In this document: positions 1 through 64,000 of the stretch, piece by piece
Position numbering within the stretch: position 1 is the first letter of the stretch
Layout: each line of letters starts with the position of its first letter
DNA from: an archaeon
GTDB lineage: Archaea > Iainarchaeota > Iainarchaeia > Iainarchaeales > 1-14-0-10-31-34
Direction: 5' to 3'
Length of the DNA: 64,000 nucleotides
Assembly (NCBI GenBank): GCA_043815885.1
Contig: JBDRIL010000029.1
Coordinates: 3,249 to 67,248 of the forward strand
Translations under genes and position numbers: made by a program
The notes under the pieces: generated by a model
The model's database searches: none
What the model saw: only the letters and a program-made list of their open reading frames with translations
Told to the model about the DNA's origin: nothing

Positions 1-774
1 CTGCTTGTTTTTGTATTTAGGATGAACAATTTTTTCAATTATTCCGATTGAATCTTCTGTATATTCTTTTTCTGAGGCCTTTGATTTAATTATCCAGTGG
101 CCTCCAAAAGGAATGAACTTGCAATTCAATTTATTGTTTATCTCTCTGGTGAGTTTGTTGGTGAGGATGCCTCCAACAATAATCAGGTTAGAGTTCTCTG
201 AAGCAATTGATTTAATTTCTGTATCAAGAAAAACAAAGGGAAAATCAATTTCACTGCACAGAGAGCCTAAAAAAGCAGAAAACTCTACTGCCAAGTGCGC
301 GTCCCTTGCCCTTGCCTTGAATTCCCCATGAGGATCAGGGCTTCCAACAACGATTTTTGCATTGAGTTTTCCATCCTTAATGAATGGCTCAAAGAATTCT
401 TCTAAACTGCCTTTCAATTCCTTTTTCTTGGTTTTGAAGGAAAAACCCTTTTTCCTGTAATTTTTTTCTTCAAAAGGAATAAGAGAAAGGGATTCAATTG
501 AAGGCCTATAGTATTTGGCTAAAGCGCCAAGCCTTTCCTCTGTCCTGTCCAATTCAATTAAGCCGGAAGATTTCAGTTTTTTAATGTAGTAATATACTTT
601 TTGTTCATGGAGATTCAATTCCTTTGCTATCTCTGCAGGGTAAGAGGGTTTTTTGGAGAGAAGCTGGAATATCTTCCATCCAGTCTCACTGAGCAAGGGT
701 TTGAGTGACCTTACCTCAGTGAATAATTTTGTTGGAATTTCATTTCCATTATCAGAGATAAATGCAGTCATATC
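1..774 (-). CDS. wHTH (ArsR-like) transcriptional regulator, 3'-partial (runs off window start)
   Basis: Read by hand on the reverse strand from ATG (complement of 772-774): MTAFISDNGNEIPTKLFTEVRSLKPLLSETGWKIFQLLSKKPSYPAEIAKELNLHEQKVYYYIKKLKSSGLIELDRTEERLGALAKYY..., open to position 1. Absent from the ORF track because it has no stop in the window. Winged-helix signature in the first ~90 aa. Confidence 0.6.
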
Positions 775-934
775 AACCAAGGCAATTTATTAAAATATCC
801 ATAACGGTATTAATATTATTTTAATAATGGTGCTAAATATTTATAAATAAATCGCTTCCTTCTATAATTTTCTTTTTAGTGGTCCAATAAAGGATTTAAC
901 GGGATTAATATATTAGTTAAAGAGTAATTATACT

Positions 935-2704
935 GTGTGCGGAATCATTGGTTTTGTTGGAAAACAGAGGGCAGACAGAATTATCTTTAATTCCCTGAAG
1001 AAGTTAGAGTACAGAGGATATGATTCTTGGGGGATGGCTTTTCCAGGAAAGGAAAGCATTGTTTCAGTGAAAAGAGTCGGAGCAATCTCTTCCCTCCCAA
1101 AAAAAACCAGTTTCAGCAATTCCTTCATTGGATTAGGGCATACGAGATGGGCAACACACGGAGGAGTGGAAGAAAAAAATGCTCACCCATTATTTTCCTG
1201 TGATAAAAGGATTGCCGTAGTGCATAACGGGATAATAGAGAATTTTTCTTCACTAAAAAAAGAATTAATCAAAAAAGGCCACAGGTTCAGGAGTGAAACT
1301 GATTCAGAGGTCATTGCACATTTAATTGAAGAGAGAGTTAAGAGAGGAGATGGACTGTTAAAGGCAGTTGCTTCCTCCTGCAGGAAACTGAATGGAAGTT
1401 ATGCTTTCCTGGTTTTTTCCCTGGATGAACCGGAGAAAATTATTGCAGTGAGGAATGAAAGTCCTTTGATTTTAGGGATCTCCAGAAAAGGAATCTTTGC
1501 TTCCTCTGATCAACTTCCAATTCTTTCCTTTACAAATAAATTTGTTTTTCTGGATGACGGAGAGATGGCTCTCCTTGAAAAAAATTCATTCAAGTGCTTT
1601 GCTCTTCCTTCCTTAAAACCAATAAAAAAACCAATTAATTCAATCACTTCAACCATCACTACCTCCGGAAAAAAGAAGTACAGTTACTTCATGATGAAGG
1701 AGATAATGGAACAACCCACAGTAATGAAGGATGTGCTGAGGCAGGAGAAAAAGAATTTTGATTCAATAAAGAAATTACTTGCAAAAAGAAGAATATTTTT
1801 TGTTGCAAACGGCACTTCATTCAATGCAGCAATGATTGGAAGAGATTACTTCAACAGAATTGCTGGAAAGAATTCAGAAGTAATCAATGCATCCGAATTC
1901 TGTTATGAGGCAGACTTCCTTCCAAAAAATTCAGTTTTAATTGCCATCTCCCAGAGCGGGGAAACAGCTGATGTGCTTGATGCAGTGAGGGAAGCAAAAA
2001 AGAAAAAACTTCCAGTTATTTCTGTTCTGAATATTTTTGGTTCAACCCTTGACAGAATGAGTGATAAAAGAATTTACCTGAATTGCGGGGAAGAAATTGG
2101 AGTAGCTTCAACCAAAGCCTTTACTTCTCAAGTGGCAATTCTTTATCTTTTGGCTAATGCATTGAATGGAAGATTCAATGAAGGATTGAAGGAATTAAGG
2201 GAGATTCCTAAAAAAATGAAGAAAACAATTCAATTGAATCATTCTAAAGTAATTAAATTAAGCAAGAAGATAAAGAACAAAAATGACGTTTACTTTATTG
2301 CCCGTTCAATTAATTTCCCTATTGCATTAGAGGGAGCATTAAAGTTAAAGGAAATCTCTTACCTTCATGCTGAAGCATTTTATGCAGGAGAACTGAAACA
2401 CGGGACACTTTCATTGATTGAATCAGCTACACCAGTAATAGCAATTGCTCCAAGCGATTCATGCATGAATGACACAATCAGAAACGCAATTGAAGCAAAG
2501 AGCAGAGGCGCAATGGTTGTTGGAGTGAGTGACAAAAAAAATAATTTATTTGATTTACAGCTATTGCTTCCAAAAACCTCTTCCCTTCTTTATCCATTGA
2601 TTGCAGTAGTTCCATTACAGTTGCTTTCCTATTACACTGCGATTTCTCTGAAGAGAAATCCGGATAAGCCAAGGAATCTGGCAAAGAGCGTGACAGTAAA
2701 ATGA
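935..2704 (+). CDS. glmS: glutamine--fructose-6-phosphate aminotransferase (isomerising)
   Basis: GTG start then Cys2 nucleophile (MCGIIGFVG), class-II amidotransferase N-terminus, two SIS domains, C-terminal KSVTVK typical of GlmS. Confidence 0.9.
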   Translation: MCGIIGFVGKQRADRIIFNSLKKLEYRGYDSWGMAFPGKESIVSVKRVGAISSLPKKTSFSNSFIGLGHTRWATHGGVEEKNAHPLFSCDKRIAVVHNGIIENFSSLKKELIKKGHRFRSETDSEVIAHLIEERVKRGDGLLKAVASSCRKLNGSYAFLVFSLDEPEKIIAVRNESPLILGISRKGIFASSDQLPILSFTNKFVFLDDGEMALLEKNSFKCFALPSLKPIKKPINSITSTITTSGKKKYSYFMMKEIMEQPTVMKDVLRQEKKNFDSIKKLLAKRRIFFVANGTSFNAAMIGRDYFNRIAGKNSEVINASEFCYEADFLPKNSVLIAISQSGETADVLDAVREAKKKKLPVISVLNIFGSTLDRMSDKRIYLNCGEEIGVASTKAFTSQVAILYLLANALNGRFNEGLKELREIPKKMKKTIQLNHSKVIKLSKKIKNKNDVYFIARSINFPIALEGALKLKEISYLHAEAFYAGELKHGTLSLIESATPVIAIAPSDSCMNDTIRNAIEAKSRGAMVVGVSDKKNNLFDLQLLLPKTSSLLYPLIAVVPLQLLSYYTAISLKRNPDKPRNLAKSVTVK

Positions 2705-3168
2705 TTTTAAGAAAAGCAAGAAAAAGCGATGCAAAAGGAATTGCAGAAGTAATGATTGAATTCTATAATATTTCTTCTATTAAGGAAGGAGTGAATGCAT
2801 TCAGGGAAGAAACATGTAGGGGGCATAATTTTATTGTAGCGATTGAAGGAAAAAAAGTGGTTGGATTTACTTCCTGGCTGGCGCATGGTTTGGCTAAACA
2901 CGGTCTGGCTGAATTGGACAGGATTGCTGTATTGGAGGAACTGAGAGGAAAAGGAACTGGAAAAAAACTATTCAATTTTCTGGAGAAGGAAGCAAAGGAA
3001 TACTACAAAAAAAGAAATTCAAGATTAAGAAAATTATTCATTTTAACGCATGCCTCAAATACAAAAGCTCAGGCATTTTATTCCTCGCTTGGATTAAAGC
3101 ATGAAACAACATTAAAGAATCATTATTATGCAGGGGAAGATGAATTCGTTTTCAGTAAATTTTTTTAA
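2701..3168 (+). CDS. GNAT-family N-acetyltransferase
   Basis: 155 aa; acetyl-CoA binding motif region RGKGTGKKLF; start overlaps glmS stop (ATGA). Confidence 0.7.
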   Translation: MILRKARKSDAKGIAEVMIEFYNISSIKEGVNAFREETCRGHNFIVAIEGKKVVGFTSWLAHGLAKHGLAELDRIAVLEELRGKGTGKKLFNFLEKEAKEYYKKRNSRLRKLFILTHASNTKAQAFYSSLGLKHETTLKNHYYAGEDEFVFSKFF

Positions 3169-3182
3169 TGAAGGTTTTTTGA

Positions 3183-4880
3183 ATGAAGATAAAGGCAGTT
3201 ATTTTTGATTTGGATGACACTCTTTTTGACTGCAGTGGAATGCTTGTAGAGAATGCAAGAAAACGCTCAGTAAAGGCAATGGTTAAAGCAGGACTGAATC
3301 TCGGCGAAAAGGAATTAATGCAGGAACAAAAAAAAGTATTGCAGGAAGATCCAAAATGTGATGTATTTGAATTAATTTTAAGGAACGCCAAGTTGAGTGA
3401 AAGAGAAAGAAAGAGGATTAAGAAGGCTGCACTGAAGGCATATAATTCAGATGTAGTTGAAAAAATAAAGCTCTTTCCAGATGTAATGCCTACTTTAAGG
3501 GAATTAAAGAAGAAAAAAATCAAGCTGGTAATAATTACCTCCGGCTTATACAGAAGACAGATGAAGAAAGTCAGGTTATTGAAGCTGAATAAATTAATGG
3601 ATTTAGTTTTAGTGCATGATATAGAGAAAGATCCCTCATTTTATCAGGAGCATTTTCTTGATGCACTAAAAAAATTCAATTTAAAGTCCTCTGAAGTGGC
3701 AGTGACTGGAGACAGGCTTTATGCAGAGATAAAGACTGCCAACAAGCTAGGAATGCATTCAATTCAGTTCATGCATGGAAGATTCAGGAAACTTAAACCA
3801 GAGAATGAATTAGAGAAGGCTGACTATAAAATCAGAAAGATTTCTGAAGTATTAAATATAATCAAAAAAATTGAGTCTCTTCCAACAAAAAAGGAATTTG
3901 AGGAACTGAAAGTAGTGGCAATTGGAGGAGGTACTGGACTGCCAAATGTATTGTTTGGATTAAAGAAATTTACTGCTAACCTTACTGCAATAGTTACTGT
4001 AACTGATTCAGGCAGAAGTTCGGGGAGACTGAGAAGAGAACTGAATGTATTGCCTCCAGGAGACATAAGGAATTGTTTGGTAGCGTTAAGTGATTCAGAA
4101 AAATTAATGAAGGACTTGTTCCAGTACAGGTTTTTTGGAGAGAATGAATTGAATGGCCACAGTTTTGGAAATTTATTTATTGCTGCTTTGGCTAAATTAA
4201 CTGGTTCTTTCGAAAAAGGAATTGAAAAGGCAAGCAATATCCTTGCAATAAAGGGAAGAGTGCTTCCTTCAACACTGGAAGACGTGTATCTTTGCGCTGA
4301 ATTAAAGAACGGAGAAATGATTGAAAGAGAGGAAGTAATCAGAAGCAAAGCCCTTCCAATAAAAAAGGTCTTCCTAAAACCATCAAATGCAAAACCACTG
4401 AATAAAGCAGTGAAAGCAATAATGGACGCAGATGCAATAGTTATTGGGCCGGGTTCATTGTTTACCTCCATTATCCCGAATCTCTTGGTTAATGGAATTC
4501 CTGAAGCAATAAAGAAATCCAAGGCAAAAAAGATTTATGTATCCAATATAGTTACCCAGCCAGACCAAACAAAAAACTTTACAGTCTCTGAACACGTAAA
4601 AACAATAGAAGAATATTTAGGAAAGAGAGTAATTGATTTTGTTATAATTAACAATATGCCCCCTCCAAAAAATTTATTGAAGAAATACAGGGAAGAAGAT
4701 TCAGGTTTAGTGAAGGCCAACAAAAAGGAATTAAAGAAAATCAATGCAAAAATAATTGAAGAAAACCTGATTGAAAAAATAAAGGAAGAAAAAAAACCCC
4801 TTCTATGGGAAAAAAAGTATTTATTAAGGCACGATCCATTCAAACTGGCTGAATGCATTCTGAGAACAGTGAAAGAATAG
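3183..4880 (+). CDS. HAD-superfamily hydrolase fused to YvcK/CofD-like (UPF0052, gluconeogenesis factor / 2-phospho-L-lactate transferase family) domain
   Basis: N-terminus has HAD motif I (VIFDLDDTLF). C-terminal half has VVAIGGGTGLPNVLFGLKKF...VTVTDSGRSSGRLRRELNVLPPGDIRNCLVAL, typical of the YvcK/CofD family. Confidence 0.7.
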   Translation: MKIKAVIFDLDDTLFDCSGMLVENARKRSVKAMVKAGLNLGEKELMQEQKKVLQEDPKCDVFELILRNAKLSERERKRIKKAALKAYNSDVVEKIKLFPDVMPTLRELKKKKIKLVIITSGLYRRQMKKVRLLKLNKLMDLVLVHDIEKDPSFYQEHFLDALKKFNLKSSEVAVTGDRLYAEIKTANKLGMHSIQFMHGRFRKLKPENELEKADYKIRKISEVLNIIKKIESLPTKKEFEELKVVAIGGGTGLPNVLFGLKKFTANLTAIVTVTDSGRSSGRLRRELNVLPPGDIRNCLVALSDSEKLMKDLFQYRFFGENELNGHSFGNLFIAALAKLTGSFEKGIEKASNILAIKGRVLPSTLEDVYLCAELKNGEMIEREEVIRSKALPIKKVFLKPSNAKPLNKAVKAIMDADAIVIGPGSLFTSIIPNLLVNGIPEAIKKSKAKKIYVSNIVTQPDQTKNFTVSEHVKTIEEYLGKRVIDFVIINNMPPPKNLLKKYREEDSGLVKANKKELKKINAKIIEENLIEKIKEEKKPLLWEKKYLLRHDPFKLAECILRTVKE

Positions 4881-4882
4881 AA

Positions 4883-6100
4883 TTATTTTTTTGGCTTCAT
4901 TACGATTAAAGTGTAGTTTTTTTCTTTCAGGAAGTTCTTTGCTGTTTCTTGTACTTGTTTTGAGGTAACGGAATGAATTCTTTTAAGGAAGTCTTTTGTG
5001 TACTTTACCTTGTTTCTCTTGTAATTAATCAGGTTTAAGGCTAAATCAAAATTGTTTTCTTCTGTGAGAAGCAGTTTTCCTTCAATGTATTGTTTTGCTT
5101 TATTCAATTCTTCTTTGGTTAGTTTTTTTTCTCTTAAGGCCTTTATTTCTTTTTCAATTAATTCCTTTACTAAAGGAATCTTTTCTTTTCTTGCCCCAAC
5201 ATACACGGCAAAGTAACCGAAGTAATTTCCTGCCTCTAAATGTGATTGTACTGCATAAGCAAGACCTCTCTTCTCCCTTATCTCCTGCATCAGCCTGCTA
5301 CTTAACCCACCCCCTAAATGAGCATTAATTACTTCCATTATATAGTGTTCTTTTTTAGTGGAAGGAGTGACCTGAAAACCATAAATTAAATGCGCCTGGC
5401 TTAATTCCCTTTTAATTAATTTGTTTCTTTCAGTTATTTTTTCTTTCCTGAATTCCTTTACATCTCTTGGTTTCTTTTTTTTCGTGGAAAATGATTCCTC
5501 AATTTTTTTCTTTACTTTCAATGGATTAATGTTTCCTACAACTGAAACAATTATGTTTGAAGGAGTGTAAAATTCATTAAAGTAATCAATGATGTTCTTT
5601 CTGCTGATTCCTTTCACTGTTTTCTTTGTTCCAATAATGCTCTTCATTTTATTGTCCTTAAAGCAGAGCTGCTGGAATAAATCAAAGAGGTAATTCGGAA
5701 CATTGTCCTTTATCTGGCTTATCTCTCTTAGAACAATCTTTTTCTCTAATTTAAGGTTTTTTTCCTTGAACAGGGAATTATTCAGGCAGTCCTGCAATAC
5801 GTCCAGTCCTTTACCAAAGTGCTTGTCCTGGACTTCAACAAAGAAACAAGTCATTTCATTGGAGGTGAATGCATTAATCTTTCCTCCAATTTTGTCAATC
5901 TCTTCAGCCAGTTCTTTCTTGTTTCTTTTCTTGGTTCCAGTGAAAGCCATGTGTTCAATTAAGTGAGCTATTCCTGAATGTTTTGTTTTCTCAAAAATTG
6001 AACCAAAATTAATTGAAATAAGGATTGCAACAGAATTACTGTCTTTTCTTTCCTTTACAAGCAGATTCAATCCATTACTCAAAACGAATTCTTTGATCAT
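4883..6100 (-). CDS. M16-family zinc metallopeptidase (insulinase-like)
   Basis: Inverted zinc-binding motif HLIEH (GIAHLIEHMAFTGT); two-domain M16 architecture; 405 aa. Confidence 0.8.
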   Translation of the reverse strand: MIKEFVLSNGLNLLVKERKDSNSVAILISINFGSIFEKTKHSGIAHLIEHMAFTGTKKRNKKELAEEIDKIGGKINAFTSNEMTCFFVEVQDKHFGKGLDVLQDCLNNSLFKEKNLKLEKKIVLREISQIKDNVPNYLFDLFQQLCFKDNKMKSIIGTKKTVKGISRKNIIDYFNEFYTPSNIIVSVVGNINPLKVKKKIEESFSTKKKKPRDVKEFRKEKITERNKLIKRELSQAHLIYGFQVTPSTKKEHYIMEVINAHLGGGLSSRLMQEIREKRGLAYAVQSHLEAGNYFGYFAVYVGARKEKIPLVKELIEKEIKALREKKLTKEELNKAKQYIEGKLLLTEENNFDLALNLINYKRNKVKYTKDFLKRIHSVTSKQVQETAKNFLKEKNYTLIVMKPKK

Positions 6101-6106
6101 AGAAAT

Positions 6107-9100
6107 TCACTGCACTACCTTGCCTGTAATTGCATCAATTCTCGCTTTTCTTTCCTTTCCATTTTCTTCCAGTGAAACGTAATAGAACGGCCTGTAAACC
6201 AGACTCACTTTTTTCACTATCACTGTCTTCCACATTTTCTGGAGAGACTTAATTACTTTTTCTTCAGAGAAATTAGCTTCGACTATTGAGACATTCTTTA
6301 ATTCAACCAAAGGCAATTCATTCAATGAATCAATCAATGAATGCCTTGAGTCAGGAGGAAGTTCTATCTCTCTGTTAAGGAAATAGGAGACCTTTCCCTC
6401 AGAACTAACTCTATCAACCAAACCCTTTTCAGTTAAATTGCCTAGAACTTTTTTTATTCTTGTTTCAGAGTAATTCTCTTCCTCCAGTTTTTCCTCCATT
6501 CCTTTCCTTTTAATTAAGCCAGCAAATACCTCTAACTGCTCTTCATCCAATTCCATTACCTTATTGAAGCCTCTTGATTCAATGAATTCATCATTCTTTA
6601 CGTGAATGAATTCCCCTGTAATGGCATTAATGAAACACGTAGTTGCAATGAATTCCTTGCTTTTGTTGAAGTCATTGAATGAAATCTTATAGACTGGCTC
6701 AAAAATAAGTTGAAGTTGCTTTACCTGCTCTTCCTTTCCAACCAACCCAAACCTTTTCCTTTTCCTTACCTTATTAACGATTTTCTTTGCTTCCTCTTCC
6801 TTTAATCTTAATGGAAATGAAAGAATGCTTTCCCTCTCTACCTTCTTTTCTTCCTGCTCTTTTATTCTTTCCTCTGCTTTTTCCTGTGCTTCCTTTATTA
6901 CTTCCTCTTTTTCCTTTAATTTTTCTGCAAGAACGACTCTGTCTGGTTCAATTACTGCCTTTCTTTCCTCCAATAAATCCAGTACAGAGGAAAGCATTGC
7001 CTTTGCCTTGTACTTGCTGTTCAATGAATTAATCAATTGATTGATTTTATCCATTCCTATTTCTCCATCCCTTCCTAATTCCCTGAACGCAATTTCCATT
7101 GCAAGGTTTTCCACCTGTTCCTTGCTCAGGCTTTTAACCAAAGAAATGGTTTCTGCATCCCTTCCCTCGTGCTGCGACATTCTTGGGCGGATACTCATCA
7201 CAAACGCTCTGCTTGTTTCCTCTCTCCTGTCACCAGTGAGAGCATAACCTATTGGAAGGCTTCTAATGAAATTGCTTTTCTTGTATTGGTGGGGAATGAT
7301 TGTAGGAATTCTCTTGTAAATAGCCTTTATGTCGTCATCAAAAACCAGTTTATGAGTCAAAAGAATATCCAATTGAGACAACACCCTTGTATCAATTGCT
7401 GATGGCTGCTGTGTAGCAAAAACTATACTGCAACCAGGCCTTCTTCCCTGCTTAACATACTCCACCAACGCATTTGTGGCAGGAGTATTTACATTTCCTG
7501 AAGGAATTAAGGTGTGGGCTTCATCAATAAACATCCAGGTAGGAGGAATATCTGTTTCAAGCAATGCATTCATTGAAGTAGCCTTCATTTTATTCGCTGA
7601 TTCTCTTCTAGTGGAAAGCTTTCTCGCTGAAAGAATTCTCCTTGCAAGAATTCCAATAACCAATGCAGTAACATTTGCTTCAAGAAAACTTGTATCCAAT
7701 ACAGTCAACTGGTTTTCTCTGGAGAGTTCCCCCAAAGGAGTTCCCTTTTCATCAAAGATCCCCCAGGACTTCGCTGCCTCAAACCTGCTGACTAACGCCC
7801 TAATGGAATCCTGTTTGTAGCCTCTTTCCCTGCTATTCAATTCTTCATCTGTCTCCAGACAGTTTATCATGCCATCCAGAGAAAAACCCTGCTTGTTTGC
7901 CTTAACGTATTTTCCTTCAATTGTCTTGTATCCATGCTCTACTTTTTTAATTACCTTATCCAAAAGCAAGCCGCTTGGACCAAATCTCTCCATTCCAAAA
8001 GTCAAACACCAGTCCTCTGAGGTAAGCAGTGAAGGCTGAATTGAAAAGGTTGCATCATAAGTGTTTTTTGGAGTTTCATTCTTCATTCCTGCTGGAATGA
8101 ATACCTTAAGGTTATCAAGGCCTTGAGGTTCTAACCCCCACTCAATCAATGCACTTAATTCCTTTTCTTCCTTGTTTGCATACTTCATGCTCCAGAACAC
8201 TCCAATAGGATCAATTACTACTATTCCAACATTGCTGTTTTTCAGTGCCAGTTCCTCTGCAATCACTCCAAGAACGTATGAATTATGAACAATTATATCG
8301 TTTGCAACAAAATTATAGTATTCTGGAACAGAAATATCATATACATCTTCTCCAGGAATTTCTTTTAACTCAGTTACCTCATCCCAAAAAATATCTGATT
8401 CTGCTATCATCTGTACTCCTTTATTCCCTTCAATCTGAGCCATTCTCAGTAACTTTTTTCTGGAAGGCGCGTAAGTTAAGGAACTATGGACGTAGTTTGG
8501 ATTATAACCCATTGCTCTCGAAGCAGCCTTACAATTTTTTGGTCTATAAATGCCCCAGATTTCTTTCGGAATAGTGTCTACATTTGGATTTCTTGAAACC
8601 TCAAGCATGTCTTTTATTGCATTTTCCTGTTTTAGTTCTTTTACCCCAAAAAAACCGATTTCCTGAATGAATCTGATTACACTTTCAGATGAAATAACTA
8701 ATTCAAAGGAATTGAATTTTTTCTCGTTACATTTGACTTTTTTGAACCTAAGCCTAGAGAGTATCCCAAATCTAATCAAAAGATTCTGCACTTGCCTTAT
8801 CATTTTATCTGAAGAACTAGAATAAGAAACCTGCCAATTATTTTTTCTTCTACTTATCGGATGAATACTGCCGTCACAACTGAAAAGCCTGTTCAGGAAT
8901 AATGCCAGCTGTTCTTTAGGAAGTTTTAATACTTCTTCTGGAATAACTTTCTCCTTTGTTAGCTTTCCATATAATCCAATGCTTTCAAACCATTTTGCCA
9001 GAGAACTCTTTTGCGCGACAATAAACCCTTTGCTTGTAAATTGCCCTTTTTTGTTTCTAACAACATTTGTTAAATCAATTGGTTTCTTTTTTTGTGCAAC

Positions 9101-10288
9101 TCTATAGCATCCGATTTTACTATGCACTTCTATTCTTAGGTTTTCATCAAATTCCTTTATGCTTTGGGAGAAATCTTCAAGAATTTTTTTGTCTTCGTTA
9201 CTGAATAAAACAAATGCATTTCTTAGATGCCCTTCCGCAATAAAGTAAGCCAATAACTTAATATCACACTCTCTCATCCTAGTGTTGCCAAATACATTAA
9301 GTGCCCTTGGCACTGCTATCCTGTCTTTTGCTTTTAGTTCTTGGGTTTGCATCCATCCATTAATTGTTAGGAGAGGATGTTCGGGAGTCAATTTTATTTC
9401 CCTTCCACTCCTTAACCGCAAATAAAGCAATTTGCTCACTTTTCTCTTATAAAATCCTTCTTTTTTCAATGGAACTACTTTTAGTTCATGGTTTAATCCA
9501 AGAACCCGTTTATCATTGTTTTCTAGTTCCTTTATAGGAATAACCGAGCCATCTTCCAAGGTTATCAATGAATCGCCAGTAAGGCATTTTCCACTCCCAC
9601 GAGCACCGCAAACAAACACTACATGAGGATTCAGTCCGTCAAGAAAAACCTTTTTTTTATTGTATCCCTCTTCCTCCAGCCTTCCAATCAATAATGCTGC
9701 ATCAGATCCATAATTAAGGAAAACTGATTTCTTTCTTCCAATGAATACAGATTCATTTTTCTCGTCCTCCAGAAATTGCAGAGGCATTGAATTTGCTGGA
9801 ACTTCTTCCACAAATTTTTCTTCTGGTTCAGGAGCGCCTTCCATTTCACTTATTGTTTCCCCGCGCTCTTCCTTTTCCTCTTCAACTTCTTCCTCTATTT
9901 CCTTTGTTGCAGACTTCAAAGCCTTTCTCAGAATGAGTTTCTTTAATTCATTTTTTGGAGGCAATTCCTTCTTCAATTCCTCCTCTGGTTCTTCAATGTT
10001 TTCCTCTTCTGCTTCCTCGTTTTCTTCCAATTCAATTTCCTTTTCAATTGACTTGTTTTCTTTTTTTTCCTTTGCGCCAATGCTTTTCTCAAAAGCTTCA
10101 GCTTTTGCGCCACTGCTTTTTTCAAAAGCGGTGTTTTCTTTTTCTGGCTTTATTGTCTTAATGATTTCCTCTACATGTTTTTCCTTTTTCCCGTCAAATA
10201 CCTCGTCAAATATATCCACGTCCTCCTTTACCCTGGATTTCTGTACTCTCTCTTCTGGAGAGAGTTCCCTTGGTTTTTCTTCATTCAT
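6107..10288 (-). CDS. HerA/FtsK-superfamily (DUF87-like) P-loop ATPase with an acidic low-complexity N-terminus and an intein inside Walker A
   Basis: Extein Walker A is GARGSGK|S (reconstituted across the intein). Walker B is MFIDEAH. HerA-like motif TQQPSAIDTRVLSQLDILLTHKL. The N-terminal ~220 aa are an E/K-rich linker. Confidence 0.75.
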   Translation of the reverse strand: MNEEKPRELSPEERVQKSRVKEDVDIFDEVFDGKKEKHVEEIIKTIKPEKENTAFEKSSGAKAEAFEKSIGAKEKKENKSIEKEIELEENEEAEEENIEEPEEELKKELPPKNELKKLILRKALKSATKEIEEEVEEEKEERGETISEMEGAPEPEEKFVEEVPANSMPLQFLEDEKNESVFIGRKKSVFLNYGSDAALLIGRLEEEGYNKKKVFLDGLNPHVVFVCGARGSGKCLTGDSLITLEDGSVIPIKELENNDKRVLGLNHELKVVPLKKEGFYKRKVSKLLYLRLRSGREIKLTPEHPLLTINGWMQTQELKAKDRIAVPRALNVFGNTRMRECDIKLLAYFIAEGHLRNAFVLFSNEDKKILEDFSQSIKEFDENLRIEVHSKIGCYRVAQKKKPIDLTNVVRNKKGQFTSKGFIVAQKSSLAKWFESIGLYGKLTKEKVIPEEVLKLPKEQLALFLNRLFSCDGSIHPISRRKNNWQVSYSSSSDKMIRQVQNLLIRFGILSRLRFKKVKCNEKKFNSFELVISSESVIRFIQEIGFFGVKELKQENAIKDMLEVSRNPNVDTIPKEIWGIYRPKNCKAASRAMGYNPNYVHSSLTYAPSRKKLLRMAQIEGNKGVQMIAESDIFWDEVTELKEIPGEDVYDISVPEYYNFVANDIIVHNSYVLGVIAEELALKNSNVGIVVIDPIGVFWSMKYANKEEKELSALIEWGLEPQGLDNLKVFIPAGMKNETPKNTYDATFSIQPSLLTSEDWCLTFGMERFGPSGLLLDKVIKKVEHGYKTIEGKYVKANKQGFSLDGMINCLETDEELNSRERGYKQDSIRALVSRFEAAKSWGIFDEKGTPLGELSRENQLTVLDTSFLEANVTALVIGILARRILSARKLSTRRESANKMKATSMNALLETDIPPTWMFIDEAHTLIPSGNVNTPATNALVEYVKQGRRPGCSIVFATQQPSAIDTRVLSQLDILLTHKLVFDDDIKAIYKRIPTIIPHQYKKSNFIRSLPIGYALTGDRREETSRAFVMSIRPRMSQHEGRDAETISLVKSLSKEQVENLAMEIAFRELGRDGEIGMDKINQLINSLNSKYKAKAMLSSVLDLLEERKAVIEPDRVVLAEKLKEKEEVIKEAQEKAEERIKEQEEKKVERESILSFPLRLKEEEAKKIVNKVRKRKRFGLVGKEEQVKQLQLIFEPVYKISFNDFNKSKEFIATTCFINAITGEFIHVKNDEFIESRGFNKVMELDEEQLEVFAGLIKRKGMEEKLEEENYSETRIKKVLGNLTEKGLVDRVSSEGKVSYFLNREIELPPDSRHSLIDSLNELPLVELKNVSIVEANFSEEKVIKSLQKMWKTVIVKKVSLVYRPFYYVSLEENGKERKARIDAITGKVVQ
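8282..9586 (-). mobile_element. intein (435 aa) with LAGLIDADG homing-endonuclease domain, inserted in the P-loop of the HerA-like ATPase
   Basis: Begins CLTGDSLITLEDG right after GARGSGK. LAGLIDADG blocks LLAYFIAEGH and LALFLNRLFSCDGS. Ends NDIIVHN, followed by Ser+1. Coordinates were derived by codon counting. Confidence 0.85.
10103..10138. repeat. 36-nt imperfect-hairpin repeat (TTTTGCGCCACTGCTTTTTTCAAAAGCGGTGTYTTC), in-frame within the HerA-like gene; a degenerate tandem copy lies at ~10071-10102
   Basis: Near-identical copies lie in the P0 gene at 27369-27404 and 27534-27570. On the coding (minus) strand it encodes TAFEKSSGAK. Confidence 0.8.
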
Positions 10289-10392
10289 TTAACCCACTAA
10301 AAAAGTATGTGCAAGGTAGTATTAAATTATTTCCTCTTCAGCAACCGAAATAAAGTAGTTTTATAAATCCTTAAAACATTTATTATTGTGAA

Positions 10393-10815
10393 ATGCGGCT
10401 CAGAAGGCTGATTCCAAGAAAAGATTATCCTACATGGAAACTAATTGCAGAAATCTGCCTAATCATAATTGTACTGATTACCCCGATAGAAATAGCCCAT
10501 TTGGTTTTTCACGTTGAAGTAGAAGAAAGGCTTCTGAGTTTTCTTGAAGTAATTGACTACCTTGCAATAATTGTTCTGTTGATTGACTTAGTGCACCATT
10601 ACCTCATAACGAAAAGAAAGGACAGATTCCTGAAAGAAAACCTGTTGCACATTCTTTCCTTTCTTCCATACATTCTATTCATCAAGGTAGCAGGAATATT
10701 CAAGATAGTAAAAGTAATCGCAACCGGCATGAGCAAAATAGTGAAAGTAAAATTCCACTCCAACGCACTAAAAGAAAGAGCCCACAAAATAATCAAAAAA
10801 GACAAGATTGAATAA
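10393..10815 (+). CDS. small integral membrane protein (hypothetical)
   Basis: 140 aa; hydrophobic helices (IAEICLIIIVLITPIEIAHLVF, LAIIVLLIDLVHHYLI). Confidence 0.45.
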   Translation: MRLRRLIPRKDYPTWKLIAEICLIIIVLITPIEIAHLVFHVEVEERLLSFLEVIDYLAIIVLLIDLVHHYLITKRKDRFLKENLLHILSFLPYILFIKVAGIFKIVKVIATGMSKIVKVKFHSNALKERAHKIIKKDKIE

Positions 10816-10862
10816 ACTGCGTTTTAAATTTAATTCTACTAAAATTATATTAATGGTTTTAT

Positions 10863-10936
10863 GGGCCGGTAGCACAACCTGGTAATGCGCTCGGTTCGCA
10901 TCCGAGAGAATTCGGGTTCAAATCCCGACCGGTCCA
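10863..10936 (+). tRNA. tRNA-Ala (anticodon CGC)
   Basis: Hand-folded cloverleaf: acceptor GGGCCGG/CCGGTCC with a G3:U70 pair (the Ala identity element); anticodon loop TTCGCAT; T-loop TTCAAAT; discriminator A. No intron. Confidence 0.85.
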
Positions 10937-10949
10937 TTTGGTGAAAAAA

Positions 10950-11780
10950 ATGAAATTAATTTATAATTCAGTTTTCCTTGAACACAATAGGGAAGGGCAT
11001 CCGGAGAATAGGGAGAGACTGCAGTATTTTTTTAATGAAAGGGAAACTGAAATTGGATCAGGGGAAAGATTTCTTGAATTAGTGCATTCAAGGGAATACA
11101 TTGAAAGAGTGAAGGACGCTTCTTCCAGGGAAGAATTTTTGGACGCGGATACTTATACATGCAGAAAGAGTTTTGAAGTTGCTTGTTTTGCTGTGGGAGC
11201 AGCAATAAAGGCTGCAGAGGAAAAAGCATTTGCTCTTGTAAGACCGCCAGGACATCATGCGAAAAGGAATTCAGCTGAGGGGTTTTGTTTGTTCAATAAC
11301 ATGGCAATTGCAGCAAAGCATCTCGCGGAAAAAGGAAAGAAAGTGCTTATAATTGATTTTGATCTGCATCACGGGAATGGAACGGAAGAATTAGTGAAAG
11401 GAGAGAAAAGGATTTTTTATTTTTCCACGCATCAGGCAGGAATTTATCCAGGAACAGGTTTCGGGGTGGAAGGAAATGTATTGAATGTATCTCTTCCGTA
11501 TAAAACTACTGATGCACAATACATTCAAATATTAAATGAAGAACTTATACATAACCTGGAATCTTTTTCTCCCGACATAATCGGATTGAGTGCTGGATTT
11601 GACTGTTATTACAAGGATTTAGATGCATTAGGAAAGGGAATGGGTTTTGAGCTCTCTACTAAAAGCTTTAAAAGAGTAAGGGAAATAATTAATGAATATG
11701 ATTCCTTTGCCTTGCTTGAAGGAGGATATAGGGCAGAAAGCATTCGTGATGGAGTTAATGTATTTATTGGAGAGGAGTGA
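10950..11780 (+). CDS. histone deacetylase / acetoin-utilisation (arginase-deacetylase superfamily) protein
   Basis: VRPPGHHA and IIDFDLHHGNGTEE motifs. An alternative TTG start at 10938 abuts the tRNA-Ala. Confidence 0.75.
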   Translation: MKLIYNSVFLEHNREGHPENRERLQYFFNERETEIGSGERFLELVHSREYIERVKDASSREEFLDADTYTCRKSFEVACFAVGAAIKAAEEKAFALVRPPGHHAKRNSAEGFCLFNNMAIAAKHLAEKGKKVLIIDFDLHHGNGTEELVKGEKRIFYFSTHQAGIYPGTGFGVEGNVLNVSLPYKTTDAQYIQILNEELIHNLESFSPDIIGLSAGFDCYYKDLDALGKGMGFELSTKSFKRVREIINEYDSFALLEGGYRAESIRDGVNVFIGEE

Positions 11781-12433
11781 ATAAAATGATTAAGATAGCG
11801 GCTTCAACCCTTGCAGCAGATTCCTCTAAACTGGAGGAAGAATTCAATAGAGTGGAGGAAGCAGGAGTGGATTTACTGCATCTGGATGTAATGGACGGAA
11901 AATTTGTTCCAAACAATGCATTGGGGTTTGAGGAAATTGAGGCAGTAAGGAAAAATACAGAACTTCCTTTTGATATTCATTTAATGATTGCTGAACCAGA
12001 GAAAAACATTGAGAGATATCTTGAATTCAGCCCCCATTACTTGAGTTTTCATTTAGAGGCTACAAGTAATGCAGAAGAATTAATTGAATTAATTAAGGGC
12101 AAGGAAGTAAAGGTTGGAGTGGCAGTAAATGCCCCAAGCAATATTGAGGAAGTATTTCCTTTTTTGGGCGAATTAGATTTTGTTTTGGTGATGAGCGTTA
12201 ATGCTGGGTTTTCAGGACAGAAATTTCTGGAAAATTCAGTGAAAAAAATAAGTGAATTAAGGAAAAAAATTGATGAAGAGAACCTGAAAGTGGAAATCGA
12301 GGTTGACGGAGGCATTAATGAAGAAAATGTTAAAAAAGTAATTGATGCAGGAGCAAACATTATAGTCAGTGGTTCCACTATTTTTAATTCCAAGGATTTA
12401 AAGGAAACAATAAATAAATTAAGAGGGAAATAA
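11777..12433 (+). CDS. rpe: ribulose-phosphate 3-epimerase
   Basis: LHLDVMDGKFVPN motif and C-terminal DGGIN...GANIIVSGS region. Confidence 0.85.
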   Translation: MNKMIKIAASTLAADSSKLEEEFNRVEEAGVDLLHLDVMDGKFVPNNALGFEEIEAVRKNTELPFDIHLMIAEPEKNIERYLEFSPHYLSFHLEATSNAEELIELIKGKEVKVGVAVNAPSNIEEVFPFLGELDFVLVMSVNAGFSGQKFLENSVKKISELRKKIDEENLKVEIEVDGGINEENVKKVIDAGANIIVSGSTIFNSKDLKETINKLRGK

Positions 12434-14083
12434 TTAGGCTTCTTCTGCAGCTTCTTCCACTGCATCCAGACAATCTTCTTTATAATTTTCATTCCTGATT
12501 TTATAACATGCGTCATCAATTAATGTCTCTACTGCAAAATTATAGTGACAGTAATCAGGGGTATTGTAAGGATAATCAAGAAAAACCCTCTCCCCTAAAT
12601 CGCATACAAGGTAATCCACAAGCTTTATTGCCAGTTCACTGAAGCATTGAATGTATGCTTCTGCTCCAAGCAAATCCCCGCAAAGAGAAGGATCTGAGAG
12701 ATTATAGGCAACGCCAACATAACAGTCAACCTTTGCTTCTGTTTCCCTTATCTTTAAGCAGACACTTGATTCATTGGTGTCTGCGGCTATTTTCACATAA
12801 CAGGCATCCCTCTTATTCACGTCAGCCGTAACTTTTTTGCAGTACTCCCAACTCAGTTCTGCTTCAGCTAAATCAAAGTAACAGTCATCAATCTTTTGCG
12901 GGTTAATTATGAGTTCACATATTTCTTTGCTTGGAGCTTCTTCGCCAAGCATTTCAAAGCATTCCTGCCGTACATTCTTGTCGCTTATTTCTTCGCATAC
13001 ATTAACTTCGAGTAAATTCTTGTCAACATCAAACAAACAATAATTCAATGCATTCAGGTCAGTTATATTCTTGCATATCTCTGTTTCAATTAAATTAACG
13101 GCTATCTGACGGAAGCAGTTGTTTGTCTGGGTTTTATCCATATAAAAAGAACAGATTGATTCTGTTTTAGTGGATGAAAGCAAATCATTCAGGCAATGGT
13201 CTTTCTTGAAGCCATTGGAATCCCTGGAGGTTGAAAGATAATCACATATCTCATAATTTTCCAGGCTTATTGCTACTTCCCAATAACATTGGTCCTTCTT
13301 TAAAGGGCTTGAAATCTGGCTGCACTCCATTACACTCTTCTGCGCTCCGGCAACTGCCTTAAAGCATAAATCCTTTTCACTTGAATCAATTAAATTCCTA
13401 CATATGTCTGCATTGCTTAAATCAAGGGCAATGGTCTTAAAGCATTCATCCCTCATATTTTGATTCCTTAAAGGAGAAACAAGTTTACAGTACTCTGATT
13501 CATTGGTTAGAATTGCAATCTCATTATAGCATTTATCTTTAGATAATTCCTTTATTAAACCGCACACAAATGCATCCTCGTTTTCTATTGCATACTCACC
13601 CAAACACAAATCCTTTCTAACCTGTGAGCCCTCTCCATCACACAGCCCGGCATAAGGAGTCATGTCCTGGTCGATTAAAACATTTCCGTCAACTGAATAC
13701 AATACAATAGCGCTTGCCTCAAGAGAATACTTACTCTCCCTCAAATCCTTTCCAACAGAAGTGACAACATAGTAATAAGTCAAACCCTCAATCAACCCTA
13801 AATCAATGAATTCCTTTTCAGTTAAAGGAGCAGAGGTAAGCTTAAGATAGTCTTTCCCGCTTAAAAGACTCCTGTAGACATTATAACCAATAACGTGTTC
13901 CTCGTTTTCCTTCATCCAGGAAAGCTTTATGGATTTAATCCCTGACTTAGCGACAACACTTGTAGGGGAGGCAATAGGCTGGGGAGTTCCATCTTCTCCA
14001 TCTACTCCATCCTCTTCAATACATCCACTAACCAGGATTAATCCTGTCAGGAAAATCAATAAAATTAAGGTCTTTAGATTCAT
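12434..14083 (-). CDS. secreted / lipid-anchored surface protein with an Fn3-like domain and ~10 tandem Cys-containing repeats
   Basis: N-terminal signal with lipobox-like LVSGC. An Fn3-like region (IKLSWMKENEEHVIGYNVYR). Repeating ~35-aa units, each with two Cys (KDxCYxxIA...C). Confidence 0.6.
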   Translation of the reverse strand: MNLKTLILLIFLTGLILVSGCIEEDGVDGEDGTPQPIASPTSVVAKSGIKSIKLSWMKENEEHVIGYNVYRSLLSGKDYLKLTSAPLTEKEFIDLGLIEGLTYYYVVTSVGKDLRESKYSLEASAIVLYSVDGNVLIDQDMTPYAGLCDGEGSQVRKDLCLGEYAIENEDAFVCGLIKELSKDKCYNEIAILTNESEYCKLVSPLRNQNMRDECFKTIALDLSNADICRNLIDSSEKDLCFKAVAGAQKSVMECSQISSPLKKDQCYWEVAISLENYEICDYLSTSRDSNGFKKDHCLNDLLSSTKTESICSFYMDKTQTNNCFRQIAVNLIETEICKNITDLNALNYCLFDVDKNLLEVNVCEEISDKNVRQECFEMLGEEAPSKEICELIINPQKIDDCYFDLAEAELSWEYCKKVTADVNKRDACYVKIAADTNESSVCLKIRETEAKVDCYVGVAYNLSDPSLCGDLLGAEAYIQCFSELAIKLVDYLVCDLGERVFLDYPYNTPDYCHYNFAVETLIDDACYKIRNENYKEDCLDAVEEAAEEA

Positions 14084-14326
14084 TCCATTAATAAAACTCT
14101 CTTCATATTAATAAATTTAACTCAAAAAAATATTCAATTTAGTTTAATTCGATTATGTAGCTTAACAAAAAACTATTTAAAACGATTACCACAACAATAG
14201 TTGTGGTATTGGGAGTTAAAGGAGGCAAGTCATACTGCTTTTGCGAAAGAATTCTTTTTCAACAGTCTTTAGATTAAAGACTGTGCAGTTCCCTGGCTTG
14301 CCTTCATCATAATTACTATTTCTTTA

Positions 14327-14379
14327 AAACTTTTAGGAAAAGTTTTATCAAAAAAATATTGTATACCTTCGGTATACAA
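14327..14379. repeat. bipartite hairpin element AAAACTTTTnnGAAAAGTTTTATCAAAAAA + nCCTTCGGn hairpin, copy 1
   Basis: Copy 2 is at 29198-29236, in the leader of the L1-P0-P1 operon; 28/30 nt identical in hairpin 1. Confidence 0.6.
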
Positions 14380-14525
14380 TAAAAAAAATTAGTTTTTATT
14401 TCTTTAATTTCCTTACTGCCCCCCTATTGACATCCACTTTTATAAATATTATCCCGTTGTAATAGGAGGGAGGATTCTATAACATTTTAATATCGTTTTC
14501 CCCTACAATAAATACTGCACTGAAA

Positions 14526-14720
14526 GCAGGGATGGCGGAGCGGTTTAACGCACCAGCCTTGAGCTGCCCCTTCTTTTCTTTTTCTAAAAGAAAAGAAGCG
14601 GTAAGTTGCCGGAAGAAAAGAAAAAATTAATTGCCCAAAAAGAAAGAAAGGATGGCTTCTTTAATTGCACAAGCGAGCTGGCGTCCGAAAGGACTCGGGA
14701 GTTCGAATCTCCCTCCCTGC
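14526..14720 (+). tRNA. tRNA-Ser (anticodon UGA), class II, with a 111-nt intron at canonical position 37/38 (14564-14674)
   Basis: Acceptor GCAGGGA/TCCCTGC, 3-bp D-stem GCG/CGC, anticodon stem CCAGC/GCTGG split by the intron, loop CTTGAG|A, long variable arm CGTCCGAAAGGACTC, T-arm GGGAG-TTCGAAT-CTCCC, discriminator G. Confidence 0.8.
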
Positions 14721-14846
14721 GTATCAGAACCTAGCGGTTCCGATACCTCCCTTACGGAAGGATATCTTTTCCTTTTCGCCAGCCTTTCAGAAAAAGGCTG
14801 TCAGATAGCTTCTTTAAAAAAGGCTTTGCATAAAAAAGTGATAGAA

Positions 14847-15302
14847 ATGAAGGAAAATGAATCGGATTTAATTGAAGAGGCAAGGGAAGCGTTAAAGAAT
14901 TCTTATTCGCCTTATTCCAAAACCAAAGTAGGAGCAGCAGTGCTTACCTCCAAAGGAAATATTTATCGAGGCTGTAATGTCGAGAGCAGCAGTTATTGGC
15001 CGAATCTATGTGCAGAGAGAGTAGCAATAGCGAATGCTGTATCCAATGGAGAGAAAAAAATCAAGACAATAGCAATTGCATCAAGCAGGGAAGGATATAT
15101 CACTCCTTGCGGTGGATGCAGGCAGGTAATATATGAATTCTCTGTGATTGCCGGCAGACCAATAAAAGTAATTCTTTCAAACAAGAAAGGTGACACAAAG
15201 GAATTATCAATAGAAGAATTGTTTCCATACCCATTCATTCCAAAGAAATTAAGCAAAAAAATGCTGGAGAAGAAAGAATTAAGTGAAATTGAATGGGTTT
15301 AA
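14847..15302 (+). CDS. cdd: cytidine deaminase
   Basis: Zinc ligand motifs CAERVA and PCGGCRQ. The track ORF 14631-15302 has an N-terminal extension that overlaps the tRNA exon; the real start is taken as the internal ATG at 14847 (MKENESD). Confidence 0.8.
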   Translation: MKENESDLIEEAREALKNSYSPYSKTKVGAAVLTSKGNIYRGCNVESSSYWPNLCAERVAIANAVSNGEKKIKTIAIASSREGYITPCGGCRQVIYEFSVIAGRPIKVILSNKKGDTKELSIEELFPYPFIPKKLSKKMLEKKELSEIEWV

Positions 15303-15832
15303 TTGAATTCTTTCACAAAGTAAAGAAGCTAAGGGAATTGAAGAGAAAGGGATGGAAGGATTTTGGAGTGGAAAATCCTGAGAGTGTTGCAGACCATTCC
15401 TTTAGAGTAGCTTTAATGACACTGATTTTTTCTGAAAAAATGAAACTGAATACTGAGAAGGCATTAAAGATGGCCTTGATTCACGATTTGTGTGAAGTGT
15501 ATTCAGGGGATTTAGCAGCAGAGGAAAAAATAAGCCGGGAAAAATATGAATCAGAGGAAAAAGGAATGAAAAAAATTGTTTCTGAATTGAATGAGCGAGA
15601 GGGAGAAGAATTAATGGATTTATGGAAGGAATTCATGGAAGGAAAAAGCAGGGAAGCAAGGATTGTGAGGGAAATTGACAGGCTTGAAATGGGTTTCAGC
15701 GCAGTGGAATACGAAAAAGAACAGAAGAAAGGAAAGGAATTCGTTAATACATTTATTCCTTTCGTGGAAAAAAGTTTAAAGGAAAAGGAATTAACTGAAT
15801 TATTCAATGAATTAAAGAAAGAATTAAAGTGA
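15293..15832 (+). CDS. HD-domain phosphohydrolase (YfbR-like 5'-deoxynucleotidase family)
   Basis: H...HD...D metal-binding motifs (HSFRVALMTLIF, IHDLCEVYSGD). Confidence 0.75.
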   Translation: MGLIEFFHKVKKLRELKRKGWKDFGVENPESVADHSFRVALMTLIFSEKMKLNTEKALKMALIHDLCEVYSGDLAAEEKISREKYESEEKGMKKIVSELNEREGEELMDLWKEFMEGKSREARIVREIDRLEMGFSAVEYEKEQKKGKEFVNTFIPFVEKSLKEKELTELFNELKKELK

Positions 15833-15839
15833 AATAAGA

Positions 15840-16334
15840 ATGAGAAAGAAAGTAATATTTGTTGCGGGCTCAGCAAAGAATATTTCAAAGAAAGTATATG
15901 AAATGGCAGAGGAAGTGGGAAGAGAGATTGCAAGAAATAACTGTATATTGATTTGTGGAGGTTTAAGCGGGGTAATGGAAGCAGTATCAAAAGGATGCAG
16001 GGAAGAAGGAGGATTGAGTATTGGAGTGATTCCTTCGGCAGAAAAAAGCGATGCCAATCATTTTGTGGATGTAGTGATTGCAACAGGAATCGGATTTGGA
16101 AGGAATTTTATTTTAGCACAATCAGCAGATGCAATGATTGTTGTAGCGGGGCAGATAGGGACACTCATAGAGAGTTCTGCAGGATATTACTGGAAAAAGC
16201 CAATAATTGCATTAAAGGGAAGCGGGGGAACAGCAGAAAGGATTGCAGGAACCTATCTGGATGAAAACAAGAGAATAAAGATTCTTTCAGCTAAAACGCC
16301 AAAAGAAGCAGTAAAACTGGCATTAAAAAAATAA
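15840..16334 (+). CDS. LOG-family / TIGR00725 Rossmann-fold nucleotide-binding protein
   Basis: ICGGLSGVMEAV and KGSGGTAERI (PGGxGTxxE-like) motifs. Confidence 0.65.
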   Translation: MRKKVIFVAGSAKNISKKVYEMAEEVGREIARNNCILICGGLSGVMEAVSKGCREEGGLSIGVIPSAEKSDANHFVDVVIATGIGFGRNFILAQSADAMIVVAGQIGTLIESSAGYYWKKPIIALKGSGGTAERIAGTYLDENKRIKILSAKTPKEAVKLALKK

Positions 16335-16375
16335 AAGAGTAACTATAAAAAATCTAATTAACCAAGATATTTCAG

Positions 16376-16516
16376 GCAGGGATGGCGGAGCGGTTTAACG
16401 CACCAGCTTGGAGCCGAACCCTTTTTTCTTTCCCGAAAGAAAAAGGGATAATTATTATTGTTTGACAAATAGCTGGCGTCCGAAAGGACTCGGGAGTTCG
16501 AATCTCCCTCCCTGCG
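16376..16516 (+). tRNA. tRNA-Ser (anticodon GGA), class II, with a 57-nt intron at 37/38 (16414-16470)
   Basis: 5' half and T/acceptor arms identical to the 14526 copy. The anticodon loop is TTGGAG|A instead of CTTGAG|A. Confidence 0.8.
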
Positions 16517-16640
16517 TATCAGAAAAACTACGTTTTTCCGATACCTTTTCCTTTTCGCCAGCCTTTTAGAAAAAGGCTGTCCGATACCCCCCTTACGGAG
16601 GATGCCTTCCTTAAAAAGCAGGCGCGCAAAAAAGTGAGAA
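16517..16640. repeat. duplicated tRNA-Ser 3' flank (hairpin CGCCAGCCTTTYAGAAAAAGGCTG, YCCGATACC, CCCTTACGGARGGAT modules), copy 2
   Basis: The same modules occur at 14721-14846 after the first tRNA-Ser, in rearranged order. Both copies end in AAAAAAGTGAnA(R)AAATGA and then a gene start. Confidence 0.7.
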
Positions 16641-17134
16641 AAATGAGTGAATTGAAGATTAATAGTTTGAAGATAGAGAACCCTGAAACAAACGAAATAA
16701 TTATCGGGCAAGGAAACTTTACAGTGAAAACAATTGAGGACTTTTATAATGCATTGGTTAGCGCTGCCCCGGAAATAGAGTTTGGAGTGGGAATGAATGA
16801 AGCAAAGCCAAAGCTGACAAGAGTGAATGGAAACAATAAAGAATTAATTCAGAGAGCAGGAGAAACCTGCAAGAAGATTGCAGCAGGGCATGTATTCGTT
16901 ATTTACTTCAAAAAAGCTTTTCCGATTCACGTATTGAATGCAGTTAAAGCACTTCCAACAGTTTGCTGCATTTACTGCGCTACATCCAATGAACTGGAAT
17001 TAATAATGGCAGAAACAGGGCTAGGGAAAAGTGTAATAGGGGTAGTTGATGGAACAGCAGCAGAAAAAATAGAGAACGAGGAAGAAAAAAAGCATAGAAT
17101 TGAATTATTGAAGAAGCTGGGTTTCAGGAAATGA
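16634..17134 (+). CDS. conserved hypothetical protein (possibly adenosine-specific-kinase-like family)
   Basis: 166 aa, no low complexity. The family assignment is from memory only. Confidence 0.3.
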   Translation: MRKMSELKINSLKIENPETNEIIIGQGNFTVKTIEDFYNALVSAAPEIEFGVGMNEAKPKLTRVNGNNKELIQRAGETCKKIAAGHVFVIYFKKAFPIHVLNAVKALPTVCCIYCATSNELELIMAETGLGKSVIGVVDGTAAEKIENEEEKKHRIELLKKLGFRK

Positions 17135-17141
17135 ATTCAAT

Positions 17142-17310
17142 GCGGCTATGGTCTAGTGGCAGGATTCAAGCTTCCCAACAACCGCAAATCGGTTGACGCT
17201 TAAAGCGTCAAGGGATTTCGCTTTGCTTCAATCCCTTATTAGGTTTTACATAAACTTTAAATGCGGTGGAGGAATAGCTTGCGACCCGGGTTCAAATCCC
17301 GGTAGCCGCA
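17142..17310 (+). tRNA. tRNA-Gly (anticodon CCC) with a 98-nt intron at 37/38 (17178-17275); an alternative Trp(CCA) reading is less likely
   Basis: Acceptor GCGGCTA/TAGCCGC (C2:G71, G3:C70), U8, D-arm GTCT-AGTGGCA-GGAT, anticodon stem CAAGC/GCTTG split by the intron, loop TTCCCA|A, T-arm CCGGG-TTCAAAT-CCCGG, discriminator A. The intron contains a 9-bp perfect hairpin TTGACGCTT/AAGCGTCAA. Confidence 0.65.
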
Positions 17311-17369
17311 TTAGATCAGGATACGTTTATATATTTTTGTATATATACATATTTATACAAGTGATTTAA

Positions 17370-17651
17370 ATGGTTTTGACTAAAACTTTGGAGAAAGGAG
17401 TTCTGCATTACCCCACTCTTAAAACAGTGTTAGCTGTTGAAGATGTTTTGAAAAATTCCAAAGGTCTTTTGAACAGAGAAGAGATTAAAGAAAGACTCCC
17501 TACAAAAATTCACCATCAGACTCTTAACCTTATTCTTGAATACTTAGAGGAAAGCGGTAAAATATTTATTGGAAAAAAAGGCATTCTCTGGACCTACAAT
17601 GAAAGCCCTAAATTCAAAAAGCTCTTGGAAAAAAGCATCCAAGTGAGATGA
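17370..17651 (+). CDS. small wHTH-like protein, putative antitoxin/regulator partner of the downstream RelE-like ORF
   Basis: 93 aa. Its 4-nt overlap (ATGA) with the next ORF suggests translational coupling. Confidence 0.4.
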   Translation: MVLTKTLEKGVLHYPTLKTVLAVEDVLKNSKGLLNREEIKERLPTKIHHQTLNLILEYLEESGKIFIGKKGILWTYNESPKFKKLLEKSIQVR

Positions 17652-18037
17652 TGGCAAAAGAAAAGTTGAGAAAGGAAATCAAAGTATCTTTTAGTCCAGA
17701 ATTTGATGAAGAATACAGAAAGTTGTTAAAAGAAGTTGTAGAGGACAGGGAAAGGGGCATTGAAAATTCATTTAACATTCAGTTGCTAAAAGCAATTGAC
17801 AGAACAATTAGTTTACTTAAAATACAGTCAGACTATGGAATCCACATTCCAAAAAACAGGATTCCAAGAGAATTTACTGAGAAATATGGAATCAACAACC
17901 TGTGGAAAGTAGACCTTCCAAGCTCTTGGAGGTTGTGCTATACATTGAAAACCAGTAGAATAGAAATACTAACCATTCTCTTAGAATTCATAAACCATAA
18001 GAGATACAATAAATTGTTTGGATACAAAAAGAAATAA
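17648..18037 (+). CDS. RelE/ParE-family toxin-like protein
   Basis: C-terminal NNLWKVDLPSSWRLCYTLKTSRIEILTILLEFINHKRY resembles the RelE/ParE core (WK/YRL-IY...ILRIGHRK pattern). N-terminal IKVSFSPEFDEEYRKL resembles RelE's first strand and helix. Confidence 0.5.
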   Translation: MMAKEKLRKEIKVSFSPEFDEEYRKLLKEVVEDRERGIENSFNIQLLKAIDRTISLLKIQSDYGIHIPKNRIPREFTEKYGINNLWKVDLPSSWRLCYTLKTSRIEILTILLEFINHKRYNKLFGYKKK

Positions 18038-18044
18038 GTCCGCG

Positions 18045-18061
18045 TCCCGGTAGCCGCATTA
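18045..18061. repeat. 17-bp direct repeat TCCCGGTAGCCGCATTA, duplicating the 3' end of tRNA-Gly (17297-17313)
   Basis: An exact 17-nt match lies 731 bp downstream of the tRNA, bracketing the two-gene cassette. This is an att-like arrangement. Confidence 0.8.
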
Positions 18062-18065
18062 AAAA

Positions 18066-19124
18066 TCACTGGCCATTGGCTTCCAATTCAATGATTTCGT
18101 TTATTTTTTGGAGAATGCATTTGTTTCCGGGATTTATTTCGGATTCCATTAATTTTTGCCTGTAGGATTCTTCTTTTTCAAAGAATTCTTCTAGGGAAGA
18201 AATGGAATGAGTTTCTTGCACTGAACCAAAACCGAGTTTTTGAATCATTGAGCCATTATAGTATCTTTCGGAGAAGGCCTTTGAACTGCACACGTAAAGA
18301 GGTTTTTTCAGGAAAACTGATTCTGCGAGAGTGCTTTGACCTCCATGGGTTAGAACTGCACTGCATTCCAGCAGGTCTTTTTCGAATTCTTTTTCACTCA
18401 TTCCCTTGAATACAAGATTGCCGGAATTAATTTCTTTTTCTGTCCCGTAAATAATGAATTTCTTTTCAGGGAATCTATTAAGGAGCGGGAGAAGGGCAGT
18501 TAATTCCTCTTCCATAAAATACACTACGTAATAGTCTTTTTTCTTTGGATTGTTTTTAAAGAAGTAATTTCTTACAATTGGATTAAAGAAGAAATCATTT
18601 TTATTGCAGGAGGAAGGATGAATAAAGGAAGTGATGAGGAAGTAATCTGATTCAATGAATGCATTAATAATCGGTTTATCGAGAATGTGGAAGGTTATCT
18701 TTTGATTGAAATTCATTGGAAATTTGATGTAATTCATTGAGTGCATTACTGAAAGGGTTACTACTGGCAGCCTGAATAATTTTCCTATGTAAACCCCGTT
18801 TACATCGAAATCAGAGACAATTAAATCAGGCTTGAATTTTCGGACTAATTTAATTAATTTCACCATATTGGAGGCAGCAATATAGGGGACTTTTGGAACA
18901 TTGTAGGCAAAGGTCCTGAACCGCTTAAGCCTTCCATTCCTGTAAACCAGATTAAACCAGTTAATTTTTTCATTGTAATGGAATTTCTTCTGGAGGTAAT
19001 CATGCGCTTCCCCGGAAGAAACAACAAATACCTTGTGTTCCTTTATTAATCCCTCTATTAATTGGCTGCTTCTTGTAGCATGACCTAAACCAACACCGCA
19101 TACAGTGAACAAAATTCTAGCCAT
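18066..19124 (-). CDS. GT1/GT28-family (MurG/UGT-like) glycosyltransferase
   Basis: N-terminal MARILFTVCGVGLGHATRS resembles the MurG/MGT G-loop; C-terminal THGGQSTLAESV donor-binding motif. Confidence 0.7.
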   Translation of the reverse strand: MARILFTVCGVGLGHATRSSQLIEGLIKEHKVFVVSSGEAHDYLQKKFHYNEKINWFNLVYRNGRLKRFRTFAYNVPKVPYIAASNMVKLIKLVRKFKPDLIVSDFDVNGVYIGKLFRLPVVTLSVMHSMNYIKFPMNFNQKITFHILDKPIINAFIESDYFLITSFIHPSSCNKNDFFFNPIVRNYFFKNNPKKKDYYVVYFMEEELTALLPLLNRFPEKKFIIYGTEKEINSGNLVFKGMSEKEFEKDLLECSAVLTHGGQSTLAESVFLKKPLYVCSSKAFSERYYNGSMIQKLGFGSVQETHSISSLEEFFEKEESYRQKLMESEINPGNKCILQKINEIIELEANGQ

Positions 19125-19131
19125 TTCTTTA

Positions 19132-19950
19132 TCACTTAATTAATTCATTCAATACATTAAATGGAGCAGTGAACTGGACTGAGGAAGGGTTAATCATTAC
19201 TTTTACATTGGAAAAATAAATGGTTAAAGGAGTGAAAGAAGTCTTTGATCTTTCTTCAATCAAATAAATTAATTTGTCTGCTGACTTAAACGGAAGAGAA
19301 AGGTTGTTGGCTTTTGGATTTAAATTGAATTCGCTTGCTGTCTTCTCCAGGAATTCTTTATCGCTTGATTCAAGCAGGAACTCCTCAATATTCATTTTTT
19401 CTGCAATCAATTTAATCTTTTTAAGGTTATCACTGTTAAACTCTAAGTTCAATGAATCATTGAAGCTAAGCTCCTTCAATGATTGGAGTTGCTCGGAAAA
19501 AACCTTATTCAGGTAATTCAAGTGCTTTATCCTCTTATCCAGTTTTGTCTTCAATAAATCAAGTTCAGAAAGAGAAAATTCAGCTGAATTTCTCGCCAGC
19601 TTCAGTAAATCATTGTCATTCTTTGACCTCTCAATCAGTATCTGCATTTTTTCCACTATTGAAGGGATTTCCTCCACGCTTGACTTGGATTGAATTAACT
19701 GATTCAATTTAATCACCAGCTTGTTCTTCATTTCACGGTTTATTTCTGAAGTGCCTTTATCAGTAATAAAAAAATTGTTTTCCCTTCTGTTCACTAAACC
19801 AAAAGAAGTTGCTTCCTTCAGGAACCTTGAAAGAGTGGCGCGGGCAGAATTAACTGAATTATACCCAGATGCAATCTTTCCAAGCAAGGCATTATAGGAG
19901 ATGCCCTGATTCTGCTTGATTATTAACAAAATTGAATTTTTAGTGGTCAC
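19132..19950 (-). CDS. hypothetical protein with an N-terminal wHTH-like domain and coiled-coil
   Basis: 272 aa; N-terminal LLIIKQNQGISYNALLGKIASGYNSVNSARATLSRFLKEATSFGLV resembles a winged helix. Confidence 0.35.
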   Translation of the reverse strand: MTTKNSILLIIKQNQGISYNALLGKIASGYNSVNSARATLSRFLKEATSFGLVNRRENNFFITDKGTSEINREMKNKLVIKLNQLIQSKSSVEEIPSIVEKMQILIERSKNDNDLLKLARNSAEFSLSELDLLKTKLDKRIKHLNYLNKVFSEQLQSLKELSFNDSLNLEFNSDNLKKIKLIAEKMNIEEFLLESSDKEFLEKTASEFNLNPKANNLSLPFKSADKLIYLIEERSKTSFTPLTIYFSNVKVMINPSSVQFTAPFNVLNELIK

Positions 19951-19989
19951 TGTTAATAAGGAAGTATTTAAATAATAAAAACCTTTCTT

Positions 19990-20565
19990 TTAGGGCAACC
20001 AAGAATTATTTTTCCTGTAAAAAATTATTAAAGAAACAGCCAATAATACAATCAACAAAGATAAATGATTTGCTTCAGGAAAGCCTGGAGTTCTCTTCAC
20101 TGCATTAGTCCAGATGGTTTTTCTTGAATTATCATACAAATGCTCTTCTGTTATGCCTTCTGATTCATCCAAGTAAGCTTCAGCTACAACGTAATAATTT
20201 TCGATTTCATCCAACTCAAAAGTCAATACAGTCTTATCAAATACATGAGTTTTTTCTAATGTTGCTCCTGCTCCAATAAGTTCTGCATCAAAAGATTCTT
20301 CAAATTCCTCCCCGCCAATAGGAAAACCTTTTTTATCAGCAATATAGAAATTCACGTCAACCAATCTTTCAACCGCATCGTAATTCCTTATATATGCAGT
20401 CGCAGACAGAGACGAATCTGGGCCTCTGACAGACGGATCAACTACAACCTTCTTCACTGCAATAACATTGCCTGCAGGCGCATCGCTATTGACGAAACCA
20501 ATAACTGCAAATAAAATTAAAAATAAAATTATTATTTTTTTCATTTCTTTTCCTGCCAAGCTCAA
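19990..20565 (-). CDS. secreted protein with signal peptide and a PGF-CTERM-like C-terminal anchor
   Basis: N-terminal hydrophobic signal (IIILFLILFAVIGFVNS). The C-terminus is TPGFPEANHLSLLIVLLAVSLIIFYRKNN, a PGF tripeptide then a TM helix then basic residues. Confidence 0.5.
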   Translation of the reverse strand: MSLAGKEMKKIIILFLILFAVIGFVNSDAPAGNVIAVKKVVVDPSVRGPDSSLSATAYIRNYDAVERLVDVNFYIADKKGFPIGGEEFEESFDAELIGAGATLEKTHVFDKTVLTFELDEIENYYVVAEAYLDESEGITEEHLYDNSRKTIWTNAVKRTPGFPEANHLSLLIVLLAVSLIIFYRKNNSWLP

Positions 20566-20706
20566 TTAATATTTCCCATTATAAAAAAGCCCGTTTTAGT
20601 TATTAATTCTTTCGATTTTATAATAATTTTTAAACACAAGGCAGTTTTTTGCGAAAGAAATAAAAACCTAAATTGCCTTTTAAGTACTAATAAAGGAAAT
20701 GATAGT

Positions 20707-21510
20707 ATGATTGCACCTTTGCTGAATTCAATTAAATTAATGGTTTCAAAGCCATTCTTTATAGTCATAGCCTTAATTGTTGCACTGATAAACAGCTTTG
20801 TATTGTTTTTTTTCCAGGAAACATTATTCGAGTTCATCCTTTCATTAATGGATGTGAATGCCTTTCCAACCAATAACCTGTTAATACTTCCATTCCAGCT
20901 TGTTTCAATTTACTTCAATGAATTACTGATACTGTTGCTTGTATTGTTTGTATCAGTATTATTGAATGTATTTCTTTTCTTTGCTTTCGCGGATTACGTT
21001 GGAGGAATCAAAAAAAAGAAGGCTTCTTTCGGGGCTTCACTTGGGTATGCAATCAAGAGCCTTTTTGAACAAATAAAGTTAGTGGTGTTTTTTGTTGTTC
21101 TTGTTGCCTTTGGTTTCCTTGTGCTTTGGATGTTTTTTTTACTCAGTGTCTACACTGTTTTTGGCGGGATACTGCTGATTATAGCAATGCTGTTATGCAT
21201 CTATCTGGTAATAAAATTCATTTTCACTCCGGCAATAATGGCAACAGAAAAAATAAAGTTAAAGGAATCATTGAAGAAAAGCTATGAGTTTTCAGGCAAG
21301 CATTTCTTTGAAATAATTCTCCTGCTAATCGTTTTATTCATAGTAAATGCATTAGTAGAAGTAGGAATAGGATACTACATAGTTTTAGCGCAACCGGAAG
21401 AAAACTTTTTTCTGGTAATAGACTTCATCATTACACTGCTGTTAACAGCCTACTTTACCCTTTTGTTCCCTGTCTACTATCAATTGAGAGAAAAGAATGC
21501 AGGCCTCTGA
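20707..21510 (+). CDS. polytopic integral membrane protein (hypothetical)
   Basis: 267 aa, about 7 predicted TM helices; ends 14 nt before the SMC-like gene. Confidence 0.5.
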   Translation: MIAPLLNSIKLMVSKPFFIVIALIVALINSFVLFFFQETLFEFILSLMDVNAFPTNNLLILPFQLVSIYFNELLILLLVLFVSVLLNVFLFFAFADYVGGIKKKKASFGASLGYAIKSLFEQIKLVVFFVVLVAFGFLVLWMFFLLSVYTVFGGILLIIAMLLCIYLVIKFIFTPAIMATEKIKLKESLKKSYEFSGKHFFEIILLLIVLFIVNALVEVGIGYYIVLAQPEENFFLVIDFIITLLLTAYFTLLFPVYYQLREKNAGL

Positions 21511-21524
21511 AAGAGTGAAAATAA

Positions 21525-24311
21525 ATGATTAAGATTTCAAAGCTGAGGTTAAAGAATTTCAAGTCATTTACTAAAGCAACAATCCCTTTTTCAAGGGGCT
21601 TTACAGCTATTGCCGGAAGCAATGGGTCAGGGAAATCCAATATCCTTGACGCATTAATGTTTGTATTGGGGATTACCTCCCTCAAAATGCTTCGGGCATC
21701 AAAACTCACTGATTTAGTCAATCATTACAGCAAGGACAGCTATGCATTAGTGGAAATGGATTTAGCTGGAGAAGACAAGAATTACGTTATCTCCAGGGAA
21801 GTGGACAGAGAGGGAAAGAGCGTATTCAGGATGGAGGGAAAGAGAAGCAGTCTGGGAGAAATCACTTCACTCTTGAAGGAATTAGGAATTAAGGCAGACG
21901 GATACAATATCGTGGTCCAGGGAGACGTTACAAGAATCATTGAAATGAATGCCGTTCAGAGAAGGGAAATCATTGATGAATTAGCTGGAATAAGGGAATT
22001 CGATGAAAAAAAAGAGGAAGCAATAAAGGAATTAGACAAAGTGGACAGAAAGATAAGAGAGGTAATGATTGTATTAAAGGAAAGAGAAACCTACCTGAAT
22101 GAATTGCAGAGGGAAAGGGAAGCAGCATTAGAGTACCAGAACCTGAGCGGAGAGTTAAAGAAAACCAAAGCAACAATCGTGGAAAAAGAAATCGGGAAAA
22201 TAAAAAAAGAAATAAATGAATTCAACCAAAAAAAAGAGAAACTGAATGCTGAAAGGAATTCCATTGAAAAAAAATTATCCGAAATGAAATCAAGGGAAGA
22301 GGAAACCAGGAAAAAAGTAGAGGAACTGAATGAAAAGATTCTTTCAGCAAACCAGAAAACCTATGCAGGAATAGGGATTGATTTAGAGGAAGTTAAATCA
22401 GACAAGAGACTGGCAGAAGAGAAGATTAATTCAAAGAAAGAGCACATCAACGTAATGAGCAACAGGATAAATTCACTGAATGAAAAGAAAGAAGTAATCA
22501 GGGAAAAAGAAAAAGAATCAAAGAAGAGACTGCAGGAATTAAGGGAAGAAAAAAAGGAAGCAGAGAAATCACTTGAAGAAACAGAGAAGTCCGCCGGAAT
22601 AAAAGCAAATTTCACTGAATTAAGGGCATCCCTAAACAGGGCAGAAAAGGGGCTGGATGAATGCCTGAATGAATTAAATGAAGGAAAGGAATCCTTCTAC
22701 CAGAGGAAATCTGAAATAGGCTCCTTGGCAAAAGAAATCGGGAATGCAGAAAAAATCCTGGAAGAATTAAAGGAAAACAAGGCAGCAAAGGAATTAAAGG
22801 AAAAAAGCGAAAAAATAAAGAAAGCAATAAAGAAAATGAATGAAGTCGAAGAAGAAATAAAAAAACTGAATAAAAAAATCAATTCAAAGGAACTGAATGA
22901 AAGAATCAAGGAATTAAGGCAGGCAAGGGAAAGAATACTGAAAGAAATGAGCGAAGTAATTGATCTGGCAAGAGAGGCCGGAGGAATGAGAAAAGAGGAA
23001 ACAGTGGAGGCAGAGAAAAAGAAAAGCCAAAAGGAATTAAAGAAATCAGAAGAAGCAAGGGAAGCATTGAACAATACGATTAAGAAACTAGAGAAAGAAA
23101 AAGGGAAACTGGAAGAAGAAACAAAGAAATTAAGGAATGTATTGATGGAGGAAAACGAGGCAATAGAGGGACTGAATGAATTAAGGAACAAATTAAAGGA
23201 AATTTCCTTGAATGAGGATTCAATTGAGAATTCATTGAAAGATAAAAAGAATTCAGTAAGTGAAATAGAGAAAGAAATAGAGGAATCAATGAAGGAAGTT
23301 GATTCACTGGAAGAAGGAATAAAGAAGGAAGAAAAAAGAACTGAGGAATTAAACAAAAGAATAAGGGAACTGAATATTGAACTGGAAAAACAAAGCCAGG
23401 AAAGCAAGCATTTTTATGAAGACAAGGAAAGAGAACAAAAGAGCCTTGAATCAATAAATGAAAGAATAACAATATATGAAGAAAAAATAGGTAAACTGGG
23501 AAAGGAAGAAAATGTGCTGGAAATAGAGAACTCAAAGAACGAAGTAAGGATAACTGACTTGGAAGAAGAGAAAAAGGAGTTTGAAGGAATTGAATTATTG
23601 GAAGGAGTTGAATTAGCTGAATTAAAGCAATCCCTTCCTGAAATAGAGAAAAACATAACCAAGCTTGGAGCAATAAACATGAAGGCAATTGATTCCTTTA
23701 ATGTGTTTGCCGAAGAATTACTTGAAATAAAGAATAAGGCAGAGAAATTAGAGCAGGAAAGGATTGCAGTGCTTGAAATGATTGACAAGATTGAAGTAAA
23801 AAGAATCAATGTCTTTAATGAATGCTTTAATCAAATAAATTCAAACTTCAATAAAATGTATTTCTCCCTGGCTGAAGGAGAGGGAAAGCTGAAGTTAAGT
23901 GATGAAAATAATCCATTGGATTCAGGATTGCTTATTGAAGCAAGGCATGTAGCAGAAAAAGTGAAGGGAATTGATTCCATGAGCGGGGGAGAAAAAAGTT
24001 TAACTGCATTAGCCTTTTTGTTTGCAATCCAGCTCTACCAGCCTGCCCCGTTTTATTTCTTTGATGAATCCGATGCAGCACTGGATAAACCGAATTCAAT
24101 AAAGATGGCCAGAATGATTAAAGAAATATGCAGGAAAAACCAGTTTATCGCCATTACTCACAATGACACACTCATAAAGGAATCCGACCAAATAATTGGT
24201 GTAGCCTTAAACGAACAAAAAAGCTCGGTAATAGGATTAAAGCTAAAGGAAGAAATAGAAAAAGAATTAAAAGAAACAAAAACAGAAGAAATAAAGGAAA
24301 CAATAAATTAA
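21525..24311 (+). CDS. SMC-family ABC-type ATPase with long coiled-coil, apparently lacking a hinge domain
   Basis: N-terminal Walker A (AGSNGSGKSNILDALMFVLG). SMC-typical VVQGDVTRIIEMNAVQRREIIDELAGI. C-terminal signature MSGGEKSLTALAFLFAI and Walker B FYFFDESDAALD. 928 aa. The middle is continuous K/E heptad coiled-coil with no Gly-rich hinge and no CxxC zinc hook. Confidence 0.75.
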   Translation: MIKISKLRLKNFKSFTKATIPFSRGFTAIAGSNGSGKSNILDALMFVLGITSLKMLRASKLTDLVNHYSKDSYALVEMDLAGEDKNYVISREVDREGKSVFRMEGKRSSLGEITSLLKELGIKADGYNIVVQGDVTRIIEMNAVQRREIIDELAGIREFDEKKEEAIKELDKVDRKIREVMIVLKERETYLNELQREREAALEYQNLSGELKKTKATIVEKEIGKIKKEINEFNQKKEKLNAERNSIEKKLSEMKSREEETRKKVEELNEKILSANQKTYAGIGIDLEEVKSDKRLAEEKINSKKEHINVMSNRINSLNEKKEVIREKEKESKKRLQELREEKKEAEKSLEETEKSAGIKANFTELRASLNRAEKGLDECLNELNEGKESFYQRKSEIGSLAKEIGNAEKILEELKENKAAKELKEKSEKIKKAIKKMNEVEEEIKKLNKKINSKELNERIKELRQARERILKEMSEVIDLAREAGGMRKEETVEAEKKKSQKELKKSEEAREALNNTIKKLEKEKGKLEEETKKLRNVLMEENEAIEGLNELRNKLKEISLNEDSIENSLKDKKNSVSEIEKEIEESMKEVDSLEEGIKKEEKRTEELNKRIRELNIELEKQSQESKHFYEDKEREQKSLESINERITIYEEKIGKLGKEENVLEIENSKNEVRITDLEEEKKEFEGIELLEGVELAELKQSLPEIEKNITKLGAINMKAIDSFNVFAEELLEIKNKAEKLEQERIAVLEMIDKIEVKRINVFNECFNQINSNFNKMYFSLAEGEGKLKLSDENNPLDSGLLIEARHVAEKVKGIDSMSGGEKSLTALAFLFAIQLYQPAPFYFFDESDAALDKPNSIKMARMIKEICRKNQFIAITHNDTLIKESDQIIGVALNEQKSSVIGLKLKEEIEKELKETKTEEIKETIN

Positions 24312-24312
24312 T

Positions 24313-26694
24313 TTATTTCTTTTTGCTTGGTTTTTTCTTTTTTACTTTTTCTATTTGTTTTTCTTCCTTGATTAGACTGATTATTTCGTCTGCTGAAGGG
24401 ATTTTTTCGTCTTTTAATTCCTTTTCCGCCTGTTCGGCCCGCTTCTTTAGCTTGAATTCATCTAATTTGTATTTATCCAGTGCCTTTTTGTAGTCTTCTC
24501 CTGTAATCAACTTTTTTTCCTTCAGTATTTTTAGGTCTCTCAGTGATTTTTCCCTTGCTGAAAATTCCACTCTCAATCTATCGATTTCAATTGCATGCTT
24601 GGACCTGAAACTTATTTCTTTATTCAGTACATCCATTTGTTTCTTGTATCTTGCCATGAGTTCATCGTGCTTTTCTTCGCTTATCTTTCCATCTGAAAAA
24701 GCAGTATCAATCCTTCTCTGCAATGACATCAATCTGTGCAGTTGCCCTTCCAGGGAATACTTCTTCTTTGAATAAACTCTTGTAAGAATGACTGCTTCCA
24801 TCATTACAATGAATAAAAGGATAACGAACAGGGAAATGACTCTTGCAAACGCCTGCTGGTCAAAGGCTTCAGTGAACTGGTATTTCTTTTCTAATTGAGG
24901 AAGGCCTCCCTCAGTAACATAGTCTTCCGGAGAGAATTGCTCATAATAAATGTAAATCTCTTTAGAGACACTGAAAAGGTTTTCTGCCAAGAGAACGAGA
25001 TTAAAACCGCTCTTGGCTTGTTCTATTGCCTTGCTTCCATAGCCTTCATTGTAATAGAATTCAGAGGAATTATAGTAGTATTTTGCATGGTCCAAATAAA
25101 GCCTGCCCCAGACAAACTTTCTTATTCCCTTTTTTTCTTTCTCCATTTCCCCTTCCAGATAATCAATTTTTTCCTTTAGCATTGAATGTATTTCACTGAA
25201 GTCCTTGTCCTTTAATTTAATATAGGAATCAATTAAAGCAAAGGAAGAAGCTGAATCAAATGCAGTGGCTAAATACCATCCCATTTCCTGTTCTTTTTTT
25301 GCTGCATTAAGCCTTCTCTCTGCATCCCCTAATTCGTCTCCTTCAGCTATACTTAACCCGTTTTCAGAATTAACAATGTAATTGCTTGAGAAGTCCTTGA
25401 ATGCGTCATCCTTCCTTACCTTTGCATTACTTTCAGTGGTTCTTGCATGGAATTCCCTTGATGCCTCAAACCATGCAACAGCAAATTCATATTCCTGAAT
25501 TTTTTTTATTGTTTCAGCTTCACTTATTTCTCCAGTGGTTACATCAACAACTAAAGTCTTTTCTCCGGTTATTTCATCTATGTTATTCATTGCCCATGCA
25601 AGCCTCTGCTGGGCCGCGATATGCCATTCAATTAAATCAATTGGAACAGTCATGTCAAGATTGGTTTTAAGGCCCTGGATATTCTTTCTCAAGTCATTTA
25701 CTTTCAGCTTGAATACCTCTGAATCAGATTGAAGCAATGAAGGATTATCTGCAATATCCTTTACCATTGAAGCATAAACCTTTGCAATAAATGCATTGTT
25801 TGCTGCAGAATACAGGTAATTGTTTTCAAACATTGCCTCTGTTTCCTGAAGGCTTTGTTCTGCCAGATTAAGTGTTGAAAGAAGGAATGAGATTTCAGCC
25901 TGGTCTTCTATTGCAGTGGTTTCCATTGACTTTCTTGCTTGCTCTATTTTTACCTTGGTTTCCTCTATAATGTTCGCAGTTATTTCATGCATTGGCCTTA
26001 GCTCTTCCACAAAGGCTGTTGGTTCCGGAGAGAATTGTTTTTCTGGAACTGCCCCTTTATTAATGTCAATCTCCTCCCAATCAGAAAACGCGATTTCCAG
26101 TACCTCATCAATTGAATCAACTTCAACCACCTTTATCCCCCATTCCTCAAAAGCGTGGTCAATCAGGTTAATGTTTTTCACTGAACCTTCTTCCCTGATG
26201 ATTTGCTTTGCCTCCCCTTTTGGAATCATGAATAAGGTTATTCCTTCCTCTGAAGCCTTTCTTGTTTTCTGGAAGACGCCTCCAACACTTCCCACTCTGG
26301 CGGCCTCTGTAACAGTTCCAGTAATGGATACCTCGCCGCTTAAAGGCAAGTCCTTGAGCATTGAAATCGTAAGCAATGCCATTGCTGCTCCAGCACTGGG
26401 GCCTTCAACAGCAGAAGCACTTGAATCAATATCAAATAAGTAATCATATTTATCCACTCCATCAAAGTAATTCTTTGAAACCCTTACTGCAGTCTTTTCA
26501 GCACTCTGGGTAGTGGTTCCAACCAATGGAGTTAAATTACTCCAAATCTCTCCAGTGCCGGGAATAATATTCAAATACAAATCAGCTACAACAGGATTTC
26601 CATCAGAGGTAATTGCAAAAATCTTCATATGCCCTTTAGGAAGAACCGCGAAAGCATTCACTGAAAACAGTAAAAGCAAAAACCAGTAAAACAA
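24313..26694 (-). CDS. secreted, membrane-anchored S16 (Lon-type) peptidase-domain protein with a cytoplasmic SHOCT-like coiled-coil tail
   Basis: Signal peptide (MFYWFLLLLFSVNAFA). Lon proteolytic domain motifs (EGPSAGAAMALLTISML...GGVFQKTRKA) with no AAA+ Walker motifs. One TM helix (FARVISLFVILLFIVMMEAVILT). C-terminal GKISEEKHDELMARY and LITGEDYKKALDKY SHOCT-like motifs. Confidence 0.65.
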   Translation of the reverse strand: MFYWFLLLLFSVNAFAVLPKGHMKIFAITSDGNPVVADLYLNIIPGTGEIWSNLTPLVGTTTQSAEKTAVRVSKNYFDGVDKYDYLFDIDSSASAVEGPSAGAAMALLTISMLKDLPLSGEVSITGTVTEAARVGSVGGVFQKTRKASEEGITLFMIPKGEAKQIIREEGSVKNINLIDHAFEEWGIKVVEVDSIDEVLEIAFSDWEEIDINKGAVPEKQFSPEPTAFVEELRPMHEITANIIEETKVKIEQARKSMETTAIEDQAEISFLLSTLNLAEQSLQETEAMFENNYLYSAANNAFIAKVYASMVKDIADNPSLLQSDSEVFKLKVNDLRKNIQGLKTNLDMTVPIDLIEWHIAAQQRLAWAMNNIDEITGEKTLVVDVTTGEISEAETIKKIQEYEFAVAWFEASREFHARTTESNAKVRKDDAFKDFSSNYIVNSENGLSIAEGDELGDAERRLNAAKKEQEMGWYLATAFDSASSFALIDSYIKLKDKDFSEIHSMLKEKIDYLEGEMEKEKKGIRKFVWGRLYLDHAKYYYNSSEFYYNEGYGSKAIEQAKSGFNLVLLAENLFSVSKEIYIYYEQFSPEDYVTEGGLPQLEKKYQFTEAFDQQAFARVISLFVILLFIVMMEAVILTRVYSKKKYSLEGQLHRLMSLQRRIDTAFSDGKISEEKHDELMARYKKQMDVLNKEISFRSKHAIEIDRLRVEFSAREKSLRDLKILKEKKLITGEDYKKALDKYKLDEFKLKKRAEQAEKELKDEKIPSADEIISLIKEEKQIEKVKKKKPSKKK

Positions 26695-26883
26695 ATAATT
26701 TCTTCAAAACACTACACCATTCAACAAACAATCCAATTACTATTAATAAATAAAAAGGAATTTAAATAGTTAATGGATTCCAAGTCCCCTGTTTTCGAGT
26801 TAAATTTATTAATTAGAAAAAGCCCTTAACATTCATTCAGTGGAAGCTAAAACAAAAAAGAAAGAAAAAGAAAAAGAGGGCTT

Positions 26884-27186
26884 TTAGCCGAATAATGCGC
26901 CTAGTCCTGCTGCAGCTTCTTCTTCGGTTTTCTTTTCTTCTTCTTCGGATTTTTCTTCTTTCTTTGCTTCCCCGCCTGCAGTTTGGGCCGGAGCTGCTGC
27001 AACTGGGGCAACTGAAGCTGACTTGATTGCTTCCTCGATGTTTACATCCTTCAAAGAAGCAACTAAAGCCTTCACCCTGCCTGAATCAGGCTTGATTCCA
27101 GCGGCCTCCATTACAGAAGTAACTGACTTCTCGTCAATAGGCTTTTTTGCTGCATGCAAGAGCATTGCCGAATACACGTACTCCAT
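26884..27186 (-). CDS. rpl12: ribosomal stalk protein aP1 (L12e)
   Basis: MEYVYSAMLLHAAKK N-terminus, Ala/Glu-rich hinge, canonical C-terminal GLGALFG. Confidence 0.9.
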   Translation of the reverse strand: MEYVYSAMLLHAAKKPIDEKSVTSVMEAAGIKPDSGRVKALVASLKDVNIEEAIKSASVAPVAAAPAQTAGGEAKKEEKSEEEEKKTEEEAAAGLGALFG

Positions 27187-27218
27187 GAGTCATTCCTCCT
27201 TTTCAATTAAAATAAAAA

Positions 27219-28502
27219 TTATTTCTTCTCCTTTTTTTTGGTTTCTTTCTTTTCTACTGGTTTCTCTTCTTTCTTGGGTTTCTTTTTTGCTTCTTCTTTT
27301 TTTCCAGTCTTTTTTTCTTCCATCTTTGGTTTCTCTTCTTTCTCTTTTTCTTCCTTTGGTTCCTCTTCTTTTGCGCCACTGCTTTTTCTAAAAGCGGTGT
27401 CTTCTTTCTTTGGTTTTTCCTTTGCTTCTTTTTCTTCAACTTTAGGTTTTTCTTTTATTTCTTTTTTCTCCTCGCCTTTCTTCTCTTCTGGCTTCTCCTC
27501 TTTTTTTGGGTCTTCCTCGGGTTTCTTTTCTTCTTTTGCGCCACTGCTTTTTTCAAAAGCGGTGTCTTCCTTTTTCTCTTCTTTAGAGTCTTCTTTCTTT
27601 TCTTCAGCTTTCTCTTCTTTGGCTTCCTTTTTTTCCTCTTTAGATTCTTTTGTTGCTTCGGGTTCCTTCACCATTGATTTCAGTGAATCTGCCTGAAGGT
27701 TTGCCTTTCCGAGAAGATTGCTGATTGTTTCCTTGTTGAAGATTTCTGCATCCAATGCAACACTAAGGGAATCCCTGTATGCCTTGGACAAAAACAGCTT
27801 TATTGTGTCTTCATTAGTGTAATAAATATTTAAAGCCAGATTGAGTGAATTCCTGTAGGCTTGCTGGAAGTCACTGAACAGCTCGTCTATATCAATGTCC
27901 ATTACTTCTGCCTTGAATATCTCTCCCTTTTCATATACTGCAATTACATTTAATCCAACCTTTATTGGCTTAATATTCAGTTTCTGGAGAGTGCCTGAAA
28001 CAACCTTTGAGATTTCTTCTCCTTTCCTGCATACAGTCTTGTCTTCTGAAATAAAGATTGAGCTTCCCTGAATCCTTACCTTTAATCCTGCTCCCTTTAA
28101 GTCACTTAGTGCAGGGCCTGGAGGCAAACCAGTATCTCCTGCAGGAACAAGGATATCATCAGGGGCAATTATTCCGGGTTTTGCTGAAACCCTTCCTTTA
28201 TTCTTTTTAATTAAAGCATAGAGTTCAAATGGATTCATTTGAGTGAAGATTATTGCAACTGAGCCTTTAACTTCTTCAAGCAATTTGCTTTCCTTTAGCT
28301 TTGATTCCTTTAATGCATTTAGTATTACTCTGGTTTTGGAAACCTTTATTACTGCTTTATCATGCAATAACTTCCTTATGTCCTGGAAGAGGTTGGCTGG
28401 AAATCCAGTAATATCAGCTACAGCAATAACCGGATAACTCTCAATTAACTGTTTTAATTCAGTTACTTCCTTTTTCTTCCATTCAGTTGTATGACGGGTC
28501 AT
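27219..28502 (-). CDS. rplP0: ribosomal stalk protein aP0 (uL10) with an expanded K/E-rich C-terminal tail
   Basis: uL10 N-domain (VIAVADITGFPANLFQDIRKLL). The tail of ~150 aa is K/E repeats carrying two copies of EDTAF(E/R)KSSGAKEE and ends KKEKK rather than GLGALFG. Confidence 0.85.
   Translation of the reverse strand: MTRHTTEWKKKEVTELKQLIESYPVIAVADITGFPANLFQDIRKLLHDKAVIKVSKTRVILNALKESKLKESKLLEEVKGSVAIIFTQMNPFELYALIKKNKGRVSAKPGIIAPDDILVPAGDTGLPPGPALSDLKGAGLKVRIQGSSIFISEDKTVCRKGEEISKVVSGTLQKLNIKPIKVGLNVIAVYEKGEIFKAEVMDIDIDELFSDFQQAYRNSLNLALNIYYTNEDTIKLFLSKAYRDSLSVALDAEIFNKETISNLLGKANLQADSLKSMVKEPEATKESKEEKKEAKEEKAEEKKEDSKEEKKEDTAFEKSSGAKEEKKPEEDPKKEEKPEEKKGEEKKEIKEKPKVEEKEAKEKPKKEDTAFRKSSGAKEEEPKEEKEKEEKPKMEEKKTGKKEEAKKKPKKEEKPVEKKETKKKEKK
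27369..27404. repeat. 36-nt hairpin repeat copy in the P0 tail (encodes DTAFRKSSGAK)
   Basis: TTTTGCGCCACTGCTTTTTCTAAAAGCGGTGTCTTC; 35/36 identical to 27534-27570 and 10103-10138. Confidence 0.8.
27534..27570. repeat. 36-nt hairpin repeat copy in the P0 tail (encodes DTAFEKSSGAK)
   Basis: TTTTGCGCCACTGCTTTTTTCAAAAGCGGTGTCTTCC. Confidence 0.8.
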
Positions 28503-29179
28503 TTCTTTTCCACCACTAGAGGATAAATTTTAATCGGAGGGCCCATTGTAAGCTTAACGAAAACACTCTTCACGTTATTCTTTTTTCCCTCCAACTTTGA
28601 TTCAATTGCCTCATAGACAGTTAAAATGTTTTCAGTTAATTGTTCGTCAGGCATTTTTTCCTTTCCAACAGACAAATGCACTACAGGCATAAACTTTCCC
28701 TTTTTATTGGAGATTCTGGTTGAAGTAGCAGCAGATTCAACTAAAGATTTAACTGCATTAACGTTTGCCGGTACAGGCTTAGGCATTTTTCCTTTTGGAG
28801 CAAGAGCCTGCCCCAAAAACTTTCCAACAGTAATCATTGCAGGGCCTTCTGCGAGCAATACATCAAAAGAAGCAATTAATTCCTGCAACTTTTTCTTGTT
28901 CTTGCTTAAAGCTTCAATCTGTTCTTCCAGTATTACTTCTGCACCGATTTCCTTCAATTGAGTAGCAAACGGCTTGTCCTTTACAAACACCACAAAAGAA
29001 CTCTTTCCCTTTGCACCAGTACTGTGAGGCAATTTAACTTCCACATCCAGCCTGTTCTCTGCCTTCTTGAAGTCAAGCCCCTTAAAGTTAATAGTTAAAT
29101 CCACTGACTGCTCAAACTTTCTGCTCTTTGACTGGTCCCGAGCCTTCTGCAATGCAGCCAATACTTCTTTTTTATTCAC
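28499..29179 (-). CDS. rpl1: ribosomal protein uL1
   Basis: LDVEVKLPHSTGK and conserved L1 core; overlaps the P0 start (operon). Confidence 0.9.
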   Translation of the reverse strand: MNKKEVLAALQKARDQSKSRKFEQSVDLTINFKGLDFKKAENRLDVEVKLPHSTGAKGKSSFVVFVKDKPFATQLKEIGAEVILEEQIEALSKNKKKLQELIASFDVLLAEGPAMITVGKFLGQALAPKGKMPKPVPANVNAVKSLVESAATSTRISNKKGKFMPVVHLSVGKEKMPDEQLTENILTVYEAIESKLEGKKNNVKSVFVKLTMGPPIKIYPLVVEKK

Positions 29180-29306
29180 TCTAAAAAAACCTCCTGCAAA
29201 ACTTTTCCGAAAAGTTTTATCAAAAAACCCTTCGGGATGGCAGTAATAACGGATTAAAATTAAGATTTAATAATAAATAAGTGAAAAAAAGGGTTTAAAA
29301 AGGGTG

Positions 29307-29663
29307 CTATTTAATGCCGTGCCTTCTCTTCAACAACTCAATCCGCGCTTTCTGAGCATCACTTAATTGAAATGGTTTTTTAGGCTCCAGACGAATTCTT
29401 CTCTCTCTTTCTCTTGATCTTCTCTTAGCATCTTCATAAATCATATCCTTATAAAGGTTTTTTGCCTCTCCCTGAATCCTTTCTATTGTTGCAGGAGGAA
29501 GCCCGTCAAGCAATGCTGAAATCGTTTCTTGCATTTGTAGTTTGAATCTTCCTACTATTATCTTAGTTCTGGCTTTCCTTCCAAGTTTAAGCAATTCAAG
29601 TTTTAGTCTAAAAATTTGTTCAGCTTTTTCTAGTAATTCCGGAGGCAGAGGTTCTTTTTCCAT
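29307..29663 (-). CDS. hypothetical basic coiled-coil protein
   Basis: 118 aa, Arg/Lys-rich C-terminus; no family recognised. Confidence 0.3.
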   Translation of the reverse strand: MEKEPLPPELLEKAEQIFRLKLELLKLGRKARTKIIVGRFKLQMQETISALLDGLPPATIERIQGEAKNLYKDMIYEDAKRRSRERERRIRLEPKKPFQLSDAQKARIELLKRRHGIK

Positions 29664-29689
29664 TCAAATAAATTAAGAAGGAAGGTAAT

Positions 29690-30937
29690 TTATTTAGTTT
29701 TTGTTTGGGGAAGCTTTTTCTCTATTTTTACGCGGAGGATTTTTGGGGTTTTTACTTTTACTGCAGTGAATTTGTGGTTTCCGACCATTACGCTTTCGCT
29801 TTCCTTTGGAAGCCTGTCCAGTTTTTCTATAATAAAGCCGCTGACTGTATCAAAGTCAATGGAAGAGAACTTGGTTTTAAGTATTGAATTGACTTCCTTT
29901 AATGGGATGTTTCCATTTACTTCAATCGTGTTTTCATTGATTTTGTTTATTTCAGGGACAATGTCTGTTTCATCCACTATCTCTCCAACTATTTCCTCCA
30001 GTAAATCCTCTAAAGTAACCACTCCAAGAACTGTTCCGTGTTCGTCTACAACTACTGCAATGTGAATGTGTTTTTTCTGGAATTCGGAAAGCAATTTATC
30101 TATTTTTTTAGTGCGCGGAACAAACATTACCTCCCGCATTATATCCCTTAATCTAGTGTCGGTTTTTCCTTCAGCCAGATAAGTCCAGGCATCCTTTACA
30201 TAAAATATTCCGATAATCTGTTCAGTGTTTTTTTCGTAAACAGGAATTCTGGAGAAAGGAGTTTCAGCCAAAAAATCCTTTACCTCTGCAATGGTCTGGC
30301 TTGCTTCAAGGCCCTTCATTTCACTTCTGGGAGTCATTACCTCCGAAACCTGTAAATCATTGAATTTGAATATCTTGTAAATCATTTTCTTTTCCTCTTC
30401 CTCTATTGCTCCTTGTTCTGCACCCATTGTAACCATCATTCTGACGTCTTCTTCTGTCATGGGTTCTTCTCTGGCTCCAATTACCCTGGTAATGAGTCTG
30501 GTGATGCCCTGCAATACCCATATAAGCGGAGTTAGAAGAATGGAGAGAAAATGAATTATTCTGATTGAAAACAAGGCAATTACTTCAGAGTTCTGTACAG
30601 CAATGCTCTTTGGGGTTATTTCCCCAAATACAAGAATAAGAAAAGTCATTATTCCCACAGCAATGCTTACTCCATAGCTCTGGAATATATTTAATGCAAT
30701 AGAGGTAGTGATTGCAGCAGCAGCAACATTCACTACATTATTTCCAACAAGAATAGTGATTAAAATCTTGTGAGGGTTCTGCTTGAATTCATTCAATAGT
30801 TCAGCGCTTCTGGAACCCTTCTTAAGCAATCGCTTAACCCTCACCCTGCTCAGAGAAATGAGTGCGGTCTCAACAGAGGAAAAAAATCCGCTCAGGATTA
30901 AGAGGACTGCAAGAATAATTAAATTTGTTTCAAGCAT
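29690..30937 (-). CDS. CNNM/CorC-HlyC family transporter (DUF21 TM domain, CBS pair, CorC_HlyC)
   Basis: N-terminal DUF21 helices (LILSGFFSSVETALISLS), a tandem CBS region, and a C-terminal transporter-associated domain. Confidence 0.8.
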   Translation of the reverse strand: MLETNLIILAVLLILSGFFSSVETALISLSRVRVKRLLKKGSRSAELLNEFKQNPHKILITILVGNNVVNVAAAAITTSIALNIFQSYGVSIAVGIMTFLILVFGEITPKSIAVQNSEVIALFSIRIIHFLSILLTPLIWVLQGITRLITRVIGAREEPMTEEDVRMMVTMGAEQGAIEEEEKKMIYKIFKFNDLQVSEVMTPRSEMKGLEASQTIAEVKDFLAETPFSRIPVYEKNTEQIIGIFYVKDAWTYLAEGKTDTRLRDIMREVMFVPRTKKIDKLLSEFQKKHIHIAVVVDEHGTVLGVVTLEDLLEEIVGEIVDETDIVPEINKINENTIEVNGNIPLKEVNSILKTKFSSIDFDTVSGFIIEKLDRLPKESESVMVGNHKFTAVKVKTPKILRVKIEKKLPQTKTK

Positions 30938-31122
30938 TTCTAATTCACTTGAAATAATAAAGCGTTAATTCTTTATAAATTATGCTCTTTTATGTAAAAA
31001 AAAGCTTGTCCCTAATGGATTGCAGGTTAGGATTTCTGCGTCTGGGAAAGGGAAAAATAGGGAAAAATCGTTAAAAAATCGAACCAAATGTTTAAATATA
31101 AGGTGAGGCAATAATATAAAGG

Positions 31123-31140
31123 CACACAATATATAGTGTG
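31123..31140. promoter_or_regulatory. NrdR-box-like palindrome CACACAATATATAGTGTG in the nrdD promoter
   Basis: Matches the bacterial NrdR box consensus acaCwAtATaTwGtgt. It lies 64 nt upstream of the ATG, beside AT-rich TATA-like sequences. Confidence 0.55.
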
Positions 31141-31203
31141 TTTTTGGTGGAGTAGGCTCAATATACGGGGTTTTTCTGGTATTAATGTTATATAGGTGAG
31201 AGA

Positions 31204-34200
31204 ATGAAGTGTCCTTATTGCGGGAGTGAAGAAAGCAAGGTTGTGGATAAGAGGGAAACAGATGATTTGGTTAGCAATAGAAGGAGGAGAGAGTGCCTTA
31301 AGTGCAGTAAAAGGTTCACTACATATGAAAGAATTGAAAGGATTGAATTGAATGTAGTGAAAAAGGATGGAAGAAGGGAAGCATTCAATAGGGAGAAACT
31401 GATTACTGGGATAACTAAAGCATGCGAGAAAAGGCCTGTTGGAAGGGAAAAAATTGAAGCAATAGTGAATGAAATTGAATCAGAACTGCTTCAAAGAAAG
31501 GAGACAGAAATTCCTTCAAGAGAGATTGGAGAACTGGTAATGCAGAGACTGAAGAAACTGGATGAGGTTGCATTCATTAGGTTTGCTTCAGTGTACAAGA
31601 CTTTTACTGATGTAGCTGAATTTGAGAGAGAGCTGAAAAATTTAAAGGTTGTAGAGGAAAAGTCCTCAGGAGATTCTACAGATATATTGCTGCAAGTGGC
31701 TACTCATGCAGCTGGATCCACAATTGGGTGGAGAAGGAGCAGGATAACTGAAGCATTAATGAAGGAAGCTGATTTAAGCAAGGACAATGCAGAAGAAATC
31801 GCCCAGTCAGTTGAAAAAAAGGTTTTTGCTTCAGGAATAAAGACTATTTCTGTTTCACTGATAAGGGAATTAGTGGATAATGAATTGTTTGTTAGGGGAT
31901 ATGAGAAGAAGCTGGAGAAACAGGGATTAATTGGAATGCCTTCCTATAATTTGAATCAATTAATCTATAACATGAGTCTGGAGAACAGCAATGTTCGTTC
32001 AAACAGCCCTGAAGCAATTAATTTAGCGATTGCAGAGAATGCATTAAAGCAGTATGCTTTAAGAGAGATATTTTCGAAAGAAGTATCCAATGCTCACTTA
32101 AAGGGAGCACTGCATTTGCATGACTTGGGTTATCCTATCCGCGTGTATTGTTCAGCGCATTCGCTTGAATTCATTAAAAAATATGGTTTAAGGCTGATCA
32201 ATCTTTCAACTGCATCTACCCCGGCAAAACACGCCCATACTTTAACTGGGCACTTGAATACATTTCTTGCCTCAATGCAGGCATACTATGCTGGAGCATT
32301 AGGAATAAGTTTTGTGAACGTATTCTATGCCCCTTACTTTGTCGGAGCCGACTACAAGGAAATGAGACAGCAAGCACAATACCTTATTTTTTCGTGTTCA
32401 CAGAATGCATTCTCTAGAGGCGGACAATCACTTGTTCCTGAGGAAACAATCTGGGTAAAGGAAGGAGAGAAATTAAAGCAAGCAGGGATAGGGGAATTGG
32501 TTGATGAATTTATTGAATTGGATGAGAGAAAGGAAGAATTAATTGACGGGACAGAGATAAGCAGGAACAACTTCAAGGGAATTGAAGCAATTTCCTTTGA
32601 CGAGGAAGGAAAGATTAGCTGCAAGAAGATAAGTGCTTTTGCAAGGATTCCATTCAAGGGAAAAATCTATTCAATTACCACGAATAAAGGAGAAGTGAAG
32701 GGAGTTACTGGAAGCCATTCAGTGTTTGTATGGAATGGAAGGAAATTTGAAGCAAAAAAGGCAGAAGAGTTGAGGAGAAATGATTACATTGTAACTGCTT
32801 TAAAGGCAAAAGGATTAGTGGGAGAAAGGAATGAACTGGATTTAATTGAATTTTATTTGAACAGGAAGGAAGCAGAAAACGAGGTAAGGGTCTATGATAC
32901 AGAGGAAAGATTCAAGAAGGCATTAATGGAGAGATACGGAAGAAGTTTCTATAAGGAATTTGAAAAAGATACTGGAGTTAAAGCTGAATGCGTTAGGAGC
33001 AATTGGTTGAGATACAAAAAAATTCCGTTAAAGTATTACTTTGAGTTTGTTGGAAACCCCGAAGAAGAAAAACTGATTTACAAGGGAGACAGCCAGACAG
33101 TGTTTCCAGCAAGAAGCAAGGTAACTAAAAGTCTAGTGAAATTGCTTGGATATTATGTGAGTGAAGGACACAATAGTCTGAGAAGCAGAAGCTTTATTGC
33201 AGTAAGCAATAAGGAAGAAAAATTCATTGAGAGCGTGAAGGAATGCCTGAATGAATTGAGTTATCATTACATAGTGAATGAAAATAAAAGGAATGGAGTG
33301 AAAACAGTTGTAATTCAAGGCATTCTTGCAAAAATCATTAGTGATTTAGGGGAAGAGGAAAATGGAGTGAAGAAGATTCCATTCATTATTTATAATGCAT
33401 CAAAGGAATTGCAGAAAGAATTCCTGAATGCATTCCATGAAGGAGATGGATTAAAGAGAAGGAACAGTTATGCAATAGCAAATACCTCTGAAAATGTAGT
33501 GAATGGAATCTCGCTTCTTATGGCAATGAATGAAAAAGACTTCCATTTATTCAAGAGAACTTATGCGAATGAAAAATGGAAGCCTTGCTATGAATTAAGG
33601 GAATCATTAATGGATAACAGGGTAATAGACCACAAAATAAGCAGGGAATTAATTGGAAGAAAAGGGTTTAGAAAGGAATTAAAGAATTTGAGTGCTGACA
33701 TTGAAAGCAAAGGAGGAACAAAAACTCAACAAATTCAGTTGCTTCAAATGTTAATGGAAGCAGAGGTTGGGTTTGCAAGAATAAAGGAAATCAATACCTG
33801 TGATTATGAGGGATTTGTTTATGATGTAAGTGTTCCGGGAAATGAATCATTTTTAGGAGGCACTGGATTAATCTTCTTCCATAACACTCTATTTATCGAT
33901 TTTAATATTCATTTAGGGATTCCTGAATTTTTGAAAAAGGTTCCGGCAATCGGTCCAGGAGGAAAGTATACTGGAAAGACTTATGAAGAGTATGAAAAGG
34001 AAGCTCAATTGTTTGCTAAGGCTTTAATGGATGTATGGAGAGAAGGAGACGGAGATGGAAAGCCTTTTCCTTTCCCTAAACTGGATCTGCACGTTAATCA
34101 GGAAAGCTTTGACGATCCAAGACAGTTTGAGTTATTGAAGTATGCTTGCTTGATTTCTTCAGAGAATGGAGCTCCTTACTTTGCATTTGACAGGGATGCA

Positions 34201-35085
34201 GTGAATTTATCCATGTGCTGCAGGTTAAGGACAAAGTTAACTGATACTTATGTTTTAGAGCATCCTGAAAGCATTAGGTATTGTGGTTTTCAGAATGTTA
34301 CAATTAATTTGCCTCAGGCTGCTTACAGGGGAGGAAAAGGAAATATAGAGAAGTGCATTGAGGAAGTAAGGAATACAATGGATTTGGCAATGAAGGCTCA
34401 TTTAGAGAAAAAGGAATTCATTTCCACTTTAATGAAGGAAAACGGTCCTTTATGGCAGGTGGGAAAAGTCTCTCCTGATGGAATTCCTTACCTGGACTTA
34501 GATAAAGCTACTTATATTATTGGATTGATTGGATTGAATGAATGCGTTAAGCACTTAATTGGAAAGGAACTGCATGAATCAGATGAAGCATTCAAGCTGG
34601 GATTAAAGATAATTTCTGCAATGAATTTAAAGACAAAGGAACTGGAAAAAGAGACAGGGCTTAGAGTTGCATTAGAGGAAAGTCCGGCTGAATCAGCTTC
34701 ATTGAGGCTGGCGAGAGTTGATTTAAAGGAGTTTCCTGAAAGCAAGGAATATGTGAGAGGAAACAAAGAAACAAGGGAAGTGTATTACACTAATTCAATC
34801 CATCTCACTCCTGATGCTCCAGTGAGCATTAGTGAGAGAATTGAAAAGCAGGGAAAGTTTAATCCATTAATTGAGTCAGGAGCAATAACCCATGTATTCT
34901 TAGGAGAACAAAGGCCAGAACCAGAGGCAATACTTAATTTAGTGAAAAAGACATGGGAGAACACTCAAAGCGACCAAATAGTTATCTCTCCTGAATTCAC
35001 TGTGTGTGATGACTGCAACAGAGTAAGCCCTGGCTATAAAAGAAAGAATTTAGGAGGTAATCGAAATGAAAGAAAAAGAAGTTGA
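31204..35085 (+). CDS. nrdD: NrdR-like repressor (Zn-ribbon + ATP-cone) fused to class III anaerobic ribonucleoside-triphosphate reductase NrdD, interrupted by an intein
   Basis: Residues 1-~148 look like full-length NrdR (MKCPYCGS...[46 protein letters not shown]), continuous with the NrdD body. The main frame ends [11 protein letters not shown]... with no glycyl-radical motif. Confidence 0.8.
32428..33885 (+). mobile_element. intein (486 aa) with LAGLIDADG homing endonuclease, in NrdD after ...FSRGGQ
   Basis: Block A is [13 protein letters not shown] (Ser1). Block B is [17 protein letters not shown] blocks [10 protein letters not shown] and [10 protein letters not shown]. Blocks F/G are [24 protein letters not shown], followed by Thr+1. 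Confidence 0.85.
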
Positions 35086-35224
35086 AGCTGTCTGCCCTCA
35101 CTGCGGAAGCAAGAATGTATACGGAATAAGCAGGGTAGTGGGATATTATTCAGTAATAAATAACTGGAATAAAAGCAAACAGGCAGAATTTTCTGACAGA
35201 CAGAAAGGAGACTATTCATTGTGA
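35066..35224 (+). CDS. small ORF (52 aa) encoding the NrdD C-terminal Zn-ribbon half and glycyl-radical motif (RVVGYYS)
   Basis: Read by hand: [52 protein letters not shown]. It is preceded by a GGAGGT Shine-Dalgarno 8 nt upstream, is in the +1 frame, and overlaps the nrdD stop by 20 nt. It is below the ORF-track size cut-off. Confidence 0.65.
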
Positions 35225-35229
35225 GTTGA

Positions 35230-35481
35230 ATGAATGCAAAAATTTTCTGGAAAGAAGGCTGTCCAAATTGCCCGGCAGCAAAAGAGTTAGGAAAGAAACT
35301 GGAAGAAAAAATTAAAGTAGAGTATCTGAATATAGAGGAAGTGGATGGATTGGCTGAAGCTTCTTTTCACGGAGTAATGAGCACTCCAACACTGATTGTA
35401 CTGGATGAAAATGAAAAAGTATTAAAGCAATGGAACGGAGAAGTTCCAAAAGAAGAAGAAATAAAAGAACTGATTAAATGA
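35230..35481 (+). CDS. thioredoxin/glutaredoxin-like redoxin (CPNC active site; NrdH-like)
   Basis: WKEGCPNCPAAK active site and thioredoxin-fold motif MSTPTLIV. Confidence 0.75.
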   Translation: MNAKIFWKEGCPNCPAAKELGKKLEEKIKVEYLNIEEVDGLAEASFHGVMSTPTLIVLDENEKVLKQWNGEVPKEEEIKELIK

Positions 35482-36206
35482 ATGGAATCGAGATTGTTGG
35501 AATCCAGAAGAATTCCTTGATTGATTATCCTGGAAAAATTGTTTCAACTGTTTTCCTGAATAAATGCACGTTTAGATGCCCTTTCTGCCACAATCCGGAA
35601 TTAGTATTGAATACTGATTCCAACAGAATTAAGGCAGAGGAATTAATTGAATTTTTAGAGAAAGAGAAAAAATGGATTGACGGAATCTGTCTTACTGGTG
35701 GAGAGCCAACACTGCATGAAGCTTTACCTGAATTCATTTCCAGAGTAAAGGAAAAAGGTTTTTTGGTTAAGCTTGACACGAATGGAACCAATCCAGTAAT
35801 GCTGAAAGAATTAATTGAAGGAAAGAAGCTAGATTACATTGCAATGGACATTAAAGGCCCTTTAGAGAGATATGAAGAAATTGTGAAAAGCAAGGTGAAT
35901 GAAAAAGCAATTCAAGAGAGTATTGAATTAATCAGGAATTCAGGAATTGAGTATGAGTTCAGGACAACAGTTGTTCCGGAAATATTCTTGGATGGAGATG
36001 AAGAAAGAATTGGAGAATGGCTGAAAGGAAGCAAAAAATATGTATTGCAGCAATTCAATAATGAACACAAATTATTGGATCATTCATTCCAGCACCTGCA
36101 AGCTTTTTCTCCGCAAAAAATGCAGGAAATAAAAGAAAAAATGAATCCCTATTTCGAGAAAGTGGAATTAAGAGGGGTTCCAACTGCATTGAAGAAGGAA
36201 AATTAA
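35478..36206 (+). CDS. nrdG: anaerobic ribonucleotide reductase activating protein (radical SAM)
   Basis: CTFRCPFCHN (CxxxCxxC) radical SAM cluster motif; gene context. Confidence 0.8.
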   Translation: MNGIEIVGIQKNSLIDYPGKIVSTVFLNKCTFRCPFCHNPELVLNTDSNRIKAEELIEFLEKEKKWIDGICLTGGEPTLHEALPEFISRVKEKGFLVKLDTNGTNPVMLKELIEGKKLDYIAMDIKGPLERYEEIVKSKVNEKAIQESIELIRNSGIEYEFRTTVVPEIFLDGDEERIGEWLKGSKKYVLQQFNNEHKLLDHSFQHLQAFSPQKMQEIKEKMNPYFEKVELRGVPTALKKEN

Positions 36207-36685
36207 TTAGATTTCTCTTTGAGCATTTCGTCGTACATTCCGGCGTCAACTTCTTTGATTACTTTGTTGGGTTTCTTGTTTTCGACTGTTACTCCAAGAG
36301 AATAAGCTGTTCCAAGGACTTCTTTTAAAGCGCTTTTAATTTTGTAGGATTTCATGTTTGAAATCTTCATTTCTGCTATCTTTATTGCCTGCTGAATGGA
36401 GAGGTTTCCTGCAACCTCTTCCTTTGGGTTGGCGGAAGCTTTCTGTAAATTTAATTCCTTTTTAATTAAAGCACTTACTGGAGGGCTTCCAACCTCTATC
36501 TCGAAGTTTCTGCGTGAATCAACTTTAACTGTTACTGGAACCTTCATTCCAGCAAAAGCCTTGGTTTTAGCATTAATCTCTTCCACTATTTTTCCGATAT
36601 TCACTCCTAAAGGGCCTAGAGCAGGGCCTAAAGGTGTGGCAGCAGTTGCCTTTCCTCCTTCAATCATTGCTTTAATTTCAGGCAT
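36203..36685 (-). CDS. rpl11: ribosomal protein uL11
   Basis: PLGPALGPLGVNIGKIVEEINAKT and the conserved L11 N- and C-domains. Confidence 0.9.
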   Translation of the reverse strand: MPEIKAMIEGGKATAATPLGPALGPLGVNIGKIVEEINAKTKAFAGMKVPVTVKVDSRRNFEIEVGSPPVSALIKKELNLQKASANPKEEVAGNLSIQQAIKIAEMKISNMKSYKIKSALKEVLGTAYSLGVTVENKKPNKVIKEVDAGMYDEMLKEKSN

Positions 36686-36698
36686 AAGAAAATCACTT

Positions 36699-37139
36699 TT
36701 ATTCCTTTATAATTCTAATATGTTCTGCTCTGATAGTAATTGGAATCTTTACTGCTGCTTCAAGCAATTCAACTGTAACCTCTTCCTTTGTATCATTCAC
36801 TCTAAGGACACGGGCTTTTTCTCCCTTGAAAGGGCCAGTAATTAGCTCTACCCGCATTCCTTCCTTAATGGACTTCATTAAAGGTTTTGCTTCAAGCAGT
36901 GAACTCAACTCATCAATCTTTATCTCTCCTCCAATTATTCCTTTTCCCTTAATGTGAGGAGTATTGGTTATTGCCCTTCTTACAGTTAACTCTGAATCCG
37001 CTTCAATCAATACATATCCTTTCAGGCCAGGGATAACGCTTAAAGAATAAATCCCCAATGCCTCTTCCTTTACCTTATTGGAAAGGATATCCACAACTAG
37101 GGATTCCTGTCCTGCAGTTGTTCTAATGGTAAAAATCAT
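36699..37139 (-). CDS. spt5: transcription elongation factor Spt5 (NusG)
   Basis: NGN domain (MIFTIRTTAGQE) and KOW motif (GMRVELITGPFKGEKARV). Confidence 0.85.
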   Translation of the reverse strand: MIFTIRTTAGQESLVVDILSNKVKEEALGIYSLSVIPGLKGYVLIEADSELTVRRAITNTPHIKGKGIIGGEIKIDELSSLLEAKPLMKSIKEGMRVELITGPFKGEKARVLRVNDTKEEVTVELLEAAVKIPITIRAEHIRIIKE

Positions 37140-37173
37140 TTTTCTTCAAACCTTTTTATTTGATTTAAATTTA

Positions 37174-37263
37174 TATCAAAAGACATTAGATATGAAACTT
37201 TTTTAATGTCTTTTGATAGCTATCAAAGGACAAATTTTTTATCTATATTTTTGTCCTTTGATA
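37174..37263. promoter_or_regulatory. two tandem perfect 15-bp inverted repeats sharing the half-site TATCAAARGACA, in the secE-spt5 intergenic region
   Basis: First repeat: TATCAAAAGACATTA, 15-nt spacer, TAATGTCTTTTGATA. Second repeat: TATCAAAGGACAAA, 15-nt spacer, TTTGTCCTTTGATA. Followed by AAAACCC-atcga-GGGTTTTT. Confidence 0.55.
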
Positions 37264-37368
37264 TTAATTTTGGAATAATTTAAAAACCCATCGAGGGTTT
37301 TTAAAGCTTTAAAAAATCTTTGATTTTTTAAATAAACTTATTAAAATATGTTTTGAAAGAAAAAAAAA

Positions 37369-37542
37369 TTATTTTATTCCAAGCATAATGAAAGTCAACA
37401 TTATGACAAAACCAATTACTCCGATTAAGATTATCCCTAATCCAGTTACCTTTGACATTACCTTGAATTCATCCATATCCGGTTTTTTAGATACAGTTAG
37501 AATTCTTCTAGTGCTTTCCCAGAATTTTCTGAAGTTAAACAT
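37369..37542 (-). CDS. secE: protein translocase subunit SecE / Sec61-gamma
   Basis: Read by hand (below the track cut-off): MFNFRKFWESTRRILTVSKKPDMDEFKVMSKVTGLGIILIGVIGFVIMLTFIMLGIK. Single C-terminal TM helix; conserved position between ftsZ and spt5. Confidence 0.7.
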   Translation of the reverse strand: MFNFRKFWESTRRILTVSKKPDMDEFKVMSKVTGLGIILIGVIGFVIMLTFIMLGIK

Positions 37543-37548
37543 ATTTCA

Positions 37549-38679
37549 TCAACCAGTAAATTCAATTCCTAAATCAACCATTCCTGTTTCATCAGTTAAC
37601 TGCTTTATGTCGCCGAGATAAGGGAATTTTCCTCCGGCAACAACAACCATTGCCTGAATCTGTTTTTTTGGAAGGTCTTCTTCAATCATTGCACCCCAGA
37701 TGATGTGAGCATTTGGAGAGATTTTAGATGAAACTGCTTCAACAATCATTTCTGCTTCCCTTAAAGTCATGTCTGTCCCGCCAACAACATTAATCAATGC
37801 CTTTCCAGCATCCATTATATCTATATCAAGTAAAGGAGAAGTTAAAGCATTCTCTACTGCTTCCAATGCACGGGAATCAATTGTTTTTTCAGAACGGCTT
37901 TCCCCTAAACCAATCATTGCTGCACCCCCTCTTTCCAGAATTGTCCTCAAATCAGCGAAATCTAAATTAATTAATCCTGGCTTGGTGACCATTTCAGTTA
38001 TTCCTTTTACTGCATTGGTTAAGACTTCATCTGCAACCTTGAATGCAGCATTTACAGGCAGATCAGGAGCTATCTCAAGGATTTTATCGTTTGGAATGAC
38101 AATTATTGTGTCTGCCTCTTTCTTTAATTTAGTTAACCCATCCAATGCATTCTCCATTCTCTTTCTTCCTTCGACTGTAAAAGGAAGAGTGACTACAGCA
38201 ATAGTTAAAGCCTTTGAATTCTTTGCAATTTTTGATACAAGAGGGCTGGCGCCTGTACCAGTTCCCCCACCTAAACCACAGGTAATAAAAACCAAATCTG
38301 AATCTCCAATCAATTCAATTAATTCTGCTTCAGATTCTTCTGCAGCAGCTTCTCCAACAGAGGGATTGCTTCCAGAACCTAACCCCCTGGTTAGCTTTCT
38401 TCCAATCAAGACTTTCTTGTCTGCAGTTACTGCAAGTAAGTCTTGGGCATCAGTATTAACTACAATTGTTTCCGCGCCGTGAATTCCAACTTCACTCATT
38501 CTGTCAACAGTATTGCTTCCTCCACCACCGACTCCAACTACCCTTATCTTTGCCTTGCTTGCTTCAAGAATCTTAATTAATTCTTCGTCTTCTTCGCCTC
38601 TAACCATTCTCTTTCCTTTTGGGCCGAGCCTTGTTTCGGCTACAGCTCTCCTCACGGCTTTCTCCACAACACTCTTCAC
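37549..38679 (-). CDS. ftsZ: cell division GTPase FtsZ
   Basis: Tubulin signature GGGTGTG (LGGGTGTGASP) and N-terminal VVGVGGGGSNTV. Confidence 0.9.
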   Translation of the reverse strand: MKSVVEKAVRRAVAETRLGPKGKRMVRGEEDEELIKILEASKAKIRVVGVGGGGSNTVDRMSEVGIHGAETIVVNTDAQDLLAVTADKKVLIGRKLTRGLGSGSNPSVGEAAAEESEAELIELIGDSDLVFITCGLGGGTGTGASPLVSKIAKNSKALTIAVVTLPFTVEGRKRMENALDGLTKLKKEADTIIVIPNDKILEIAPDLPVNAAFKVADEVLTNAVKGITEMVTKPGLINLDFADLRTILERGGAAMIGLGESRSEKTIDSRALEAVENALTSPLLDIDIMDAGKALINVVGGTDMTLREAEMIVEAVSSKISPNAHIIWGAMIEEDLPKKQIQAMVVVAGGKFPYLGDIKQLTDETGMVDLGIEFTG

Positions 38680-38886
38680 ATTAAATCCCCCTCACAATTC
38701 CACAAAGTTTTTAGGCTCAATAATTTTCGTATAAATATAATTTGCTCCAAGATGATTTAAAAAACTTATTGATTGCACTTTTATTCACTTTCAAAGGAAA
38801 ACAAAAGTAATAATTTCATGCAAGGAAAAAAATTAAAAGCAATAAGAACAATAAAAAAGAGGACTCCCGTCTATAAGTATACATAA

Positions 38887-40355
<1,469 letters not shown>

Positions 40356-40428
40356 ATTCCAAAAAAAACGGAAACAATAAAAAAGCTCTCATCTTTTTTT
40401 ATAAAGGAAACAGAATTAAAGTGATTAA

Positions 40429-41019
40429 ATGCAAGTAAAAAAAGTGTATTTATTGGTGCATCCAATGTATATACTAGATGTTACTGGAGAAAAAAGTAAG
40501 TTAAGCAAAGAAGAAATAACGAAATATTTGGAATTAACAGAAAAGAATATCAAAAAATGGATGAAAATTGCAAAAAAATGTAAAAAAACACCGAATGAAA
40601 TAATGATAATTATTGGCACAGACTATTTGGTTAACGGAAAGCACCCAGAATCCAAAACAAAAAAAAGGATTAATTCTTTTGACCCAAGAACAAAGAATAT
40701 CCTGCTTAAAGCAAAAAAAGAATTAAAGAATAGGCTAATTTATCTGCCTGCAGATTTTAAGGGAGAATTGGATAAGTTACTTGAAAAAAGGGGCATGAAA
40801 ATAAACAACAAAACAGCGCTTGAATACTTCGGAGAATATGGATCGCAATGCGGGGAATACCTTGCGAATATGCTAAAAGAAAAATTTAGTCTTGAGAAAA
40901 TTTACTACCGCAGAGAAGCGAGCATACATTCTTCAGAAGATTTACGTGCAGAAGAACATCTAAAGAAAAGACGCTTAAGGTCCTGGTTAAAAAAAGTCAG
41001 TTTTAAGAGGCGGTTTTGA
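40429..41019 (+). CDS. hypothetical basic protein embedded in the pyr operon
   Basis: 196 aa, no recognised family; same strand, between pyrI and pyrD. Confidence 0.35.
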   Translation: MQVKKVYLLVHPMYILDVTGEKSKLSKEEITKYLELTEKNIKKWMKIAKKCKKTPNEIMIIIGTDYLVNGKHPESKTKKRINSFDPRTKNILLKAKKELKNRLIYLPADFKGELDKLLEKRGMKINNKTALEYFGEYGSQCGEYLANMLKEKFSLEKIYYRREASIHSSEDLRAEEHLKKRRLRSWLKKVSFKRRF

Positions 41020-41022
41020 AAA

Positions 41023-41934
41023 ATGCTTGAAACAGAATTAATCGGAAGAAGGCTGAAGAATCCGACAATACTGGCTTCAGGCATTCTTGGAATGAGCAGT
41101 TCTTCTTTAATAAATGTAATAAATAACGGTGCCGGAGCTGTAACTACAAAGAGTTTTTCTTTAAAGGAAAGAAAAGGACATAAGAATCCAATCTTATGCG
41201 AATTTGATGGAGGATTCATTAATGCAGTTGGATTAAGCAATCCAGGAATAGAGGAAATGAAAAAAGAGATTAATGAATTCAAGAAGAAATGCAATGCTCC
41301 GCTAATTGCAAGTGTTTTTGCTGAAAGAATGAATGAGTTTGGAGAGATTGTGGAGAAAACCTCTGAATTAAAGCCTGATTTCATTGAATTGAATATCTCC
41401 TGCCCAAACGTGGATGAAGAAATGGGAAAGCCATTTGCATGCAATAAAGAGAGTGCAATGCAGGTAACAGAAATCGCGAGAGAGAGAACAAAAATTCCCT
41501 TAATTGTAAAGCTCTCTCCAAATGTAGATGATATTACAGTAATTGCAAAGGCAGCGGAAGAAGCAGGAGCAAATGCAATAAATGCAATTAATACTCTTGG
41601 GCCGGGAATGGTAATTGATGTTAAGACAGGAAAACCAATTCTTGCAAATAAATTCGGTGGAGTGAGCGGAAAAGCAGTTAAGCCGATTACTGTGGCAAGT
41701 GTTTACAAGATTTATGAAAAAGTGAATATTCCAATAATTGGAACTGGAGGGGTTGCTAAAGGAGAGGATGCAGTGGAATTATTAATGGCAGGGGCTTCTG
41801 CTGTAGGCATAGGAACAGGAGTTTATTACCGAGGAATAGATGTATTCAAGAAAGTGTGCGAGGAAATGAAGAAATTCATGAAAGAAAACGGATACAGGAA
41901 TATAAAGGAATTAGTGGGGAAAGCGCATGAATGA
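41023..41934 (+). CDS. pyrD: dihydroorotate dehydrogenase catalytic subunit (class 1B)
   Basis: LKNPTILASG, NISCPN and GTGGV motifs. Confidence 0.85.
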   Translation: MLETELIGRRLKNPTILASGILGMSSSSLINVINNGAGAVTTKSFSLKERKGHKNPILCEFDGGFINAVGLSNPGIEEMKKEINEFKKKCNAPLIASVFAERMNEFGEIVEKTSELKPDFIELNISCPNVDEEMGKPFACNKESAMQVTEIARERTKIPLIVKLSPNVDDITVIAKAAEEAGANAINAINTLGPGMVIDVKTGKPILANKFGGVSGKAVKPITVASVYKIYEKVNIPIIGTGGVAKGEDAVELLMAGASAVGIGTGVYYRGIDVFKKVCEEMKKFMKENGYRNIKELVGKAHE

Positions 41935-42721
41935 ATTACAGAAACCAGAAGTAATTCCAATAAAGAAAGTAATAGAAGAAGCTGAGGACTTAAAGACATT
42001 TGTTTTTGAGAAAGAATTGAATGCAGTTCCAGGACAGATTGTAATGGTTTGGATTCCTGAAGTCGGAGAGAAACCTTTTGGGGTTTCAATGCAGGGGAAA
42101 AAGGAATTCGGGATTACAGTGAAAAAAAGAGGTTCTTTCACTGAGAGAATGCATGAATTAAAGGAAGGAGATTTGGTCGGGATAAGAGGCCCTTATGGAA
42201 ATGGATTTGAATTAAAAGGAAAAATAATTTTTTGTATTGCCGGAGGTTATGGAGCGGCTCCACTGCTTTTCTTGGCTACAGAGGCAAGAAAGAAGAAAAT
42301 GAAGGTAACTTTTTTGCAGGGGGCAAGGACAAAAAAATTCCTGCTTTATGAAAATAAATTAAAGAAAGAAGGAATTGATGCAAGGGTTTGTACGGATGAC
42401 GGAAGCAAGGGAAGGAAAGGAAATGTATGTGATGGGTTGGAGGAAATTGGTTTAAAGAAATTTGATTGCGTTTACTGTGTTGGGCCGGAAAAAATGATGA
42501 ATGAAGTCGTGGAGTTATGTGAAAAGGCCAAGGTTGAAGTTCAGGTGAGTCTTGAAAGGCACTGGAAGTGCGGTTATGGTTTGTGCGGGAACTGCTGTGT
42601 TGACGGAACTGGAGAGAGAACGTGTGTTGAAGGCCCTGTTTTCAGCGGAAAGAAATTAAAGAAAATAACTGAATTCGGGAAGCATCATAGAAGCAGTTCA
42701 GGAAAGAAGGAAGAAATATGA
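41927..42721 (+). CDS. pyrK: dihydroorotate dehydrogenase electron-transfer subunit
   Basis: FAD/NAD-binding fold and C-terminal Fe-S motif CGYGLCGNCC. Confidence 0.8.
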   Translation: MNELQKPEVIPIKKVIEEAEDLKTFVFEKELNAVPGQIVMVWIPEVGEKPFGVSMQGKKEFGITVKKRGSFTERMHELKEGDLVGIRGPYGNGFELKGKIIFCIAGGYGAAPLLFLATEARKKKMKVTFLQGARTKKFLLYENKLKKEGIDARVCTDDGSKGRKGNVCDGLEEIGLKKFDCVYCVGPEKMMNEVVELCEKAKVEVQVSLERHWKCGYGLCGNCCVDGTGERTCVEGPVFSGKKLKKITEFGKHHRSSSGKKEEI

Positions 42722-44043
42722 GTCTGCTAATAAAAAATGGAAGAATCTTTTTTCAGGGAAGACTGATTGATGAGGATATTTTAATTGAAGGAGATAAGAT
42801 AGAAGAGATTGGTTCAATTGAGGAAGCAGATGAAGTTATTGATGCAGGGGGAAAGATTGTATTGCCTGGGGCAATTGACTGTCATGTGCATTTCCGTGAA
42901 CCAGGAATGGAATGGAAAGGAGACTGGAATTCAGAGAGCAAAGCTGCAGCAAAGGGAGGAGTTACCACTGTACTTGAAATGCCTAATACCAAACCCCCAA
43001 CTGCAACTGTAAAGGATTTGGAGGAAAAGAGAAAGATTGCTTCAAGGAAGAGTGTAGTGAATTATGGATTGTTTTTTGGGGCGACAAATAATAATTTCAG
43101 GGAAATTGAAAAAGCAGAGGGGATTGCCGGAATTAAAGTTTATATGGGTTCAACCACAGGAGACTTATTGGTTACAGAAGACACTGCTTTAAGGCAGGTA
43201 TTTCAAAAGGGGAAAAAAAAGGAAAAGGTTGTGGCAGTTCATGCAGAGGAAGAAGAAGAATTAAAGAATGATTTAAAGGAAGCAAAGCGGTTTGGATGGA
43301 ATAAGGCTGAATTTCACGACGGAATAAGGAGCAAAATGGCTGCAGTAAAGGCAGTGAAAAAGGCATTGGAGTTACAGAAAGAGGTTGGGAATAAGCTTCA
43401 CTTCTGTCATGTAACCACCTCAGAGGAATTCAGGGAAATCGAGAGATGCAAGGCAATAAGAAAAAACATTACCTGTGAGGTTACGCCTCATCACTTGTTT
43501 TTAACTCATAAGATTGCAAAGGAGAGAGGAAATTACTCTAAAGTTAATCCTCCTTTGAGGCTGAGAACAGACCAGATAGCGTTAATGAGAGGGATAAATT
43601 TTGGAGTAATTGATTTAATTGCAACAGACCATGCCCCGCATACAAAAGAAGAAAAGGAAAAAGGTTATTGGGAGGCGCCAGCAGGAATGCCTGGGGTAGA
43701 GACAATGATGCCATTAATGCTTAATGCAGTGAATGAAGGAAAAATAACCCTGGAAAAATTAATTGAATTGGTTTCTATCAATCCCTGCAGGGTTTATGGA
43801 ATAAAGAATAAGGGAATGATAGAGGAAGGAAGGGATGCAGACTTAATTGTGGTTGACTTAAATAAAGAACAAAAAATAAAGGAAGAAGAATTATTCACTA
43901 AATGCAAGTGGAGCCTTTTTGATGGAATGAAACTAAAAGGAGCAGTGGAAAAAACAATAGTGAATGGGAAAATTATTTATAGTGATGGCAGTATAATTAA
44001 TGAAAGCAAAGGAAGAGAAGTGGAATTTGAGGGAGAGGATTAA
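42718..44043 (+). CDS. pyrC: dihydroorotase
   Basis: Metal-binding AIDCHVHFREPG and amidohydrolase fold. Confidence 0.85.
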   Translation: MSLLIKNGRIFFQGRLIDEDILIEGDKIEEIGSIEEADEVIDAGGKIVLPGAIDCHVHFREPGMEWKGDWNSESKAAAKGGVTTVLEMPNTKPPTATVKDLEEKRKIASRKSVVNYGLFFGATNNNFREIEKAEGIAGIKVYMGSTTGDLLVTEDTALRQVFQKGKKKEKVVAVHAEEEEELKNDLKEAKRFGWNKAEFHDGIRSKMAAVKAVKKALELQKEVGNKLHFCHVTTSEEFREIERCKAIRKNITCEVTPHHLFLTHKIAKERGNYSKVNPPLRLRTDQIALMRGINFGVIDLIATDHAPHTKEEKEKGYWEAPAGMPGVETMMPLMLNAVNEGKITLEKLIELVSINPCRVYGIKNKGMIEEGRDADLIVVDLNKEQKIKEEELFTKCKWSLFDGMKLKGAVEKTIVNGKIIYSDGSIINESKGREVEFEGED

Positions 44044-44724
44044 ATGGAGAAGTATAAAGAGGACTTCATTAAGTTCCTGATTGAAAGCAAGGCACTGGCT
44101 TTTGGAGAATTCACCTTAAAGAGCGGAAGAAAGAGCCCTTACTTCATTAACACCGGAATGTTTGATTCAGGGGAAAAAATAGCAAAACTTGGATTCTATT
44201 ATGCGAATAAGATTACAAAGGAATTCAGTAAAAAAGATTACGATATAATTTACGGTCCTGCCTATAAAGGAATTCCCCTTGCATTAACTACTGCAATTTC
44301 TCTGGCAAAGGATTTTGGAATAGATAAAGGATATTCTTTTAACAGAAAGGAAGAAAAAGAACACGGAGATAAAGGCGCAGTAGTCGGGGCAAAAATAAAG
44401 GAAGGAGCAAAAATAATAATACTGGATGATGTATTCACTACAGGAGAAACAAAAGAGGAAACAATAGAGTTACTGAATTCAATAGGAAAAATAGAATATG
44501 TCTGTGTATTAATTGCAGTTGACAGAAAGGAAGTAGGAGTGGAAGGAAGTTCAGCAATAAAGGAATTCGAGAAAAAGCACGGGATTCCAGTGAAATCAGT
44601 AGTGAATATAAGGGAAATAATTGAATTCCTGCACAATAAAGAGATTAATGGAAAAGTTTATGTAAATGATGAAGTAAAGAAGGAAATGGAAGCATATCTT
44701 GAAAAATATGGAGTGAAGGAATGA
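44044..44724 (+). CDS. pyrE: orotate phosphoribosyltransferase
   Basis: PRPP-binding motif IIILDDVFTTGET. Confidence 0.85.
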   Translation: MEKYKEDFIKFLIESKALAFGEFTLKSGRKSPYFINTGMFDSGEKIAKLGFYYANKITKEFSKKDYDIIYGPAYKGIPLALTTAISLAKDFGIDKGYSFNRKEEKEHGDKGAVVGAKIKEGAKIIILDDVFTTGETKEETIELLNSIGKIEYVCVLIAVDRKEVGVEGSSAIKEFEKKHGIPVKSVVNIREIIEFLHNKEINGKVYVNDEVKKEMEAYLEKYGVKE

Positions 44725-45587
44725 AAATAGAATGGAATGAATTCTTGAAAAAATCAGCAGAGGAAAACAGGAATATTGTCTGCATGGGGATTGACCCGGT
44801 AATAGAAAAAATAGAGAAAGTAGCAAAAGGAAAAAATATTGAGGAAAGGTTATTCAATTTTTATTCTGAAATAATTGAGGAAGCAAAGAAAGAAGGAGTT
44901 TTGCCTGCAACAGTTAAACCCAATTATGCTTTTTTCGCGCAATACGGTTTTGAGGGAATGAAGGCATTAAAGAAATTAATAGAAAAATTTAAGGAAGAAG
45001 GAGTTCCAGTTATTTTTGACGGAAAGAGGGCAGACATTGGAAAGAGTTCTGCTGCTTACGCGAGAGAATTATTTGATTTCTGGGAGGCTGACTCCATTAC
45101 AGTCAATCCATTCATGGGCTCGGATTCAGTTGAACCATTCATTAAGTATTGTGAGGAAAAAGGGAAAGGAGTGCATCTATTAAACAGAACCTCCAATCCA
45201 GGAGCAAAGGATTTCCAGAATTTAATGGTTGAAGGAAAACCATTGTATCTGAAGGTATCAGAGAAAGTAATTGAATGGAGTGAAAACGCAAAAGGAAATT
45301 TGGGAGTGGTGATAGGAGCAACATCTCTGGATGAATTAAAGGAGATTGCCAAATTTTTTGTTGATTCAGGAAAAGAGATTCCATTGCTTATTCCCGGTGT
45401 TGGAGCACAAGGCGGAAGCGCAAGAGAAGTTACAGAGGCACTGAAAAAAAACAATTATGATTTGAGTTTAGTGAGGATTAATTCTTCAAGCGGAATAAAT
45501 TATGCTTTTGAGAAAAAGGATTCCAAAGATTTCAGCGGAGAGGCAGTGAAGGCATTAAAGGAATTAATTAAGGAAATAAATTACTGA
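44721..45587 (+). CDS. pyrF: orotidine-5'-phosphate decarboxylase (type 2)
   Basis: VCMGIDP and FDGKRADIGKS motifs. Confidence 0.8.
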   Translation: MKIEWNEFLKKSAEENRNIVCMGIDPVIEKIEKVAKGKNIEERLFNFYSEIIEEAKKEGVLPATVKPNYAFFAQYGFEGMKALKKLIEKFKEEGVPVIFDGKRADIGKSSAAYARELFDFWEADSITVNPFMGSDSVEPFIKYCEEKGKGVHLLNRTSNPGAKDFQNLMVEGKPLYLKVSEKVIEWSENAKGNLGVVIGATSLDELKEIAKFFVDSGKEIPLLIPGVGAQGGSAREVTEALKKNNYDLSLVRINSSSGINYAFEKKDSKDFSGEAVKALKELIKEINY

Positions 45588-45591
45588 TTTT

Positions 45592-47214
45592 GTGGGGGCA
45601 GGGAAAATGAAGGAGGAAAAAGGGACTGGTTCTGCATTAACGCTTAGAGCTCTCTTATTTGGAGCATTTCTTTCAATCATTGTTGCAAGCTATTCTGCCT
45701 ATGCAGGATTAAAGATTGGGGGGGTTTACTGGCCGATAGTCACTACCTCCCTTATTTCAATGGTTTTCTTTCTCTTTCTTGGAAAAACAAATGTAAATGA
45801 AATTAATGTTGCCCAGACAGCTGGAAGCGCTGGAGGACTGCTTGCAGCAGGAATCATCTTCACTATCCCGGCAATATGGATGTTGGGATTGGAGATAACT
45901 TTATTGGAAATATTCCTGATTTCATTGATTGGAGGAATTACCGGAATAATTTTTTCTATCCCTCTCAGAAAAAAAATGATTGAGGAAGACAAGCTTCCTT
46001 ATGCTGACGGAACCGCGGCAGCAGCACTGATTAAAGCAGGGGATGAGGGAGGAAAGAAAGCAAGAATTTTATTCTATGCATTTGGAATAGGGGCAGTTTT
46101 TTCTTTTATCAGGGATTTCCTGCAATGGATTCCTGCAGCAATTAATCTGGATATGATGAAAGCAGGAATAGCAAAAATATTTTCTTTTGGTTCAAGTGTT
46201 TCACTGATTCCTTTTGCAGGGGGATTCTTGATTGGGCCAAGGTTCACTGCTGCATGGTTTCTTGGAGCGATAATAACTTACTTCGTAATAATTCCTTATT
46301 ATGTTTCCACTGGATTGATTGCAGAAAAGTTTGCAGTACTGGCTGAAATTGCAAGGCCTTTGGGGGTGGGAATAGTTATTGGTTCAGCAATAATGTATTT
46401 CATTATCAAGGGAATTCCTTCCCTGAAGAAGCTGTTTTCAAGCTGGAAAGACGCAAAAACAGGAAAGCTTTCAGGAATTGCATTGATTTTCGCGGTTGGG
46501 ATCCTTACAATAATCACTAACATGAATCTTCCATTGGCGATTATTGCAATTGTCGGCGCATTCCTGATGGCCTTTGTTGGAGCTAGAGTAACTGGAGAAA
46601 TGAATGTCGATCCAATGGAGATATTTGCAATGATTGTACTGCTTATTGCAAAGATATTCTTTGGATTCAATGCAATCTATCTGGTAATGGTTGCAGCAGT
46701 GGTATGCATTGCAGCAGGAGTAGCAGGAGACCTGATGCAGGACCTAAAGACAGGATTCATTCTTAAAACAAAACCAGAACACCAGGTTATCGCACAACTT
46801 GTAGGAATAATTACTGCTTCCTGCGTAATCGGAATAGTTTTATTCGCAATAAAACCCTACGGTTTTGGAGGATTGGAATTTCCCGCGCCACAGGCAATAG
46901 CAGTAAGCGAAGTTTTGGGCCCTGCTTTCTTAAGCTTTCCTTTATTGGTTGGAGTGTTGTTGGGGATAATTGCTACACTCATTACTTCTTTGATTCTGAA
47001 AATGGGAATTATTCCAATTGCTTTTGGAATCGGATTGTATGTACCGATTGAATTGTCTCTTCCTTTATTCATTGGAGGAATGATTAGGCTGGTTGCTGAC
47101 AGGAAAAAAATAACTGAAAAGGCAAGGTTAGTTGCAGCAGGAGTGATTAGCGGAGAAGCATTAATCGGGGTAATAATTGCGATTGCCGGGCTTGTTGGGG
47201 GAATGCTTGCGTGA
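45592..47214 (+). CDS. OPT-family oligopeptide transporter
   Basis: 540 aa, about 16 TM helices, OPT-like N-terminus (GSALTLRALLFGAFLSIIVASYSAYAGLKIGG). Confidence 0.65.
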   Translation: MGAGKMKEEKGTGSALTLRALLFGAFLSIIVASYSAYAGLKIGGVYWPIVTTSLISMVFFLFLGKTNVNEINVAQTAGSAGGLLAAGIIFTIPAIWMLGLEITLLEIFLISLIGGITGIIFSIPLRKKMIEEDKLPYADGTAAAALIKAGDEGGKKARILFYAFGIGAVFSFIRDFLQWIPAAINLDMMKAGIAKIFSFGSSVSLIPFAGGFLIGPRFTAAWFLGAIITYFVIIPYYVSTGLIAEKFAVLAEIARPLGVGIVIGSAIMYFIIKGIPSLKKLFSSWKDAKTGKLSGIALIFAVGILTIITNMNLPLAIIAIVGAFLMAFVGARVTGEMNVDPMEIFAMIVLLIAKIFFGFNAIYLVMVAAVVCIAAGVAGDLMQDLKTGFILKTKPEHQVIAQLVGIITASCVIGIVLFAIKPYGFGGLEFPAPQAIAVSEVLGPAFLSFPLLVGVLLGIIATLITSLILKMGIIPIAFGIGLYVPIELSLPLFIGGMIRLVADRKKITEKARLVAAGVISGEALIGVIIAIAGLVGGMLA

Positions 47215-48017
47215 TTGGAATAGATTTCGGGGCTTCCTATATTGATTTAGTGCAATTTAAAGGAAAAAAATTAATCAGTAAGGTTTCCTTCAAAACAGAA
47301 AAGAATTCCTTCAATAAATTAAAGAAACTACTCAGAAGAAAGGAATTTGAAGGAGAAGAGGTATTTATTACCGGAGGGAAGGCGGGAGATAAACGAATTC
47401 TAAAATTGCTTAAAGGATTTAAAGTAGAAAGAGTGGATGAAATAAATGCAATTGGAGAGGGAGCAAGATTTCTCTCAAAAAAGAAGAATTTCCTTACAGT
47501 GAATATTGGAACTGGAACGCCTTTTGTTTTTGTTAAGGGAAAAAAAATAATTCATTTAGGCGGGACAGGCTTAGGCGGAGGAAGTTTAGAAGGATTAGGC
47601 AAGATTTTATTGAACAAGAGAGTGGAAGAATTGGAGGAAGTAGGAAGAAAAGGAAAACTGGAATTGGATTTAAAGGTAAAAGATATTATTGGAAAGGGAA
47701 TTGGAATAATTCCTGCTGATGCGACTGCAAGCAATTTCGGGAAAGCAATGAAAATAAAAGTAAAAAGAGAAGAAATTGCCTTGTGTTTGCTTAATTTAAT
47801 GGCAGAAGGAATTGGAGTAATGAGTGTGTTTGCTGCAAGAAGCAGTGGATGCAGTGAAATTGTTTTCACTGGGAGGGTTACCGCAAAAAACAAGTTCATC
47901 CGGGAAAGAATAAAAAAAGTAATGAAGCTGTTTAACAACAAAGGAGTCTTTCCTTCAAATGCTGAATATGCTACAGCAATTGGAGCTATTGTATCAAATA
48001 TGAAGAATTTATCTTAA
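47211..48017 (+). CDS. ASKHA-superfamily kinase/ATPase (pantothenate kinase / BadF-BcrA-like)
   Basis: MIGIDFGASYIDLV phosphate-1 motif and GGTGLGGGSL glycine loop. Confidence 0.5.
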   Translation: MIGIDFGASYIDLVQFKGKKLISKVSFKTEKNSFNKLKKLLRRKEFEGEEVFITGGKAGDKRILKLLKGFKVERVDEINAIGEGARFLSKKKNFLTVNIGTGTPFVFVKGKKIIHLGGTGLGGGSLEGLGKILLNKRVEELEEVGRKGKLELDLKVKDIIGKGIGIIPADATASNFGKAMKIKVKREEIALCLLNLMAEGIGVMSVFAARSSGCSEIVFTGRVTAKNKFIRERIKKVMKLFNNKGVFPSNAEYATAIGAIVSNMKNLS

Positions 48018-48138
48018 TTAAACAGAATTTTTATTCCGTTATTTTTTTCCTCGAATATATCCGTCTTTTTTTATTTTATCCATGGTTTTTTTTGGCAAAT
48101 CCTTTAGATGGTCTGGCGCTTTAGCCTTAGATTGAGTT

Positions 48139-48414
48139 CTATTTCCTCTTGCGTTTGGTCCTTTTGCCTTTTTCGTACAAACTTGCGGAATTGCCCACAG
48201 CCAACACACTTCCTGTAGAAACTTCTTCAGGTTTAGGCCACTCTCCTTTAAGCTTACGGCGGTCTATTCCTCTAACTTCAACTTTTTGGCCTCCAATATT
48301 CATAGTTGCCTCAAATTGAACAACTTTTTTTCTATTAGGACCTTTAACTACACGCAATGTATAGTTTCTTCTTTGGTTTCTTCTACCCTTAGGCCCAGGT
48401 CTTTTTGCCGGCAT
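48139..48414 (-). CDS. small basic protein (hypothetical; possibly RNA-binding)
   Basis: 91 aa, pI very high, KRKRK tail; no confident family. Confidence 0.35.
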   Translation of the reverse strand: MPAKRPGPKGRRNQRRNYTLRVVKGPNRKKVVQFEATMNIGGQKVEVRGIDRRKLKGEWPKPEEVSTGSVLAVGNSASLYEKGKRTKRKRK

Positions 48415-48523
48415 TCATTTATCACCTCTACTTAAAAGTAAAGGCTTTTCTAATATAAAAAAGGATTAGTCAGAAATAGCTTTTTAAATTAGAATAACGT
48501 ATTCTTTTTCAGAGGAGAGGAAA

Positions 48524-50044
48524 ATGGAGAAGTACGCTCAAAAGATGAAGGCAAAGCTGTTTGATATCAAGGCAGGAAAGTATATTTCCATAATCCATGA
48601 GATTGATGCAAAGGAATTAGGGATCTTTAAGCTTGACAGGATTGAAATATTTAACCCAAGGACAAGGAAAAGGATTGTAACTGTAGCGGATTTAACTGAT
48701 TCAGAGGTAAAAGAGAATGAGATTGGATTGTTTGATGATGTGAGAAGGGAATTGGGCGCAAGAGCAAAAGAGAAACTGATTATCAAGGCTGTTTGCCGCC
48801 CTAAAAGCGTTGAATTCATTAAAAAGAAGGTTGACGGAAATGCATTGAGCGAGGAAGAAATAATTGCGGTAGTGAATGACATCAATGACAATAAACTGAG
48901 TGAAATCGAAGCCTCAGCATTTCTTTCAGCCGTATTTATTCATGGATTTACCTTGAATGAAACTGTTGCAATGACTAAAGCAATAATAAAGAATGGAAGC
49001 AGGCTTTCCCTGGGAAAAAAACATGTTGTGGACAAGCACTGCATTGGAGGAATAAACGGAAGAAGCACAATGATTATTGTTCCAATAGTAGCTTCATGCG
49101 GATGCTTTATTCCAAAGACTTCTTCCCGTTCAATTACTTCTTCTGCCGGAACCGCAGATACAATGGAAGTGCTTGCCCCTGTCTCACTTTCAATTAAAAA
49201 AATAAAGAAAATAACCTCCAGGCTTGGAGGGGTTATTGCATGGGGCGGGGCAATTGATTTGGCTCCAGTGGATGACAAAATAATTCAGTTGGAACATCCA
49301 TTAATGCTTAATCCTCCGGAACAAATCATTGCATCAGTAATGGCAAAGAAGGCTTCAGTCGGGGCAAAGTATGTTGTAGTGGATATCCCTATCGGAAGAG
49401 AGGTAAAGATAAAGACAGTTGAAGAAGGGGAAGAAATGGCAAGGAAATTCATTGAAGTAGGAAAAAAATTTGGGATAAAAGTGGAAGTAATTTTAACCAA
49501 TGGAGAGAATCCAAGCGGAAGGGCTTTTGGGCCTGCACTGGAAGCAAAATACGTAATGGAGATACTGGAAGGAAAGTTTTTTGATGAGTTGGCTGAAAAG
49601 AGCTGCAGGCTGGCAGGAAGTCTATTGGAGTTAGCAGGAAAGGAAAAGAAAGGAAAGGGAATGAATAAGGCAAAAAAGACACTTCTTTCAGGAAAGGCTT
49701 TAAATAAGATGAGGGAAATCATTAAGGCGCAGGGAGGAAAGATTTTTTCCTCTGAACAGGTAAAGCTGAGCCCGCTAAAAGAAAAAGTTTATTCAAAGAG
49801 CGAGGGAGAAATAAAAAACATTAATGTAAAGACATTGAATGACATTGCAAAGATTGCTGGAGCGCCAGCACACAAGAAGGCAGGGGTAATGCTTTTTGTG
49901 GATGAAGGACAAATGATAAGAAAGGGAGACATATTGTTTGAGGTGTATGCAGAAAACAAGAGAAAACTGGAATTAGCGGTAAAAGCAGCAAAGGAAACAA
50001 AAGCAATTGAAATGGATGACACAATAATAGAGAAAATATGTTGA
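48524..50044 (+). CDS. AMP phosphorylase / thymidine phosphorylase family (DeoA-like)
   Basis: About 500 aa, archaeal AMPpase size; nucleoside phosphorylase family motifs HCIGGINGRST and SSRSITSSAGTADT. Confidence 0.75.
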   Translation: MEKYAQKMKAKLFDIKAGKYISIIHEIDAKELGIFKLDRIEIFNPRTRKRIVTVADLTDSEVKENEIGLFDDVRRELGARAKEKLIIKAVCRPKSVEFIKKKVDGNALSEEEIIAVVNDINDNKLSEIEASAFLSAVFIHGFTLNETVAMTKAIIKNGSRLSLGKKHVVDKHCIGGINGRSTMIIVPIVASCGCFIPKTSSRSITSSAGTADTMEVLAPVSLSIKKIKKITSRLGGVIAWGGAIDLAPVDDKIIQLEHPLMLNPPEQIIASVMAKKASVGAKYVVVDIPIGREVKIKTVEEGEEMARKFIEVGKKFGIKVEVILTNGENPSGRAFGPALEAKYVMEILEGKFFDELAEKSCRLAGSLLELAGKEKKGKGMNKAKKTLLSGKALNKMREIIKAQGGKIFSSEQVKLSPLKEKVYSKSEGEIKNINVKTLNDIAKIAGAPAHKKAGVMLFVDEGQMIRKGDILFEVYAENKRKLELAVKAAKETKAIEMDDTIIEKIC

Positions 50045-50045
50045 G

Positions 50046-50861
50046 TCATTCAATTAATTCATTGAATATTTCCACTAATTGCTTTGTTTCAAGCAAATAA
50101 ACCTTTTCTTCGCTTAATTCCAATCCATCTGATTTTTTTTCATTCAAATTCATTCTTTCTTTCAGGAACGGAAGGGAATTCCTTAATGCAGCAGAGAGAT
50201 TTTTTTTCTTGTAACGAAAAATGGTTTTAATGAATTCAGTAAAGAGTTGGTCGTCAATTGCTTCACCAAACCTTTTATTCCAATTCAATTTAATTATGGA
50301 GGAAGAAGTCGGAGGACAAGGATAAAAAGAGGAAGGAGAAATTCCCTCAATAAAAGACGTTTCACAGAAGTAATCATTCAGTACAGACAAGGCAATGTAT
50401 TCCCTGAAGCCGGGTTCGGCTGAAAGCTTTCCAGCGAATTCCCTCTGAAACAACATTACAGCTGAATCAAATTTGAGTTCATAGAGCTTAAACATTATAT
50501 CCGAAGAAATGTGGTACGGAGGAGAGGAAACAACCTTATTGAAGGAAGGAATTTCTTCTTTCAAGAAATCACCTTCAATTAAATTAATCCTGTCAGATTT
50601 TATCTCGTTTTTTAGTACTTCAGCTAATGTCTCGTCTCTTTCCACTGCAATTACTTTACAGCCTTTTTCAAGAATCTTTTTAGTCAAAAAACCTGTTCCA
50701 GCACCAATCTCTAAAACAATATCTTTCTCGTTTAGGCTTGCCTGTTCTACCATTTCATTCAATACATTTTCATTGATTAAGAAGTTCTGAGAGAGTTTCT
50801 TTTTGGATTTGAAATGATATTTTACTGAAAGATTGTTTAATTCATTCAATAAATCAGTCAT
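50046..50861 (-). CDS. ksgA: 16S rRNA (adenine1518/1519-N6)-dimethyltransferase
   Basis: SAM motif VLEIGAGTGFLT and NFLINEN; sits next to DUF655. Confidence 0.85.
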   Translation of the reverse strand: MTDLLNELNNLSVKYHFKSKKKLSQNFLINENVLNEMVEQASLNEKDIVLEIGAGTGFLTKKILEKGCKVIAVERDETLAEVLKNEIKSDRINLIEGDFLKEEIPSFNKVVSSPPYHISSDIMFKLYELKFDSAVMLFQREFAGKLSAEPGFREYIALSVLNDYFCETSFIEGISPSSFYPCPPTSSSIIKLNWNKRFGEAIDDQLFTEFIKTIFRYKKKNLSAALRNSLPFLKERMNLNEKKSDGLELSEEKVYLLETKQLVEIFNELIE

Positions 50862-50869
50862 AAAAAGAA

Positions 50870-51439
50870 TTAACGTCCCTTCCTGAATTCATCCTGCTTT
50901 GAGGGAGGCCTAACAAAAAGATAATGCTTTAGTGAAGGTTCCCCTAACTCAAGCATTATTCTCTTCACTAAGAGATTCACTGGATTAGGCATTAAATTCA
51001 CTCTCTTAGCCAATCCCTCAAAGGACTCAAATGGCTTCTTTTCTCTTTCCTTCAATATATTGAACATGTGCTTTTTCCCCAAACCAGGGAGAAGCTCTAA
51101 TTGATGCATTCTAATGGTTATCGGTCTAGCGTTATTAAAGAAATCAATGAATCTCTTTGGTTCAGAGAGAATGATTTTCTCTATTGCCTTCTCTATTTCA
51201 GCCATAGAATTATTGGTTAAGTCATCAAAGAAAATCCTTTTCTTAATGTACTGTACCTTGTCCCTTTCCTCTTTTCCAACATAAACTTCTTCTATTGTTT
51301 TTAAGGGAGACTTTGGGATTATTTCAAGTAAAGTAAAGAATTCCTTCCCAATAACCTGAGCAATTGGATCACTCTTAAAAGAACTGCTCTTTCCGCTAGG
51401 CAGGTAATCCAATACCACTGCTGTTTCTTCATTAGGCAT
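50870..51439 (-). CDS. DUF655-family HhH protein (conserved archaeal neighbour of ksgA)
   Basis: LPGLGKKHMFNILKEREKKPFESFEGL helix-hairpin-helix region; conserved gene order rpoF-L21e-DUF655-ksgA. Confidence 0.7.
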   Translation of the reverse strand: MPNEETAVVLDYLPSGKSSSFKSDPIAQVIGKEFFTLLEIIPKSPLKTIEEVYVGKEERDKVQYIKKRIFFDDLTNNSMAEIEKAIEKIILSEPKRFIDFFNNARPITIRMHQLELLPGLGKKHMFNILKEREKKPFESFEGLAKRVNLMPNPVNLLVKRIMLELGEPSLKHYLFVRPPSKQDEFRKGR

Positions 51440-51472
51440 AATGAATCAATTCCCCCCCTCTCTCCCATTAAT

Positions 51473-51847
51473 TTATTTCTTCTTTTTCTTTTTTATTTTT
51501 ACTACCTGGCTTCTATCATAATCTTTTTTAATCAATTTAATTATTTCATCGTGTTTTTCAACAGGAAGCTTTGAGCCTTTTGGAAGCATTAAAAGAAGCA
51601 ATTCCTTAGTATCAGGAAGAATATCAACTAACTTTATTGCTATCTCGTCATTTACTCCCTCTATTTTTTTTAGTTCCTGCAATAATTTTTCTGCCTTTGC
51701 CTTGGTTAAGTGAGAAAACTTTTCAGCATGCTTTAAGGTTAAACCTTGCTCATAGGAAAGCTCTCCTTCCTTTGCTCTCTCTCTCAATAATTCCTTTACT
51801 TCAACCAATGGAATGATTTTTTTGTCCAAAACCTTTTCTTCCATCAT
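51473..51847 (-). CDS. rpoF: DNA-directed RNA polymerase subunit Rpo4/F
   Basis: Rpb4-like helical protein (ELSYEQGLTLKHAEKF; IAIKLVDILP). Confidence 0.7.
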   Translation of the reverse strand: MMEEKVLDKKIIPLVEVKELLRERAKEGELSYEQGLTLKHAEKFSHLTKAKAEKLLQELKKIEGVNDEIAIKLVDILPDTKELLLLMLPKGSKLPVEKHDEIIKLIKKDYDRSQVVKIKKKKKK

Positions 51848-51862
51848 TTATTGCCACTTCCT

Positions 51863-52162
51863 TTAATTCGCTTCCTTTATAACCAATTTCTTTAAATGCA
51901 CTGGATGCACAATAACCCTCTTTCTCATGTTTCCGTCTTTAAGGGAAACAATATAACAGCTTCCTCTCCTTCGCTCAACCCTTCCAGTCTTTCCCTGAAA
52001 CCTGTGATGGGGCAAACCAGAATGAATAGCGCTATTGATGCTTATCTGGACTATATCCTCTTCATCAAATTCTTCCAGTAATTTATTCACTGTGGGCTTT
52101 CCTTTTCCTTTCATCTTATCTCTCTGCTTTGCTCTCTTTCCTTTTGCTTTTTTATTAGGCAT
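51863..52162 (-). CDS. rpl21e: ribosomal protein eL21
   Basis: GLPHHRFQGKTGRV and IVHPVHLKK resemble the L21e core. Confidence 0.8.
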   Translation of the reverse strand: MPNKKAKGKRAKQRDKMKGKGKPTVNKLLEEFDEEDIVQISINSAIHSGLPHHRFQGKTGRVERRRGSCYIVSLKDGNMRKRVIVHPVHLKKLVIKEAN

Positions 52163-52272
52163 AAAAATCCACCACCTATATCTAACTAAATCTAATCAAA
52201 CTAATAATCTACTACCCAGAAAAATGTTTAATAATGTATTCCTTAGAAGCCTAAGTATAAATTAGAGTGATT

Positions 52273-53562
52273 TTATTCGTATCTTAACGCTTCAACTGGT
52301 TTTAGTTTTGCTGCGGCTCTTGCAGGCATTACTCCTGAAACCATTCCGATTGCAGTGGATAAAACTATGGCAATTATGATTAGTTGAGGAGATACAAATG
52401 TATTTAATCCGCCCCTCATCATTGGCATTGCCATGATTCCAATCAATGATATTCCAACTGATACAAGTGTACCAAGTAATACTCCGATTAATCCCCCCAC
52501 CAAACCAAACAACCCTGACTCTATTATGAATAGCCTCAATATTTCGTTGTTTGTAGAACCCAATGCCTTCAGTATGCCTATCTCTCTTGTTTTTTCCAGT
52601 ACTGAAGTAAACATACTGTTTGCTACGCCTATTGCCCCAACAAGTAATGAAATTGCTGCAATTGCCCCCAGAAATAGTGTAAGTGTTCCTGTGATGGAAC
52701 TTACCTGTTCTTGAATTGCCTGAGTGGATGAAACAGTAAAATCCTGGGTTTGTTCGGTTACCCTTCTTGAAAGCATCAGTGATTCAGTGATTTCCTGAGT
52801 TACTTCTTCAGCCATTTCTGCATCAATTACCTTTACCTGAATTGAAGAAAAAGTGTCTTTATTTAAGTCTGTTACAGTCCAGGCACTATTCAGTGACATG
52901 TAAACTGTTGAATCAGAGTTACTGAAACTAAACCCTCCCCCACCGGTTCCTTCCAGGATTCCAACCACAGTAAAAGGCTTGTCTTCTATTGTTATTCTTC
53001 TCCCCAATGTAATTGGTTGCTTAAACATTTCATTGGCTATCCTGTCACCAATCACTACTGCCGTTAAATCGCTTGCAGTTAAGTATCTTCCTGAAGCAAG
53101 CTCCAGATTAGAGGTTTCCTTCCATGTATTTGGATTTACTCCCTGAATGCTGACAGAAGACTTTTCTGCCAGAAATACTAGTTCTCCTCTTCCAGAAACA
53201 ATTTCAGTTACATACAAAATATTTGGATTTCCACTGATTGTTACTGCATCCCTTTTTGTCAGTGTTGGATCTTCGGTTGAGGAGGAAGTAGTTTGAGCGT
53301 TATCCCTGCCTCCTGAAGACATGCCCCCCCGAAAAGCCCCTCCAAAAGCTCCTGCCTGGCTATATCCTGGGGTGACTGTTATCATGTCCGCCCCTAACCC
53401 AGAAAGACTTTCAGTTACACTTGCCTGGGCGCCCTCTCCAATTGAAATAATTGAAACAACTGCCGCAACACCAATAACGATTCCCAAAAGAGTCAACCAG
53501 GAACGAAGCCTTCTGTGGAGTATGCTGTTGAATGATAATTTGAAGGAGTTAGTTATATTCAA
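52273..53562 (-). CDS. ABC transporter permease, FtsX/MacB family
   Basis: N-terminal TM, large extracytoplasmic domain, three C-terminal TM helices with the FtsX signature (LKALGSTN). Confidence 0.8.
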   Translation of the reverse strand: MNITNSFKLSFNSILHRRLRSWLTLLGIVIGVAAVVSIISIGEGAQASVTESLSGLGADMITVTPGYSQAGAFGGAFRGGMSSGGRDNAQTTSSSTEDPTLTKRDAVTISGNPNILYVTEIVSGRGELVFLAEKSSVSIQGVNPNTWKETSNLELASGRYLTASDLTAVVIGDRIANEMFKQPITLGRRITIEDKPFTVVGILEGTGGGGFSFSNSDSTVYMSLNSAWTVTDLNKDTFSSIQVKVIDAEMAEEVTQEITESLMLSRRVTEQTQDFTVSSTQAIQEQVSSITGTLTLFLGAIAAISLLVGAIGVANSMFTSVLEKTREIGILKALGSTNNEILRLFIIESGLFGLVGGLIGVLLGTLVSVGISLIGIMAMPMMRGGLNTFVSPQLIIIAIVLSTAIGMVSGVMPARAAAKLKPVEALRYE

Positions 53563-53568
53563 TTTCAG

Positions 53569-55011
53569 TCACTTCTTTGGTTTTTTGAGGGAACTCATTC
53601 CTCCCCTAAAAAGTGAAGTGACTTGGCTTTTGTAAAAGAACCAAGCCAGCAAAAACAGTGAAACTACGCTTACAGCCAGTACTGCTATGAGGTCTGAACC
53701 CAGCAAAAATATCACTGCAAGGAATAAAATTGCTATTACTGCAAGTATTTTGGATAATTTTTTCCATTCCTTGTTTCCTGCCTTGAACTTATTAAAGGCA
53801 ATTGCACCGCCAACAATTAACACAAGCAAAATCCATGAAGCAAATGCAAATTCATTTGCAGAGGTTTTTTTAAGGCCACTCAACTGTGTATCGGAAGAAG
53901 CTGGAGTTAGCTGTACCTGTTTCTGAATGCTTTGCCTTTCTCCGGTTGTATCAGTATAATCTATCCCCAAAAGCAGAGTTCTTGCTTCTCTAATTCCTTC
54001 AAATGCATTGCTGTCTTGTGGGTTTTGCTGCATTCCTTGTCTGCCTCCAAACCCGCTTGTGTCTCCCTGCAATGAAGTGGTTCGCATCTGGAAATTCGCT
54101 AAAGTAAAGTCTCCTTTATTCAGGTTACCGAGTATTGCTGTATTGCTTCCGCTGATAGTTATTCCTTCCTGTTTCGGGATTCTTACAACCACTGCTCCTG
54201 CATTGTTTGAGCCAATGTTTGCAATACTGATTGAAAGCTGCCCAGTATTCATTATTTCTGCACTTACTTCAAAATCAGTTGCCCCTCCAATTATTAATCC
54301 TACCTGGGATTTTTGAGTTCTTATCCCACTGACATCAGTGAAAGCCATATTTATATCCAATGGATAGATTCCTGTTGTAATATTGGGGTCTGCAGCAACA
54401 ATGTATGAAACCTTTGCTTCTTGGTTTGGCTGTAAAACTGAAACATATCTCTTGTTGTCCGAACCTAAAGGAAGAACTAAATCATTTTTTTCTTTCCATG
54501 AAAAAGAAATATTTGATACTGCTGTACCGCCAATGTTTTTAATAGTGAAAAATAATTCTGTCTGGTTGCCTGGATTTATTACCTTGGGTTCAAGCCTTAC
54601 ATCAAGGTTCTTCTCTGTCTCTGAAACCGGAACCAGAATGCTTTGCGATTGTGTTATTGATTCTTCTACATCCCCTCTTTGATAATTCATTGTCAGAAAC
54701 AAAGGATAATAGCCGGGAAGAGTGTCCTCTTTTACCCTGAACTTGAAGATAAGGGTTTTAGTTGAACCTGCTTTCACCGAATCCACACTGTCATTTAAGT
54801 CTATTGGTTCAATTTGGTCGCTGACATCAAGAAAAGCTTCCAGGTTAACAATCGGGGTAACGGTTCCCTTGTTTTCAATGTCCACTACAAGACTTACAAC
54901 GTCTCCAGCATGAATTGTTGAAGGCAAAAAGCTTGTTCCACTGACTTCAATCAAGAAAGCCAAGTCAGCGTGGGCTGACTGAAATCCAATCAATCCAATC
55001 AAAAAAACCAA
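53569..55011 (-). CDS. large extracellular protein with signal peptide and C-terminal TM anchor, in the ABC operon
   Basis: 480 aa; beta-rich, T/S/N-rich repeats; two TM helices near the C-terminus. Confidence 0.5.
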   Translation of the reverse strand: MVFLIGLIGFQSAHADLAFLIEVSGTSFLPSTIHAGDVVSLVVDIENKGTVTPIVNLEAFLDVSDQIEPIDLNDSVDSVKAGSTKTLIFKFRVKEDTLPGYYPLFLTMNYQRGDVEESITQSQSILVPVSETEKNLDVRLEPKVINPGNQTELFFTIKNIGGTAVSNISFSWKEKNDLVLPLGSDNKRYVSVLQPNQEAKVSYIVAADPNITTGIYPLDINMAFTDVSGIRTQKSQVGLIIGGATDFEVSAEIMNTGQLSISIANIGSNNAGAVVVRIPKQEGITISGSNTAILGNLNKGDFTLANFQMRTTSLQGDTSGFGGRQGMQQNPQDSNAFEGIREARTLLLGIDYTDTTGERQSIQKQVQLTPASSDTQLSGLKKTSANEFAFASWILLVLIVGGAIAFNKFKAGNKEWKKLSKILAVIAILFLAVIFLLGSDLIAVLAVSVVSLFLLAWFFYKSQVTSLFRGGMSSLKKPKK

Positions 55012-55045
55012 CAGAATTGAACTAATTTCCTTTTTTTTTCATTTT

Positions 55046-55759
55046 TTAATTCCTCCTTCGATGATTTTTTCCATCATAAATGATTTTTCCATCCCTTAAT
55101 TCAATGACCCTTTCAGCATACTTCGCAATGTCTGATTCATGGGTTACAACTACAACTGTTTTTCCCTCTTTTTTGTGCAAATCTTCAAATAATTTCATTA
55201 TTTCATAGCTTGTTTTTGTGTCCAGGTTTCCTGTTGGCTCGTCTGCAAGAACCATTGAAGGCTCAGCAGACAGGGCTCTTGCAATCGCTACCCTCTGTCT
55301 TTCTCCTCCTGAAAGCTGTGCAGGCAAATGTCTTTCCCTGTGCTCCAGTCCAATGAGTTTAATTAATTCCTTGACTTTTTTCTTTATTTTTTCTTCACTG
55401 AATTCATGGATCTTCATTGGCAAGGCAATGTTTTCAAAAACATTCAATGTAGGGTATAAATTAAAAACCTGAAAAACAAAGCCAATTTCTTTTCCCCTGA
55501 TTCTGGCAATCCTTGATTCAGGAAGCTGTGTTATTTCTGTTCCACTCAAAAAAACCAATCCCTTTGTTGGAATATCCAGAGCGCCAATCATATTAAGTGC
55601 AGTGGATTTCCCTGAACCTGAAGCACCAACTACAGCCACAAACTCTCCTTCCTTAACGTGCATGCTGATGCCTCTAAGTGCAGGCACTTCAACTGAATCC
55701 ATTTGATATATTTTCCAGACATCCTTCAATTCTAAAACAGTATTTACCATTTCTCTCAC
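55046..55759 (-). CDS. ABC transporter ATP-binding protein (MacB/LolD-like)
   Basis: Walker A GASGSGKST, signature LSGGERQRVAIARAL, Walker B LADEPTGNLD. Confidence 0.9.
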   Translation of the reverse strand: MREMVNTVLELKDVWKIYQMDSVEVPALRGISMHVKEGEFVAVVGASGSGKSTALNMIGALDIPTKGLVFLSGTEITQLPESRIARIRGKEIGFVFQVFNLYPTLNVFENIALPMKIHEFSEEKIKKKVKELIKLIGLEHRERHLPAQLSGGERQRVAIARALSAEPSMVLADEPTGNLDTKTSYEIMKLFEDLHKKEGKTVVVVTHESDIAKYAERVIELRDGKIIYDGKNHRRRN

Positions 55760-55790
55760 TTAAATAAAGATTATATGCCTTTAAAAGAAA

Positions 55791-55809
55791 GATGGACTTT
55801 AAGTCCATC
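55791..55809. promoter_or_regulatory. perfect 19-bp palindrome GATGGACTTTAAGTCCATC upstream of the ABC operon
   Basis: 9-bp arms around a central T; lies between a GGGCC-n10-GGCCC hairpin and the ABC ATPase start. Confidence 0.4.
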
Positions 55810-55896
55810 CTGAATCTGGATTATTTAGAATAAATAAAAGTGAGGGCCTATTTCCAAAGGCCCCCTTAACTTTCTTGGAGGTTTTAAGAATGGATT

Positions 55897-56379
55897 TCAG
55901 AAGGGGGGTTTCCATTTATTCATTGAATGAAATCCTCTGCCAAAACCTCTCATGGGCATTTGATTAAGGCCAAGCTCTTCTGCAAGAGCATTAGCTGTTT
56001 CATGGTCACCGCTCTTTCTTGCATTATGGAGTTCCACAAATGAATCAAAGTTTTCCTCTGTAATTAAATCAGTTATTTTTGGCCTGCTTTCAATTGCTTC
56101 AACCCATGCATCATAATCTCCGTCTTCCAGGGCCTGTTCAACAGAAGCCCTTGCCCTGTATTGTTCAGTCAGTTGATGGAAGTTTTCCTCTGTCATTCTT
56201 TCAGCAATGTTTCCGCATTTCCCTGTTTCAGGCAATGCCTGAATGAACGCATCATAGTCCTCGTTCTCCAATGCATTCTTTGCTGCTTCATTCCCCTGAA
56301 AGCCTCCGAATGCATACACTCCTGATGCTGTTACAACACAAACTGCAAGAGTAAACAACATCAAAAAAGATTTTCTCAT
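55897..56379 (-). CDS. secreted protein with two internal repeats
   Basis: Signal peptide. Two ~45-aa repeats: ALENEDYDAFIQALPE...TEENFHQLTEQYRARAS and ALEDGDYDAWVEAIESR...TEENFDSFVELHNARKS. Confidence 0.5.
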   Translation of the reverse strand: MRKSFLMLFTLAVCVVTASGVYAFGGFQGNEAAKNALENEDYDAFIQALPETGKCGNIAERMTEENFHQLTEQYRARASVEQALEDGDYDAWVEAIESRPKITDLITEENFDSFVELHNARKSGDHETANALAEELGLNQMPMRGFGRGFHSMNKWKPPF

Positions 56380-56519
56380 TCAATACCACCTCTTTTTTTT
56401 ATTGCGGCTTTCTGCCACACAGTAAGAATGCTGGTTTTCTCATTTATAAGGAAGAAGGACAGAAAATGTGCACTTAACGTCCATATGTTTTTTATATTGC
56501 CTTTCCCACAAAATAATAA

Positions 56520-57236
56520 ATGCCTCCGTATTTTGCAGGACCATTTGCAGGACCAATTTTGGAATTGCTCATCATAGAGCTTGCTTATTTTATTGTAGTT
56601 GTAGGAATCTGTCTTACCATATATTTCAGGACTAAAGAGCTTTACAATATCTCCCAACATAAAGGAATCTTTTACTTCAGGAACATCTTCCTTTATTTTG
56701 CTTTTGCATACTTTTTCAGGCTGATTAATGCTTTATACATGCTCTCAAATGAAGCCCTTGACTTGGGATTCAGAAGAGGTTTTTTCCAGTTTGACCTCTT
56801 ATTTGTAAGTTATTTCAGCACAATGGCTATCCTATCGCTTTTAATGGCTGTAATGACTAGAAGCATTAAAAAAAATGTACAGACAGCCGATTACATACTT
56901 CATGGAATTGCATTGATTTCCTCTCTTTTTGTTTTTGTGACCAGATCATTTCCCCTGCTGTTTCTTGTACAGACAATTGTTTTAATAGGAGCAGTCATAA
57001 CTGTATTCATTACTCCCCAGAAAAAGAAACCCAAAAGACTCCTTTCACAAAACACTGTTACTTATGCTTTATTGGCTGTCTTCTGGGTTATTAACCTGCT
57101 TTCATTCAACAATAGATTCATCCCGCCTGATTTAAAGATTATTTTTTACCTTCTTTCAATTGCTGTTTTTGTCTCCATCTTTTTAAGGGTGCAAAAGAGG
57201 TTGCCTTCAAATGCAAAAAAAGAGAAACAGGCTTGA
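56520..57236 (+). CDS. polytopic membrane protein (hypothetical)
   Basis: 238 aa, six or more TM helices. Confidence 0.5.
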   Translation: MPPYFAGPFAGPILELLIIELAYFIVVVGICLTIYFRTKELYNISQHKGIFYFRNIFLYFAFAYFFRLINALYMLSNEALDLGFRRGFFQFDLLFVSYFSTMAILSLLMAVMTRSIKKNVQTADYILHGIALISSLFVFVTRSFPLLFLVQTIVLIGAVITVFITPQKKKPKRLLSQNTVTYALLAVFWVINLLSFNNRFIPPDLKIIFYLLSIAVFVSIFLRVQKRLPSNAKKEKQA

Positions 57237-57486
57237 CATAATATACTCAATACTAGGAATCATCCGGGAACACTATAATTCAATAAAGCCCACTCCCTTA
57301 CTGAGATACACCAATATTTCCTCCCAAAGCTTTTCCGAATACTACAAAGAACTAAAAGAAAAAGAATTCATAAGAGAAGAAACAGACAAAAAAGGAAGAA
57401 AATACATTTCCCTAACAGACAAAGGATTCAAATTCCTTGAAAAATACAGAAACCTCAAAGGATTCATAGAAGAATTCGATTTATGA
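57211..57486 (+). CDS. winged-helix transcriptional regulator (small archaeal wHTH)
   Basis: LDIIYSILGII...KPTPLLRYTNISSQSFSEYYKELKEKEFIRE...GRKYISLTDKGFKFLE. Confidence 0.6.
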   Translation: MQKKRNRLDIIYSILGIIREHYNSIKPTPLLRYTNISSQSFSEYYKELKEKEFIREETDKKGRKYISLTDKGFKFLEKYRNLKGFIEEFDL

Positions 57487-57592
57487 AGCCCTACTTTTGT
57501 TTACGTCAGTTCAACACTTTCATGTGCCTTACTTTGTCATTGGAAGAAAGCTTTAAATAGTTCCCAGTTCTTTATTTTATTGGTGAAGTATT

Positions 57593-58042
57593 GTGGGTGC
57601 AAGACGTGCAGCAAAAAGAACAGGTCCAAGCGGTTCACTTGCTGCAAGAAAAGGAAGAGGAGGACCGATATCGACTGCTGCGCCCCAGAAAGGAAGGCAT
57701 CGAAAGAAAAAACACGTTTCAGGAAGTGGCCAAGCAGGACCGCAACAATCTGCTCCCAGAAAGAAGGGAGGAAAGCGTCAAGAAGCAAAAATGACACATG
57801 GAAAAGCACTTAAACTGCAATATAAAACGGAAGGAGCAAGTGGAAGCGTGGTCTCAGGAGGAGGCAAAAGCAAATTCGCTCAAAAGCAAAGTACTGACCT
57901 AAAGTTCAGAATCCGTGAAGGGGATATTAGAAGGTTGATGCAACAGAGAAACGTTTCCCGTAAAGAAGCTGAGAAAATTTTAAGGAATGAAGAATTTTTA
58001 AGGCAAAAGGAGAGAGAAAAGAGCAGTTTTGGTAGATACTAA
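57593..58042 (+). CDS. highly basic G/R/S/Q-rich hypothetical protein in a compositionally atypical segment
   Basis: The longest of three overlapping frames; this segment is noticeably more GC- and purine-rich than its flanks; the coding status is uncertain. Confidence 0.3.
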   Translation: MGARRAAKRTGPSGSLAARKGRGGPISTAAPQKGRHRKKKHVSGSGQAGPQQSAPRKKGGKRQEAKMTHGKALKLQYKTEGASGSVVSGGGKSKFAQKQSTDLKFRIREGDIRRLMQQRNVSRKEAEKILRNEEFLRQKEREKSSFGRY

Positions 58043-58093
58043 TTTAGTATTCTAATTATTCCTAAACTTCGAAAAAAACCTAATATTATAGAT

Positions 58094-58807
58094 TTATGTC
58101 CTGCTTTTCTTAAGAATATAAACAGCAAAATGAGGGTATTTTGTTTCGGAATACCATTTGAAAGGTTCTTTTCCTGTAGCCAAAGGCTTATGTAATTCCA
58201 GTATTTCAAAACCTGCTTCAGAAAATATCTCCCTGTAATCTTTTTCTGTCCAATAGTAGTCATAAAAAATTATGTCTGTTCCCCTAAACCCAATTTTAAC
58301 CTGCATCCCGCTTTTTATATCTTTATTTTCAAGATAACTGTAAATAAATGAAGCACAGTCATGCCTATACATATTCTCTGCATCAGTCACTATTATGATT
58401 ATTCCTTCTTTCTTCAGAACCCTGTTTAACTCAAAAAATATTTCTTTCATCTTTTCTTTGGATGGAATTTCCATTAACACCAAAGAAACCAATATTAAGT
58501 CAAGTGAAGAATCAGTGCTGGGAATTCTATTATTTTTAATAAGATGATATTCTCCTTCAAGATCAAACTTTTTAGCTTCGGTTATCATATCCTGGCTTGC
58601 ATCAATGCCGATTGTCTCCAAACCCAGTTTTTTTAAGAATCTGGTGGAACGCCCGCCTCCACAGCCAAAATCAAGAGCCTTTCTACCTTTAACATATTTT
58701 TCAATGAATCCAGGGATATCACGATACGCTAAATAAAATGTGTCCTTAATATCTAGCTTGGAATATTCCTTTGCAAACCTTTGATATTCATGCGATGCCA
58801 TAATCAT
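58094..58807 (-). CDS. class I SAM-dependent methyltransferase
   Basis: LDFGCGGGRSTRFL motif I; DASQDMI motif. Confidence 0.8.
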   Translation of the reverse strand: MIMASHEYQRFAKEYSKLDIKDTFYLAYRDIPGFIEKYVKGRKALDFGCGGGRSTRFLKKLGLETIGIDASQDMITEAKKFDLEGEYHLIKNNRIPSTDSSLDLILVSLVLMEIPSKEKMKEIFFELNRVLKKEGIIIIVTDAENMYRHDCASFIYSYLENKDIKSGMQVKIGFRGTDIIFYDYYWTEKDYREIFSEAGFEILELHKPLATGKEPFKWYSETKYPHFAVYILKKSRT

Positions 58808-58876
58808 TTATTGTCCTTTTTTTCATTTAAACCTTTTCTTTAAGGCACACTAAAACTGACTGATCCACGACAATAT

Positions 58877-59042
58877 CCAAAAATGGGCTAACGGACACAG
58901 GCTTTACCATAACTTCATTAAAGAAAATTCAACAATCGGAATGACGCCTTCAGAGAAAGCAGGAATTGAATTAAACTTAAACAGAAATAAGTGGTTGAGT
59001 TTATTAGAACAAAGCTTAAACTCCACACATAAACAAGAATAA
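58877..59042 (+). pseudogene. fragment of IS6-like transposase (C-terminal ~50 codons), remnant second copy
   Basis: Translates as ANGHRLYHNFIKENSTIGMTPSEKAGIELNLNRNKWLSLLEQSLN. It is ~90% nt identical to the reverse complement of 60852-61010 and in the opposite orientation to the intact copy. Confidence 0.75.
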
Positions 59043-59084
59043 TCAGTTTTTGACCGTATTATTTTTTATATTTGAAAGACTTTC

Positions 59085-59588
59085 TTGTTAATGGAAGGTG
59101 ATAAATTAATGCCGGGAGGAAAAAGAACTGTAAAACGAAGCTCAGGATTATATAAACCCACTACCGTCAGAGGTGTAAAAGTAGGTAAACCAGAGAGCGG
59201 GACTCTTCATACATTCAGACCAAAGGAAATTTTGGAAAGAAAGAAATTTAACTATTTAGCGGATTTTCGTAAGCTTAAGGATTTTATTGTTCTTGGTAAA
59301 CGTCAACTGCCTCTTAAGACAGGTGAATTCGCATTCATAAACACTAATACAGGAAATTTTGTTGGAAAGGGAAGGAAAAATAAGTTTGAATTCTTGGCTA
59401 CCCATAAAGTTGGAAGGAAATGGGAAAGCTATGAAAAAATGCCAGAACCAAAAATAATTCCTATTTCCGAAATTAAAAGTGGATACTCTATTGCAATAGC
59501 AGGACGCAAAGAAAAACGAAAAACAACAACAAAAAGGGAAAAGAAATCGATAGAGCCAGAGCATGGTGGCGGAATGAGAAACTTTTAA
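59085..59588 (+). CDS. hypothetical basic protein (accessory region)
   Basis: 167 aa, K/R-rich, no family recognised. Confidence 0.35.
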   Translation: MLMEGDKLMPGGKRTVKRSSGLYKPTTVRGVKVGKPESGTLHTFRPKEILERKKFNYLADFRKLKDFIVLGKRQLPLKTGEFAFINTNTGNFVGKGRKNKFEFLATHKVGRKWESYEKMPEPKIIPISEIKSGYSIAIAGRKEKRKTTTKREKKSIEPEHGGGMRNF

Positions 59589-59635
59589 TTTTTTCACCTC
59601 CTTTCGATTTTTTTCTTTTAAAACTGACGAATACG

Positions 59636-59800
59636 ACAGGGTTTTTTGCCTGACGAATTTTCGACAGAGCCCTGAAAGCGGCATTGTCGTAAAGGGGGTT
59701 GATTTGATTGGAAAAAAGTAAAGTGTCGAATTCGGTTGGTATTGAAAGGAAAGGGGGTGAAAAAAACGAAAAAATTAATAAGGAGCTTTCCCTTTTAGAT
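59636..59800. repeat. conserved ~165-nt leader module (GAATACGACAGRGCCCTGAAAGCGGCATTGTCGTARRGGGGTTGATTT...GTCGAATTCGGTTGGTA.TGAAAG...CGAAAAAATTAATAAGGA), copy 1
   Basis: Copy 2 is at 63335-63490. Each copy precedes a divergent small TM peptide and may encode a shared N-terminal peptide SNSVG(I/N)ERKGGE(K)NEKINKE. Confidence 0.7.
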
Positions 59801-59968
59801 AAGGTTTTGGGGTTTGAGCTTATGAAAAAGGGAGCAGTTAATTTAATTGTAGTTTTTGTGCTACTTTATGTTTTCTTTGTGTATGTCATGAAGATAAACT
59901 TAGTTATTTCATATGTTGTGGCAATAGCAATCGCATTAATTTTAGCTTACTCGAATGATTGGCTATGA
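59708..59968 (+). CDS. small membrane protein (conserved leader region + divergent TM core), paralogue of 63384-63653
   Basis: TTG start in the track ORF; an alternative internal ATG gives a 48-aa TM peptide MKKGAVNLIVVFVLLYVFFVYVM... Confidence 0.45.
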   Translation: MEKSKVSNSVGIERKGGEKNEKINKELSLLDKVLGFELMKKGAVNLIVVFVLLYVFFVYVMKINLVISYVVAIAIALILAYSNDWL

Positions 59969-60231
59969 CTATTAAAGAATTAGAAAAAAAAGTTGCAGAG
60001 CTGGAAATCAAGGTAGGTTTTGATAACCGATTGAAAGGGATAGAAAATAAACTTTTAGATTTGGACAAAAAATTTAGTGAACATAAAAAAAGTTGGATGG
60101 AAAAAGTCACATTAAAAAGTTTAGTAGATTGGACTTCAAAAAATGTAAGGGATTTATCAATCCAAATAATAATAACAATAATAATAGCAATAATAGTTTT
60201 CTTGATATCTATTTCTTCAATAAAAATTTGA
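59959..60231 (+). CDS. small coiled-coil protein with C-terminal TM helix
   Basis: 90 aa; overlaps the previous ORF's stop. Confidence 0.4.
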   Translation: MAMTIKELEKKVAELEIKVGFDNRLKGIENKLLDLDKKFSEHKKSWMEKVTLKSLVDWTSKNVRDLSIQIIITIIIAIIVFLISISSIKI

Positions 60232-60244
60232 AAAAAAACTGATT

Positions 60245-60832
60245 TTATTTTACTGATTGTTCCAACAAGTATTCAAGTAAACCTATCTTCTTGAATATCT
60301 CATGAATCACATCAACGTATTCGTGTCGCACTTGTTTCTGGATTTCCACTTGTTTGTTAAATCTTTCTCCTTTCATAAAAGGGTTTTTCATTAATTTATG
60401 CTCATTATAAGTTGTATAACTTGCAATAATGTCAGCAAGTTTTTTTCCGTTTTCTTCTATTTTCCTAATTTCCCCGATAATTAATCTCTTTTTTTCAAAA
60501 TTATTTTTTCCTTTAATGCCTCTTAAAAAATAAGGTATTTGCTGTTTGTCTTTCAGTGCCTTAATGGTGCTTAAATCCTTTAAAACTTTATTAGGTTTAG
60601 ATAAATGTCCCCACACAAATTCAATCATTATTCTGTATCCTTCTTTGTTTAAGAATATTGGATTTTTTTTATCGTGGTATTTGATTGAAAGCCCTCTGTA
60701 TTTTCTTTCAAAACTTCTGCAAGTTTTAATATTTTTTGGAAGCATGAATTGTTTTTGTAGAAGGGCTTTTTTGTGTTTCTGAAAGCTTTGATATGAACGT
60801 AATCTTTTCAATCTTTGTTTTAATTTTTTCAT
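60245..60832 (-). CDS. hypothetical basic protein
   Basis: 195 aa; abuts the transposase gene. Confidence 0.35.
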   Translation of the reverse strand: MKKLKQRLKRLRSYQSFQKHKKALLQKQFMLPKNIKTCRSFERKYRGLSIKYHDKKNPIFLNKEGYRIMIEFVWGHLSKPNKVLKDLSTIKALKDKQQIPYFLRGIKGKNNFEKKRLIIGEIRKIEENGKKLADIIASYTTYNEHKLMKNPFMKGERFNKQVEIQKQVRHEYVDVIHEIFKKIGLLEYLLEQSVK

Positions 60833-60851
60833 TTAATTAATTATTGTTGTT

Positions 60852-61973
60852 TTATTGATTTAAGCTTTTCTCTAATAGGCTTAACCACTTATTTCTTTCA
60901 AGCTTTAAATCAATCCCTGCTTTCTCTGAAGGCGTCATTCCGATTGTTGAATTTCTTTTAATGAAGTTATGGTATAATCTGTGTCCGTTAGCCCATTCTT
61001 GTGTTGTCTTGTTTGACTTGAATCCTCTTCGCACTTTATCGAATTCCCTGAATTCATTATGATACCTTTCTACAAGATTGTTGTTTATTAAGTGCCTTCT
61101 TCCAACAATACTGATATGCTTTGTTCTCTTTGACTTGGTTCTGAATTCTCTCTTGATTGCTTTTGGATAGCTTCCAAGAGAATCAGTAATAATGAATTTA
61201 GGTTCTTCTGCTTTAGGATTGTTTTCTTTTACTTCAATGAAATGCTCTTGAGCATCCTTAATTTTTCTTCCTTCTGTGATTGTTGAAGCTAAGACAAATC
61301 TTGTTTTATGGTCTATTGAATTCCAAGCATAAACCCATTTTCCTTTGGATTTAACTAATTGTTCATCAGTATGAATTTGTCCGCTTAATTCAGGAGTGAA
61401 TTTCTTAGTGTATTCATCCATTTTTGCAGTGAACTTATTAATCCATCTTCGGATTGTATCAAAATGAATTCTGATGTTATAGAATTGGTAAACAGTATCA
61501 GAAATATCTCTCAATGATAAGCCTTTGAAGTATAAATCCATTGTTAAAGTAATGATTTTTGGGTTTGCTTTAACTCTTTTCAATGGCTCTAAAACAAATA
61601 GTTTTTTACAGGCTCTGCATTGCCATCTTTGTTTTATTCCTGCACTTGTCTTTCTTTTCCCGTATTTAACTATTAGGTCTGAATAACAGTGAGGGCATTC
61701 CTGTTTATTTGCATTGAATTCTTCCTCTATATTGAAGTCATCTAATTCTGCCTTGTTTTTCATTTTTAAGTAAAATTTGATTGAGTGAATGTGTTTGCAT
61801 TCAGTTTTCCTGTATTTGAAGTCAGGGCATTCACAACTCCATAGGTTAGCGTTCTGCACTTTATATTTTCCATTTCCAGATTGAGAAGGAATAATCCATT
61901 CATTCTCATTAACCATTAAAGGAGTATCGCCTTTAGACAAAATCGCTAAACCCCTAATTTCTCTTTCATTCAT
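60852..61973 (-). CDS. IS6-family-like DDE transposase with N-terminal SWIM-type zinc finger
   Basis: CECPDFKYRKTECKHIHS (CxCxnCxH) zinc finger. DDE region resembles IS6/IS26 (WVYAWNSIDHKTRF..., FIITDSLGSYPKAI, RRHLINNNLVERYHNEFRE, NGHRLYHNFIKRNSTIG). Confidence 0.75.
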   Translation of the reverse strand: MNEREIRGLAILSKGDTPLMVNENEWIIPSQSGNGKYKVQNANLWSCECPDFKYRKTECKHIHSIKFYLKMKNKAELDDFNIEEEFNANKQECPHCYSDLIVKYGKRKTSAGIKQRWQCRACKKLFVLEPLKRVKANPKIITLTMDLYFKGLSLRDISDTVYQFYNIRIHFDTIRRWINKFTAKMDEYTKKFTPELSGQIHTDEQLVKSKGKWVYAWNSIDHKTRFVLASTITEGRKIKDAQEHFIEVKENNPKAEEPKFIITDSLGSYPKAIKREFRTKSKRTKHISIVGRRHLINNNLVERYHNEFREFDKVRRGFKSNKTTQEWANGHRLYHNFIKRNSTIGMTPSEKAGIDLKLERNKWLSLLEKSLNQ

Positions 61974-62034
61974 AATAAATCACCTTATACCAATTTCGGT
62001 ATATACAATATAGGGCATAACCTTTTTAAAGGTT

Positions 62035-62053
62035 TCGGTATATTGGTATATTT
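62035..62053. repeat. 19-nt direct repeat TTTCGGTATATTGGTATAT (second exact copy 62199-62217; partial copy 61996-62006)
   Basis: Brackets the RHH ORF, immediately upstream of the transposase start. Confidence 0.7.
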
Positions 62054-62054
62054 T

Positions 62055-62189
62055 ATGTCTGAAAAAGCTAAAACAAGTTTGACATTAGATAAAGACTTAT
62101 GGAAGAAATTCAAAGTAAAGTGTGTTCAAGGGGAAAAGTCATATACTGCTGTAATCGAAGGACTTATCAAAGAGTGGCTTAAAAAATAG
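62055..62189 (+). CDS. 44-aa ribbon-helix-helix (CopG/Arc-like) protein
   Basis: Read by hand: MSEKAKTSLTLDKDLWKKFKVKCVQGEKSYTAVIEGLIKEWLKK. Matches the RHH pattern (beta strand SLTLDKDLWKKF, then two helices). Flanked by 19-nt direct repeats. Confidence 0.5.
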   Translation: MSEKAKTSLTLDKDLWKKFKVKCVQGEKSYTAVIEGLIKEWLKK

Positions 62190-62249
62190 CTAAATTTCGG
62201 TATATTGGTATATGTTTATTTATAAAGGTTTTTATCAATAGATTATGTT

Positions 62250-62519
62250 ATGGCAAAAGAAATTATTTTTGATGAATTAAAAAAAGAAGAAGCAATTCTA
62301 CTTCTCAAGGCATTTGATTATAAATTGGATAAAGAAGGACATATTTTAAGACCTTCTGGAAGCAAAATACCTTCAGAATTACACCCTAATAAATATCTTA
62401 CTTTAAAGGATTCAGCGTTGGTTCCTGCTGGTTCAATGGACGTTATTGATGCTAATCCAATATCTATTTCAAAATTTATTAGAGAACGGACGGTAGAAAA
62501 AGATGTCTGTTCCCGTTGA
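62250..62519 (+). CDS. hypothetical protein
   Basis: 89 aa; overlaps the next ORF. Confidence 0.35.
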   Translation: MAKEIIFDELKKEEAILLLKAFDYKLDKEGHILRPSGSKIPSELHPNKYLTLKDSALVPAGSMDVIDANPISISKFIRERTVEKDVCSR

Positions 62520-63267
62520 GGAGCTAATAAAACAAGTTTCAAGTTTGCCTTTGAAAGAGGCACTAGCCTTATTAGTAGTAAATAAGGTTTTGGAGTTTTC
62601 TGGGAAAGGGTATTCTGCTTTAAAGCAAATCATAATTGATAAATATAATGAAGGAAAATATGCGTTTGTTCCAAATAAAGAAGAAGCACAGAAATTAACG
62701 GAATTTGAGACAAGTTCTACTTACAAACAAATAAAGATTCTTGTTCCATCTTATCGCTATATTGATATTATTAGAACAGGCTTGTTAATTGACTTTTACC
62801 ATTGCAGAAATTTAAATGGAGATAAAGAAAGAGTTTTTAAAATTAAACAAAGTATAGCAAACACGCCAAATGGCAAAACCTTATTAAAAATTACGAACCT
62901 TCCTTCAACCCCTTTTTTTAGTATCATTCTTAAGTATTTATATGATTTAAAAATTAATAATAATTATTCAGAGAAACAACTTGAAGAAACATTTGATGAA
63001 ACCATTTTACAATGGAAAGAATCCTCAAAATTCGTTGAAAATAAACATTCTGTGCAATCTATTATTAATTTTTGCACAAAGCAAATAGAATCAGATAAAT
63101 CACCAATATTTCTTCTGGCAATGCGACAAGCTGTAACAAAGTTGAACAAAGCTATTGAGACATTAGAAAGAAAAAACTTTTTTAAAGCCAACAATTATAT
63201 AAAAAGAATTATAATTTTAGAAGAAGGGAATCATCCAAGAGTAGAGGTTATGCTGATTAAAGAGTAA
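62503..63267 (+). CDS. hypothetical protein
   Basis: 254 aa; no family recognised. Confidence 0.4.
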   Translation: MSVPVEELIKQVSSLPLKEALALLVVNKVLEFSGKGYSALKQIIIDKYNEGKYAFVPNKEEAQKLTEFETSSTYKQIKILVPSYRYIDIIRTGLLIDFYHCRNLNGDKERVFKIKQSIANTPNGKTLLKITNLPSTPFFSIILKYLYDLKINNNYSEKQLEETFDETILQWKESSKFVENKHSVQSIINFCTKQIESDKSPIFLLAMRQAVTKLNKAIETLERKNFFKANNYIKRIIILEEGNHPRVEVMLIKE

Positions 63268-63334
63268 CAAACAGCCCCCGAAGTAAGCGTGAATAACATA
63301 TGCTAAAATCAACCGCATCCGACTTAATTTTCAT

Positions 63335-63490
63335 CAACCGAGAATACGACAAAGCCCTGAAAGCGGCATTGTCGTAGGAGGGGTTGATTTTGAGTGAAAT
63401 TAATGGTTTGTCGAATTCGGTTGGTAATGAAAGAAAAGGAGGTGAAAACGAAAAAATTAATAAGGAAAACGCCCTTATTAATCGTGTTAG
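63335..63490. repeat. conserved leader module, copy 2
   Basis: Matches 59636-59800 at ~85% identity. Confidence 0.7.
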
Positions 63491-63653
63491 GGAGTTTAAT
63501 ATGGGCTGGTTTAATGTCCCCAAAAGTAAGTGGAGAACCATTGGAGTAGTTTTTTTTGTTATTGGAGCTTTTCTAATATTTTTTACTGATTACAGACAAT
63601 ACGGAGTAATAATAGCTATTTTAGGGGCAATCATTAATTTAGTTAATGGATGA
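63384..63653 (+). CDS. small membrane protein, paralogue of 59708-59968
   Basis: Shares the N-terminal LSNSVGNERKGGENEKINKE; a divergent TM core begins at the internal ATG (MGWFNVPKSKWRTIGVVFFVIGAFLIFF...). Confidence 0.45.
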   Translation: MILSEINGLSNSVGNERKGGENEKINKENALINRVREFNMGWFNVPKSKWRTIGVVFFVIGAFLIFFTDYRQYGVIIAILGAIINLVNG

Positions 63654-63967
63654 TTGATATGACTGAACAGCTACCACAACAAATGTTTGAAGCTGGTAAG
63701 TTAAAACACAAAAGACTTATTTCAACAATGCAATTATTTATTGGTTTTTTAACTGCAATAGAAATTGGGGTGTTAACTTTGTTTCTACAAAAAGAGGAAT
63801 TATTTTTATCAAAAGCAAATTTATTTTATTTAATATATTCGATTTTTTTAGCAATACTGCTTAGTTTTATAGGTCTTAGCTCGATTTTAGTAAATTTAGA
63901 AAAAACACTTGGGTGGAAACCAGAATTGGAAGAAAAAACTAAGAAAAAGAAATGGACTTGGTTCTAA
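63650..63967 (+). CDS. small membrane protein (two TM helices)
   Basis: 105 aa; overlaps the previous ORF's stop. Confidence 0.4.
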   Translation: MIDMTEQLPQQMFEAGKLKHKRLISTMQLFIGFLTAIEIGVLTLFLQKEELFLSKANLFYLIYSIFLAILLSFIGLSSILVNLEKTLGWKPELEEKTKKKKWTWF

Positions 63968-64000
63968 TTTTTTGACTTCGTAGTTAAAGTTTATTACTCA

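What the first reader, a model, noticed from the sequence alone, without database searches (positions are those of the whole stretch)
20707..24311. Hinge-less 928-aa SMC-family ATPase co-oriented with an upstream 7-TM membrane protein
The head domains are SMC-like (Walker A, QGDVTRII...ELAGI, ABC signature, Walker B). The ~600-aa middle is uninterrupted coiled-coil with neither an SMC hinge nor a Rad50 zinc hook, and there is no Mre11, ScpA or ScpB nearby. Instead a polytopic membrane protein ends 14 nt upstream. Membrane-protein plus SMC-like pairs are reminiscent of non-canonical condensin-like or defence-associated modules rather than the housekeeping SMC.
Basis: partly seen in the sequence, partly recalled or inferred. 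Interest (0 to 1): 0.55.

Follow-up and report, generated by a model that had tools for sequence, protein, structure and literature searches.

The report
Archaeal SMC lacking hinge and hook
This is the chromosome-organising SMC ATPase of a small DPANN archaeon, but it has lost the domain that normally joins two SMC arms at their tips: most relatives replaced the hinge with a Rad50-type zinc hook, and this lineage has neither.

Summary
ORF 21525-24311 encodes a 928-aa protein with SMC-type heads and about 290-aa antiparallel coiled-coil arms. It has no hinge and no CxxC hook. A roughly 6-TM membrane protein gene ends 14 nt upstream.

The defence or non-canonical reading is not supported. The heads score 557 bits on archaeal SMC, against about 100 bits on Rad50 and 43-166 bits on defence SMC-like models.

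The gene sits in a block conserved across Diapherotrites/Iainarchaeota-type MAGs: membrane protein, then SMC, then a convergent Lon-like protease and the P1/P0/L1 ribosomal genes. One family member, P0146, at the same locus still carries a canonical hinge. The family is therefore the positional counterpart of housekeeping SMC.

About three quarters of family clusters carry a single mid-protein CPxC inside a 75-aa segment. That segment matches the Pyrococcus Rad50 zinc hook at E=1.7e-12, a natural version of the engineered Smc(Zn-hook) chimera. The window's subclade lacks that module and ends in a short loop (aa 449-454).

The membrane-protein-to-SMC pairing holds in 11 of 11 family loci; its function is unknown. 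No ScpA was found in the 64 kb window, and the rest of the genome could not be checked. How the arms are joined is unresolved.

The parts
20707..21510 (+). Polytopic membrane protein, 267 aa. It has 6 clear TM spans and weak GPDPase_memb / DUF7847-like similarity. It lies immediately upstream of the SMC gene and is probably co-transcribed with it.
   Evidence: ORF. Pfam PF10110 gives 6e-07, just below its cut-off. Hydropathy. Homologues sit directly upstream of the SMC gene in 11 of 11 family loci.
21511..21524 (+). 14-nt spacer between the membrane protein stop codon and the SMC start codon.
   Evidence: Sequence read: 'aagagtgaaaataa'. It is purine-rich and leaves no room for a separate promoter.
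21525..24311 (+). SMC-family ATPase gene, 928 aa, with neither hinge nor hook. NCBI lists it as MFH1545029.1, 'AAA family ATPase'.
21525..22034 (+). N-terminal half of the ATPase head (aa 1-170). It includes Walker A G31-S38 (nt 21615-21638), R57 and the Q-loop Q132.
   Evidence: Invariant columns of alignment A1. Match to the Pyrococcus Smc head, residues 4-287, at 2e-98. AF2 pLDDT is 84-97, mostly above 90.
21990..22868 (+). N-terminal (ascending) coiled-coil strand, aa 156-448. The neck and joint region is conserved to about aa 320.
   Evidence: AF2 helices 156-356, 360-416 and 419-448. Conservation profile.
22869..22886 (+). Apex loop, aa 449-454 (NKKINS). It stands where relatives carry the CPxC zinc hook and where canonical SMCs carry the hinge.
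   Evidence: AF2 loop with pLDDT<50. The arms are symmetric, about 290 aa per strand. There is an alignment gap opposite the hook. The loop is not conserved within the subclade.
22887..23759 (+). C-terminal (descending) coiled-coil strand, aa 455-745. It has a conserved break at 485-487 and a joint loop at 687-696.
   Evidence: AF2 helices 455-484, 488-686, 697-714 and 721 onward. Subclade alignment.
23760..24248 (+). C-terminal half of the ATPase head (aa 746-908). It includes the signature SGGEK at aa 820-824 (nt 23982-23996), Walker B/D-loop F843-D854 (nt 24051-24086) and H879.
   Evidence: Invariant columns. Match to Smc head 5xns, residues 724-913, at 8e-85. Foldseek against 5xns gives TMt 0.84 and rmsd 3.3.
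24313..26694 (-). Convergent neighbour: a membrane-anchored protease with a Lon_C domain only, 793 aa. It belongs to the conserved block and has no shown functional link to the SMC.
   Evidence: Pfam Lon_C 2e-12. It is 39-49% identical in L001 and L002. It is present in all the longer family loci.
19132..19950 (-). Conserved winged-helix protein of 272 aa, found near the SMC gene in 7 of 9 loci. Its role is unknown and it is not a demonstrable kleisin.
   Evidence: E 5e-77 to 5e-102. hhalign against ScpA gives probability 0.1%. Fold search gives MarR/PadR-like hits only.
26884..29179 (-). Ribosomal stalk genes P1, P0 and L1. They mark the housekeeping block in which the SMC gene sits.
   Evidence: Translations. 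The same genes appear with Pfam names in the related loci.

Best explanation
The gene encodes the chromosomal (condensin-type) SMC ATPase of a DPANN archaeon of the Diapherotrites/Iainarchaeota type.

Shown:
- It has a complete SMC head with all ATPase motifs.
- It keeps an SMC-like neck and joint.
- It has two coiled-coil strands of about 290 aa that fold back at a short loop.
- It occupies the same conserved locus as a hinge-bearing SMC in a relative.
- In most of the clade the apex is a Rad50-type zinc hook. In the window's subclade that module is missing.

Inferred:
- The protein still works as an ATP-driven DNA-organising SMC. Two heads engage on ATP, DNA is clamped on the engaged heads, and the tuned-length arms transmit the ATPase cycle.
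- The family ancestor had a hinge. This was exchanged for a hook taken from a Rad50 gene, and the hook module (about 37 aa per strand) was later deleted, possibly more than once.
- The two subunits are held together by head engagement, by side-by-side packing of the arms into a rod, and by an as yet unseen kleisin, rather than by a dedicated apex domain.
- The co-transcribed membrane protein is a constant companion of the hook-type and hook-less forms. It may tether or regulate the complex, but nothing shows contact between them.
For: SMC identity:
- TIGR02169 scores 557 bits and TIGR02168 432 bits, against 55-104 bits for the Rad50 models and 82 bits for ASRP.
- The best solved structures are Pyrococcus Smc heads, 2e-98 and 8e-85, against 1e-16 for Rad50.
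- Foldseek's top hits are condensin Smc4 and P. yayanosii Smc head plus joint.
- ATPase motifs are invariant in 116 relatives.
- The family plus five archaeal canonical SMCs separate from bacterial SMCs in 36 of 40 NJ bootstraps. Head identity to archaeal SMC is 35%, against 40% among archaeal SMCs.

Housekeeping context:
- The same block is seen.
- The hinge-bearing family member P0146 lies between L44e and Lon_C at the same locus. Its heads are 48-52% identical to family members.
- Some relatives carry inteins in the P-loop.

Hook in relatives:
- 96 of 117 relatives carry one CPxC at the midpoint.
- An apex profile hits the Rad50 hook structures 1L8D and 6ZFF at 1.7e-12 over 75 aa. The next hits have E>=0.002.
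- Pfam Rad50_zn_hook scores 5e-4 to 8.5e-6, and two of the three relatives tested (P0071 and P0012) pass the family's curated cut-off.

Hook-less state is real and maintained:
- 21 intact proteins of 905-942 aa, 38-90% identical to the window protein, show it.
- L095 is another example.

Arm-length classes are discrete:
- Median spans are 465, 575 and 650 aa.
- The long and short hook classes differ by about 93 aa per strand. The functional arm-length period measured for B. subtilis Smc is 91 aa (PMC5344682).

Precedent:
- An engineered B. subtilis Smc carrying the P. furiosus Rad50 hook supports normal growth (PMC5344682).
- Rad50 tolerates an SMC hinge in place of its hook (PMC6969161).
Against: - No kleisin (ScpA) or kite (ScpB) was found. 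The ScpA HMM is negative in the window and in the 5 related loci tested. The rest of the genome is unseen.
- It is untested whether a second, canonical SMC exists in the same genome.
- The tip shows no conserved motif and no raised hydrophobicity that would indicate a dimer interface. In model organisms, SMC and Rad50 function requires apex dimerisation.
- The score is below the NCBIfam equivalog cut-off (557 < 729), and PGAP calls it only 'AAA family ATPase'.
- The order of events (hinge to hook to none) rests on NJ trees with weak deep nodes. P0146 is nested within the family rather than basal in most replicates.
Confidence: 0.75

Rival explanations
1. It is a specialised SMC paralogue that coexists with a canonical Smc-ScpAB encoded elsewhere in the genome. 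It would act with the membrane protein in some other DNA or membrane transaction.
For: The membrane-protein-to-SMC pair is conserved in 11 of 11 family loci. No kleisin lies nearby. The score is below the SMC equivalog cut-off. The genome outside the 64 kb window is unseen.
Against: A hinge-bearing member of the same family sits at the same locus, which points to orthology. Divergence from other archaeal SMCs (35%) is in the inter-phylum range. Among the 120 best homologues, including those in MAGs labelled Diapherotrites, none carries a hinge.
Confidence: 0.1
2. It is a Rad50-like double-strand-break repair ATPase whose hook has decayed.
For: Relatives carry a genuine Rad50-type hook. A HerA-like ATPase gene lies about 11 kb upstream, at 6107-10288.
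Against: Rad50 models score only 55-104 bits against cut-offs of 700-1087, while SMC scores 557 bits. No Mre11 or NurA is seen next to the gene in the gene tables of the nine long loci with Pfam annotation or in the annotated part of the window. The signature and Walker B motifs are of SMC type. Structural best hits are Smc heads with the SMC joint.
Confidence: 0.06
3. It is an anti-plasmid or anti-phage SMC-like module (Lamassu or Wadjet type) with a membrane effector.
For: There are weak PADLOC hits: mad3 166 bits, LmuB 83 bits and JetC 43 bits. A membrane protein is adjacent.
Against: Those scores are three to thirteen times lower than the SMC score. The membrane protein, the Lon-like protease and the wHTH protein have no significant defence-model hit; the only hit is a marginal one, the wHTH protein to PDC-S02 at E 0.006 and 13.6 bits. 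No LmuA or JetA/B/D-like partners are present. The locus is fixed next to ribosomal protein genes across a whole clade instead of being patchy.
Confidence: 0.03
4. The hook-less gene is a decaying, non-functional remnant or an assembly artefact.
For: The only known dimerisation module is missing, and there is no conserved tip motif.
Against: The 928-codon ORF is intact. The head motifs invariant across the family are all present. The same architecture and length (905-942 aa) occurs in at least 21 proteins from independent assemblies, 38-90% identical to the window protein. Neck and joint conservation is kept.
Confidence: 0.04

Closest known systems
Prokaryotic Smc of the Smc-ScpAB condensin (archaeal type, TIGR02169; e.g. 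Pyrococcus Smc, PDB 5XEI/5XNS/4I99)
   Same: The head fold and all ATPase motifs match. The neck and joint are present. The arms are long, antiparallel and of discrete length. A hinge-bearing orthologue in a relative occupies the same housekeeping locus.
   Different: There is no hinge domain. The arms are about 290 aa per strand, against about 330. No adjacent scpA is present, whereas L010 has an smc-scpA operon. The score is below the equivalog cut-off.
Engineered B. subtilis Smc(Zh) chimera: Smc hinge replaced by the P. furiosus Rad50 zinc hook (Burmann et al. 2017, PMC5344682)
   Same: The window protein's relatives have this architecture in nature: SMC heads and arms capped by a Rad50-type CPxC hook. 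Their two hook-bearing length classes differ by about one arm period.
   Different: These proteins are natural and clade-wide. The window protein has gone one step further and lacks the hook too, a state not shown to be functional in the laboratory.
Rad50/SbcC
   Same: The relatives' apex is homologous to the archaeal Rad50 hook, E=1.7e-12 against 1L8D. Both are coiled-coil ABC ATPases.
   Different: The heads are of SMC type, not Rad50 type. There is no Mre11 partner nearby. The window protein has no CxxC.
Archaea-specific SMC-related proteins, ASRP (ClsN/coalescin, Sph1/2; Yoshinaga et al. 2022, PMC9389158)
   Same: They are archaeal SMC-superfamily proteins without a hinge. Most ASRPs carry a zinc hook, as the window protein's relatives do.
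   Different: The ASRP model scores 82 bits against a cut-off of 300, while SMC scores 557 bits. By my recollection, ASRPs form a clade separate from SMC and coexist with SMC or replace it in other phyla; this was not checked in the paper passages read here.
RecN / MukB / JetC / LmuB (other hinge-variant SMC-like ATPases)
   Same: They have coiled-coil arms with non-canonical or minimal apex dimerisation.
   Different: Only weak head-level similarity is seen: RecN 60 bits, JetC 43 bits and LmuB 83 bits. Their partners and genomic contexts differ.

Membership tests
SMC (prokaryotic Smc, condensin type) | SMC-type ABC ATPase head formed from the N- and C-terminal halves, with Walker A, Q-loop, signature, Walker B/D-loop and H-loop | tested here: met
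   Pfam SMC_N 2.6e-41 over residues 4-900. Pyrococcus Smc heads at 2e-98 and 8e-85. Motifs invariant in A1. Foldseek against 5xns gives TMt 0.84.
SMC (prokaryotic Smc, condensin type) | Long intramolecular antiparallel coiled-coil arm with a joint | tested here: met
   The AF2 model is all-helical from 156 to 783 and folds back at 449-454. It matches 5xei, a head with coiled coil and joint.
SMC (prokaryotic Smc, condensin type) | Hinge dimerisation domain (PF06470) at the apex | tested here: not met
   No hit at E<=0.1, with positive controls at 6e-34 and 4e-27. My own hinge HMM gives -2.2 bits and hhalign gives probability 0.06%.
SMC (prokaryotic Smc, condensin type) | Score above the curated equivalog cut-off (TIGR02169 or TIGR02168) | tested here: not met
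   557 bits against a cut-off of 729, and 432 bits against 567. The shortfall is what the missing hinge and shorter arms would produce.
SMC (prokaryotic Smc, condensin type) | Kleisin partner ScpA (with or without ScpB) in the genome | not testable with these tools
   None in the 64 kb window or in five related loci by an ScpA HMM. The ScpA database search returned 21 hits, none attributable to this clade.
SMC (prokaryotic Smc, condensin type) | Orthologous position and descent from archaeal SMC | tested here: met
   A hinge-bearing family member lies at the same locus. The family groups with archaeal SMCs in 36 of 40 bootstraps.
Rad50/SbcC | Zinc hook (CxxC) at the coiled-coil apex | tested here: not met
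   The window protein has no CxxC. hhalign of the subclade's middle against the hook profile gives probability 1%. Relatives do have the hook.
Rad50/SbcC | Rad50-type head (curated Rad50 models) | tested here: not met
   55-104 bits against cut-offs of 700-1087.
Rad50/SbcC | Adjacent Mre11/SbcD nuclease | tested here: not met
   No metallophosphatase neighbour appears in the annotated part of the window or in the gene tables of the nine long related loci with Pfam annotation.
ASRP (ClsN/Sph) | Match to the ASRP family model NF045487 | tested here: not met
   82 bits against a cut-off of 300. The SMC models score five to seven times higher.
Lamassu LmuB / Wadjet JetC (defence SMC-like) | Best match to the defence family model, plus partner genes (LmuA, or JetA/B/D) | tested here: not met
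   LmuB 83 bits, JetC 43 bits and mad3 166 bits, all far below SMC. Neighbours have no significant PADLOC hit; the only one is the wHTH protein to PDC-S02 at E 0.006. The context is a conserved housekeeping block.

The most novel reading that the evidence does not exclude
A whole sub-lineage of archaea runs its chromosomal SMC with no constitutive apex dimerisation domain at all. The arms would be joined only by head engagement, arm zipping or a partner, possibly the always co-transcribed membrane protein. This would mean that a closed hinge or hook is not essential for SMC function in vivo. It would also mean the apex module (hinge, Rad50 hook or nothing) is an exchangeable cassette that has been swapped repeatedly in nature.
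Probability: 0.2. Interest if true: 0.9.

Novelty: new variant of a known kind. Interest (0 to 1): 0.68.

Why it matters
The role of the SMC hinge is a long-running question: is it a DNA gate, a mechanical element or a mere dimeriser? Laboratory chimeras showed that a Rad50 zinc hook can stand in for the hinge, and that a hinge can stand in for the hook.

This clade appears to be the natural counterpart of those experiments. SMC orthologues at one conserved locus carry a hinge (rare), a Rad50-type hook (most) or neither (the window's lineage), and their arm lengths fall into discrete classes.

The clade therefore offers ready-made sequences for three tests:
- whether apex dimerisation is needed for DNA loading or loop extrusion;
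- how arm length is tuned;
- whether a membrane protein partners an SMC.

I found no description of this in the searchable literature. Automatic annotation labels these proteins only as 'AAA family ATPase'.

Tried and rejected
- ScpA hunt. I took an ScpA seed from the smc-scpA operon of L010 and ran a database search (only 21 hits, none from this clade). I then ran an HMM scan of the window and five loci, which was negative. This is uninformative for the rest of the genome.
- The conserved 272-aa wHTH neighbour as a kleisin candidate. hhalign against ScpA gave probability 0.1%. A PDB profile search gave only a marginal PCNA3 hit at E=0.04. The single-sequence model (pLDDT 65.7) gave only MarR/PadR-like N-terminal matches. 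It is rejected as a demonstrable kleisin.
- Membrane-protein homologue search. It found only the window's own protein and one 87% relative, because the family is too divergent for the word index.
- Genome-contig scan with the family alignment. These served only as an outgroup.
- Metagenome scan with the membrane-protein alignment. The first attempt had no usable pattern. The second gave 4 loci.
- Membrane proteins flanking canonical smc in Micrarchaeota, Methanothrix and Marsarchaeota. They are not homologous to the window's membrane protein.
- Residue-level synapomorphies uniting all hook-less proteins. None were found outside the deleted tip.
- A hydrophobic or conserved dimer patch at the tip. 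None was found.
- Literature searches for DPANN, Diapherotrites or Iainarchaeota SMC with a zinc hook. Nothing was found.


Full report
**1. Observation**

The two ORFs are as described. ORF 20707-21510 (+) encodes 267 aa and ORF 21525-24311 (+) encodes 928 aa. They are separated by 14 nt.

The 928-aa protein carries:
- Walker A, G31-S38;
- Q-loop, Q132;
- signature SGGEK, aa 820-824;
- Walker B/D-loop, F843-D854;
- H879.

It has three cysteines and no CxxC.

Pfam places SMC_N across residues 4-900 and reports no SMC_hinge at E<=0.1. Canonical archaeal SMCs run as positive controls give SMC_hinge at 6e-34 and 4e-27.

A hinge HMM that I built from ten canonical SMCs scores -2.2 bits on the window protein. 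hhalign of the subclade's middle region against that hinge alignment gives probability 0.06%.

An AlphaFold2 model built on 116 relatives has mean pLDDT 79.9. It is purely helical from residue 156 to 783, with short breaks at 357-359, 417-418, 449-454, 485-487, 687-696 and 715-720.

The apex is the loop 449-454 (NKKINS). That position gives equal strands of about 290 aa, and it aligns with the apex of relatives.

The upstream protein has six clear hydrophobic spans and perhaps a weak seventh. It shows borderline similarity to the GPDPase_memb family.

**2. What family it is**

Curated models rank it clearly as SMC:

| Model | Bits |
|---|---|
| TIGR02169 (archaeal-type SMC) | 557 |
| TIGR02168 | 432 |
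| Rad50 models | 55-104 |
| ASRP (ClsN/Sph) | 82 |
| RecN | 60 |

The score is below the SMC equivalog cut-off of 729, as expected when the hinge and part of the arms are absent.

The best solved structures are Pyrococcus Smc heads, at 2e-98 and 8e-85. Rad50 heads reach only 1e-16.

Foldseek on the model returns condensin Smc4, the P. yayanosii Smc head with coiled coil and joint, and the ScpA-bound Smc head 5xns (TMt 0.84).

Defence models score far lower: mad3 166 bits, LmuB 83 bits and JetC 43 bits. The neighbouring proteins have no significant defence hit; the only one is a marginal match of the wHTH protein to PDC-S02 at E 0.006.

**3. Relatives**

The 120 best homologues come from MAGs labelled Candidatus Diapherotrites, Ca. 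Iainarchaeum, 'archaeon' and occasionally Micrarchaeota. All lack the hinge.

Of 117 analysed, 96 have exactly one CPxC at the middle of the protein. It lies near residue 488 of about 1000, or near 393 of about 806. The other 21 have none, and these are 905-942 aa long. The window protein belongs to the second group.

A profile of the 76-aa apex segment of 28 hook-bearing relatives hits the P. furiosus Rad50 zinc-hook structures 1L8D and 6ZFF at E=1.7e-12 over 75 residues. The next hits are RING fingers at E>=0.002 and coiled coils at E>=0.03. Pfam Rad50_zn_hook scores 5e-4 to 8.5e-6 on three relatives, and two of them (P0071 and P0012) pass the family's curated cut-off.

The clade's usual SMC is therefore an SMC head-and-arm unit capped by a genuine Rad50-type hook.

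The window subclade's middle region retains no detectable similarity to that hook (hhalign probability 1%). Its tip shows no conserved motif and no raised hydrophobicity. One feature is conserved: a helix break about 30 residues after the apex loop.

**4. It is the positional counterpart of housekeeping SMC**

Nine longer loci around family members show the same block (window, L001, L002, L004, L084-L088):
- the ribosomal L44e gene is often upstream;
- the membrane protein gene comes next;
- the SMC gene follows on the same strand;
- a convergent membrane protease with only a Lon_C domain comes after it;
- the genes for P1, P0, L1, L11, Spt5, SecE and FtsZ follow.

An exhaustive phmmer search of 1.84 billion cluster representatives returned the family in the top ranks. 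I classified these with my hinge HMM and the CxxC test. Ranks 1-44 contain the 43 family clusters, interrupted at rank 43 by the first canonical SMC, P0161:

| Apex type | Clusters |
|---|---|
| Hook | 32 |
| Neither | 10 |
| Canonical hinge (P0146) | 1 |

P0146 is 1012 aa, with its hinge at residues 426-601 (E=4e-46).

Below the family, the hits are mostly canonical-length SMCs with a hinge, at 29-42% identity. They are mixed with shorter hinge-bearing forms, fragments and a few apex-less proteins.

P0146 lies between L44e and Lon_C in the same block. Its heads are 48-52% identical to family members. It groups inside the family in 39 of 50 NJ bootstraps.

Its hinge is 35-38% identical to the nearest canonical hinges. 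That is about the same divergence as the heads (35%), which fits vertical retention of the hinge.

The family plus five archaeal canonical SMCs separate from bacterial SMCs in 36 of 40 bootstraps.

Some relatives carry inteins inserted in the Walker A loop (GK|C...HN|SN).

Together these results argue that the family descends from the ordinary archaeal SMC, and that the apex module alone has changed.

**5. Evolution of the apex**

Fitch parsimony on bootstrapped NJ trees gives the hook as the ancestral state within the sampled family. It also gives 4-8 hook losses in every one of 80 replicates.

The hook-less proteins were never monophyletic (0 of 60 replicates). They share no residue-level synapomorphy outside the deleted tip.

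Deep nodes are weak and only NJ was available. 'More than one loss' is therefore likely but not proven. The placement of the hinge-bearing P0146, nested in most replicates rather than basal, is also unresolved.

Arm spans between fixed head landmarks fall into three tight classes:

| Class | Median span (aa) |
|---|---|
| Short, hook | 465 |
| Hook-less | 575 |
| Long, hook | 650 |

The two hook classes differ by about 93 aa per strand. This is close to the 91-aa functional period and the roughly 99-aa superhelical period measured for B. subtilis Smc arms (PMC5344682).

The same paper showed that a B. subtilis Smc carrying the P. furiosus Rad50 hook supports normal growth. Tatebe et al. showed the reverse swap in Rad50 (PMC6969161).

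**6. The membrane protein**

Homologues (25-40% identity; HMM E 3e-38 to 2e-56 for three of them) lie directly upstream of the SMC gene and on the same strand in every family locus where the upstream sequence is available. That is 11 of 11.
- The loci are the window, L001, L002, L004, L084 (with one inserted gene), L085-L088, L094 and L095.
- Two of these were found by searching with the membrane protein itself.

The stretch between SMC and Lon is variable. It holds insertions of PPase, OGG, MgtC, PALP, M48 and rotamase genes. The membrane-protein-to-SMC pair is therefore tighter than the general synteny.

The single hinge-bearing member lacks it at that position (n=1). A peripheral hook-less protein, P0162, sits in an unrelated context.

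Membrane proteins next to canonical smc genes in other archaea are not homologous.

No function can be assigned. A tethering or regulatory role is speculation.

**7. Partners**

No ScpA, ScpB or Mre11 was found in the window or the related loci (and the gene tables above). The window check is partial: the ScpA HMM covered every ORF, but Pfam annotation covered only about 26 of roughly 65 ORFs.

A canonical SMC from another archaeon (L010) does have scpA immediately downstream. Absence here is therefore a real difference in gene order, but it says nothing about the rest of the genome.

A well-conserved 272-aa winged-helix protein (19132-19950, -) lies nearby in 7 of 9 loci. It shows no similarity to ScpA.

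Conservation of the neck and joint, out to about 150 aa from the head on both strands, is what one expects if a kleisin still binds. This is inference only.

**8. Verdict**

The gene is best read as the clade's chromosomal SMC, in a form with neither hinge nor hook.

The defence reading and the 'not housekeeping' reading are not supported.

The wider finding is a natural series at one locus: hinge, Rad50-type hook, and nothing at the apex. I could not find it in the searchable literature.

Two questions remain open: how the hook-less protein dimerises, and which kleisin, if any, it uses.

Noticed in passing
window 19132-19950 (-): A 272-aa protein with an N-terminal MarR/PadR-like winged helix, a helical middle and a C-terminal alpha/beta domain. 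It is 38-48% identical in relatives and lies 1-4 kb upstream of the SMC gene on the opposite strand in 7 of 9 loci. It has no Pfam family. A marginal profile hit (E=0.04) links residues 155-230 to Sulfolobus PCNA3.
   Followed up: partly
P0146 / L089:5188-8226: A family member that keeps a canonical SMC hinge (1012 aa). It sits at the same L44e-SMC-Lon locus but has no membrane protein gene directly upstream. It could be the retained ancestral state or a module re-exchange.
   Followed up: partly
relatives P0107, P0108, P0024, P0115 (e.g. L087:10001-14617): LAGLIDADG inteins are inserted in the Walker A loop of the SMC (GK|C...HN|SN), giving 1206-1540-aa precursors.
   Followed up: partly
window 6107-10288 (-): A 1393-aa HerA-like (DUF87/HerA_C) ATPase interrupted by an intein with a LAGLIDADG endonuclease. 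The Pfam families found for its downstream ORF and for three of its five upstream neighbours show no NurA, Mre11 or Rad50 domain. The remaining neighbours (ORFs 4883-6100 and 10393-10815) were not scanned, and ORF 12434-14083 matched no family.
   Followed up: partly
window 24313-26694 (-): A 793-aa membrane-anchored protein with only the Lon protease (S16) domain and a long helical C-terminal part. It lies convergent to the SMC gene (stop codons 1 nt apart) and is conserved in the block.
   Followed up: partly
window 27219-28502 (-): Ribosomal stalk protein P0 with an unusually long Lys/Glu-rich C-terminal extension. The extension contains two copies of 'KKEDTAF(E/R)KSSGAKEE', and the protein ends in K-rich sequence rather than the usual stalk tail.
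   Followed up: no
window 60000-64000: GC content drops to 0.30, against about 0.37 elsewhere. The region contains an IS-type DDE transposase gene (60852-61973, -) and several small ORFs without family matches. It is possibly a mobile-element insertion.
   Followed up: no
window 31204-36206 (+): A 1294-aa ORF begins with a zinc-ribbon-like motif ([18 protein letters not shown]...). From the translated starts I take the two ORFs after it to be a glutaredoxin-like gene and a radical-SAM activase gene. This looks like an anaerobic ribonucleotide reductase cluster, possibly with an insertion. None of the three was scanned.
   Followed up: no
representatives P0180, P0197, P0236, P0162 and P0182/P0188/P0216 etc.: Outside the core family there are other SMC relatives with neither hinge nor CxxC (838-1084 aa). 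There is also a class of short hinge-bearing SMCs (about 800-840 aa). Apex and arm-length variation in SMCs is wider than the canonical picture.
   Followed up: no
L008, L011, L016 (canonical smc loci of Methanothrix, Micrarchaeota, Marsarchaeota): In these loci the canonical smc gene is flanked by an M50-type membrane peptidase upstream and a 339-354-aa membrane protein downstream. Neither is related to the window's membrane protein.
   Followed up: partly

Follow-up and report, generated by a model that had tools for sequence, protein, structure and literature searches.

The closest described system to the protein reported here is YlbL (DdcP)/SepM of Firmicutes, whose S16 domain stands alone, has a Ser-Lys dyad and lacks an ATPase. 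It is tethered to the membrane by an N-terminal transmembrane (TM) anchor, carries a PDZ domain and has its protease outside the cell. YlbL has been described as a transmembrane protein with Lon and PDZ domains and no AAA+ domain that 'likely resides extracellularly' (PMC6051672). Both Ser and Lys are required in vivo, where the target is the small membrane protein YneA, and YlbL purified without its TM domain had no in vitro activity (PMC6051672), so an intact dyad is no guarantee that activity can be easily shown. Two further groups are relevant. Archaeal LonB (M. jannaschii 1xhk, A. fulgidus 1z0e and T. onnurineus 3k1j) combines an AAA+ module, into which TM helices are inserted, with a protease on the cytoplasmic side, while LonC (MtaLonC/TTC1975) is cytoplasmic and its protease is preceded by a degenerate AAA-like domain. 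The ATP-independent MtaLonC degraded only unfolded or unstructured substrates (PMC3391209). The motif around the catalytic Ser has the consensus [E/D]GDSA[S/T] in LonB and PKDGPSA in LonA (PMC2605481). S16 proteases and extracytoplasmic Lon domains are thus already known, and the family we describe here is best described as an architectural variant of ATPase-less extracytoplasmic Lon proteases, one that is peculiar to DPANN archaea and whose partner domain we find nowhere else.

We analyzed a stretch of 64,000 nucleotides from a contig of the Iainarchaeota (hereafter the window). The gene, which opens with TTG, had no longer open reading frame (ORF) at the same place, and the window around it had a GC content of 35-39%. 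Its product consists of five parts, namely a Sec-type signal peptide, a Lon domain, a 12-helix domain, one TM helix and a basic tail predicted to be helical (Table 1). The immediate neighbors are archaeal housekeeping genes. On its upstream side, and in the same orientation, are the genes for ribosomal proteins L1, P0 and P1, and a 928-aa SMC-like gene is convergent with the ORF, their two stop codons being one base apart; a gene for a GPDPase_memb-like membrane protein lies on the far side of the SMC-like gene. Elsewhere in the window we observed an OPT oligopeptide transporter (45592..47214) and an M16 peptidase (4883..6100).

Table 1. Features of the Lon-domain gene and its product, with positions in the window and residues of the window's in-frame ORF.
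Feature	Residues	Position	Strand	Basis
Whole ORF, 793 aa plus stop codon; S16-family, predicted type-I membrane-anchored Lon-domain protein		24313..26694	(-)	
Family's canonical TTG start (MKKLFVLL...), out of frame here		26705..26707	(-)	in frame in relatives L006/L007/L008
T5 homopolymer shifting the frame near the N-terminus		26678..26682	(-)	T4 in three related contigs
Predicted signal peptide as read in the window (MFYWFLLLLFSVNAFA then VLPK)	1-16	26647..26694	(-)	hydrophobicity and family statistics
Lon (S16) proteolytic domain	~20-205	26080..26637	(-)	
Catalytic Ser100 codon (in VEGPSAG)	100	26395..26397	(-)	invariant 60/60; aligned to Lon domains
Catalytic Lys143 codon (in VGGVFQK)	143	26266..26268	(-)	invariant 60/60; aligned to Lon domains
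Linker, non-helical; conserved F221-x-P223 motif, Pro invariant	206-229	26008..26079	(-)	
Family-specific 12-helix ectodomain (predicted)	230-585	24940..26007	(-)	AF2 model
TM helix (hydrophobic core 619-641)	613-641	24772..24858	(-)	
Predicted cytoplasmic tail; helical, basic, poly-Lys end	642-793	24316..24771	(-)	
SHOCT-like motif 1 (LMSLQRRIDTAFSDGKISEEKHDELMARYKK)	~655-685	24640..24732	(-)	tail alignment
SHOCT-like motif 2 (LRDLKILKEKKLITGEDYKKALDKY)	718-742	24469..24543	(-)	

An earlier note on this DNA, made from the letters and their translations, had proposed an S16 proteolytic domain lacking an AAA+ module, and both parts of that proposal were borne out. Lon_C (PF05362) was the one significant Pfam domain in the product (E=2e-12, 47.6 bits against a cut-off of 21.1) and was matched in all 60 homologs, while searches with Pfam and NCBIfam models gave no AAA+ module in the ORF product. 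The best NCBIfam models were archaeal LonB and other Lon families, which covered the protease part only and scored far under their cut-offs. All PDB sequence matches at E<=1 (46) were Lon or Lon-like protease chains, with the M. jannaschii LonB protease domain (1xhk) as the best match at E=2.9e-8. The catalytic residues, whose presence had been left to be checked by alignment, were both found: the GPSAG at residues 98-102 supplies the Ser, and the Lys in GGVFQK falls at the position of the catalytic Lys in solved Lon domains. Gly98, Pro99, Ala101, Gly102, Thr125 and Gly126 were also invariant in the 60 homologs, and the Ser and Lys of the dyad were present as well in a distant, short-tailed branch. 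The domain has the Lon protease-domain fold, and the protein is a member of peptidase family S16 by sequence, fold and dyad. Since neither catalytic residue is missing or varies, we predict a Ser-Lys peptidase and not, as far as sequence can tell, a pseudoprotease. Pairwise identity across the family was 57% in the Lon domain, 40% in the helical domain and 25% in the tail.

Hydrophobic segments were limited to two in the protein (residues 1-19 and ~613-641), in keeping with the signal peptide and single TM helix claimed before. Across 60 homologs the N-terminus followed the pattern M-(K/R)-K, then a hydrophobic core, then A-x-A followed by V; the -1 position was Ala in 59 of the 60, the -3 position held a small residue in 59 of the 60, and K/R was found within the first 8 residues in 53 of the 60. 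From this pattern we infer that the signal peptide is cut after AxA. Position 23, Met in the query, was Met in only 34 of the 60 homologs, so Met23 is not the family's start codon. A 90% identical homolog, P0001, has a gene call that opens at the Met23 equivalent, and we regard this call as truncated; the contigs that carry it have an upstream TTG-MRKLFILLFLILLFSGNAFA in frame, and their differences from relatives are conservative at the protein level.

In the window itself the ORF that is in frame starts with MFYWFLLLLFSVNAFA and lacks the basic n-region usual in the family, while the N-terminus of its relatives reads TTG-MKKLFVLLVLLLLFSGNAFA then VLPK; one of the three related contigs encodes a protein 100% identical over its covered part. 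The hydrophobic core and the AFA/V cleavage motif are retained in the window despite the frame shift. The extra T within 26678-26682 may be an assembly error or may be genuine, and the N-terminal frameshift, if real, could lower export.

The tail beyond the TM helix contained more K/R than D/E in every one of the 60 homologs, and N-glycosylation sequons (N-x-S/T) occurred at 0.91 per 100 aa in the ectodomain versus 0.25 in the tail. Because the (-3,-1) rule, the charge distribution and the sequon bias all agree on an outside placement of the Lon and helical domains, we predict a type-I topology in which these two domains are outside the cell and the tail is in the cytoplasm. The extracytoplasmic placement given in the earlier note is therefore also the predicted one here, with the signal peptide, the single later TM helix, the basic tail and the sequon bias in agreement.

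The 'long extracellular region' noted previously is present and predicted to lie outside, but what had been overlooked is that it forms a well-folded and conserved domain exclusive to the family. When modelled alone with 19 sequences (AF2), this helical domain reached a pLDDT of 89.9 and a pTM of 0.88, and it contains nine polar or aromatic residues that never vary (S296, N299, F302, R364, W408, R460, R461, W529 and H536). It matched no Pfam family, had no relative among PDB sequences and gave no whole-domain match in a fold search; judged from the model, it is unrelated to AAA+. Internal repeats were considered and rejected, as hhalign comparisons between four blocks of the domain gave probabilities all below 6%. 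A profile of the helical domain searched against 1.84 billion cluster representatives recovered 274 proteins (clusters), and in full-length profile matches the domain begins at about residue 210. Lon_C was N-terminal in each of 10 distant helical-domain matches and stood ahead of the helical domain in 80 of 80 genomic loci. With Lon_C N-terminal in all of the matches checked, the helical domain is known only as the partner of a Lon head.

The tail, with 43 K/R against 30 D/E in the query, carries two motifs that had earlier been called SHOCT-like, and this claim was only partly upheld. Both share with SHOCT (PF09851) the pattern L..L..L...G.I(S/T)..E(Y/F)..K, and both were conserved in position in a 10-sequence tail alignment, with G669, I671 and L718 invariant. 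PF09851 matched at E<=0.01 in 8 of the 60 homologs, at the first motif, with a best homolog score of 25.4 bits under a gathering cut-off of 27 bits; none of the family members examined reached the gathering score. For the second motif, three of eight homolog peptides matched SHOCT at E-values of 2e-4 to 9e-3, and others gave weak matches to SHOCT_2 or DUF1707. One homolog carries the NCBI name 'SHOCT domain-containing protein'. The query's whole tail and both of its motifs gave no match to Pfam SHOCT even at E<=10, and we rejected a SHOCT domain in the query itself; what stands is a weak, sub-threshold resemblance at the level of the family. SHOCT is in any case a domain without established function (PMC3581485). 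A CdvA-like coiled coil (PF18822) in the tail was also considered and rejected, with no significant match to the model or to a CdvA sequence. The distant branch keeps the signal peptide, Lon domain, helical domain and TM helix and has only a short, basic tail, from which we conclude that the tail is accessory. At least one Aenigmarchaeota MAG belongs to this shorter-tailed branch.

A first homolog search returned about 135 clusters, nearly all of them 750-890 aa long with 35-49% identity; those with names belong to Diapherotrites, Micrarchaeota or unclassified archaeal MAGs. Databases label the family generically as an S16 protease, and homologs with names were called 'S16 family serine protease' or 'hypothetical protein'. 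In a scan of one genome per species, the family was found in at least 112 GTDB species, most of them labelled Candidatus Iainarchaeum or Iainarchaeota (Diapherotrites), with Ca. Iainarchaeum andersonii and the complete AR10 genome among them. A few family-bearing genomes were labelled bacterial or Thaumarchaeota, and these labels are probably binning errors. We found no description of this S16/helical-domain family in the literature on DPANN or Diapherotrites.

The surroundings of the gene were largely conserved. The L1-P0-P1 genes were upstream in 47 of the 60 loci having enough sequence, and the SMC gene was convergent and downstream in 48 of 68 loci. The gene was inverted between the same neighbors in about 8 loci, and unrelated genes were sometimes inserted. 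Given these inversions, we interpret the synteny as a conserved chromosomal region and not as an operon. No operon partner was found; although its position between rpl12 and SMC is retained, the orientation of the gene is not always the same. Each of the loci examined contained one gene without a nearby paralog. The small-celled Iainarchaeota carry it phylum-wide as a core gene, inherited vertically and kept in synteny, a status that had also gone unremarked in the earlier note.

We propose, with a probability of roughly 0.6, that the protein is a surface-located, ATP-independent peptidase acting on unfolded, extended or small polypeptides in an envelope housekeeping role. The Lon head at the outer face of the membrane would cleave such polypeptides without ATP, and they are the most likely substrates because the protein has no unfoldase and there is no ATP outside the cell. 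Candidate substrates would include surface proteins that are damaged or unassembled, secreted or surface proteins still in precursor form, and environmental peptides. The helical domain may take over the job of the AAA+ ring or the PDZ domain, that is, substrate selection, gating or oligomer scaffolding, and the variable tail may serve as an accessory element for oligomerization or partner binding. Because the gene is a syntenic, vertically inherited core gene, we favor envelope housekeeping, in which surface proteins would be matured or subjected to quality control.

The same chemistry could serve a different biological role, and it is in this role only that the next explanation differs from the preferred one. 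The protein would then be a nutrient-scavenging exoprotease, its surface Lon head degrading environmental or host proteins and peptides as a supply for a DPANN cell dependent on amino acids. DPANN archaea have reduced genomes, the protease is predicted to be surface-exposed, and the window contains both the OPT oligopeptide transporter and the M16 peptidase, all of which would suit such a role. However, scavenging proteases are typically subtilases or metalloproteases, the protease here is membrane-tethered and not released, there is one gene per examined locus without a nearby paralog, and the neighborhood is one of housekeeping genes and not of adjoining transporters. Moreover, Lon without an unfoldase was restricted to unfolded substrates in the studied case (PMC3391209). 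We therefore consider scavenging unlikely as the main role.

A more elaborate arrangement, which we regard as doubtful and offer as speculation, would have six Lon heads forming a ring outside the membrane, with the 12-helix domains as a gated, ATP-independent antechamber and six TM helices leading to a cytoplasmic SHOCT-like coiled coil, so that proteolysis would be regulated across the membrane. A cytoplasmic state or partner would then control proteolysis at the surface, or the reverse. If true, Iainarchaeota and related DPANN archaea would have an envelope protease of their own, of a new design, that is self-compartmentalizing and regulated across the membrane.

Very unlikely, in our estimate, is cis-acting or single-turnover processing like that of birnavirus VP4, in which the Lon domain would cut its own chain, for example at the F221-x-P223 linker, and so free or activate the helical ectodomain as the real functional unit. 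It is more improbable still that the protein is a non-catalytic surface or structural pseudoprotease, with the Lon fold acting merely as an oligomerization ring as in RadA/Sms or ComM: the dyad is typically lost in non-catalytic Lon-like domains, whereas Ser100, Lys143, Thr125 and the whole GPSAG are invariant here in 60 of 60 homologs, with the dyad kept in the distant branch. We give hardly any credence to a cytoplasmic Lon domain, arising from a start at Met23 or from an N-terminal hydrophobic stretch that acts as an uncleaved anchor with inverted topology, for although the gene caller began P0001 at the equivalent Met and the extra T leaves the window's N-terminus without a basic n-region, the P0001 contigs have the upstream TTG in frame with conservative protein-level differences, Met occupies position 23 in just 34 of 60 homologs, K/R followed by the hydrophobic core and AxA was found in 53 of 60, and the tail after the TM helix is net basic in all.

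The preferred reading, a surface peptidase with an envelope housekeeping role, bears on a subject where little is established, namely archaeal protein quality control beyond the cytoplasmic membrane, for which the family is a conserved, single-gene and phylum-wide candidate. DPANN archaea rely on the cell surface for interaction with hosts and nutrients. The finding extends known biology of S16 proteases and extracytoplasmic Lon domains, and does not introduce a new principle. The helical ectodomain, which is confidently predicted and has no Pfam or PDB relative, is for that reason a good target for structural and functional work. The bacterial precedent limits the surprise, but the unfamiliar ectodomain and the phylum-wide conservation make the family as a whole a worthwhile target. 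Accordingly, the description of a stand-alone extracytoplasmic Lon domain as 'uncommon' in the earlier note was fair, with the qualification that YlbL is a characterized bacterial precedent (PMC6051672).

Compared with the known Lon-type proteins, the Iainarchaeota protein is not a LonA, LonB or LonC, because the AAA+ or AAA-like module is absent. It differs from LonB in having no AAA+ module and a protease predicted to be outside, and its Ser motif, EGPSAG, combines elements of the consensus in LonB with those in LonA. Unlike in LonC, its extra domain is C-terminal to the protease, all-helical and unrelated to AAA+. By analogy the protein most likely works most like YlbL/SepM, with which it shares the stand-alone S16 domain, the Ser-Lys dyad, the lack of an ATPase, the membrane tether and a protease outside the cell, the last of these being predicted here. 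It nevertheless lies outside the SepM/YlbL family: the match to the NCBIfam SepM model (NF041438) was weak (E=1.1e-6, 27.9 bits) and far under the cut-off of 200, no PDZ domain was matched by Pfam in the query or its homologs, and the anchor is at the opposite end. In place of the N-terminal anchor and PDZ domain, the protein opens with a cleavable-type signal peptide and has a helical domain of 356 aa behind the protease; its TM anchor is C-terminal and is followed by a long tail predicted to be cytoplasmic. It comes from archaea (DPANN) and not from Firmicutes. The family would thus represent a third way to use a Lon head without its ATPase, beside the PDZ-linked YlbL/SepM and the AAA-like LonC.

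The 5' end of the S16 gene was affected by a one-base difference in a homopolymer at 26678-26682 (minus strand), where the window carries T5 while three related contigs carry T4. Because of the additional T, the canonical TTG-MKK start of the family (26705-26707, minus strand) is out of frame in the window. The T5 run lies within the signal-peptide region and reflects either a natural frameshift or an error in the assembly. For P0001, a homolog 90% identical to the S16 protein of the window, the public gene call was truncated N-terminally. In contig JAHISD010000158 (locus L006, otherwise near-identical), 58 nt that include a palindrome (TTGTATACCGAAGGTATACAA) were inserted at approximately positions 700-760, in the promoter region that separates the S16 gene from rpl12 (the counterpart of window 26750-26760).

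Five loci carrying the archaeal S16 gene (L026, L028, L035, L043, L077) were on contigs filed as bacterial or Thaumarchaeota MAGs, with names including Chloroflexi, Falkowbacteria and Patescibacteria. Archaeal L1-P0-P1 genes adjoined the S16 gene in three of these (L026, L035, L043), and the labels on all five are probably binning errors. Within the window, P0 (L10) measured 427 aa, compared to 266-296 aa in relatives. The additional length of roughly 130-160 aa is a C-terminal extension rich in K and E, within which a segment 'EDTAF(E/R)KSSGAKEE' occurs as a near-duplicate.

Coordinates of window features discussed in the text
Feature	Position	Strand
M16 (insulinase-type) peptidase	4883-6100	-
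HerA/DUF87-type ATPase, 1393 aa	6107-10288	-
191-aa protein, N-terminal signal peptide	19990-20565	-
SMC-like gene	21525-24311	+
Ribosomal protein P0 (L10)	27219-28502	-
Anaerobic ribonucleotide reductase (NrdD), 1293 aa	31204-35085	+
OPT-family oligopeptide transporter	45592-47214	+

The 191-aa protein had no match in a Pfam search; its C-terminus ('...TPGFPEANHLSLLIVLLAVSLIIFYRK') resembles the PGF-CTERM type of archaeosortase sorting signal. The presence of both an OPT transporter and an M16 peptidase in the same window is relevant to a possible peptide-scavenging lifestyle. Inteins with a LAGLIDADG domain were observed in two window genes, the first splitting NrdD, where the domain is an endonuclease domain and the N-terminus of the host protein comprises NrdR-like zinc ribbon and ATP-cone domains, and the second splitting the HerA/DUF87-type ATPase.

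The SMC-like gene is convergent with the S16 gene, and their stops were 1-2 bases apart in the window (24311-24313) and in two distant relatives (L001 and L003), so that terminators would have no space between the two genes. The SMC-like protein has a length of only 928 aa in the window and its close relatives; more distantly related versions measure 983-1002 aa. Canonical SMC proteins are approximately 1170 aa, and the SMC-like protein is therefore shorter than the canonical form.

Follow-up and report, generated by a model that had tools for sequence, protein, structure and literature searches.

The 3' end of the 64,000-nucleotide stretch of archaeal DNA analysed here (the window) encodes, on the minus strand, a 373-aa transposase (60852-61973) made up of a SWIM finger (aa ~37-62), a zinc ribbon (aa 93-122), a helix-turn-helix (HTH) region (aa ~138-190) and a DDE core. 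Diverging from it on the plus strand is a 44-aa ribbon-helix-helix (RHH; Arc/CopG-like) gene (62055-62189), which matched PF21432 (E = 3e-7) and Arc-like PHROGs. The intergenic region between the two (61974-62054), with a palindrome TATACCAATTTCGGTATA and a TTTCGGTATATTGGTATAT box that occurs again at 62195-62216, contains putative operators and promoters. These genes are surrounded by ORFs of unknown function: on one side, two small membrane-protein ORFs on the plus strand (59708-60231; 59708/59823-59968 and 59959-60231) and a 195-aa ORF on the minus strand (60245-60832) that begins directly after the transposase module; on the other, 89-aa and 254-aa ORFs on the plus strand (62250-63267). 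None of them matched a Pfam model above the family cut-off (weak, sub-threshold hits only) or a PHROG above threshold, and the RHH gene is the only one of the neighbouring genes for which relatives were found in other loci. No tRNA was found near the region. The GC content of the window's 3' end is 0.27-0.33, against ~0.37 elsewhere.

The original prediction of an IS6-like transposase bearing a SWIM finger was borne out, and the gene is intact. The protein matched PF13610 (DDE_Tnp_IS240; E = 9.6e-20), and an alignment of 46 sequences showed the catalytic residues D203, D264 and E302, the downstream basic residue (R309), the four ligands of the SWIM motif (C47-x-C49-x9-C59-x-H61) and those of the second zinc ribbon (C93, C96, C119, C122) to be invariant. 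The Pfam SWIM model (PF04434) scored 18.0 bits on the window transposase (cut-off 19.6) and was matched by 38 of the 46 aligned relatives (best E = 5e-8), so that signature and family model together establish a SWIM zinc finger; in the AF2 model, aa 19-74 form a small beta-beta-alpha domain predicted with confidence. Weak matches to Zn_ribbon_IS1595 and InsA were also recorded. In a Foldseek search, the best solved fold was that of ISCth4, an IS256-family transposase (E = 4e-8; profile E = 4e-5). Membership of IS256/Mutator was rejected, as the Pfam Mutator model (PF00872) scored 14.6 bits, below its cut-off of 21, and the resemblance to ISCth4 is at the level of fold only.

The last 48 codons of the transposase recur in inverted orientation at 58878-59021 (87% nucleotide and 87.5% amino acid identity). 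The partial second copy noted earlier is genuine: a repeat search returned inverted arms at 58878-59020 and 60859-61001 (143 nt, 87% complementary), and tblastn recovered the fragment (48 aa, 87.5% identity; E = 1.7e-22) and no further transposase copy in the window. The limit of similarity originally placed at AGCTTAAA holds for the coding part only, since a weaker resemblance (17/23, with one 4-nt gap) continues for ~20 nt beyond the stop codon, to ~60833 and ~59043. The fragment and the transposase differ at 19 positions, with a dN/dS of ~0.2, a single change at a second codon position and an open frame, which indicates that the sequence was still part of a functional gene while it diverged and was truncated only later; on the same grounds, an origin by duplication of the resident gene and decay in place was rejected. 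The 166-bp inverted fragment is the remnant of a second, related element, designated X. What persists of its transposase gene (58878-59043, plus strand) comprises the 48 homologous codons, then seven codons and a stop that are its own; the part before codon ~325 has been lost in full, and the outer end is missing too. X further includes a 167-aa ORF of unknown function (59085-59588, plus strand; no Pfam or PHROG match above threshold) and a right end at 59632-59671 (minus strand), composed of GGCTCTGTCGAAAATTCGTCAG and a subterminal block, TGTCGTATTCGTCAG, that is identical in the right inverted repeats (IRRs) of L014 and L001, the loci with the closest transposase relatives. A degenerate end-like sequence, W (GGATATTGTCGTGGATCAGTCAGTTTTAG; 58844-58878, minus strand), matches TGTCG-N7-GTCAG exactly, as does only one other site in the window, and its tip lies within 1 nt of the truncation point of the fragment.

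Inverted repeats (IRs) sought close to the transposase (60800-60900 versus 61960-62700) gave a best pair, 60808-60831 and 62060-62082 (20/24), that was dropped because it overlaps the 5' ends, lysine-rich in both cases, of two ORFs that read outward; no 8-mer was shared beside the transposase gene, and a generic IR scan from the end of the small gene to the transposase stop in 57 loci gave no significant signal. The ends lie further out. The 12-mer GGCWTTGTCGTA occurs without mismatch at only three places in the window, namely 59680 (plus), 63345-63356 (minus) and 63365 (plus); with two mismatches it is found at the end of X (59660-59671, minus) and at two other sites, a number that chance predicts. 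The first two exact matches face inward around the transposase gene and define imperfect IRs of ~24 bp, starting with GG and identical at 18 of 24 positions, so that the terminal inverted repeats foreseen at the outset can indeed be delimited, at 59680 and 63356. The IRR (GGCATTGTCGTAAAGGGGGTTGAT; 59680-59703, plus strand) lies downstream of the transposase and is followed, ~44 nt further inward, by a second TGTCG...GGTTG site; the left inverted repeat (IRL; GGCTTTGTCGTATTCTCGGTTGAT, read on the minus strand) occupies 63333-63356 and includes a subterminal block, GGTTGATGAAA, common to the IRLs of L036 and L071. The proposed search for 8-bp target duplications was likewise successful: CTGAAAGC abuts both ends (59672-59679 and 63357-63364; 8/8) as part of an exact 23-mer present at both junctions, it being noted that this 8-mer is fairly frequent in the window (11 copies versus 4.4 expected) and sits here within a longer direct repeat (117 nt, 78%); from the window alone, an origin of the identical 8 bp in a duplication is still conceivable. 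Taken together, these features make it likely that 59680-63356 is one complete IS6-family cargo transposon of 3,677 bp, hereafter Y, in a DPANN-type archaeal genome, carrying the transposase, the divergent RHH gene and the five ORFs of unknown function. Y is given here on the minus strand, on which its transposase reads.

The 8-bp copies on either side of Y also act as spacers to neighbouring ends. On the IRR side, the right end of X, with its tip at 59671, abuts Y tail-to-tail across the 8-bp target; on the IRL side, an IRR-type end (GGCATTGTCGTAGGAGGGGTTGAT) starts 8 bp beyond Y and opens a further element, Z (63365-64000, plus strand), which contains two small membrane ORFs, shares ~150 nt at 78% identity with the IRR region of Y, and runs off the window. 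With four clear IS6-type ends, one degenerate end and the drop in GC content, the 3' end of the window is mobile or accessory DNA, as had been supposed. Rfam (E <= 1) returned no family at the repeats.

The motif-pair and duplication test was applied to ~60 non-redundant related loci (144 candidate pairs, with a shifted control). Eleven related metagenome loci combined the motif pair with an 8-bp duplication (ten perfect; 7/8 in L001), compared with 0 of 144 in the shifted control, and their elements measure 2.0 to 5.4 kb. The 24 ends validated in this way all have T6, G7 and T8, and 21-22 of them have a GG tip; the consensus, GGtTCTGTCGcA, corresponds to the published IS6 signature in its GG tips, G at position 7 and cTGTt motif (PMC6807381, PMC7986276), and the termini of Y (GGCATTGTCGTA and GGCTTTGTCGTA) fit the same description. 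L033 and L034 share their transposase (91% nucleotide identity) and IRs and differ in duplication and cargo, from which we conclude that these units have moved. A small hydrophilic or DNA-binding gene (RHH, AbrB/MazE, zinc-ribbon or DUF2080) lies upstream of the transposase in 51 of 57 related loci, divergently in 46 of the 51. Cargo occurs on both sides of the transposase in 10 of the 12 elements with duplication-validated ends; it amounts to 1-4 kb, varies from element to element and comprises DNA methyltransferases, Mrr-fused methylases, a GmrSD-type nuclease, a Fic protein and proteases, with DNA methyltransferase or restriction genes being frequent. The branch is large, with 726 clusters (50% identity; E <= 1e-30) and no fewer than 478 loci in metagenomes, and we regard it as a DPANN-archaeal branch of IS6 characterized by its SWIM domain, a small partner gene for a DNA-binding protein and cargo that varies. 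Closer to the window, no contig encoding the exact transposase was found, nor a second copy of Y at another site or an empty site; a search of the genome contigs for more copies yielded only L001 again (71% identical), with which DNA similarity is limited to the coding region. L013 represents the organism and context of the window again, on a contig that ends within the repeated segment; P0099 was found on 24 contigs, in an identical context each time. No relative was detected among IMG/VR viral contigs. When L017-type units were compared with the window by sensitive blastn, most matches were attributable to chance, and the same held for a motif search that tolerated indels.

Some of these data could also be read as a compact IS, consisting of the RHH gene and the transposase (~60833-62230), lying within an older and possibly non-autonomous element bounded by the outer IRs, which either was moved in trans or lent its ends to a compact unit that had lost its own. 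The similarity between the X fragment and Y ends ~20 nt past the stop at an IR-like relic (ATTATTGTTG...TTTATTGATTT), where a possible older right end (ATTATTGTTGTTTTATTGATTT; 60833-60862, minus strand) overlaps the transposase stop codon; the working right ends of L031 and L076 have their tips 20 and 23 nt after the stop, and the L017 group shows a 1.47-kb module (small gene, transposase and right end) common to at least seven different left contexts. In addition, the subterminal IR part of Y (GGTTGAT type) resembles that of the distant relatives L036 and L071 and not that of L001 and L014 (CGTCAG type). Against this, the compact boundaries showed neither intact IRs with GG tips nor an 8-bp duplication, the terminal 12-mers of Y agree with those of L001 and L014, its closest transposase relatives, and elements of this family whose ends are validated by a duplication contain cargo as a rule. 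We therefore consider the two-layered arrangement unlikely; the relic ~20 nt past the stop may nevertheless be consistent with a smaller ancestral unit.

A second reading takes the repeated segments (59662-59778 and 63347-63463) not as ends but as duplicated regulatory or terminator palindromes, the identical 8 bp included, preceding paralogous membrane-protein operons. They are indeed direct repeats, each is followed by two small membrane ORFs, and two tips with their spacer could form a hairpin. Yet the motif pair with 8-bp duplications recurs in 11 unrelated loci, always around this transposase family, the motif fits the IS6 IR signature, the copies are unrelated upstream of the tips, as the ends of different elements would be, and no Rfam family was matched, all of which renders this reading very improbable. 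Hardly credible, finally, is the proposal that the full copy and the inverted fragment had once been the arms of a composite transposon carrying 59085-60832: two homologous transposase segments do flank that interval in inverted orientation, but the 8-bp target at 59672-59679, between two facing ends (59660-59691), divides it, so that it represents the tails of X and Y rather than one cargo, one arm is a 166-bp remnant devoid of an outer end, no duplication flanks the proposed unit, the two copies have diverged by 13% under purifying selection, and functional IS6 compound transposons always have directly rather than inversely repeated copies (PMC7986276).

Considered as a complete cargo transposon, Y shares with IS26 and IS257 the PF13610 core, in which D, D and E are followed 7 residues later by K/R, IRs starting with GG and having G at position 7 and a TGT core, and the 8-bp duplication; its IRR matches the IRL of IS26 (GGCACTGTTGCAAA) at 11 of 14 positions. 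It departs from them in that its transposase is only ~25% identical to that of IS26, below the ~40% or more expected relative to classical members, and has a 140-aa N-terminal extension holding the SWIM finger and zinc ribbon, its IRs are longer with two sites each, and it has an additional divergent DNA-binding gene. Furthermore, IS26 and IS257 are single-gene ISs of ~0.8 kb (0.7-0.9 kb for a simple IS6 element), in contrast to the 2-5 kb cargo-bearing units of the archaeal branch, whose hosts are DPANN archaea and whose mechanism is a predicted one. The closest named relatives are ISCpe7 and other long clostridial IS6 members (clade h/VII), with 33% identity to ISCpe7 over aa 141-364 (HTH, DDE and C-terminal parts; E = 1e-28); as in that clade, the window transposase has an N-terminal CxxC extension before the HTH and DDE regions, and the 8-bp duplication is shared as well. 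ISCpe7 differs in having two InsA-type ribbons instead of a SWIM finger, and in being a simple 1.27-kb bacterial IS without cargo or partner gene. A SWIM finger is linked with a DDE transposase in MULE/MuDR (Mutator) elements too; relative to these and to IS256-type elements, the SWIM finger of the Y transposase is N-terminal and the IRs are of IS6 type. Our literature search brought to light neither an IS6-like family with a SWIM finger nor any cargo transposon of IS6 type in DPANN archaea.

As to mechanism, the 373-aa transposase would most likely recognize the two imperfect IRs, each with a terminal and a subterminal TGTCG...GGTTG site, probably through its N-terminal region of SWIM finger, zinc ribbon and HTH. 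The DDE centre (D203, D264, E302) would then join the ends to a target whose strands are cut 8 bp apart, giving the CTGAAAGC duplication, with a predicted replicative (cointegrate) chemistry and with the five unrelated ORFs carried along as cargo. The RHH protein, transcribed divergently from the shared 81-bp control region, probably represses the transposase promoter.

The simplest history of the locus is that Y, and perhaps Z earlier, inserted into the 8 bp adjoining the end of a resident element. Similar end-8 bp-end junctions are present in six other loci, and their recurrence suggests a target preference that can be tested. Tentatively, and with considerable doubt, this archaeal IS6 branch might target the 8 bp against the tip of a resident member, possibly through end recognition by the SWIM finger and zinc ribbon, thereby building head-to-tail or tail-to-tail arrays of cargo transposons spaced by one duplication length. 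In IS26 targeted conservative insertion, as in (IS30)2 and (IS21)2, the new copy adjoins the end of a family member already in place; here, the tips stand exactly 8 bp apart, and the neighbours may be different family members in either orientation. If true, such a choice of target would be distinct both from random IS6 insertion and from the gap-free targeted conservative route of IS26, and the arrays would be growing islands that gather restriction-modification and other cargo in DPANN genomes.

For annotation, the lesson of this locus is that the mobile unit measures 3.7 kb and is not the ~1.2-kb transposase gene. Harmer and Hall placed archaeal and "long" transposases outside IS6 because their ends and proteins looked different (PMC6807381); the large archaeal branch described here has the classical end signature and the 8-bp duplication despite its low protein identity to IS26. 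IS6 has moreover been seen as essentially free of cargo, ISDsp3 being the sole member listed as carrying a passenger gene in a 2021 review (PMC7986276); that element has one passenger gene in 1.46 kb, whereas Y-type elements routinely carry several genes on both sides of the transposase, variable within the family. In DPANN archaea, whose genomes are reduced, the elements of this IS6 branch are overall a vehicle for gene flow, probably of defence genes among others.

The minus strand of the window encodes, between positions 61973 and 60852, a 373-aa protein which matches the IS6-type DDE domain (PF13610, E=9.6e-20) and is identical to an NCBI entry named "MAG: IS6 family transposase [archaeon]". 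Across 46 aligned family members, the SWIM ligands (C47, C49, C59 and H61), the zinc-ribbon ligands (C93, C96, C119 and C122), and the catalytic D203, D264 and E302, plus R309, proved invariant, in agreement with the original prediction of an IS6-like transposase bearing a SWIM finger. The Pfam SWIM model scores the window protein slightly below its cut-off (18.0 vs 19.6 bits), and is matched in 38 of the 46 relatives (best E 5e-8). In an AlphaFold2 model (mean pLDDT 82.9), the N-terminus folds into a small beta-beta-alpha domain, and the rest includes a ribbon formed by a beta-hairpin, a helical region for DNA binding and a core of RNase-H-like fold; the top solved fold match of the model is ISCth4, an IS256-family transposase, followed by retroviral integrases, while IS6 transposases are absent from the ranked PDB matches. 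Among 1.84 billion cluster representatives searched by profile, 726 family clusters appeared at E<=1e-30, including a SWIM-less form of ~285 aa, and the existence of such relatives marks the SWIM domain as an addition that part of the family carries. Relatives of ~280-295 aa that begin with the zinc ribbon, near profile position 90, are numerous beside the SWIM-bearing form of ~370-400 aa. The nearest transposase relatives are encoded in MAGs of Diapherotrites/Iainarchaeum, Woesearchaeota, Micrarchaeota and Aenigmarchaeota, which indicates that the host of the window (GC 36%) is a DPANN-type archaeon.

Searching near the transposase gene revealed neither inverted repeats (IRs) nor duplications. 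The leads to the true ends were the ends of a related IS group and a 117-nt direct repeat (59662-59778 and 63347-63463), both copies of which contain the exact 23-mer GCCCTGAAAGCGGCATTGTCGTA. Each copy displays, in order, a left-pointing end tip (first junction ...CGACAGAGCC, second junction ...CGACAAAGCC), the octamer CTGAAAGC, and a right-pointing end tip (GGCATTGTCGTA...). Exact copies of the 12-mer GGCWTTGTCGTA are confined to 59680(+), 63356(-) and 63365(+); a copy with two mismatches lies at 59671(-). The inward-facing ends at 59680 and 63356, lying 1.2 kb and 1.4 kb from the gene, enclose the transposase, match at 18 of 24 positions (GGCATTGTCGTAAAGGGGGTTGAT vs GGCTTTGTCGTATTCTCGGTTGAT), and are flanked on both sides by the identical octamer CTGAAAGC, thus delimiting a 3,677-bp unit, termed Y; the terminal IRs and 8-bp target duplication anticipated for the element are hence both present. 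The right end of Y agrees with the left IR of IS26, confirmed in an IS26 record, at 11 of 14 positions. Overall, Y is very likely a complete IS6-family cargo transposon. The octamer itself occurs 11 times in the window, vs 4.4 expected from shuffles.

For comparison, 80 metagenome loci with encoded relatives of the transposase were fetched, and a few more were added. In each, a plus-strand motif upstream of the transposase was paired with a minus-strand motif downstream, giving 144 candidate pairs; perfect 8-bp flanking direct repeats were found in ten loci and a 7/8 repeat in locus L001, while control 8-mers shifted by 10 nt gave no flanking direct repeats. The elements validated by their duplications span 2.0-5.4 kb. 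Among their 24 ends, T6, G7 and T8 never vary and 21-22 are tipped with GG; the consensus (GGtTCTGTCGcA) bears exactly the signature published for the IS6 family, with GG at the tips, a G in position 7 and the motif cTGTt (PMC6807381, PMC7986276). Several family duplications contain GAAAA (GGAAAACT, GGGAAAAG, GGAAAAGC, AGAAAAAG and CTGAAAGC), and L001 (3156-3185 / 7220-7250) and L014 (103-132 / 5556-5585) occupy homologous insertion sites with promoter-like flanks (tttaaaaaNNtatttaaaaagggg...), which hints at a target preference. Loci L033 and L034 have the transposase (91% nt) and the IRs in common and differ in duplication, length and cargo, indicating that such units have transposed and that their cargo turns over. 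A small gene upstream of the transposase is a family trait, being present in 51 of 57 non-redundant loci (divergent in 46); it belongs variously to the ribbon-helix-helix (RHH), AbrB/MazE, zinc-ribbon or DUF2080 type, and DUF2080 bears the annotation "putative transposon-encoded protein".

Reading from its right end (59680), Y holds first a pair of ORFs for small membrane proteins and a 195-aa ORF; next come the transposase gene, a divergent control region of 81 bp that includes GGTATA palindromes, an RHH gene (62055-62189; 44 aa; PF21432, E=3e-7; Arc-like PHROGs), ORFs of 89 aa and 254 aa, and the left end. GGTATA boxes lie at 61986-62054 and 62195-62216. The five cargo ORFs gave no Pfam match above the family cut-off, no PHROG match, and no relatives among the other loci. 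Within 61975-62054 and 62195-62223, the 22-nt box TTTCGGTATATTGGTATAT(T/G)TT appears on either side of the RHH gene (direct repeat, 95%), the palindrome TATACCAATTTCGGTATA stands beside the start of the transposase gene, and the RHH gene is framed by an inverted repeat of 20 nt; all three are candidate operator sites.

On one side of Y lies X, a truncated relative consisting of a transposase remnant (58878-59043), a 167-aa ORF and a two-site right end whose tip lies at 59671, and on the other side lies the end of a third element, Z. The right end of X carries a subterminal block (TGTCGTATTCGTCAG) that recurs unchanged in the right ends of the two loci with the closest transposase relatives, L014 and L001. 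The partial, inverted second transposase copy noticed at the outset is genuine (143 nt at 87% identity; 48 aa at 87.5%, E ~2e-22), and no further copies were found within the window. Its reading as a decayed duplicate of the resident gene is contradicted by a dN/dS of ~0.2 (dS ~0.45) and by a frame that stays open into its own 7-codon tail. The nucleotide differences are concentrated at third codon positions (11 of 19), with a single one at a second position; this substitution pattern and the open frame show that the fragment and the full gene diverged while both were under selection, and the fragment is a relic of a different, once-functional copy. The remnant starts at most 1 nt from the tip of W, a degenerate end-like sequence at 58844-58878 (reverse complement GGATATTGTCGTGGATCAGTCAGTTTTAG); only one other site in the window matches TGTCG-N7-GTCAG exactly. 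With the W tip at its truncation point, X looks as if it had been cut short by an IS-mediated insertion or adjacent deletion. A SAM-dependent methyltransferase gene (58094-58807) lies just inside the W end; the other boundary of this putative element was not found. An independent metagenome contig (Ga0180007_10109103; L013) is 99.9% identical to window positions 62773-60935 and stops at 60935, within the segment repeated in the fragment, a typical repeat-caused assembly break.

IS6-type elements form an array at the 3' end of the window. The original prediction had taken this region for mobile or accessory DNA, and this is borne out by the ends of X, Y, Z and W and by a low GC (0.27-0.33 over 59.6-63.4 kb vs ~0.37 elsewhere). 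Z starts at 63365 with a right-type end and runs past the window edge; ~150 nt of it are 78% identical to the right-end region of Y and are followed by two small membrane ORFs. Upstream of the small membrane ORFs, ~130 nt of the Y and Z right ends (59692-59815 and 63377-63497) are conserved in the blocks TGTCGAATTCGGTTGGTA, AAAGGrGGTG and AAAACGAAAAAATTAATAAGGA, which could represent subterminal transposase sites, a promoter and a ribosome-binding site; the long ORF calls from 59708 and 63384 probably start too early. In a scan of all loci for facing tips, the right-pointing one coming 0-20 nt after the left-pointing one, a spacing of exactly 8 nt was seen in 9 of 21 pairs and every other spacing (0-20 nt) at most twice. 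These 8-nt junctions lie at 59660-59691 and 63345-63376 in the window, and, in locus coordinates, at 3357/3366 and 3478/3487 in L033, 2407/2416 in L036, 852/861 in L052, 2010/2019 in L065, 2989/2998 in L068 and 3263/3272 in L088. Elements of the family tend to lie end-to-end at one duplication length. Between its two junctions, L033 holds a 113-bp mini-element with IR-like tips. The same octamer, CTGAAAGC, is found at both window junctions. The simplest reading is an insertion into the 8 bp directly flanking a resident end, whereby the octamer would be reproduced on the far side of the incomer. Alternatively, a tandem duplication may lie behind the window array. As a mode of the whole family, end-adjacent targeting of this kind is a tentative and rather unlikely proposition.

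Seven loci (L017, L019, L020, L022, L023, L031 and L061; ~2690-4163 in locus coordinates) contain a 1.47-kb module, 86-95% conserved across at least 7 different left contexts, in which a small zinc-ribbon gene and the transposase gene are combined with a right end that lies 20 nt past the stop codon. In L031, an 8-bp duplication pairs the right end of the module with an IR 2.3 kb further left, so that the conserved module is nested in larger, variable transposons. In the window, the similarity between fragment and full copy likewise stops ~20 nt past the stop codon, at an IR-like relic spanning 60833-60862. This hints that cargo may have been captured when distal ends replaced proximal ones, which is the basis of an alternative, nested origin.

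DNA-modification and restriction genes are frequent in the cargo of validated relatives. N6/N4 methylases are carried by L014 (133-5555), L034 (560-5754), L036 (1768-5653), L062 (1419-4885) and L071 (1721-5998), in two cases as fusions with an Mrr nuclease domain; L003 (629-4894) carries a C5 methylase and a Fic protein, L001 (3186-7219) a GmrSD/HNH nuclease, and several validated relatives carry proteases. None of this methyltransferase, nuclease, Fic or protease cargo is in common with Y.

A composite transposon, in which the two inverted transposase copies would frame cargo at 59085-60832, is refuted by the two facing ends and target octamer that interrupt this cargo, by an arm that is a 166-bp stump without outer end, and by the inverted arms, functional IS6 compound transposons always having their copies as direct repeats because cointegrate resolution requires them (PMC7986276); no duplication flanking the proposed structure was found.

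Among named elements in annotated plasmids, the transposase is closest to ISCpe7 (33% identity, aa 141-364, E=1e-28) and IS26 (~25% identity). ISCpe7 belongs to the "long" clostridial clade with an N-terminal zinc finger; it has two InsA-type ribbons and lacks the SWIM finger. A 2021 review lists ISDsp3 alone as a passenger-carrying IS6 member (PMC7986276), and no description of a SWIM-bearing archaeal IS6 branch was found in the literature searched. The complete cargo transposon and its relatives are of moderate relevance to IS classification, to the genome dynamics of DPANN archaea, and to a possible end-adjacent mode of targeting.

Follow-up and report, generated by a model that had tools for sequence, protein, structure and literature searches.

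Several described systems resemble, in part, the locus reported here. Type I toxins are hydrophobic, monocistronic products of under about 60 aa that usually have one transmembrane (TM) helix, and translational coupling through an upstream ORF is known from hok/mok of plasmid R1 and from leader ORFs more widely, a short upstream frame extending over the ribosome-binding site of a gene for a small hydrophobic protein. Class II holins have two TM helices, a charged C-terminal tail and a lysis-gene neighbourhood, and lambda S offers two possible initiation sites, each with a ribosome-binding site, with a stem-loop directly upstream of the first. Double-glycine bacteriocins and other RiPPs derive from precursors whose leader is conserved and whose core is hypervariable, and the double-glycine leader consensus has hydrophobic residues at positions -4, -7 and -12 before the GG. 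Non-coding mobile or structural repeats (MITEs, IS ends, att sites) have terminal inverted repeats with target duplication, many copies and no dependence on a gene.

The stretch of DNA that we analysed (64 kb, hereafter the window) belongs to an uncultured archaeon and contains two modules, each composed of a leader and two overlapping small membrane-protein genes, ORF A and ORF B (Table 1). The explanation that we favour, with somewhat better than even confidence, is that the two are paralogues, copies of a rare operon with two membrane-protein genes that lies in a low-GC island rich in mobile elements.

Two modules and their surroundings

The leader had been noticed as a repeat in the initial annotation, and this observation is sound: positions 59662-59784 and 63347-63466 are about 83% identical (BLASTN: 83.5%, 127 nt, E 5e-32), MAFFT and a global alignment give the same pairing, and the window contains exactly two copies. 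A 30-mer, CGACANAGCCCTGAAAGCGGCATTGTCGTA, occurs at both 59662 and 63347, and a 25-mer, TGTCGAATTCGGTTGGTANTGAAAG, at both 59724 and 63409; 100 shuffles yielded no match to either. As originally described, both copies carry the inverted repeat CGACA...TGTCG, both ORFs encode the common peptide SNSVG(I/N)ERKGGE(K)NEKINKE in frame (BLASTP 22/37, E 4e-11), and a second membrane ORF overlaps each first ORF; the overlap is an ATGA. The extent of homology had been understated; it runs from about 59611/63328 up to the ATG, and resumes at the junction of ORF A with ORF B (ATGATTG..TATGACT in the global alignment). Within the leaders, 27 of the 28 palindrome positions match, the direct units of leader 1 are spaced like the ATCAACCG..CGAC pair in copy 2, and invariant block 2 repeats the upstream CAACCG..CGACA-type units in inverted orientation.

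Table 1. Positions of the leader parts, genes and mobile-element sequences within the window
Feature	Position	Strand	Description
IS6 remnant	58878..59042	+	3'-end remnant of a second IS6 copy, inverted; directly left of module 1
Leader 1, upstream part	59611..59661	+	T-rich tract after stop of 167-aa ORF
Leader 1, direct units (n=2)	59624-59639, 59650-59667	+	CTGACGAAT(A/TTT)CGACAG
Leader 1, palindrome/hairpin	59662..59689	+	28 nt; CGACAG AGCC CTGAAAGC GGCAT TGTCG
Leader 1, first Shine-Dalgarno-like run and start	59694..59710	+	GGGGG 59694-59698; TTG start 59708
Leader 1, variable patch	59706..59723	+	within otherwise conserved leader
ORF A, copy 1	59708..59968	+	86 aa; hydrophilic N-terminal part, two hydrophobic helices; diverged paralogue; P0062
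Leader 1, invariant block 2	59724..59741	+	18 nt; TGTCGAATTCGGTTGGTA, encodes SNSVG
Leader 1, second Shine-Dalgarno motif	59750..59763	+	strong; AAAGGGGGTGAAAA, read as KGGE
ORF B', copy 1	59965..60231	+	88 aa; coiled-coil-like N-terminus, one C-terminal TM helix; ATGA overlap with ORF A
IS6-family transposase	60852..61973	-	between the copies; SWIM, zinc ribbon, DDE_Tnp_IS240
Leader 2, upstream part	63305..63346	+	two direct units ATCAACCG(N5-7)CGAC(A) around TTAATTTT tract
Leader 2, palindrome/hairpin	63347..63374	+	
Leader 2, first Shine-Dalgarno and start	63377..63392	+	GGAGGGG 63377-63383; TTG start 63390
ORF A, copy 2	63390..63653	+	87 aa; canonical member: LINRVREFNMGWF, two TM helices, C-terminal GAIINLVNG
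Leader 2, invariant block 2	63409..63426	+	
Leader 2, second Shine-Dalgarno motif	63435..63448	+	AAAGGAGGTGAAAA, read as KGGE
ORF B, copy 2	63650..63967	+	105 aa; two TM

The island around the modules is marked by the IS6 transposase gene and the remnant (143 nt, 87% complementary), by an RHH gene and by a drop in GC, and an IS6 element of the same type adjoins the operon at L049, one of three outside loci (L047, L048 and L049) with which the modules are compared below. Given such neighbours, and the nested inverted and direct units in the region, the leader might be taken for a non-coding mobile or structural repeat (a MITE, IS end, att site or generic promoter repeat) that lies by chance before two small ORFs. 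We regard this as very improbable: there are only two copies per 64 kb, neither invariant block has a match in the viral, genome or metagenome collections, the repeat does not match the IS6 ends, and part of it is protein-coding, conserved with the gene and homologous to the same gene position in other organisms. Among the three readings offered initially, 'polymorphic small membrane proteins of an integrated element' comes closest, in view of the paralogous operons, the IS6 sequences, the RHH gene and the low GC.

The two membrane proteins

A profile search of 1.84 billion representatives returned as ORF A family members only the two window copies and P0063-P0065, and a word-indexed search of 5.8 billion proteins found no further ORF A homologues; a probable fourth outside homologue, a second paralogue at L049, was spotted by inspection of the contig. 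Members of the family are 78-111 aa long with two TM helices. The core of copy 2 is 44-56% identical to the three foreign homologues, with the motifs FNMGWF, PK..WR and GAIIN..NG conserved, and its AF2 model has helices at residues 45-65 and 69-86 (pLDDT ~93). These results do not bear out the initial description of the downstream parts as single-TM peptides of ~50 aa with a hypervariable core, as each copy has two hydrophobic helices, in agreement with AF2 for copy 2, and the copy 2 core is a conserved two-helix hairpin. The initial annotation had itself held that further copies with conserved downstream regions would speak against its proposal, and for copy 2 such copies exist. Copy 1, only 19% identical to copy 2 from FNMGW on, is a strongly diverged paralogue.

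A start of translation at internal ATGs (59824 and 63501) had also been raised as a possibility. In copy 2 this ATG is the Met inside LIxR[VI][RK]xFNMGWF, and since that motif Met is conserved in the homologues it is most likely not the start. The sequence upstream of it is coding in all family members, the codons of LIxR[VI][RK]xFNMGW vary synonymously or conservatively (CGC/CGT/AAA/AAG, ATT/GTT/ATA, TTT/TTC), and NCBI annotates the long form of both copies (ABIE23_03210 and ABIE23_03245), with the two TTG codons as starts. As part of the paralogous-operon explanation, and at the same somewhat better than even confidence, ORF A would be a small protein with an N-terminal cytoplasmic helix followed by a two-helix membrane hairpin.

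ORF B overlaps ORF A in copy 2, L048 and L049, and the overlap in the family is ATGA or 8 nt. Copy 2 ORF B is homologous to ORF B of L049 (BLASTP E 2e-11) and of L048 (E 2e-8). The L049 protein passes Pfam DUF2721 (PF11026) with 36.8 bits against a threshold of 28.3; copy 2 ORF B has no Pfam match itself, but aligns to residues 1-91 of the L049 protein at 34% identity. It is also shorter (105 aa), and most of what it covers lies before the DUF2721 match, on the N-terminal side. Copy 1 ORF B' has no similarity to ORF B of copy 2 and is unrelated to DUF2721. Again with the confidence attached to the paralogous-operon explanation, ORF B would be a translationally coupled second membrane protein, related in copy 2 to DUF2721.

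A probable ribosome-binding motif read in different frames

The leader would combine the expression region of the operon with the 5' portion of the ORF A coding sequence. Read 5' to 3', it would comprise promoter-proximal repeat units and the 28-nt palindrome, which would probably act as an operator or form a 5' stem-loop, then the first ribosome-binding site and its TTG start, a short and poorly constrained stretch, the strong second Shine-Dalgarno motif AAAGGRGGTGAAAA, and the codons of a conserved amphipathic helix (ENEKINKE..LI.RV..F).

The 14-nt motif AAAGGRGGTGAAAA is kept in all five loci (copies 1 and 2, L047, L048 and L049), where it reads as KGGE in copies 1 and 2 and in the upstream ORFs of L047 and L049, and as KEVK in L048. 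Since it is kept but read in different frames, it is most likely a nucleic-acid signal, namely a strong Shine-Dalgarno site. The 64 kb contain just 3 instances of GGAGGTG, and few host genes are preceded by a Shine-Dalgarno motif (~3/42). In L047 the ATG of ORF A (222) lies 5 nt past the motif, and an upstream ORF (152/161-244) with its own GGTG before the start crosses it; in L049 the GTG of ORF A (635) lies 6 nt past the motif, and the upstream ORF (510-638) that crosses it terminates by overlapping the main GTG (GTGA). An upstream ORF that spans the motif and stops at or just past the start of ORF A would be a layout for translational coupling, in which the upstream frame is presumably translated. 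L047 also has a block resembling invariant block 2, in a different reading frame.

Copies 1 and 2 and L048 have no start codon after the motif, and the upstream frame is fused to ORF A. Compared with L047, copy 1 lacks 7 nt and copy 2 lacks 10 nt directly after the motif; such a 3n+1 indel joins the upstream reading frame to that of ORF A, and the upstream ORF becomes an N-terminal extension. The fusion in L048 would be independent of that in the window copies. If copies 1 and 2 are translated from TTG, the second Shine-Dalgarno motif is there without an obvious job, and its retention could be due to constraint on the protein at KGGE or to a recent origin.

The same motif bears on the initial leader-peptide/core-peptide reading, by which ORF A would be a double-glycine bacteriocin or RiPP precursor, its leader conserved and its core hypervariable. 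The two copies do resemble such precursors in sharing a GG-containing N-terminal peptide followed by hydrophobic C-terminal parts that diverge, and L049 has radical-SAM genes and an A24 peptidase 2.5-6 kb away. We nevertheless find this reading hardly credible. The core is conserved among copy 2 and the foreign homologues, where hypervariability among orthologues is lacking, and is confidently predicted as a two-helix TM hairpin. The GG codons fall within a nucleotide motif kept in different frames, outside ORF A in L047 and L049, so that the GG of the window copies appears as a by-product of the Shine-Dalgarno site. By inspection, the residues before it in copy 2 (R at -4, G at -7, V at -8) depart from the leader consensus. 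The processing peptidases and transporters that the initial annotation proposed to look for nearby are absent, as Pfam, PHROG, PADLOC and NCBIfam revealed no peptidase, radical-SAM, cyclase or ABC transporter genes among the window neighbours; no maturation or export genes occur in the 12 kb of L048 that were covered, and the L049 enzymes lie beyond the IS6 element and are not conserved at the other loci.

ORF A might instead be a mobile-element protein, either a small membrane toxin or a holin-like one, with its synthesis gated by the leader and its action modulated or neutralized by ORF B. Gating could follow the logic of mok/hok, in which translation of the upstream frame opens a buried second Shine-Dalgarno site, or that of the dual-start lambda S, in which two starts give long and short isoforms. 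The small size of ORF A, its two TM helices and the mobile-element context are consistent with this, as is the short upstream ORF of L047 and L049, whose peptide sequence is not conserved and which, as in hok/mok, crosses the strong ribosome-binding site of a small hydrophobic protein and ends at or just past the main start. The L049 fold pairs the Shine-Dalgarno site with upstream CGCCCCCU (z -3.4), and copy 1 has a 16-nt anti-Shine-Dalgarno-like sequence (59590-59605) that is 94% complementary to its second site. As in lambda S, there are two possible initiation sites with ribosome-binding sites, and a stem-loop directly upstream of the first.

We judge this explanation improbable, if less so than either the precursor or the non-coding repeat. 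Unlike type I toxins, ORF A is larger (81-87 aa, in the family up to 111 aa), has two TM helices and is the first, co-transcribed gene of a two-gene operon; it also differs from hok/mok in its family size range and its archaeal host, and no antisense RNA is known for the operon. With the two frames fused in the window copies, mok/hok-type coupling as such cannot operate there, where the second ribosome-binding site is also not followed by a start codon. ORF A shares two TM helices with class II dual-start holins, but its charged segment is N-terminal, its C-terminus ends right after TM2, and no muralytic or lysis gene, such as an endolysin gene, is present among the window neighbours. PADLOC returned nothing of substance (ORF B to PycTM at only 17.6 bits), and Rfam covariance models run on both strands gave nothing at the gathering score, with chance-level matches up to E 10, none of them on the leader blocks. 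Nor is there a conserved sequestering structure: RNAalifold found no common structure among the family leaders (-1 kcal/mol), covariation power being nil because the family has only five or six members, and single-sequence folds are significant only for copy 2 and L049 (z about -3). These folding results count against our favoured explanation as well.

Paralogy or recombination as the source of the shared leader

The modules are mosaic in their relationships. The body of copy 2 is nearest to the outside homologues (44-56%), whereas its leader is nearest to that of copy 1 (83%, as against ~73-78% with L047). Upstream of the coding block the similarity to the L047 leader is moderate (E 0.006), and the leader of the second L049 paralogue has no significant similarity there (835/2000 shuffles), points that speak against the explanation we favour. 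A leader closest within the genome and a body closest across genomes amount to phylogenetic discordance, as expected if gene conversion or ectopic recombination had copied the 5' region between distantly related operons, or had swapped downstream cassettes, so that the similarity records recombination history and not selection on the leader. The many mobile elements of the setting, among them the IS6 copies surrounding module 1, and the fairly sharp right-hand edge of high identity near 59785/63467 are in keeping with such an event. We consider it unlikely, though the most plausible of the alternatives. Identity is uneven, with perfect runs of 24 and 18 nt flanking a patch that holds 12 of the 19 mismatches within about 24 nt (permutation p ~0.0015), and this clustering favours block-wise constraint over a uniform conversion tract. 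Other organisms also have the second Shine-Dalgarno site and the ENEK.I.KE..LI codons, and the ORF A/ORF B junction is still recognizably homologous, which argues that module 1 is not a foreign cassette.

Under the explanation by paralogous operons, the control regions would have stayed similar while the membrane parts diverged. We infer that selection for shared regulation, or for control of translation, has acted on specific nucleotide blocks of the leader in the two operons.

The shared 5' region of the two modules

The window lies in a contig of 67.7 kb that belongs to an uncultured archaeon, in which NCBI names the first small membrane-protein gene (ORF A) ABIE23_03210 in copy 1 (86 aa) and ABIE23_03245 in copy 2 (87 aa), with the protein records MFH1545069.1 and MFH1545076.1. 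In both modules a second membrane ORF (ORF B in copy 2) starts in an ATGA overlap with the first; the initial annotation had described an overlapping small membrane ORF in each. Its claim of a shared leader at these two sites is equally borne out: the leader, which comprises a palindrome, a first ribosome-binding site with a TTG start, an invariant block 2 and a second Shine-Dalgarno motif, is easily aligned between the copies (BLASTN 83.5% identity over 127 nt, E 5e-32) and forms the two-copy family D12 in a whole-window repeat search. Window scans placed the 30-mer CGACANAGCCCTGAAAGCGGCATTGTCGTA at 59662 and 63347 only, and the 25-mer TGTCGAATTCGGTTGGTANTGAAAG at 59724 and 63409 only; these patterns had 0 matches in 100 shuffles. 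In a global alignment, homology runs from ~59611/63328 to the ATGs at 59824/63501 and resumes at the junction of ORF A with the second ORF (AATGATTGGCTATGACT versus GGATGATTGATATGACT).

Features of the two modules, their surroundings and the outside relatives of ORF A
Feature	Sequence	Positions	Strand	Description
Copy 1 leader	window	from ~59611	+
Copy 1 ORF A	window	59708-59968	+
Copy 1 second ORF (B')	window	59965-60231	+
Copy 2 leader	window	from ~63305	+
Copy 2 ORF A	window	63390-63653	+
Copy 2 ORF B	window	63650-63967	+
Second IS6 copy	window	58878-59020 (feature to 59042)		inverted 143-nt remnant of 3' end, immediately left of module 1
IS6-family transposase	window	60852-61973	minus	N-terminal SWIM and zinc-ribbon domains; between the two modules
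56B-like ribbon-helix-helix (RHH) gene	window	62056-62189		in the last 5 kb of the window
89-aa and 254-aa ORFs	window	62250-63267
HerA-type helicase	window	6107-10288
NrdD	window	31204-35085
IS6 transposase	L049	1626-2774
Second ORF A-like gene	L049	3025-3303	minus	92 aa, two-TM, starts MSNRSFEENERDIKENQLIRK
Radical-SAM and A24 peptidase genes	L049	3400-6883
P0063				78 aa, E 1e-8 (HMMER profile search)
P0064				111 aa, E 4e-5 (HMMER profile search)
P0065				82 aa, E 2e-4 (HMMER profile search)

Conservation in the leader is highest in a 28-nt palindrome that immediately precedes the first ribosome-binding site. The palindrome is surrounded by four units of the form (A)TCAACCG-N5-7-CGACA. Two of them, upstream, are direct; the others are inverted, one adjoining that ribosome-binding site and one forming the invariant block 2 within the ORF. 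The spacing of the units is the same in both copies. In the minimum-free-energy folds block 2 is paired with the upstream units (with G-U wobbles in copy 1), and fold z-scores are -2.8 to -3.4 for copy 2, -0.4 to -0.8 for copy 1 and +1.4 for L047, one of three contigs (L047, L048 and L049) that carry outside homologues of ORF A. RNAalifold found no common structure in five leaders. The units could serve in RNA pairing or equally be protein-binding DNA sites. The terminal repeats of IS6 were rejected as their origin, with no match.

Mismatches between the two leaders are clustered, 12 of the 19 falling within 24 nt from 59706, with perfect runs of 24 and 18 nt alongside (permutation p ~0.0015). 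Recombination or gene conversion might also explain the identity of the leaders; we consider this unlikely. The clustering is less well explained by a uniform tract of gene conversion than by constraint acting block by block.

Searches for further copies of the leader did not find its invariant blocks in viral, genome or metagenome collections, or the leader in phage or plasmid records: exact-block scans returned only a high-GC chance match in viral contigs, only a rhizobial gene in the genome collection and nothing or high-GC chance matches in metagenomes (two scans), and distant blastn against phages and plasmids gave no match. An nhmmer search of the fetched loci with a three-sequence leader profile found no additional copy, and Rfam gave nothing for the leader region at gathering or E-value thresholds. 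Within the window, 20581-20618 (minus strand) lies in a divergent intergenic region, between an ORF with its end at 20565 and another with its start at 20707, and these 38 nt are 79% identical to leader block 3 (AAAACGAAAAAATTAATAAGG...), a likeness that is probably just common A-rich, promoter-like composition. Readings of the leader as a C/D box or frameshift site, and of copy 1 as bearing a class III (pilin-type) signal peptide (KKGA), were rejected by eye, copy 2 and the homologues having no matching features.

A small family of paired membrane proteins

A word-indexed protein search with copy 2 as sole query matched only copy 2 itself. An exhaustive HMMER profile search of 1.84 billion representatives recovered both copies and three more proteins (P0063, P0064 and P0065), and no members were gained when 5.8 billion sequences were searched with a profile; the ORF A family is therefore real yet extremely small. 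Its alignment had no confirmed relative among viral contigs, and no model of the family was found in Pfam, NCBIfam, PHROG or PADLOC. The four canonical members have in common the motif LIxR[VI][RK]xFNMGWFxxPKxxWRxxG, two hydrophobic helices and a C-terminal GAIINxxNG. The downstream part of each copy, initially described as a single-TM peptide, holds two hydrophobic helices instead of one, and the AF2 model of copy 2 concurs (residues 1-17 disordered, a helix at 15-37 and TM helices at 45-65 and 69-86, pLDDT ~93).

The codons before the Met of FNMGWF vary synonymously or conservatively (CGC/CGT/AAA/AAG, ATT/GTT/ATA, TTT/TTC), so that this stretch is translated; the internal ATG that had been put forward as a possible true start encodes the M of this conserved motif, and the codons preceding it are under coding-type substitution. 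Set beside this pattern, a non-coding mobile or promoter repeat is a very improbable reading of the shared sequence.

The ORF that overlaps ORF A in L049 is a homologue of ORF B of copy 2 (34% over 100 aa, E 2e-11), as is the corresponding ORF of L048 (E 2e-8); the unit is thus a conserved two-gene operon, A then B, of which copy 2 is a standard member. ORF B of L049 scores above the Pfam threshold for DUF2721, and it is solely via this homologue that ORF B would be tied to that family. From the FNMGW position on, copy 1 is 19% identical to copy 2, and over the same stretch copy 2 is 44-56% identical to its foreign homologues; the second ORF of copy 1 is unrelated to ORF B of copy 2. Because copy 1 retains the length, the two-helix layout and the junction sequence, together with an ending (..ILAYSND) that resembles ALIHLLND of P0065, we read it as a strongly diverged paralogue, not as a foreign cassette.

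The second ORF A-like gene of L049 matches copy 2 at E 0.004 (BLASTP), its DNA agrees with the copy 2 block GAAAACGAAAAAATTAATAAGGAAAAC..CTTATTA at 30/37 positions (0 of 500 shuffles equalled the score), and its ATG stands at the codon that is GTG in copy 1 (59723) and TTG in copy 2 (63408). It has no ORF B partner, the IS6 element coming next, and is probably a diverged ORF A paralogue similar to copy 1. A likeness to the palindrome and first Shine-Dalgarno motif upstream of this gene was dropped on a shuffle test (835 of 2000 shuffles).

L048 is a 36.7-kb contig with dozens of small co-directional ORFs, a PemK/MazF-like gene included. In L049 an IS6 transposase of the same architecture as that of the window (42% identical) directly follows the operon, and sits between the canonical A-B pair and the diverged gene; the repeated IS6 neighbourhood may be chance or a genuine association. 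Beyond this element, a few kb from the operon, L049 carries three radical-SAM genes and an A24 (prepilin-type) peptidase, which are not conserved beside other family members. These small membrane proteins of archaea form a family that is unannotated and very rare (5-6 members among ~15 billion predicted proteins), always paired with a second membrane protein, and found beside IS6 elements or among densely packed small genes that run in one direction.

A second Shine-Dalgarno motif and the frame that crosses it

The motif AAAGG(A/G)GGTGAAAA is present in 5/5 loci. GGAGGTG has just three sites in the 64-kb window and Shine-Dalgarno motifs stand ahead of only ~3/42 long host ORFs, so the motif is not background. 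It is read K-G-G-E in copies 1 and 2 and K-E-V-K in the long ORF of L048, and lies outside ORF A in L047 (ATG 5 nt after) and L049 (GTG 6 nt after). That these 14 nt are kept whatever the reading frame points to a nucleic-acid signal, most simply read as a ribosome-binding site.

L047 and L049 each have a separate ORF upstream that crosses the motif in the KGGE frame. That of L047 (152/161-244) has its own GGTG 6 nt ahead of its ATG and stops 20 nt past the main ATG; that of L049 (510-638) has its stop within a GTGA shared with the main GTG; their peptides are not conserved. Relative to L047, copy 1 lacks 7 nt and copy 2 lacks 10 nt immediately after the motif, both 3n+1, deletions that remove the ATG and fuse ORF A with the upstream frame. 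When L047 is aligned with copy 2, the ATG AGT that opens its upstream ORF falls on the NCBI start of copy 2 (TTG AGT), with a purine-rich ribosome-binding site 6 nt upstream in both, and the copy 1 leader matches L047 at 73% over 45 nt in its leader-only part (E 0.006, 20-kb database) and at 71% over 76 nt with the motif included (E 1.5e-5). The N-terminal peptide reported as shared is indeed common to both ORFs, and the frame layout of the relatives, with which the AF2 model concurs, suggests that it is a composite: an upstream ORF, former or alternative, comes first, followed by KGGE, which is a Shine-Dalgarno site in translation, and by a genuine family N-terminal helix (ENEKINKE..LI).

At 59590-59605, directly past the stop of a 167-aa ORF, TTTTTCACCTCCTTTC could pair at 15/16 positions with the second Shine-Dalgarno motif of leader 1 (59749-59764), which it precedes by 143 nt, and is thus anti-Shine-Dalgarno-like; on the minus strand it is one of the three GGAGGTG sites, and leader 2 has no equivalent. 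Shine-Dalgarno motifs do stand ahead of the IS6 transposase (61985), the 167-aa ORF (59096) and NrdD (31194), the second implying that the 167-aa ORF would start at ATG 59109 rather than TTG 59085. The distribution of such motifs suggests that island genes and most host genes may start translation by different means. L047 78-244 holds three small ORFs in an overlapping chain, in which a 27-aa CxxC ORF (78-161) is joined by a TGATG overlap to the upstream ORF (161-244), which in turn overlaps the start of ORF A at 222.

Genomic setting and interpretation

GC content drops from ~0.37 to 0.30 past 60 kb. Elsewhere the window carries the archaeal housekeeping genes HerA and NrdD, both with inteins, as well as a Rad50-like SMC-family ATPase and a nucleoside phosphorylase-type (Glycos_transf_3) protein. 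Each of the two inteins bears a LAGLIDADG endonuclease domain; apart from its intein, NrdD contains an ATP-cone and, at the N-terminus, an NrdR-like zinc ribbon. The last 5 kb also hold several ORFs without family match; for the neighbours of 167 aa and 195 aa, viral contigs and phage records yielded no relatives, and no family was matched. Near-identical 19-nt boxes (TTTCGGTATATTGGTATAT) at 62031-62049 and 62192-62210 bracket the RHH gene, with a partial inverted copy at ~61988-62007, and are probably operator/promoter sites of that gene and of the 89-aa and 254-aa genes that follow.

These last two resemble a two-gene cassette. A search with the 254-aa ORF returned 61 homologous proteins (60 besides its own) without a Pfam domain; they come from MAGs of archaea, among them Nanoarchaeota, Bathyarchaeia and Ranarchaeia. 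An ORF of ~83-88 aa precedes the homologue in two of the loci fetched for it (L037 and L038), none being called in the third (L039). Its AF2 model (pLDDT 91.6) has a ten-helix N-domain and a C-terminal domain whose sole consistent PDB fold matches are Alba, Sso10b and Rpp20/25 (E at least 3e-3; TM to target 0.5-0.7). As a possible partner the upstream 254-aa gene was rejected, being part of a separate, widespread two-gene cassette (~88 aa + ~255 aa); leader-like sequence was found downstream of its homologues in 0/3 fetched loci, and the cassette is without link to the leader.

Processing peptidases or transporters had been named initially as neighbours to look for; near either module there is no peptidase, radical-SAM enzyme, cyclase or transporter. 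A bacteriocin or RiPP precursor, tempting as that reading is, is removed by the evidence and hardly credible.

We regard as moderately probable a diverged paralogous operon with a conserved control region, in which an A-B membrane-protein operon borne on a mobile element would have been duplicated, the 5' control region and N-terminal helix remaining similar as the membrane parts drifted. The leader would hold two ribosome-binding sites, with the upstream frame crossing the second and, in this genome, fused to ORF A.

Quite improbable is a toxin- or holin-like effector with translational gating. Here the product would be a putative mobile-element membrane effector (toxin-/holin-like or an exclusion factor), gated by upstream-frame ribosomes crossing a buried strong Shine-Dalgarno motif; the in-frame fusion would be an evolutionary switch between coupled expression and fused, long-isoform expression, and the N-terminal helix a handle for varied two-TM hairpins such as those of copy 1 and the second L049 paralogue. 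The layout of L047 and L049 works like the upstream-ORF coupling of mok/hok, and the possible pair of initiation sites is similar to that of dual-start holins; however, membership of either group fails on size, TM number and operon structure, as well as on the lack of lysis genes nearby and of a charged tail at the C-terminus. Our statements on translation, operators and gating are drawn from sequence.

As the evidence stands, this is an ordinary gene duplication whose copies have diverged and whose 5' region is conserved. The sole feature of wider interest is the 14-nt Shine-Dalgarno-type motif, frame-independent and always crossed by an upstream frame; if it proved to be a translation gate, it would be a convenient small system in which to test control by upstream ORFs in DPANN-like archaea.
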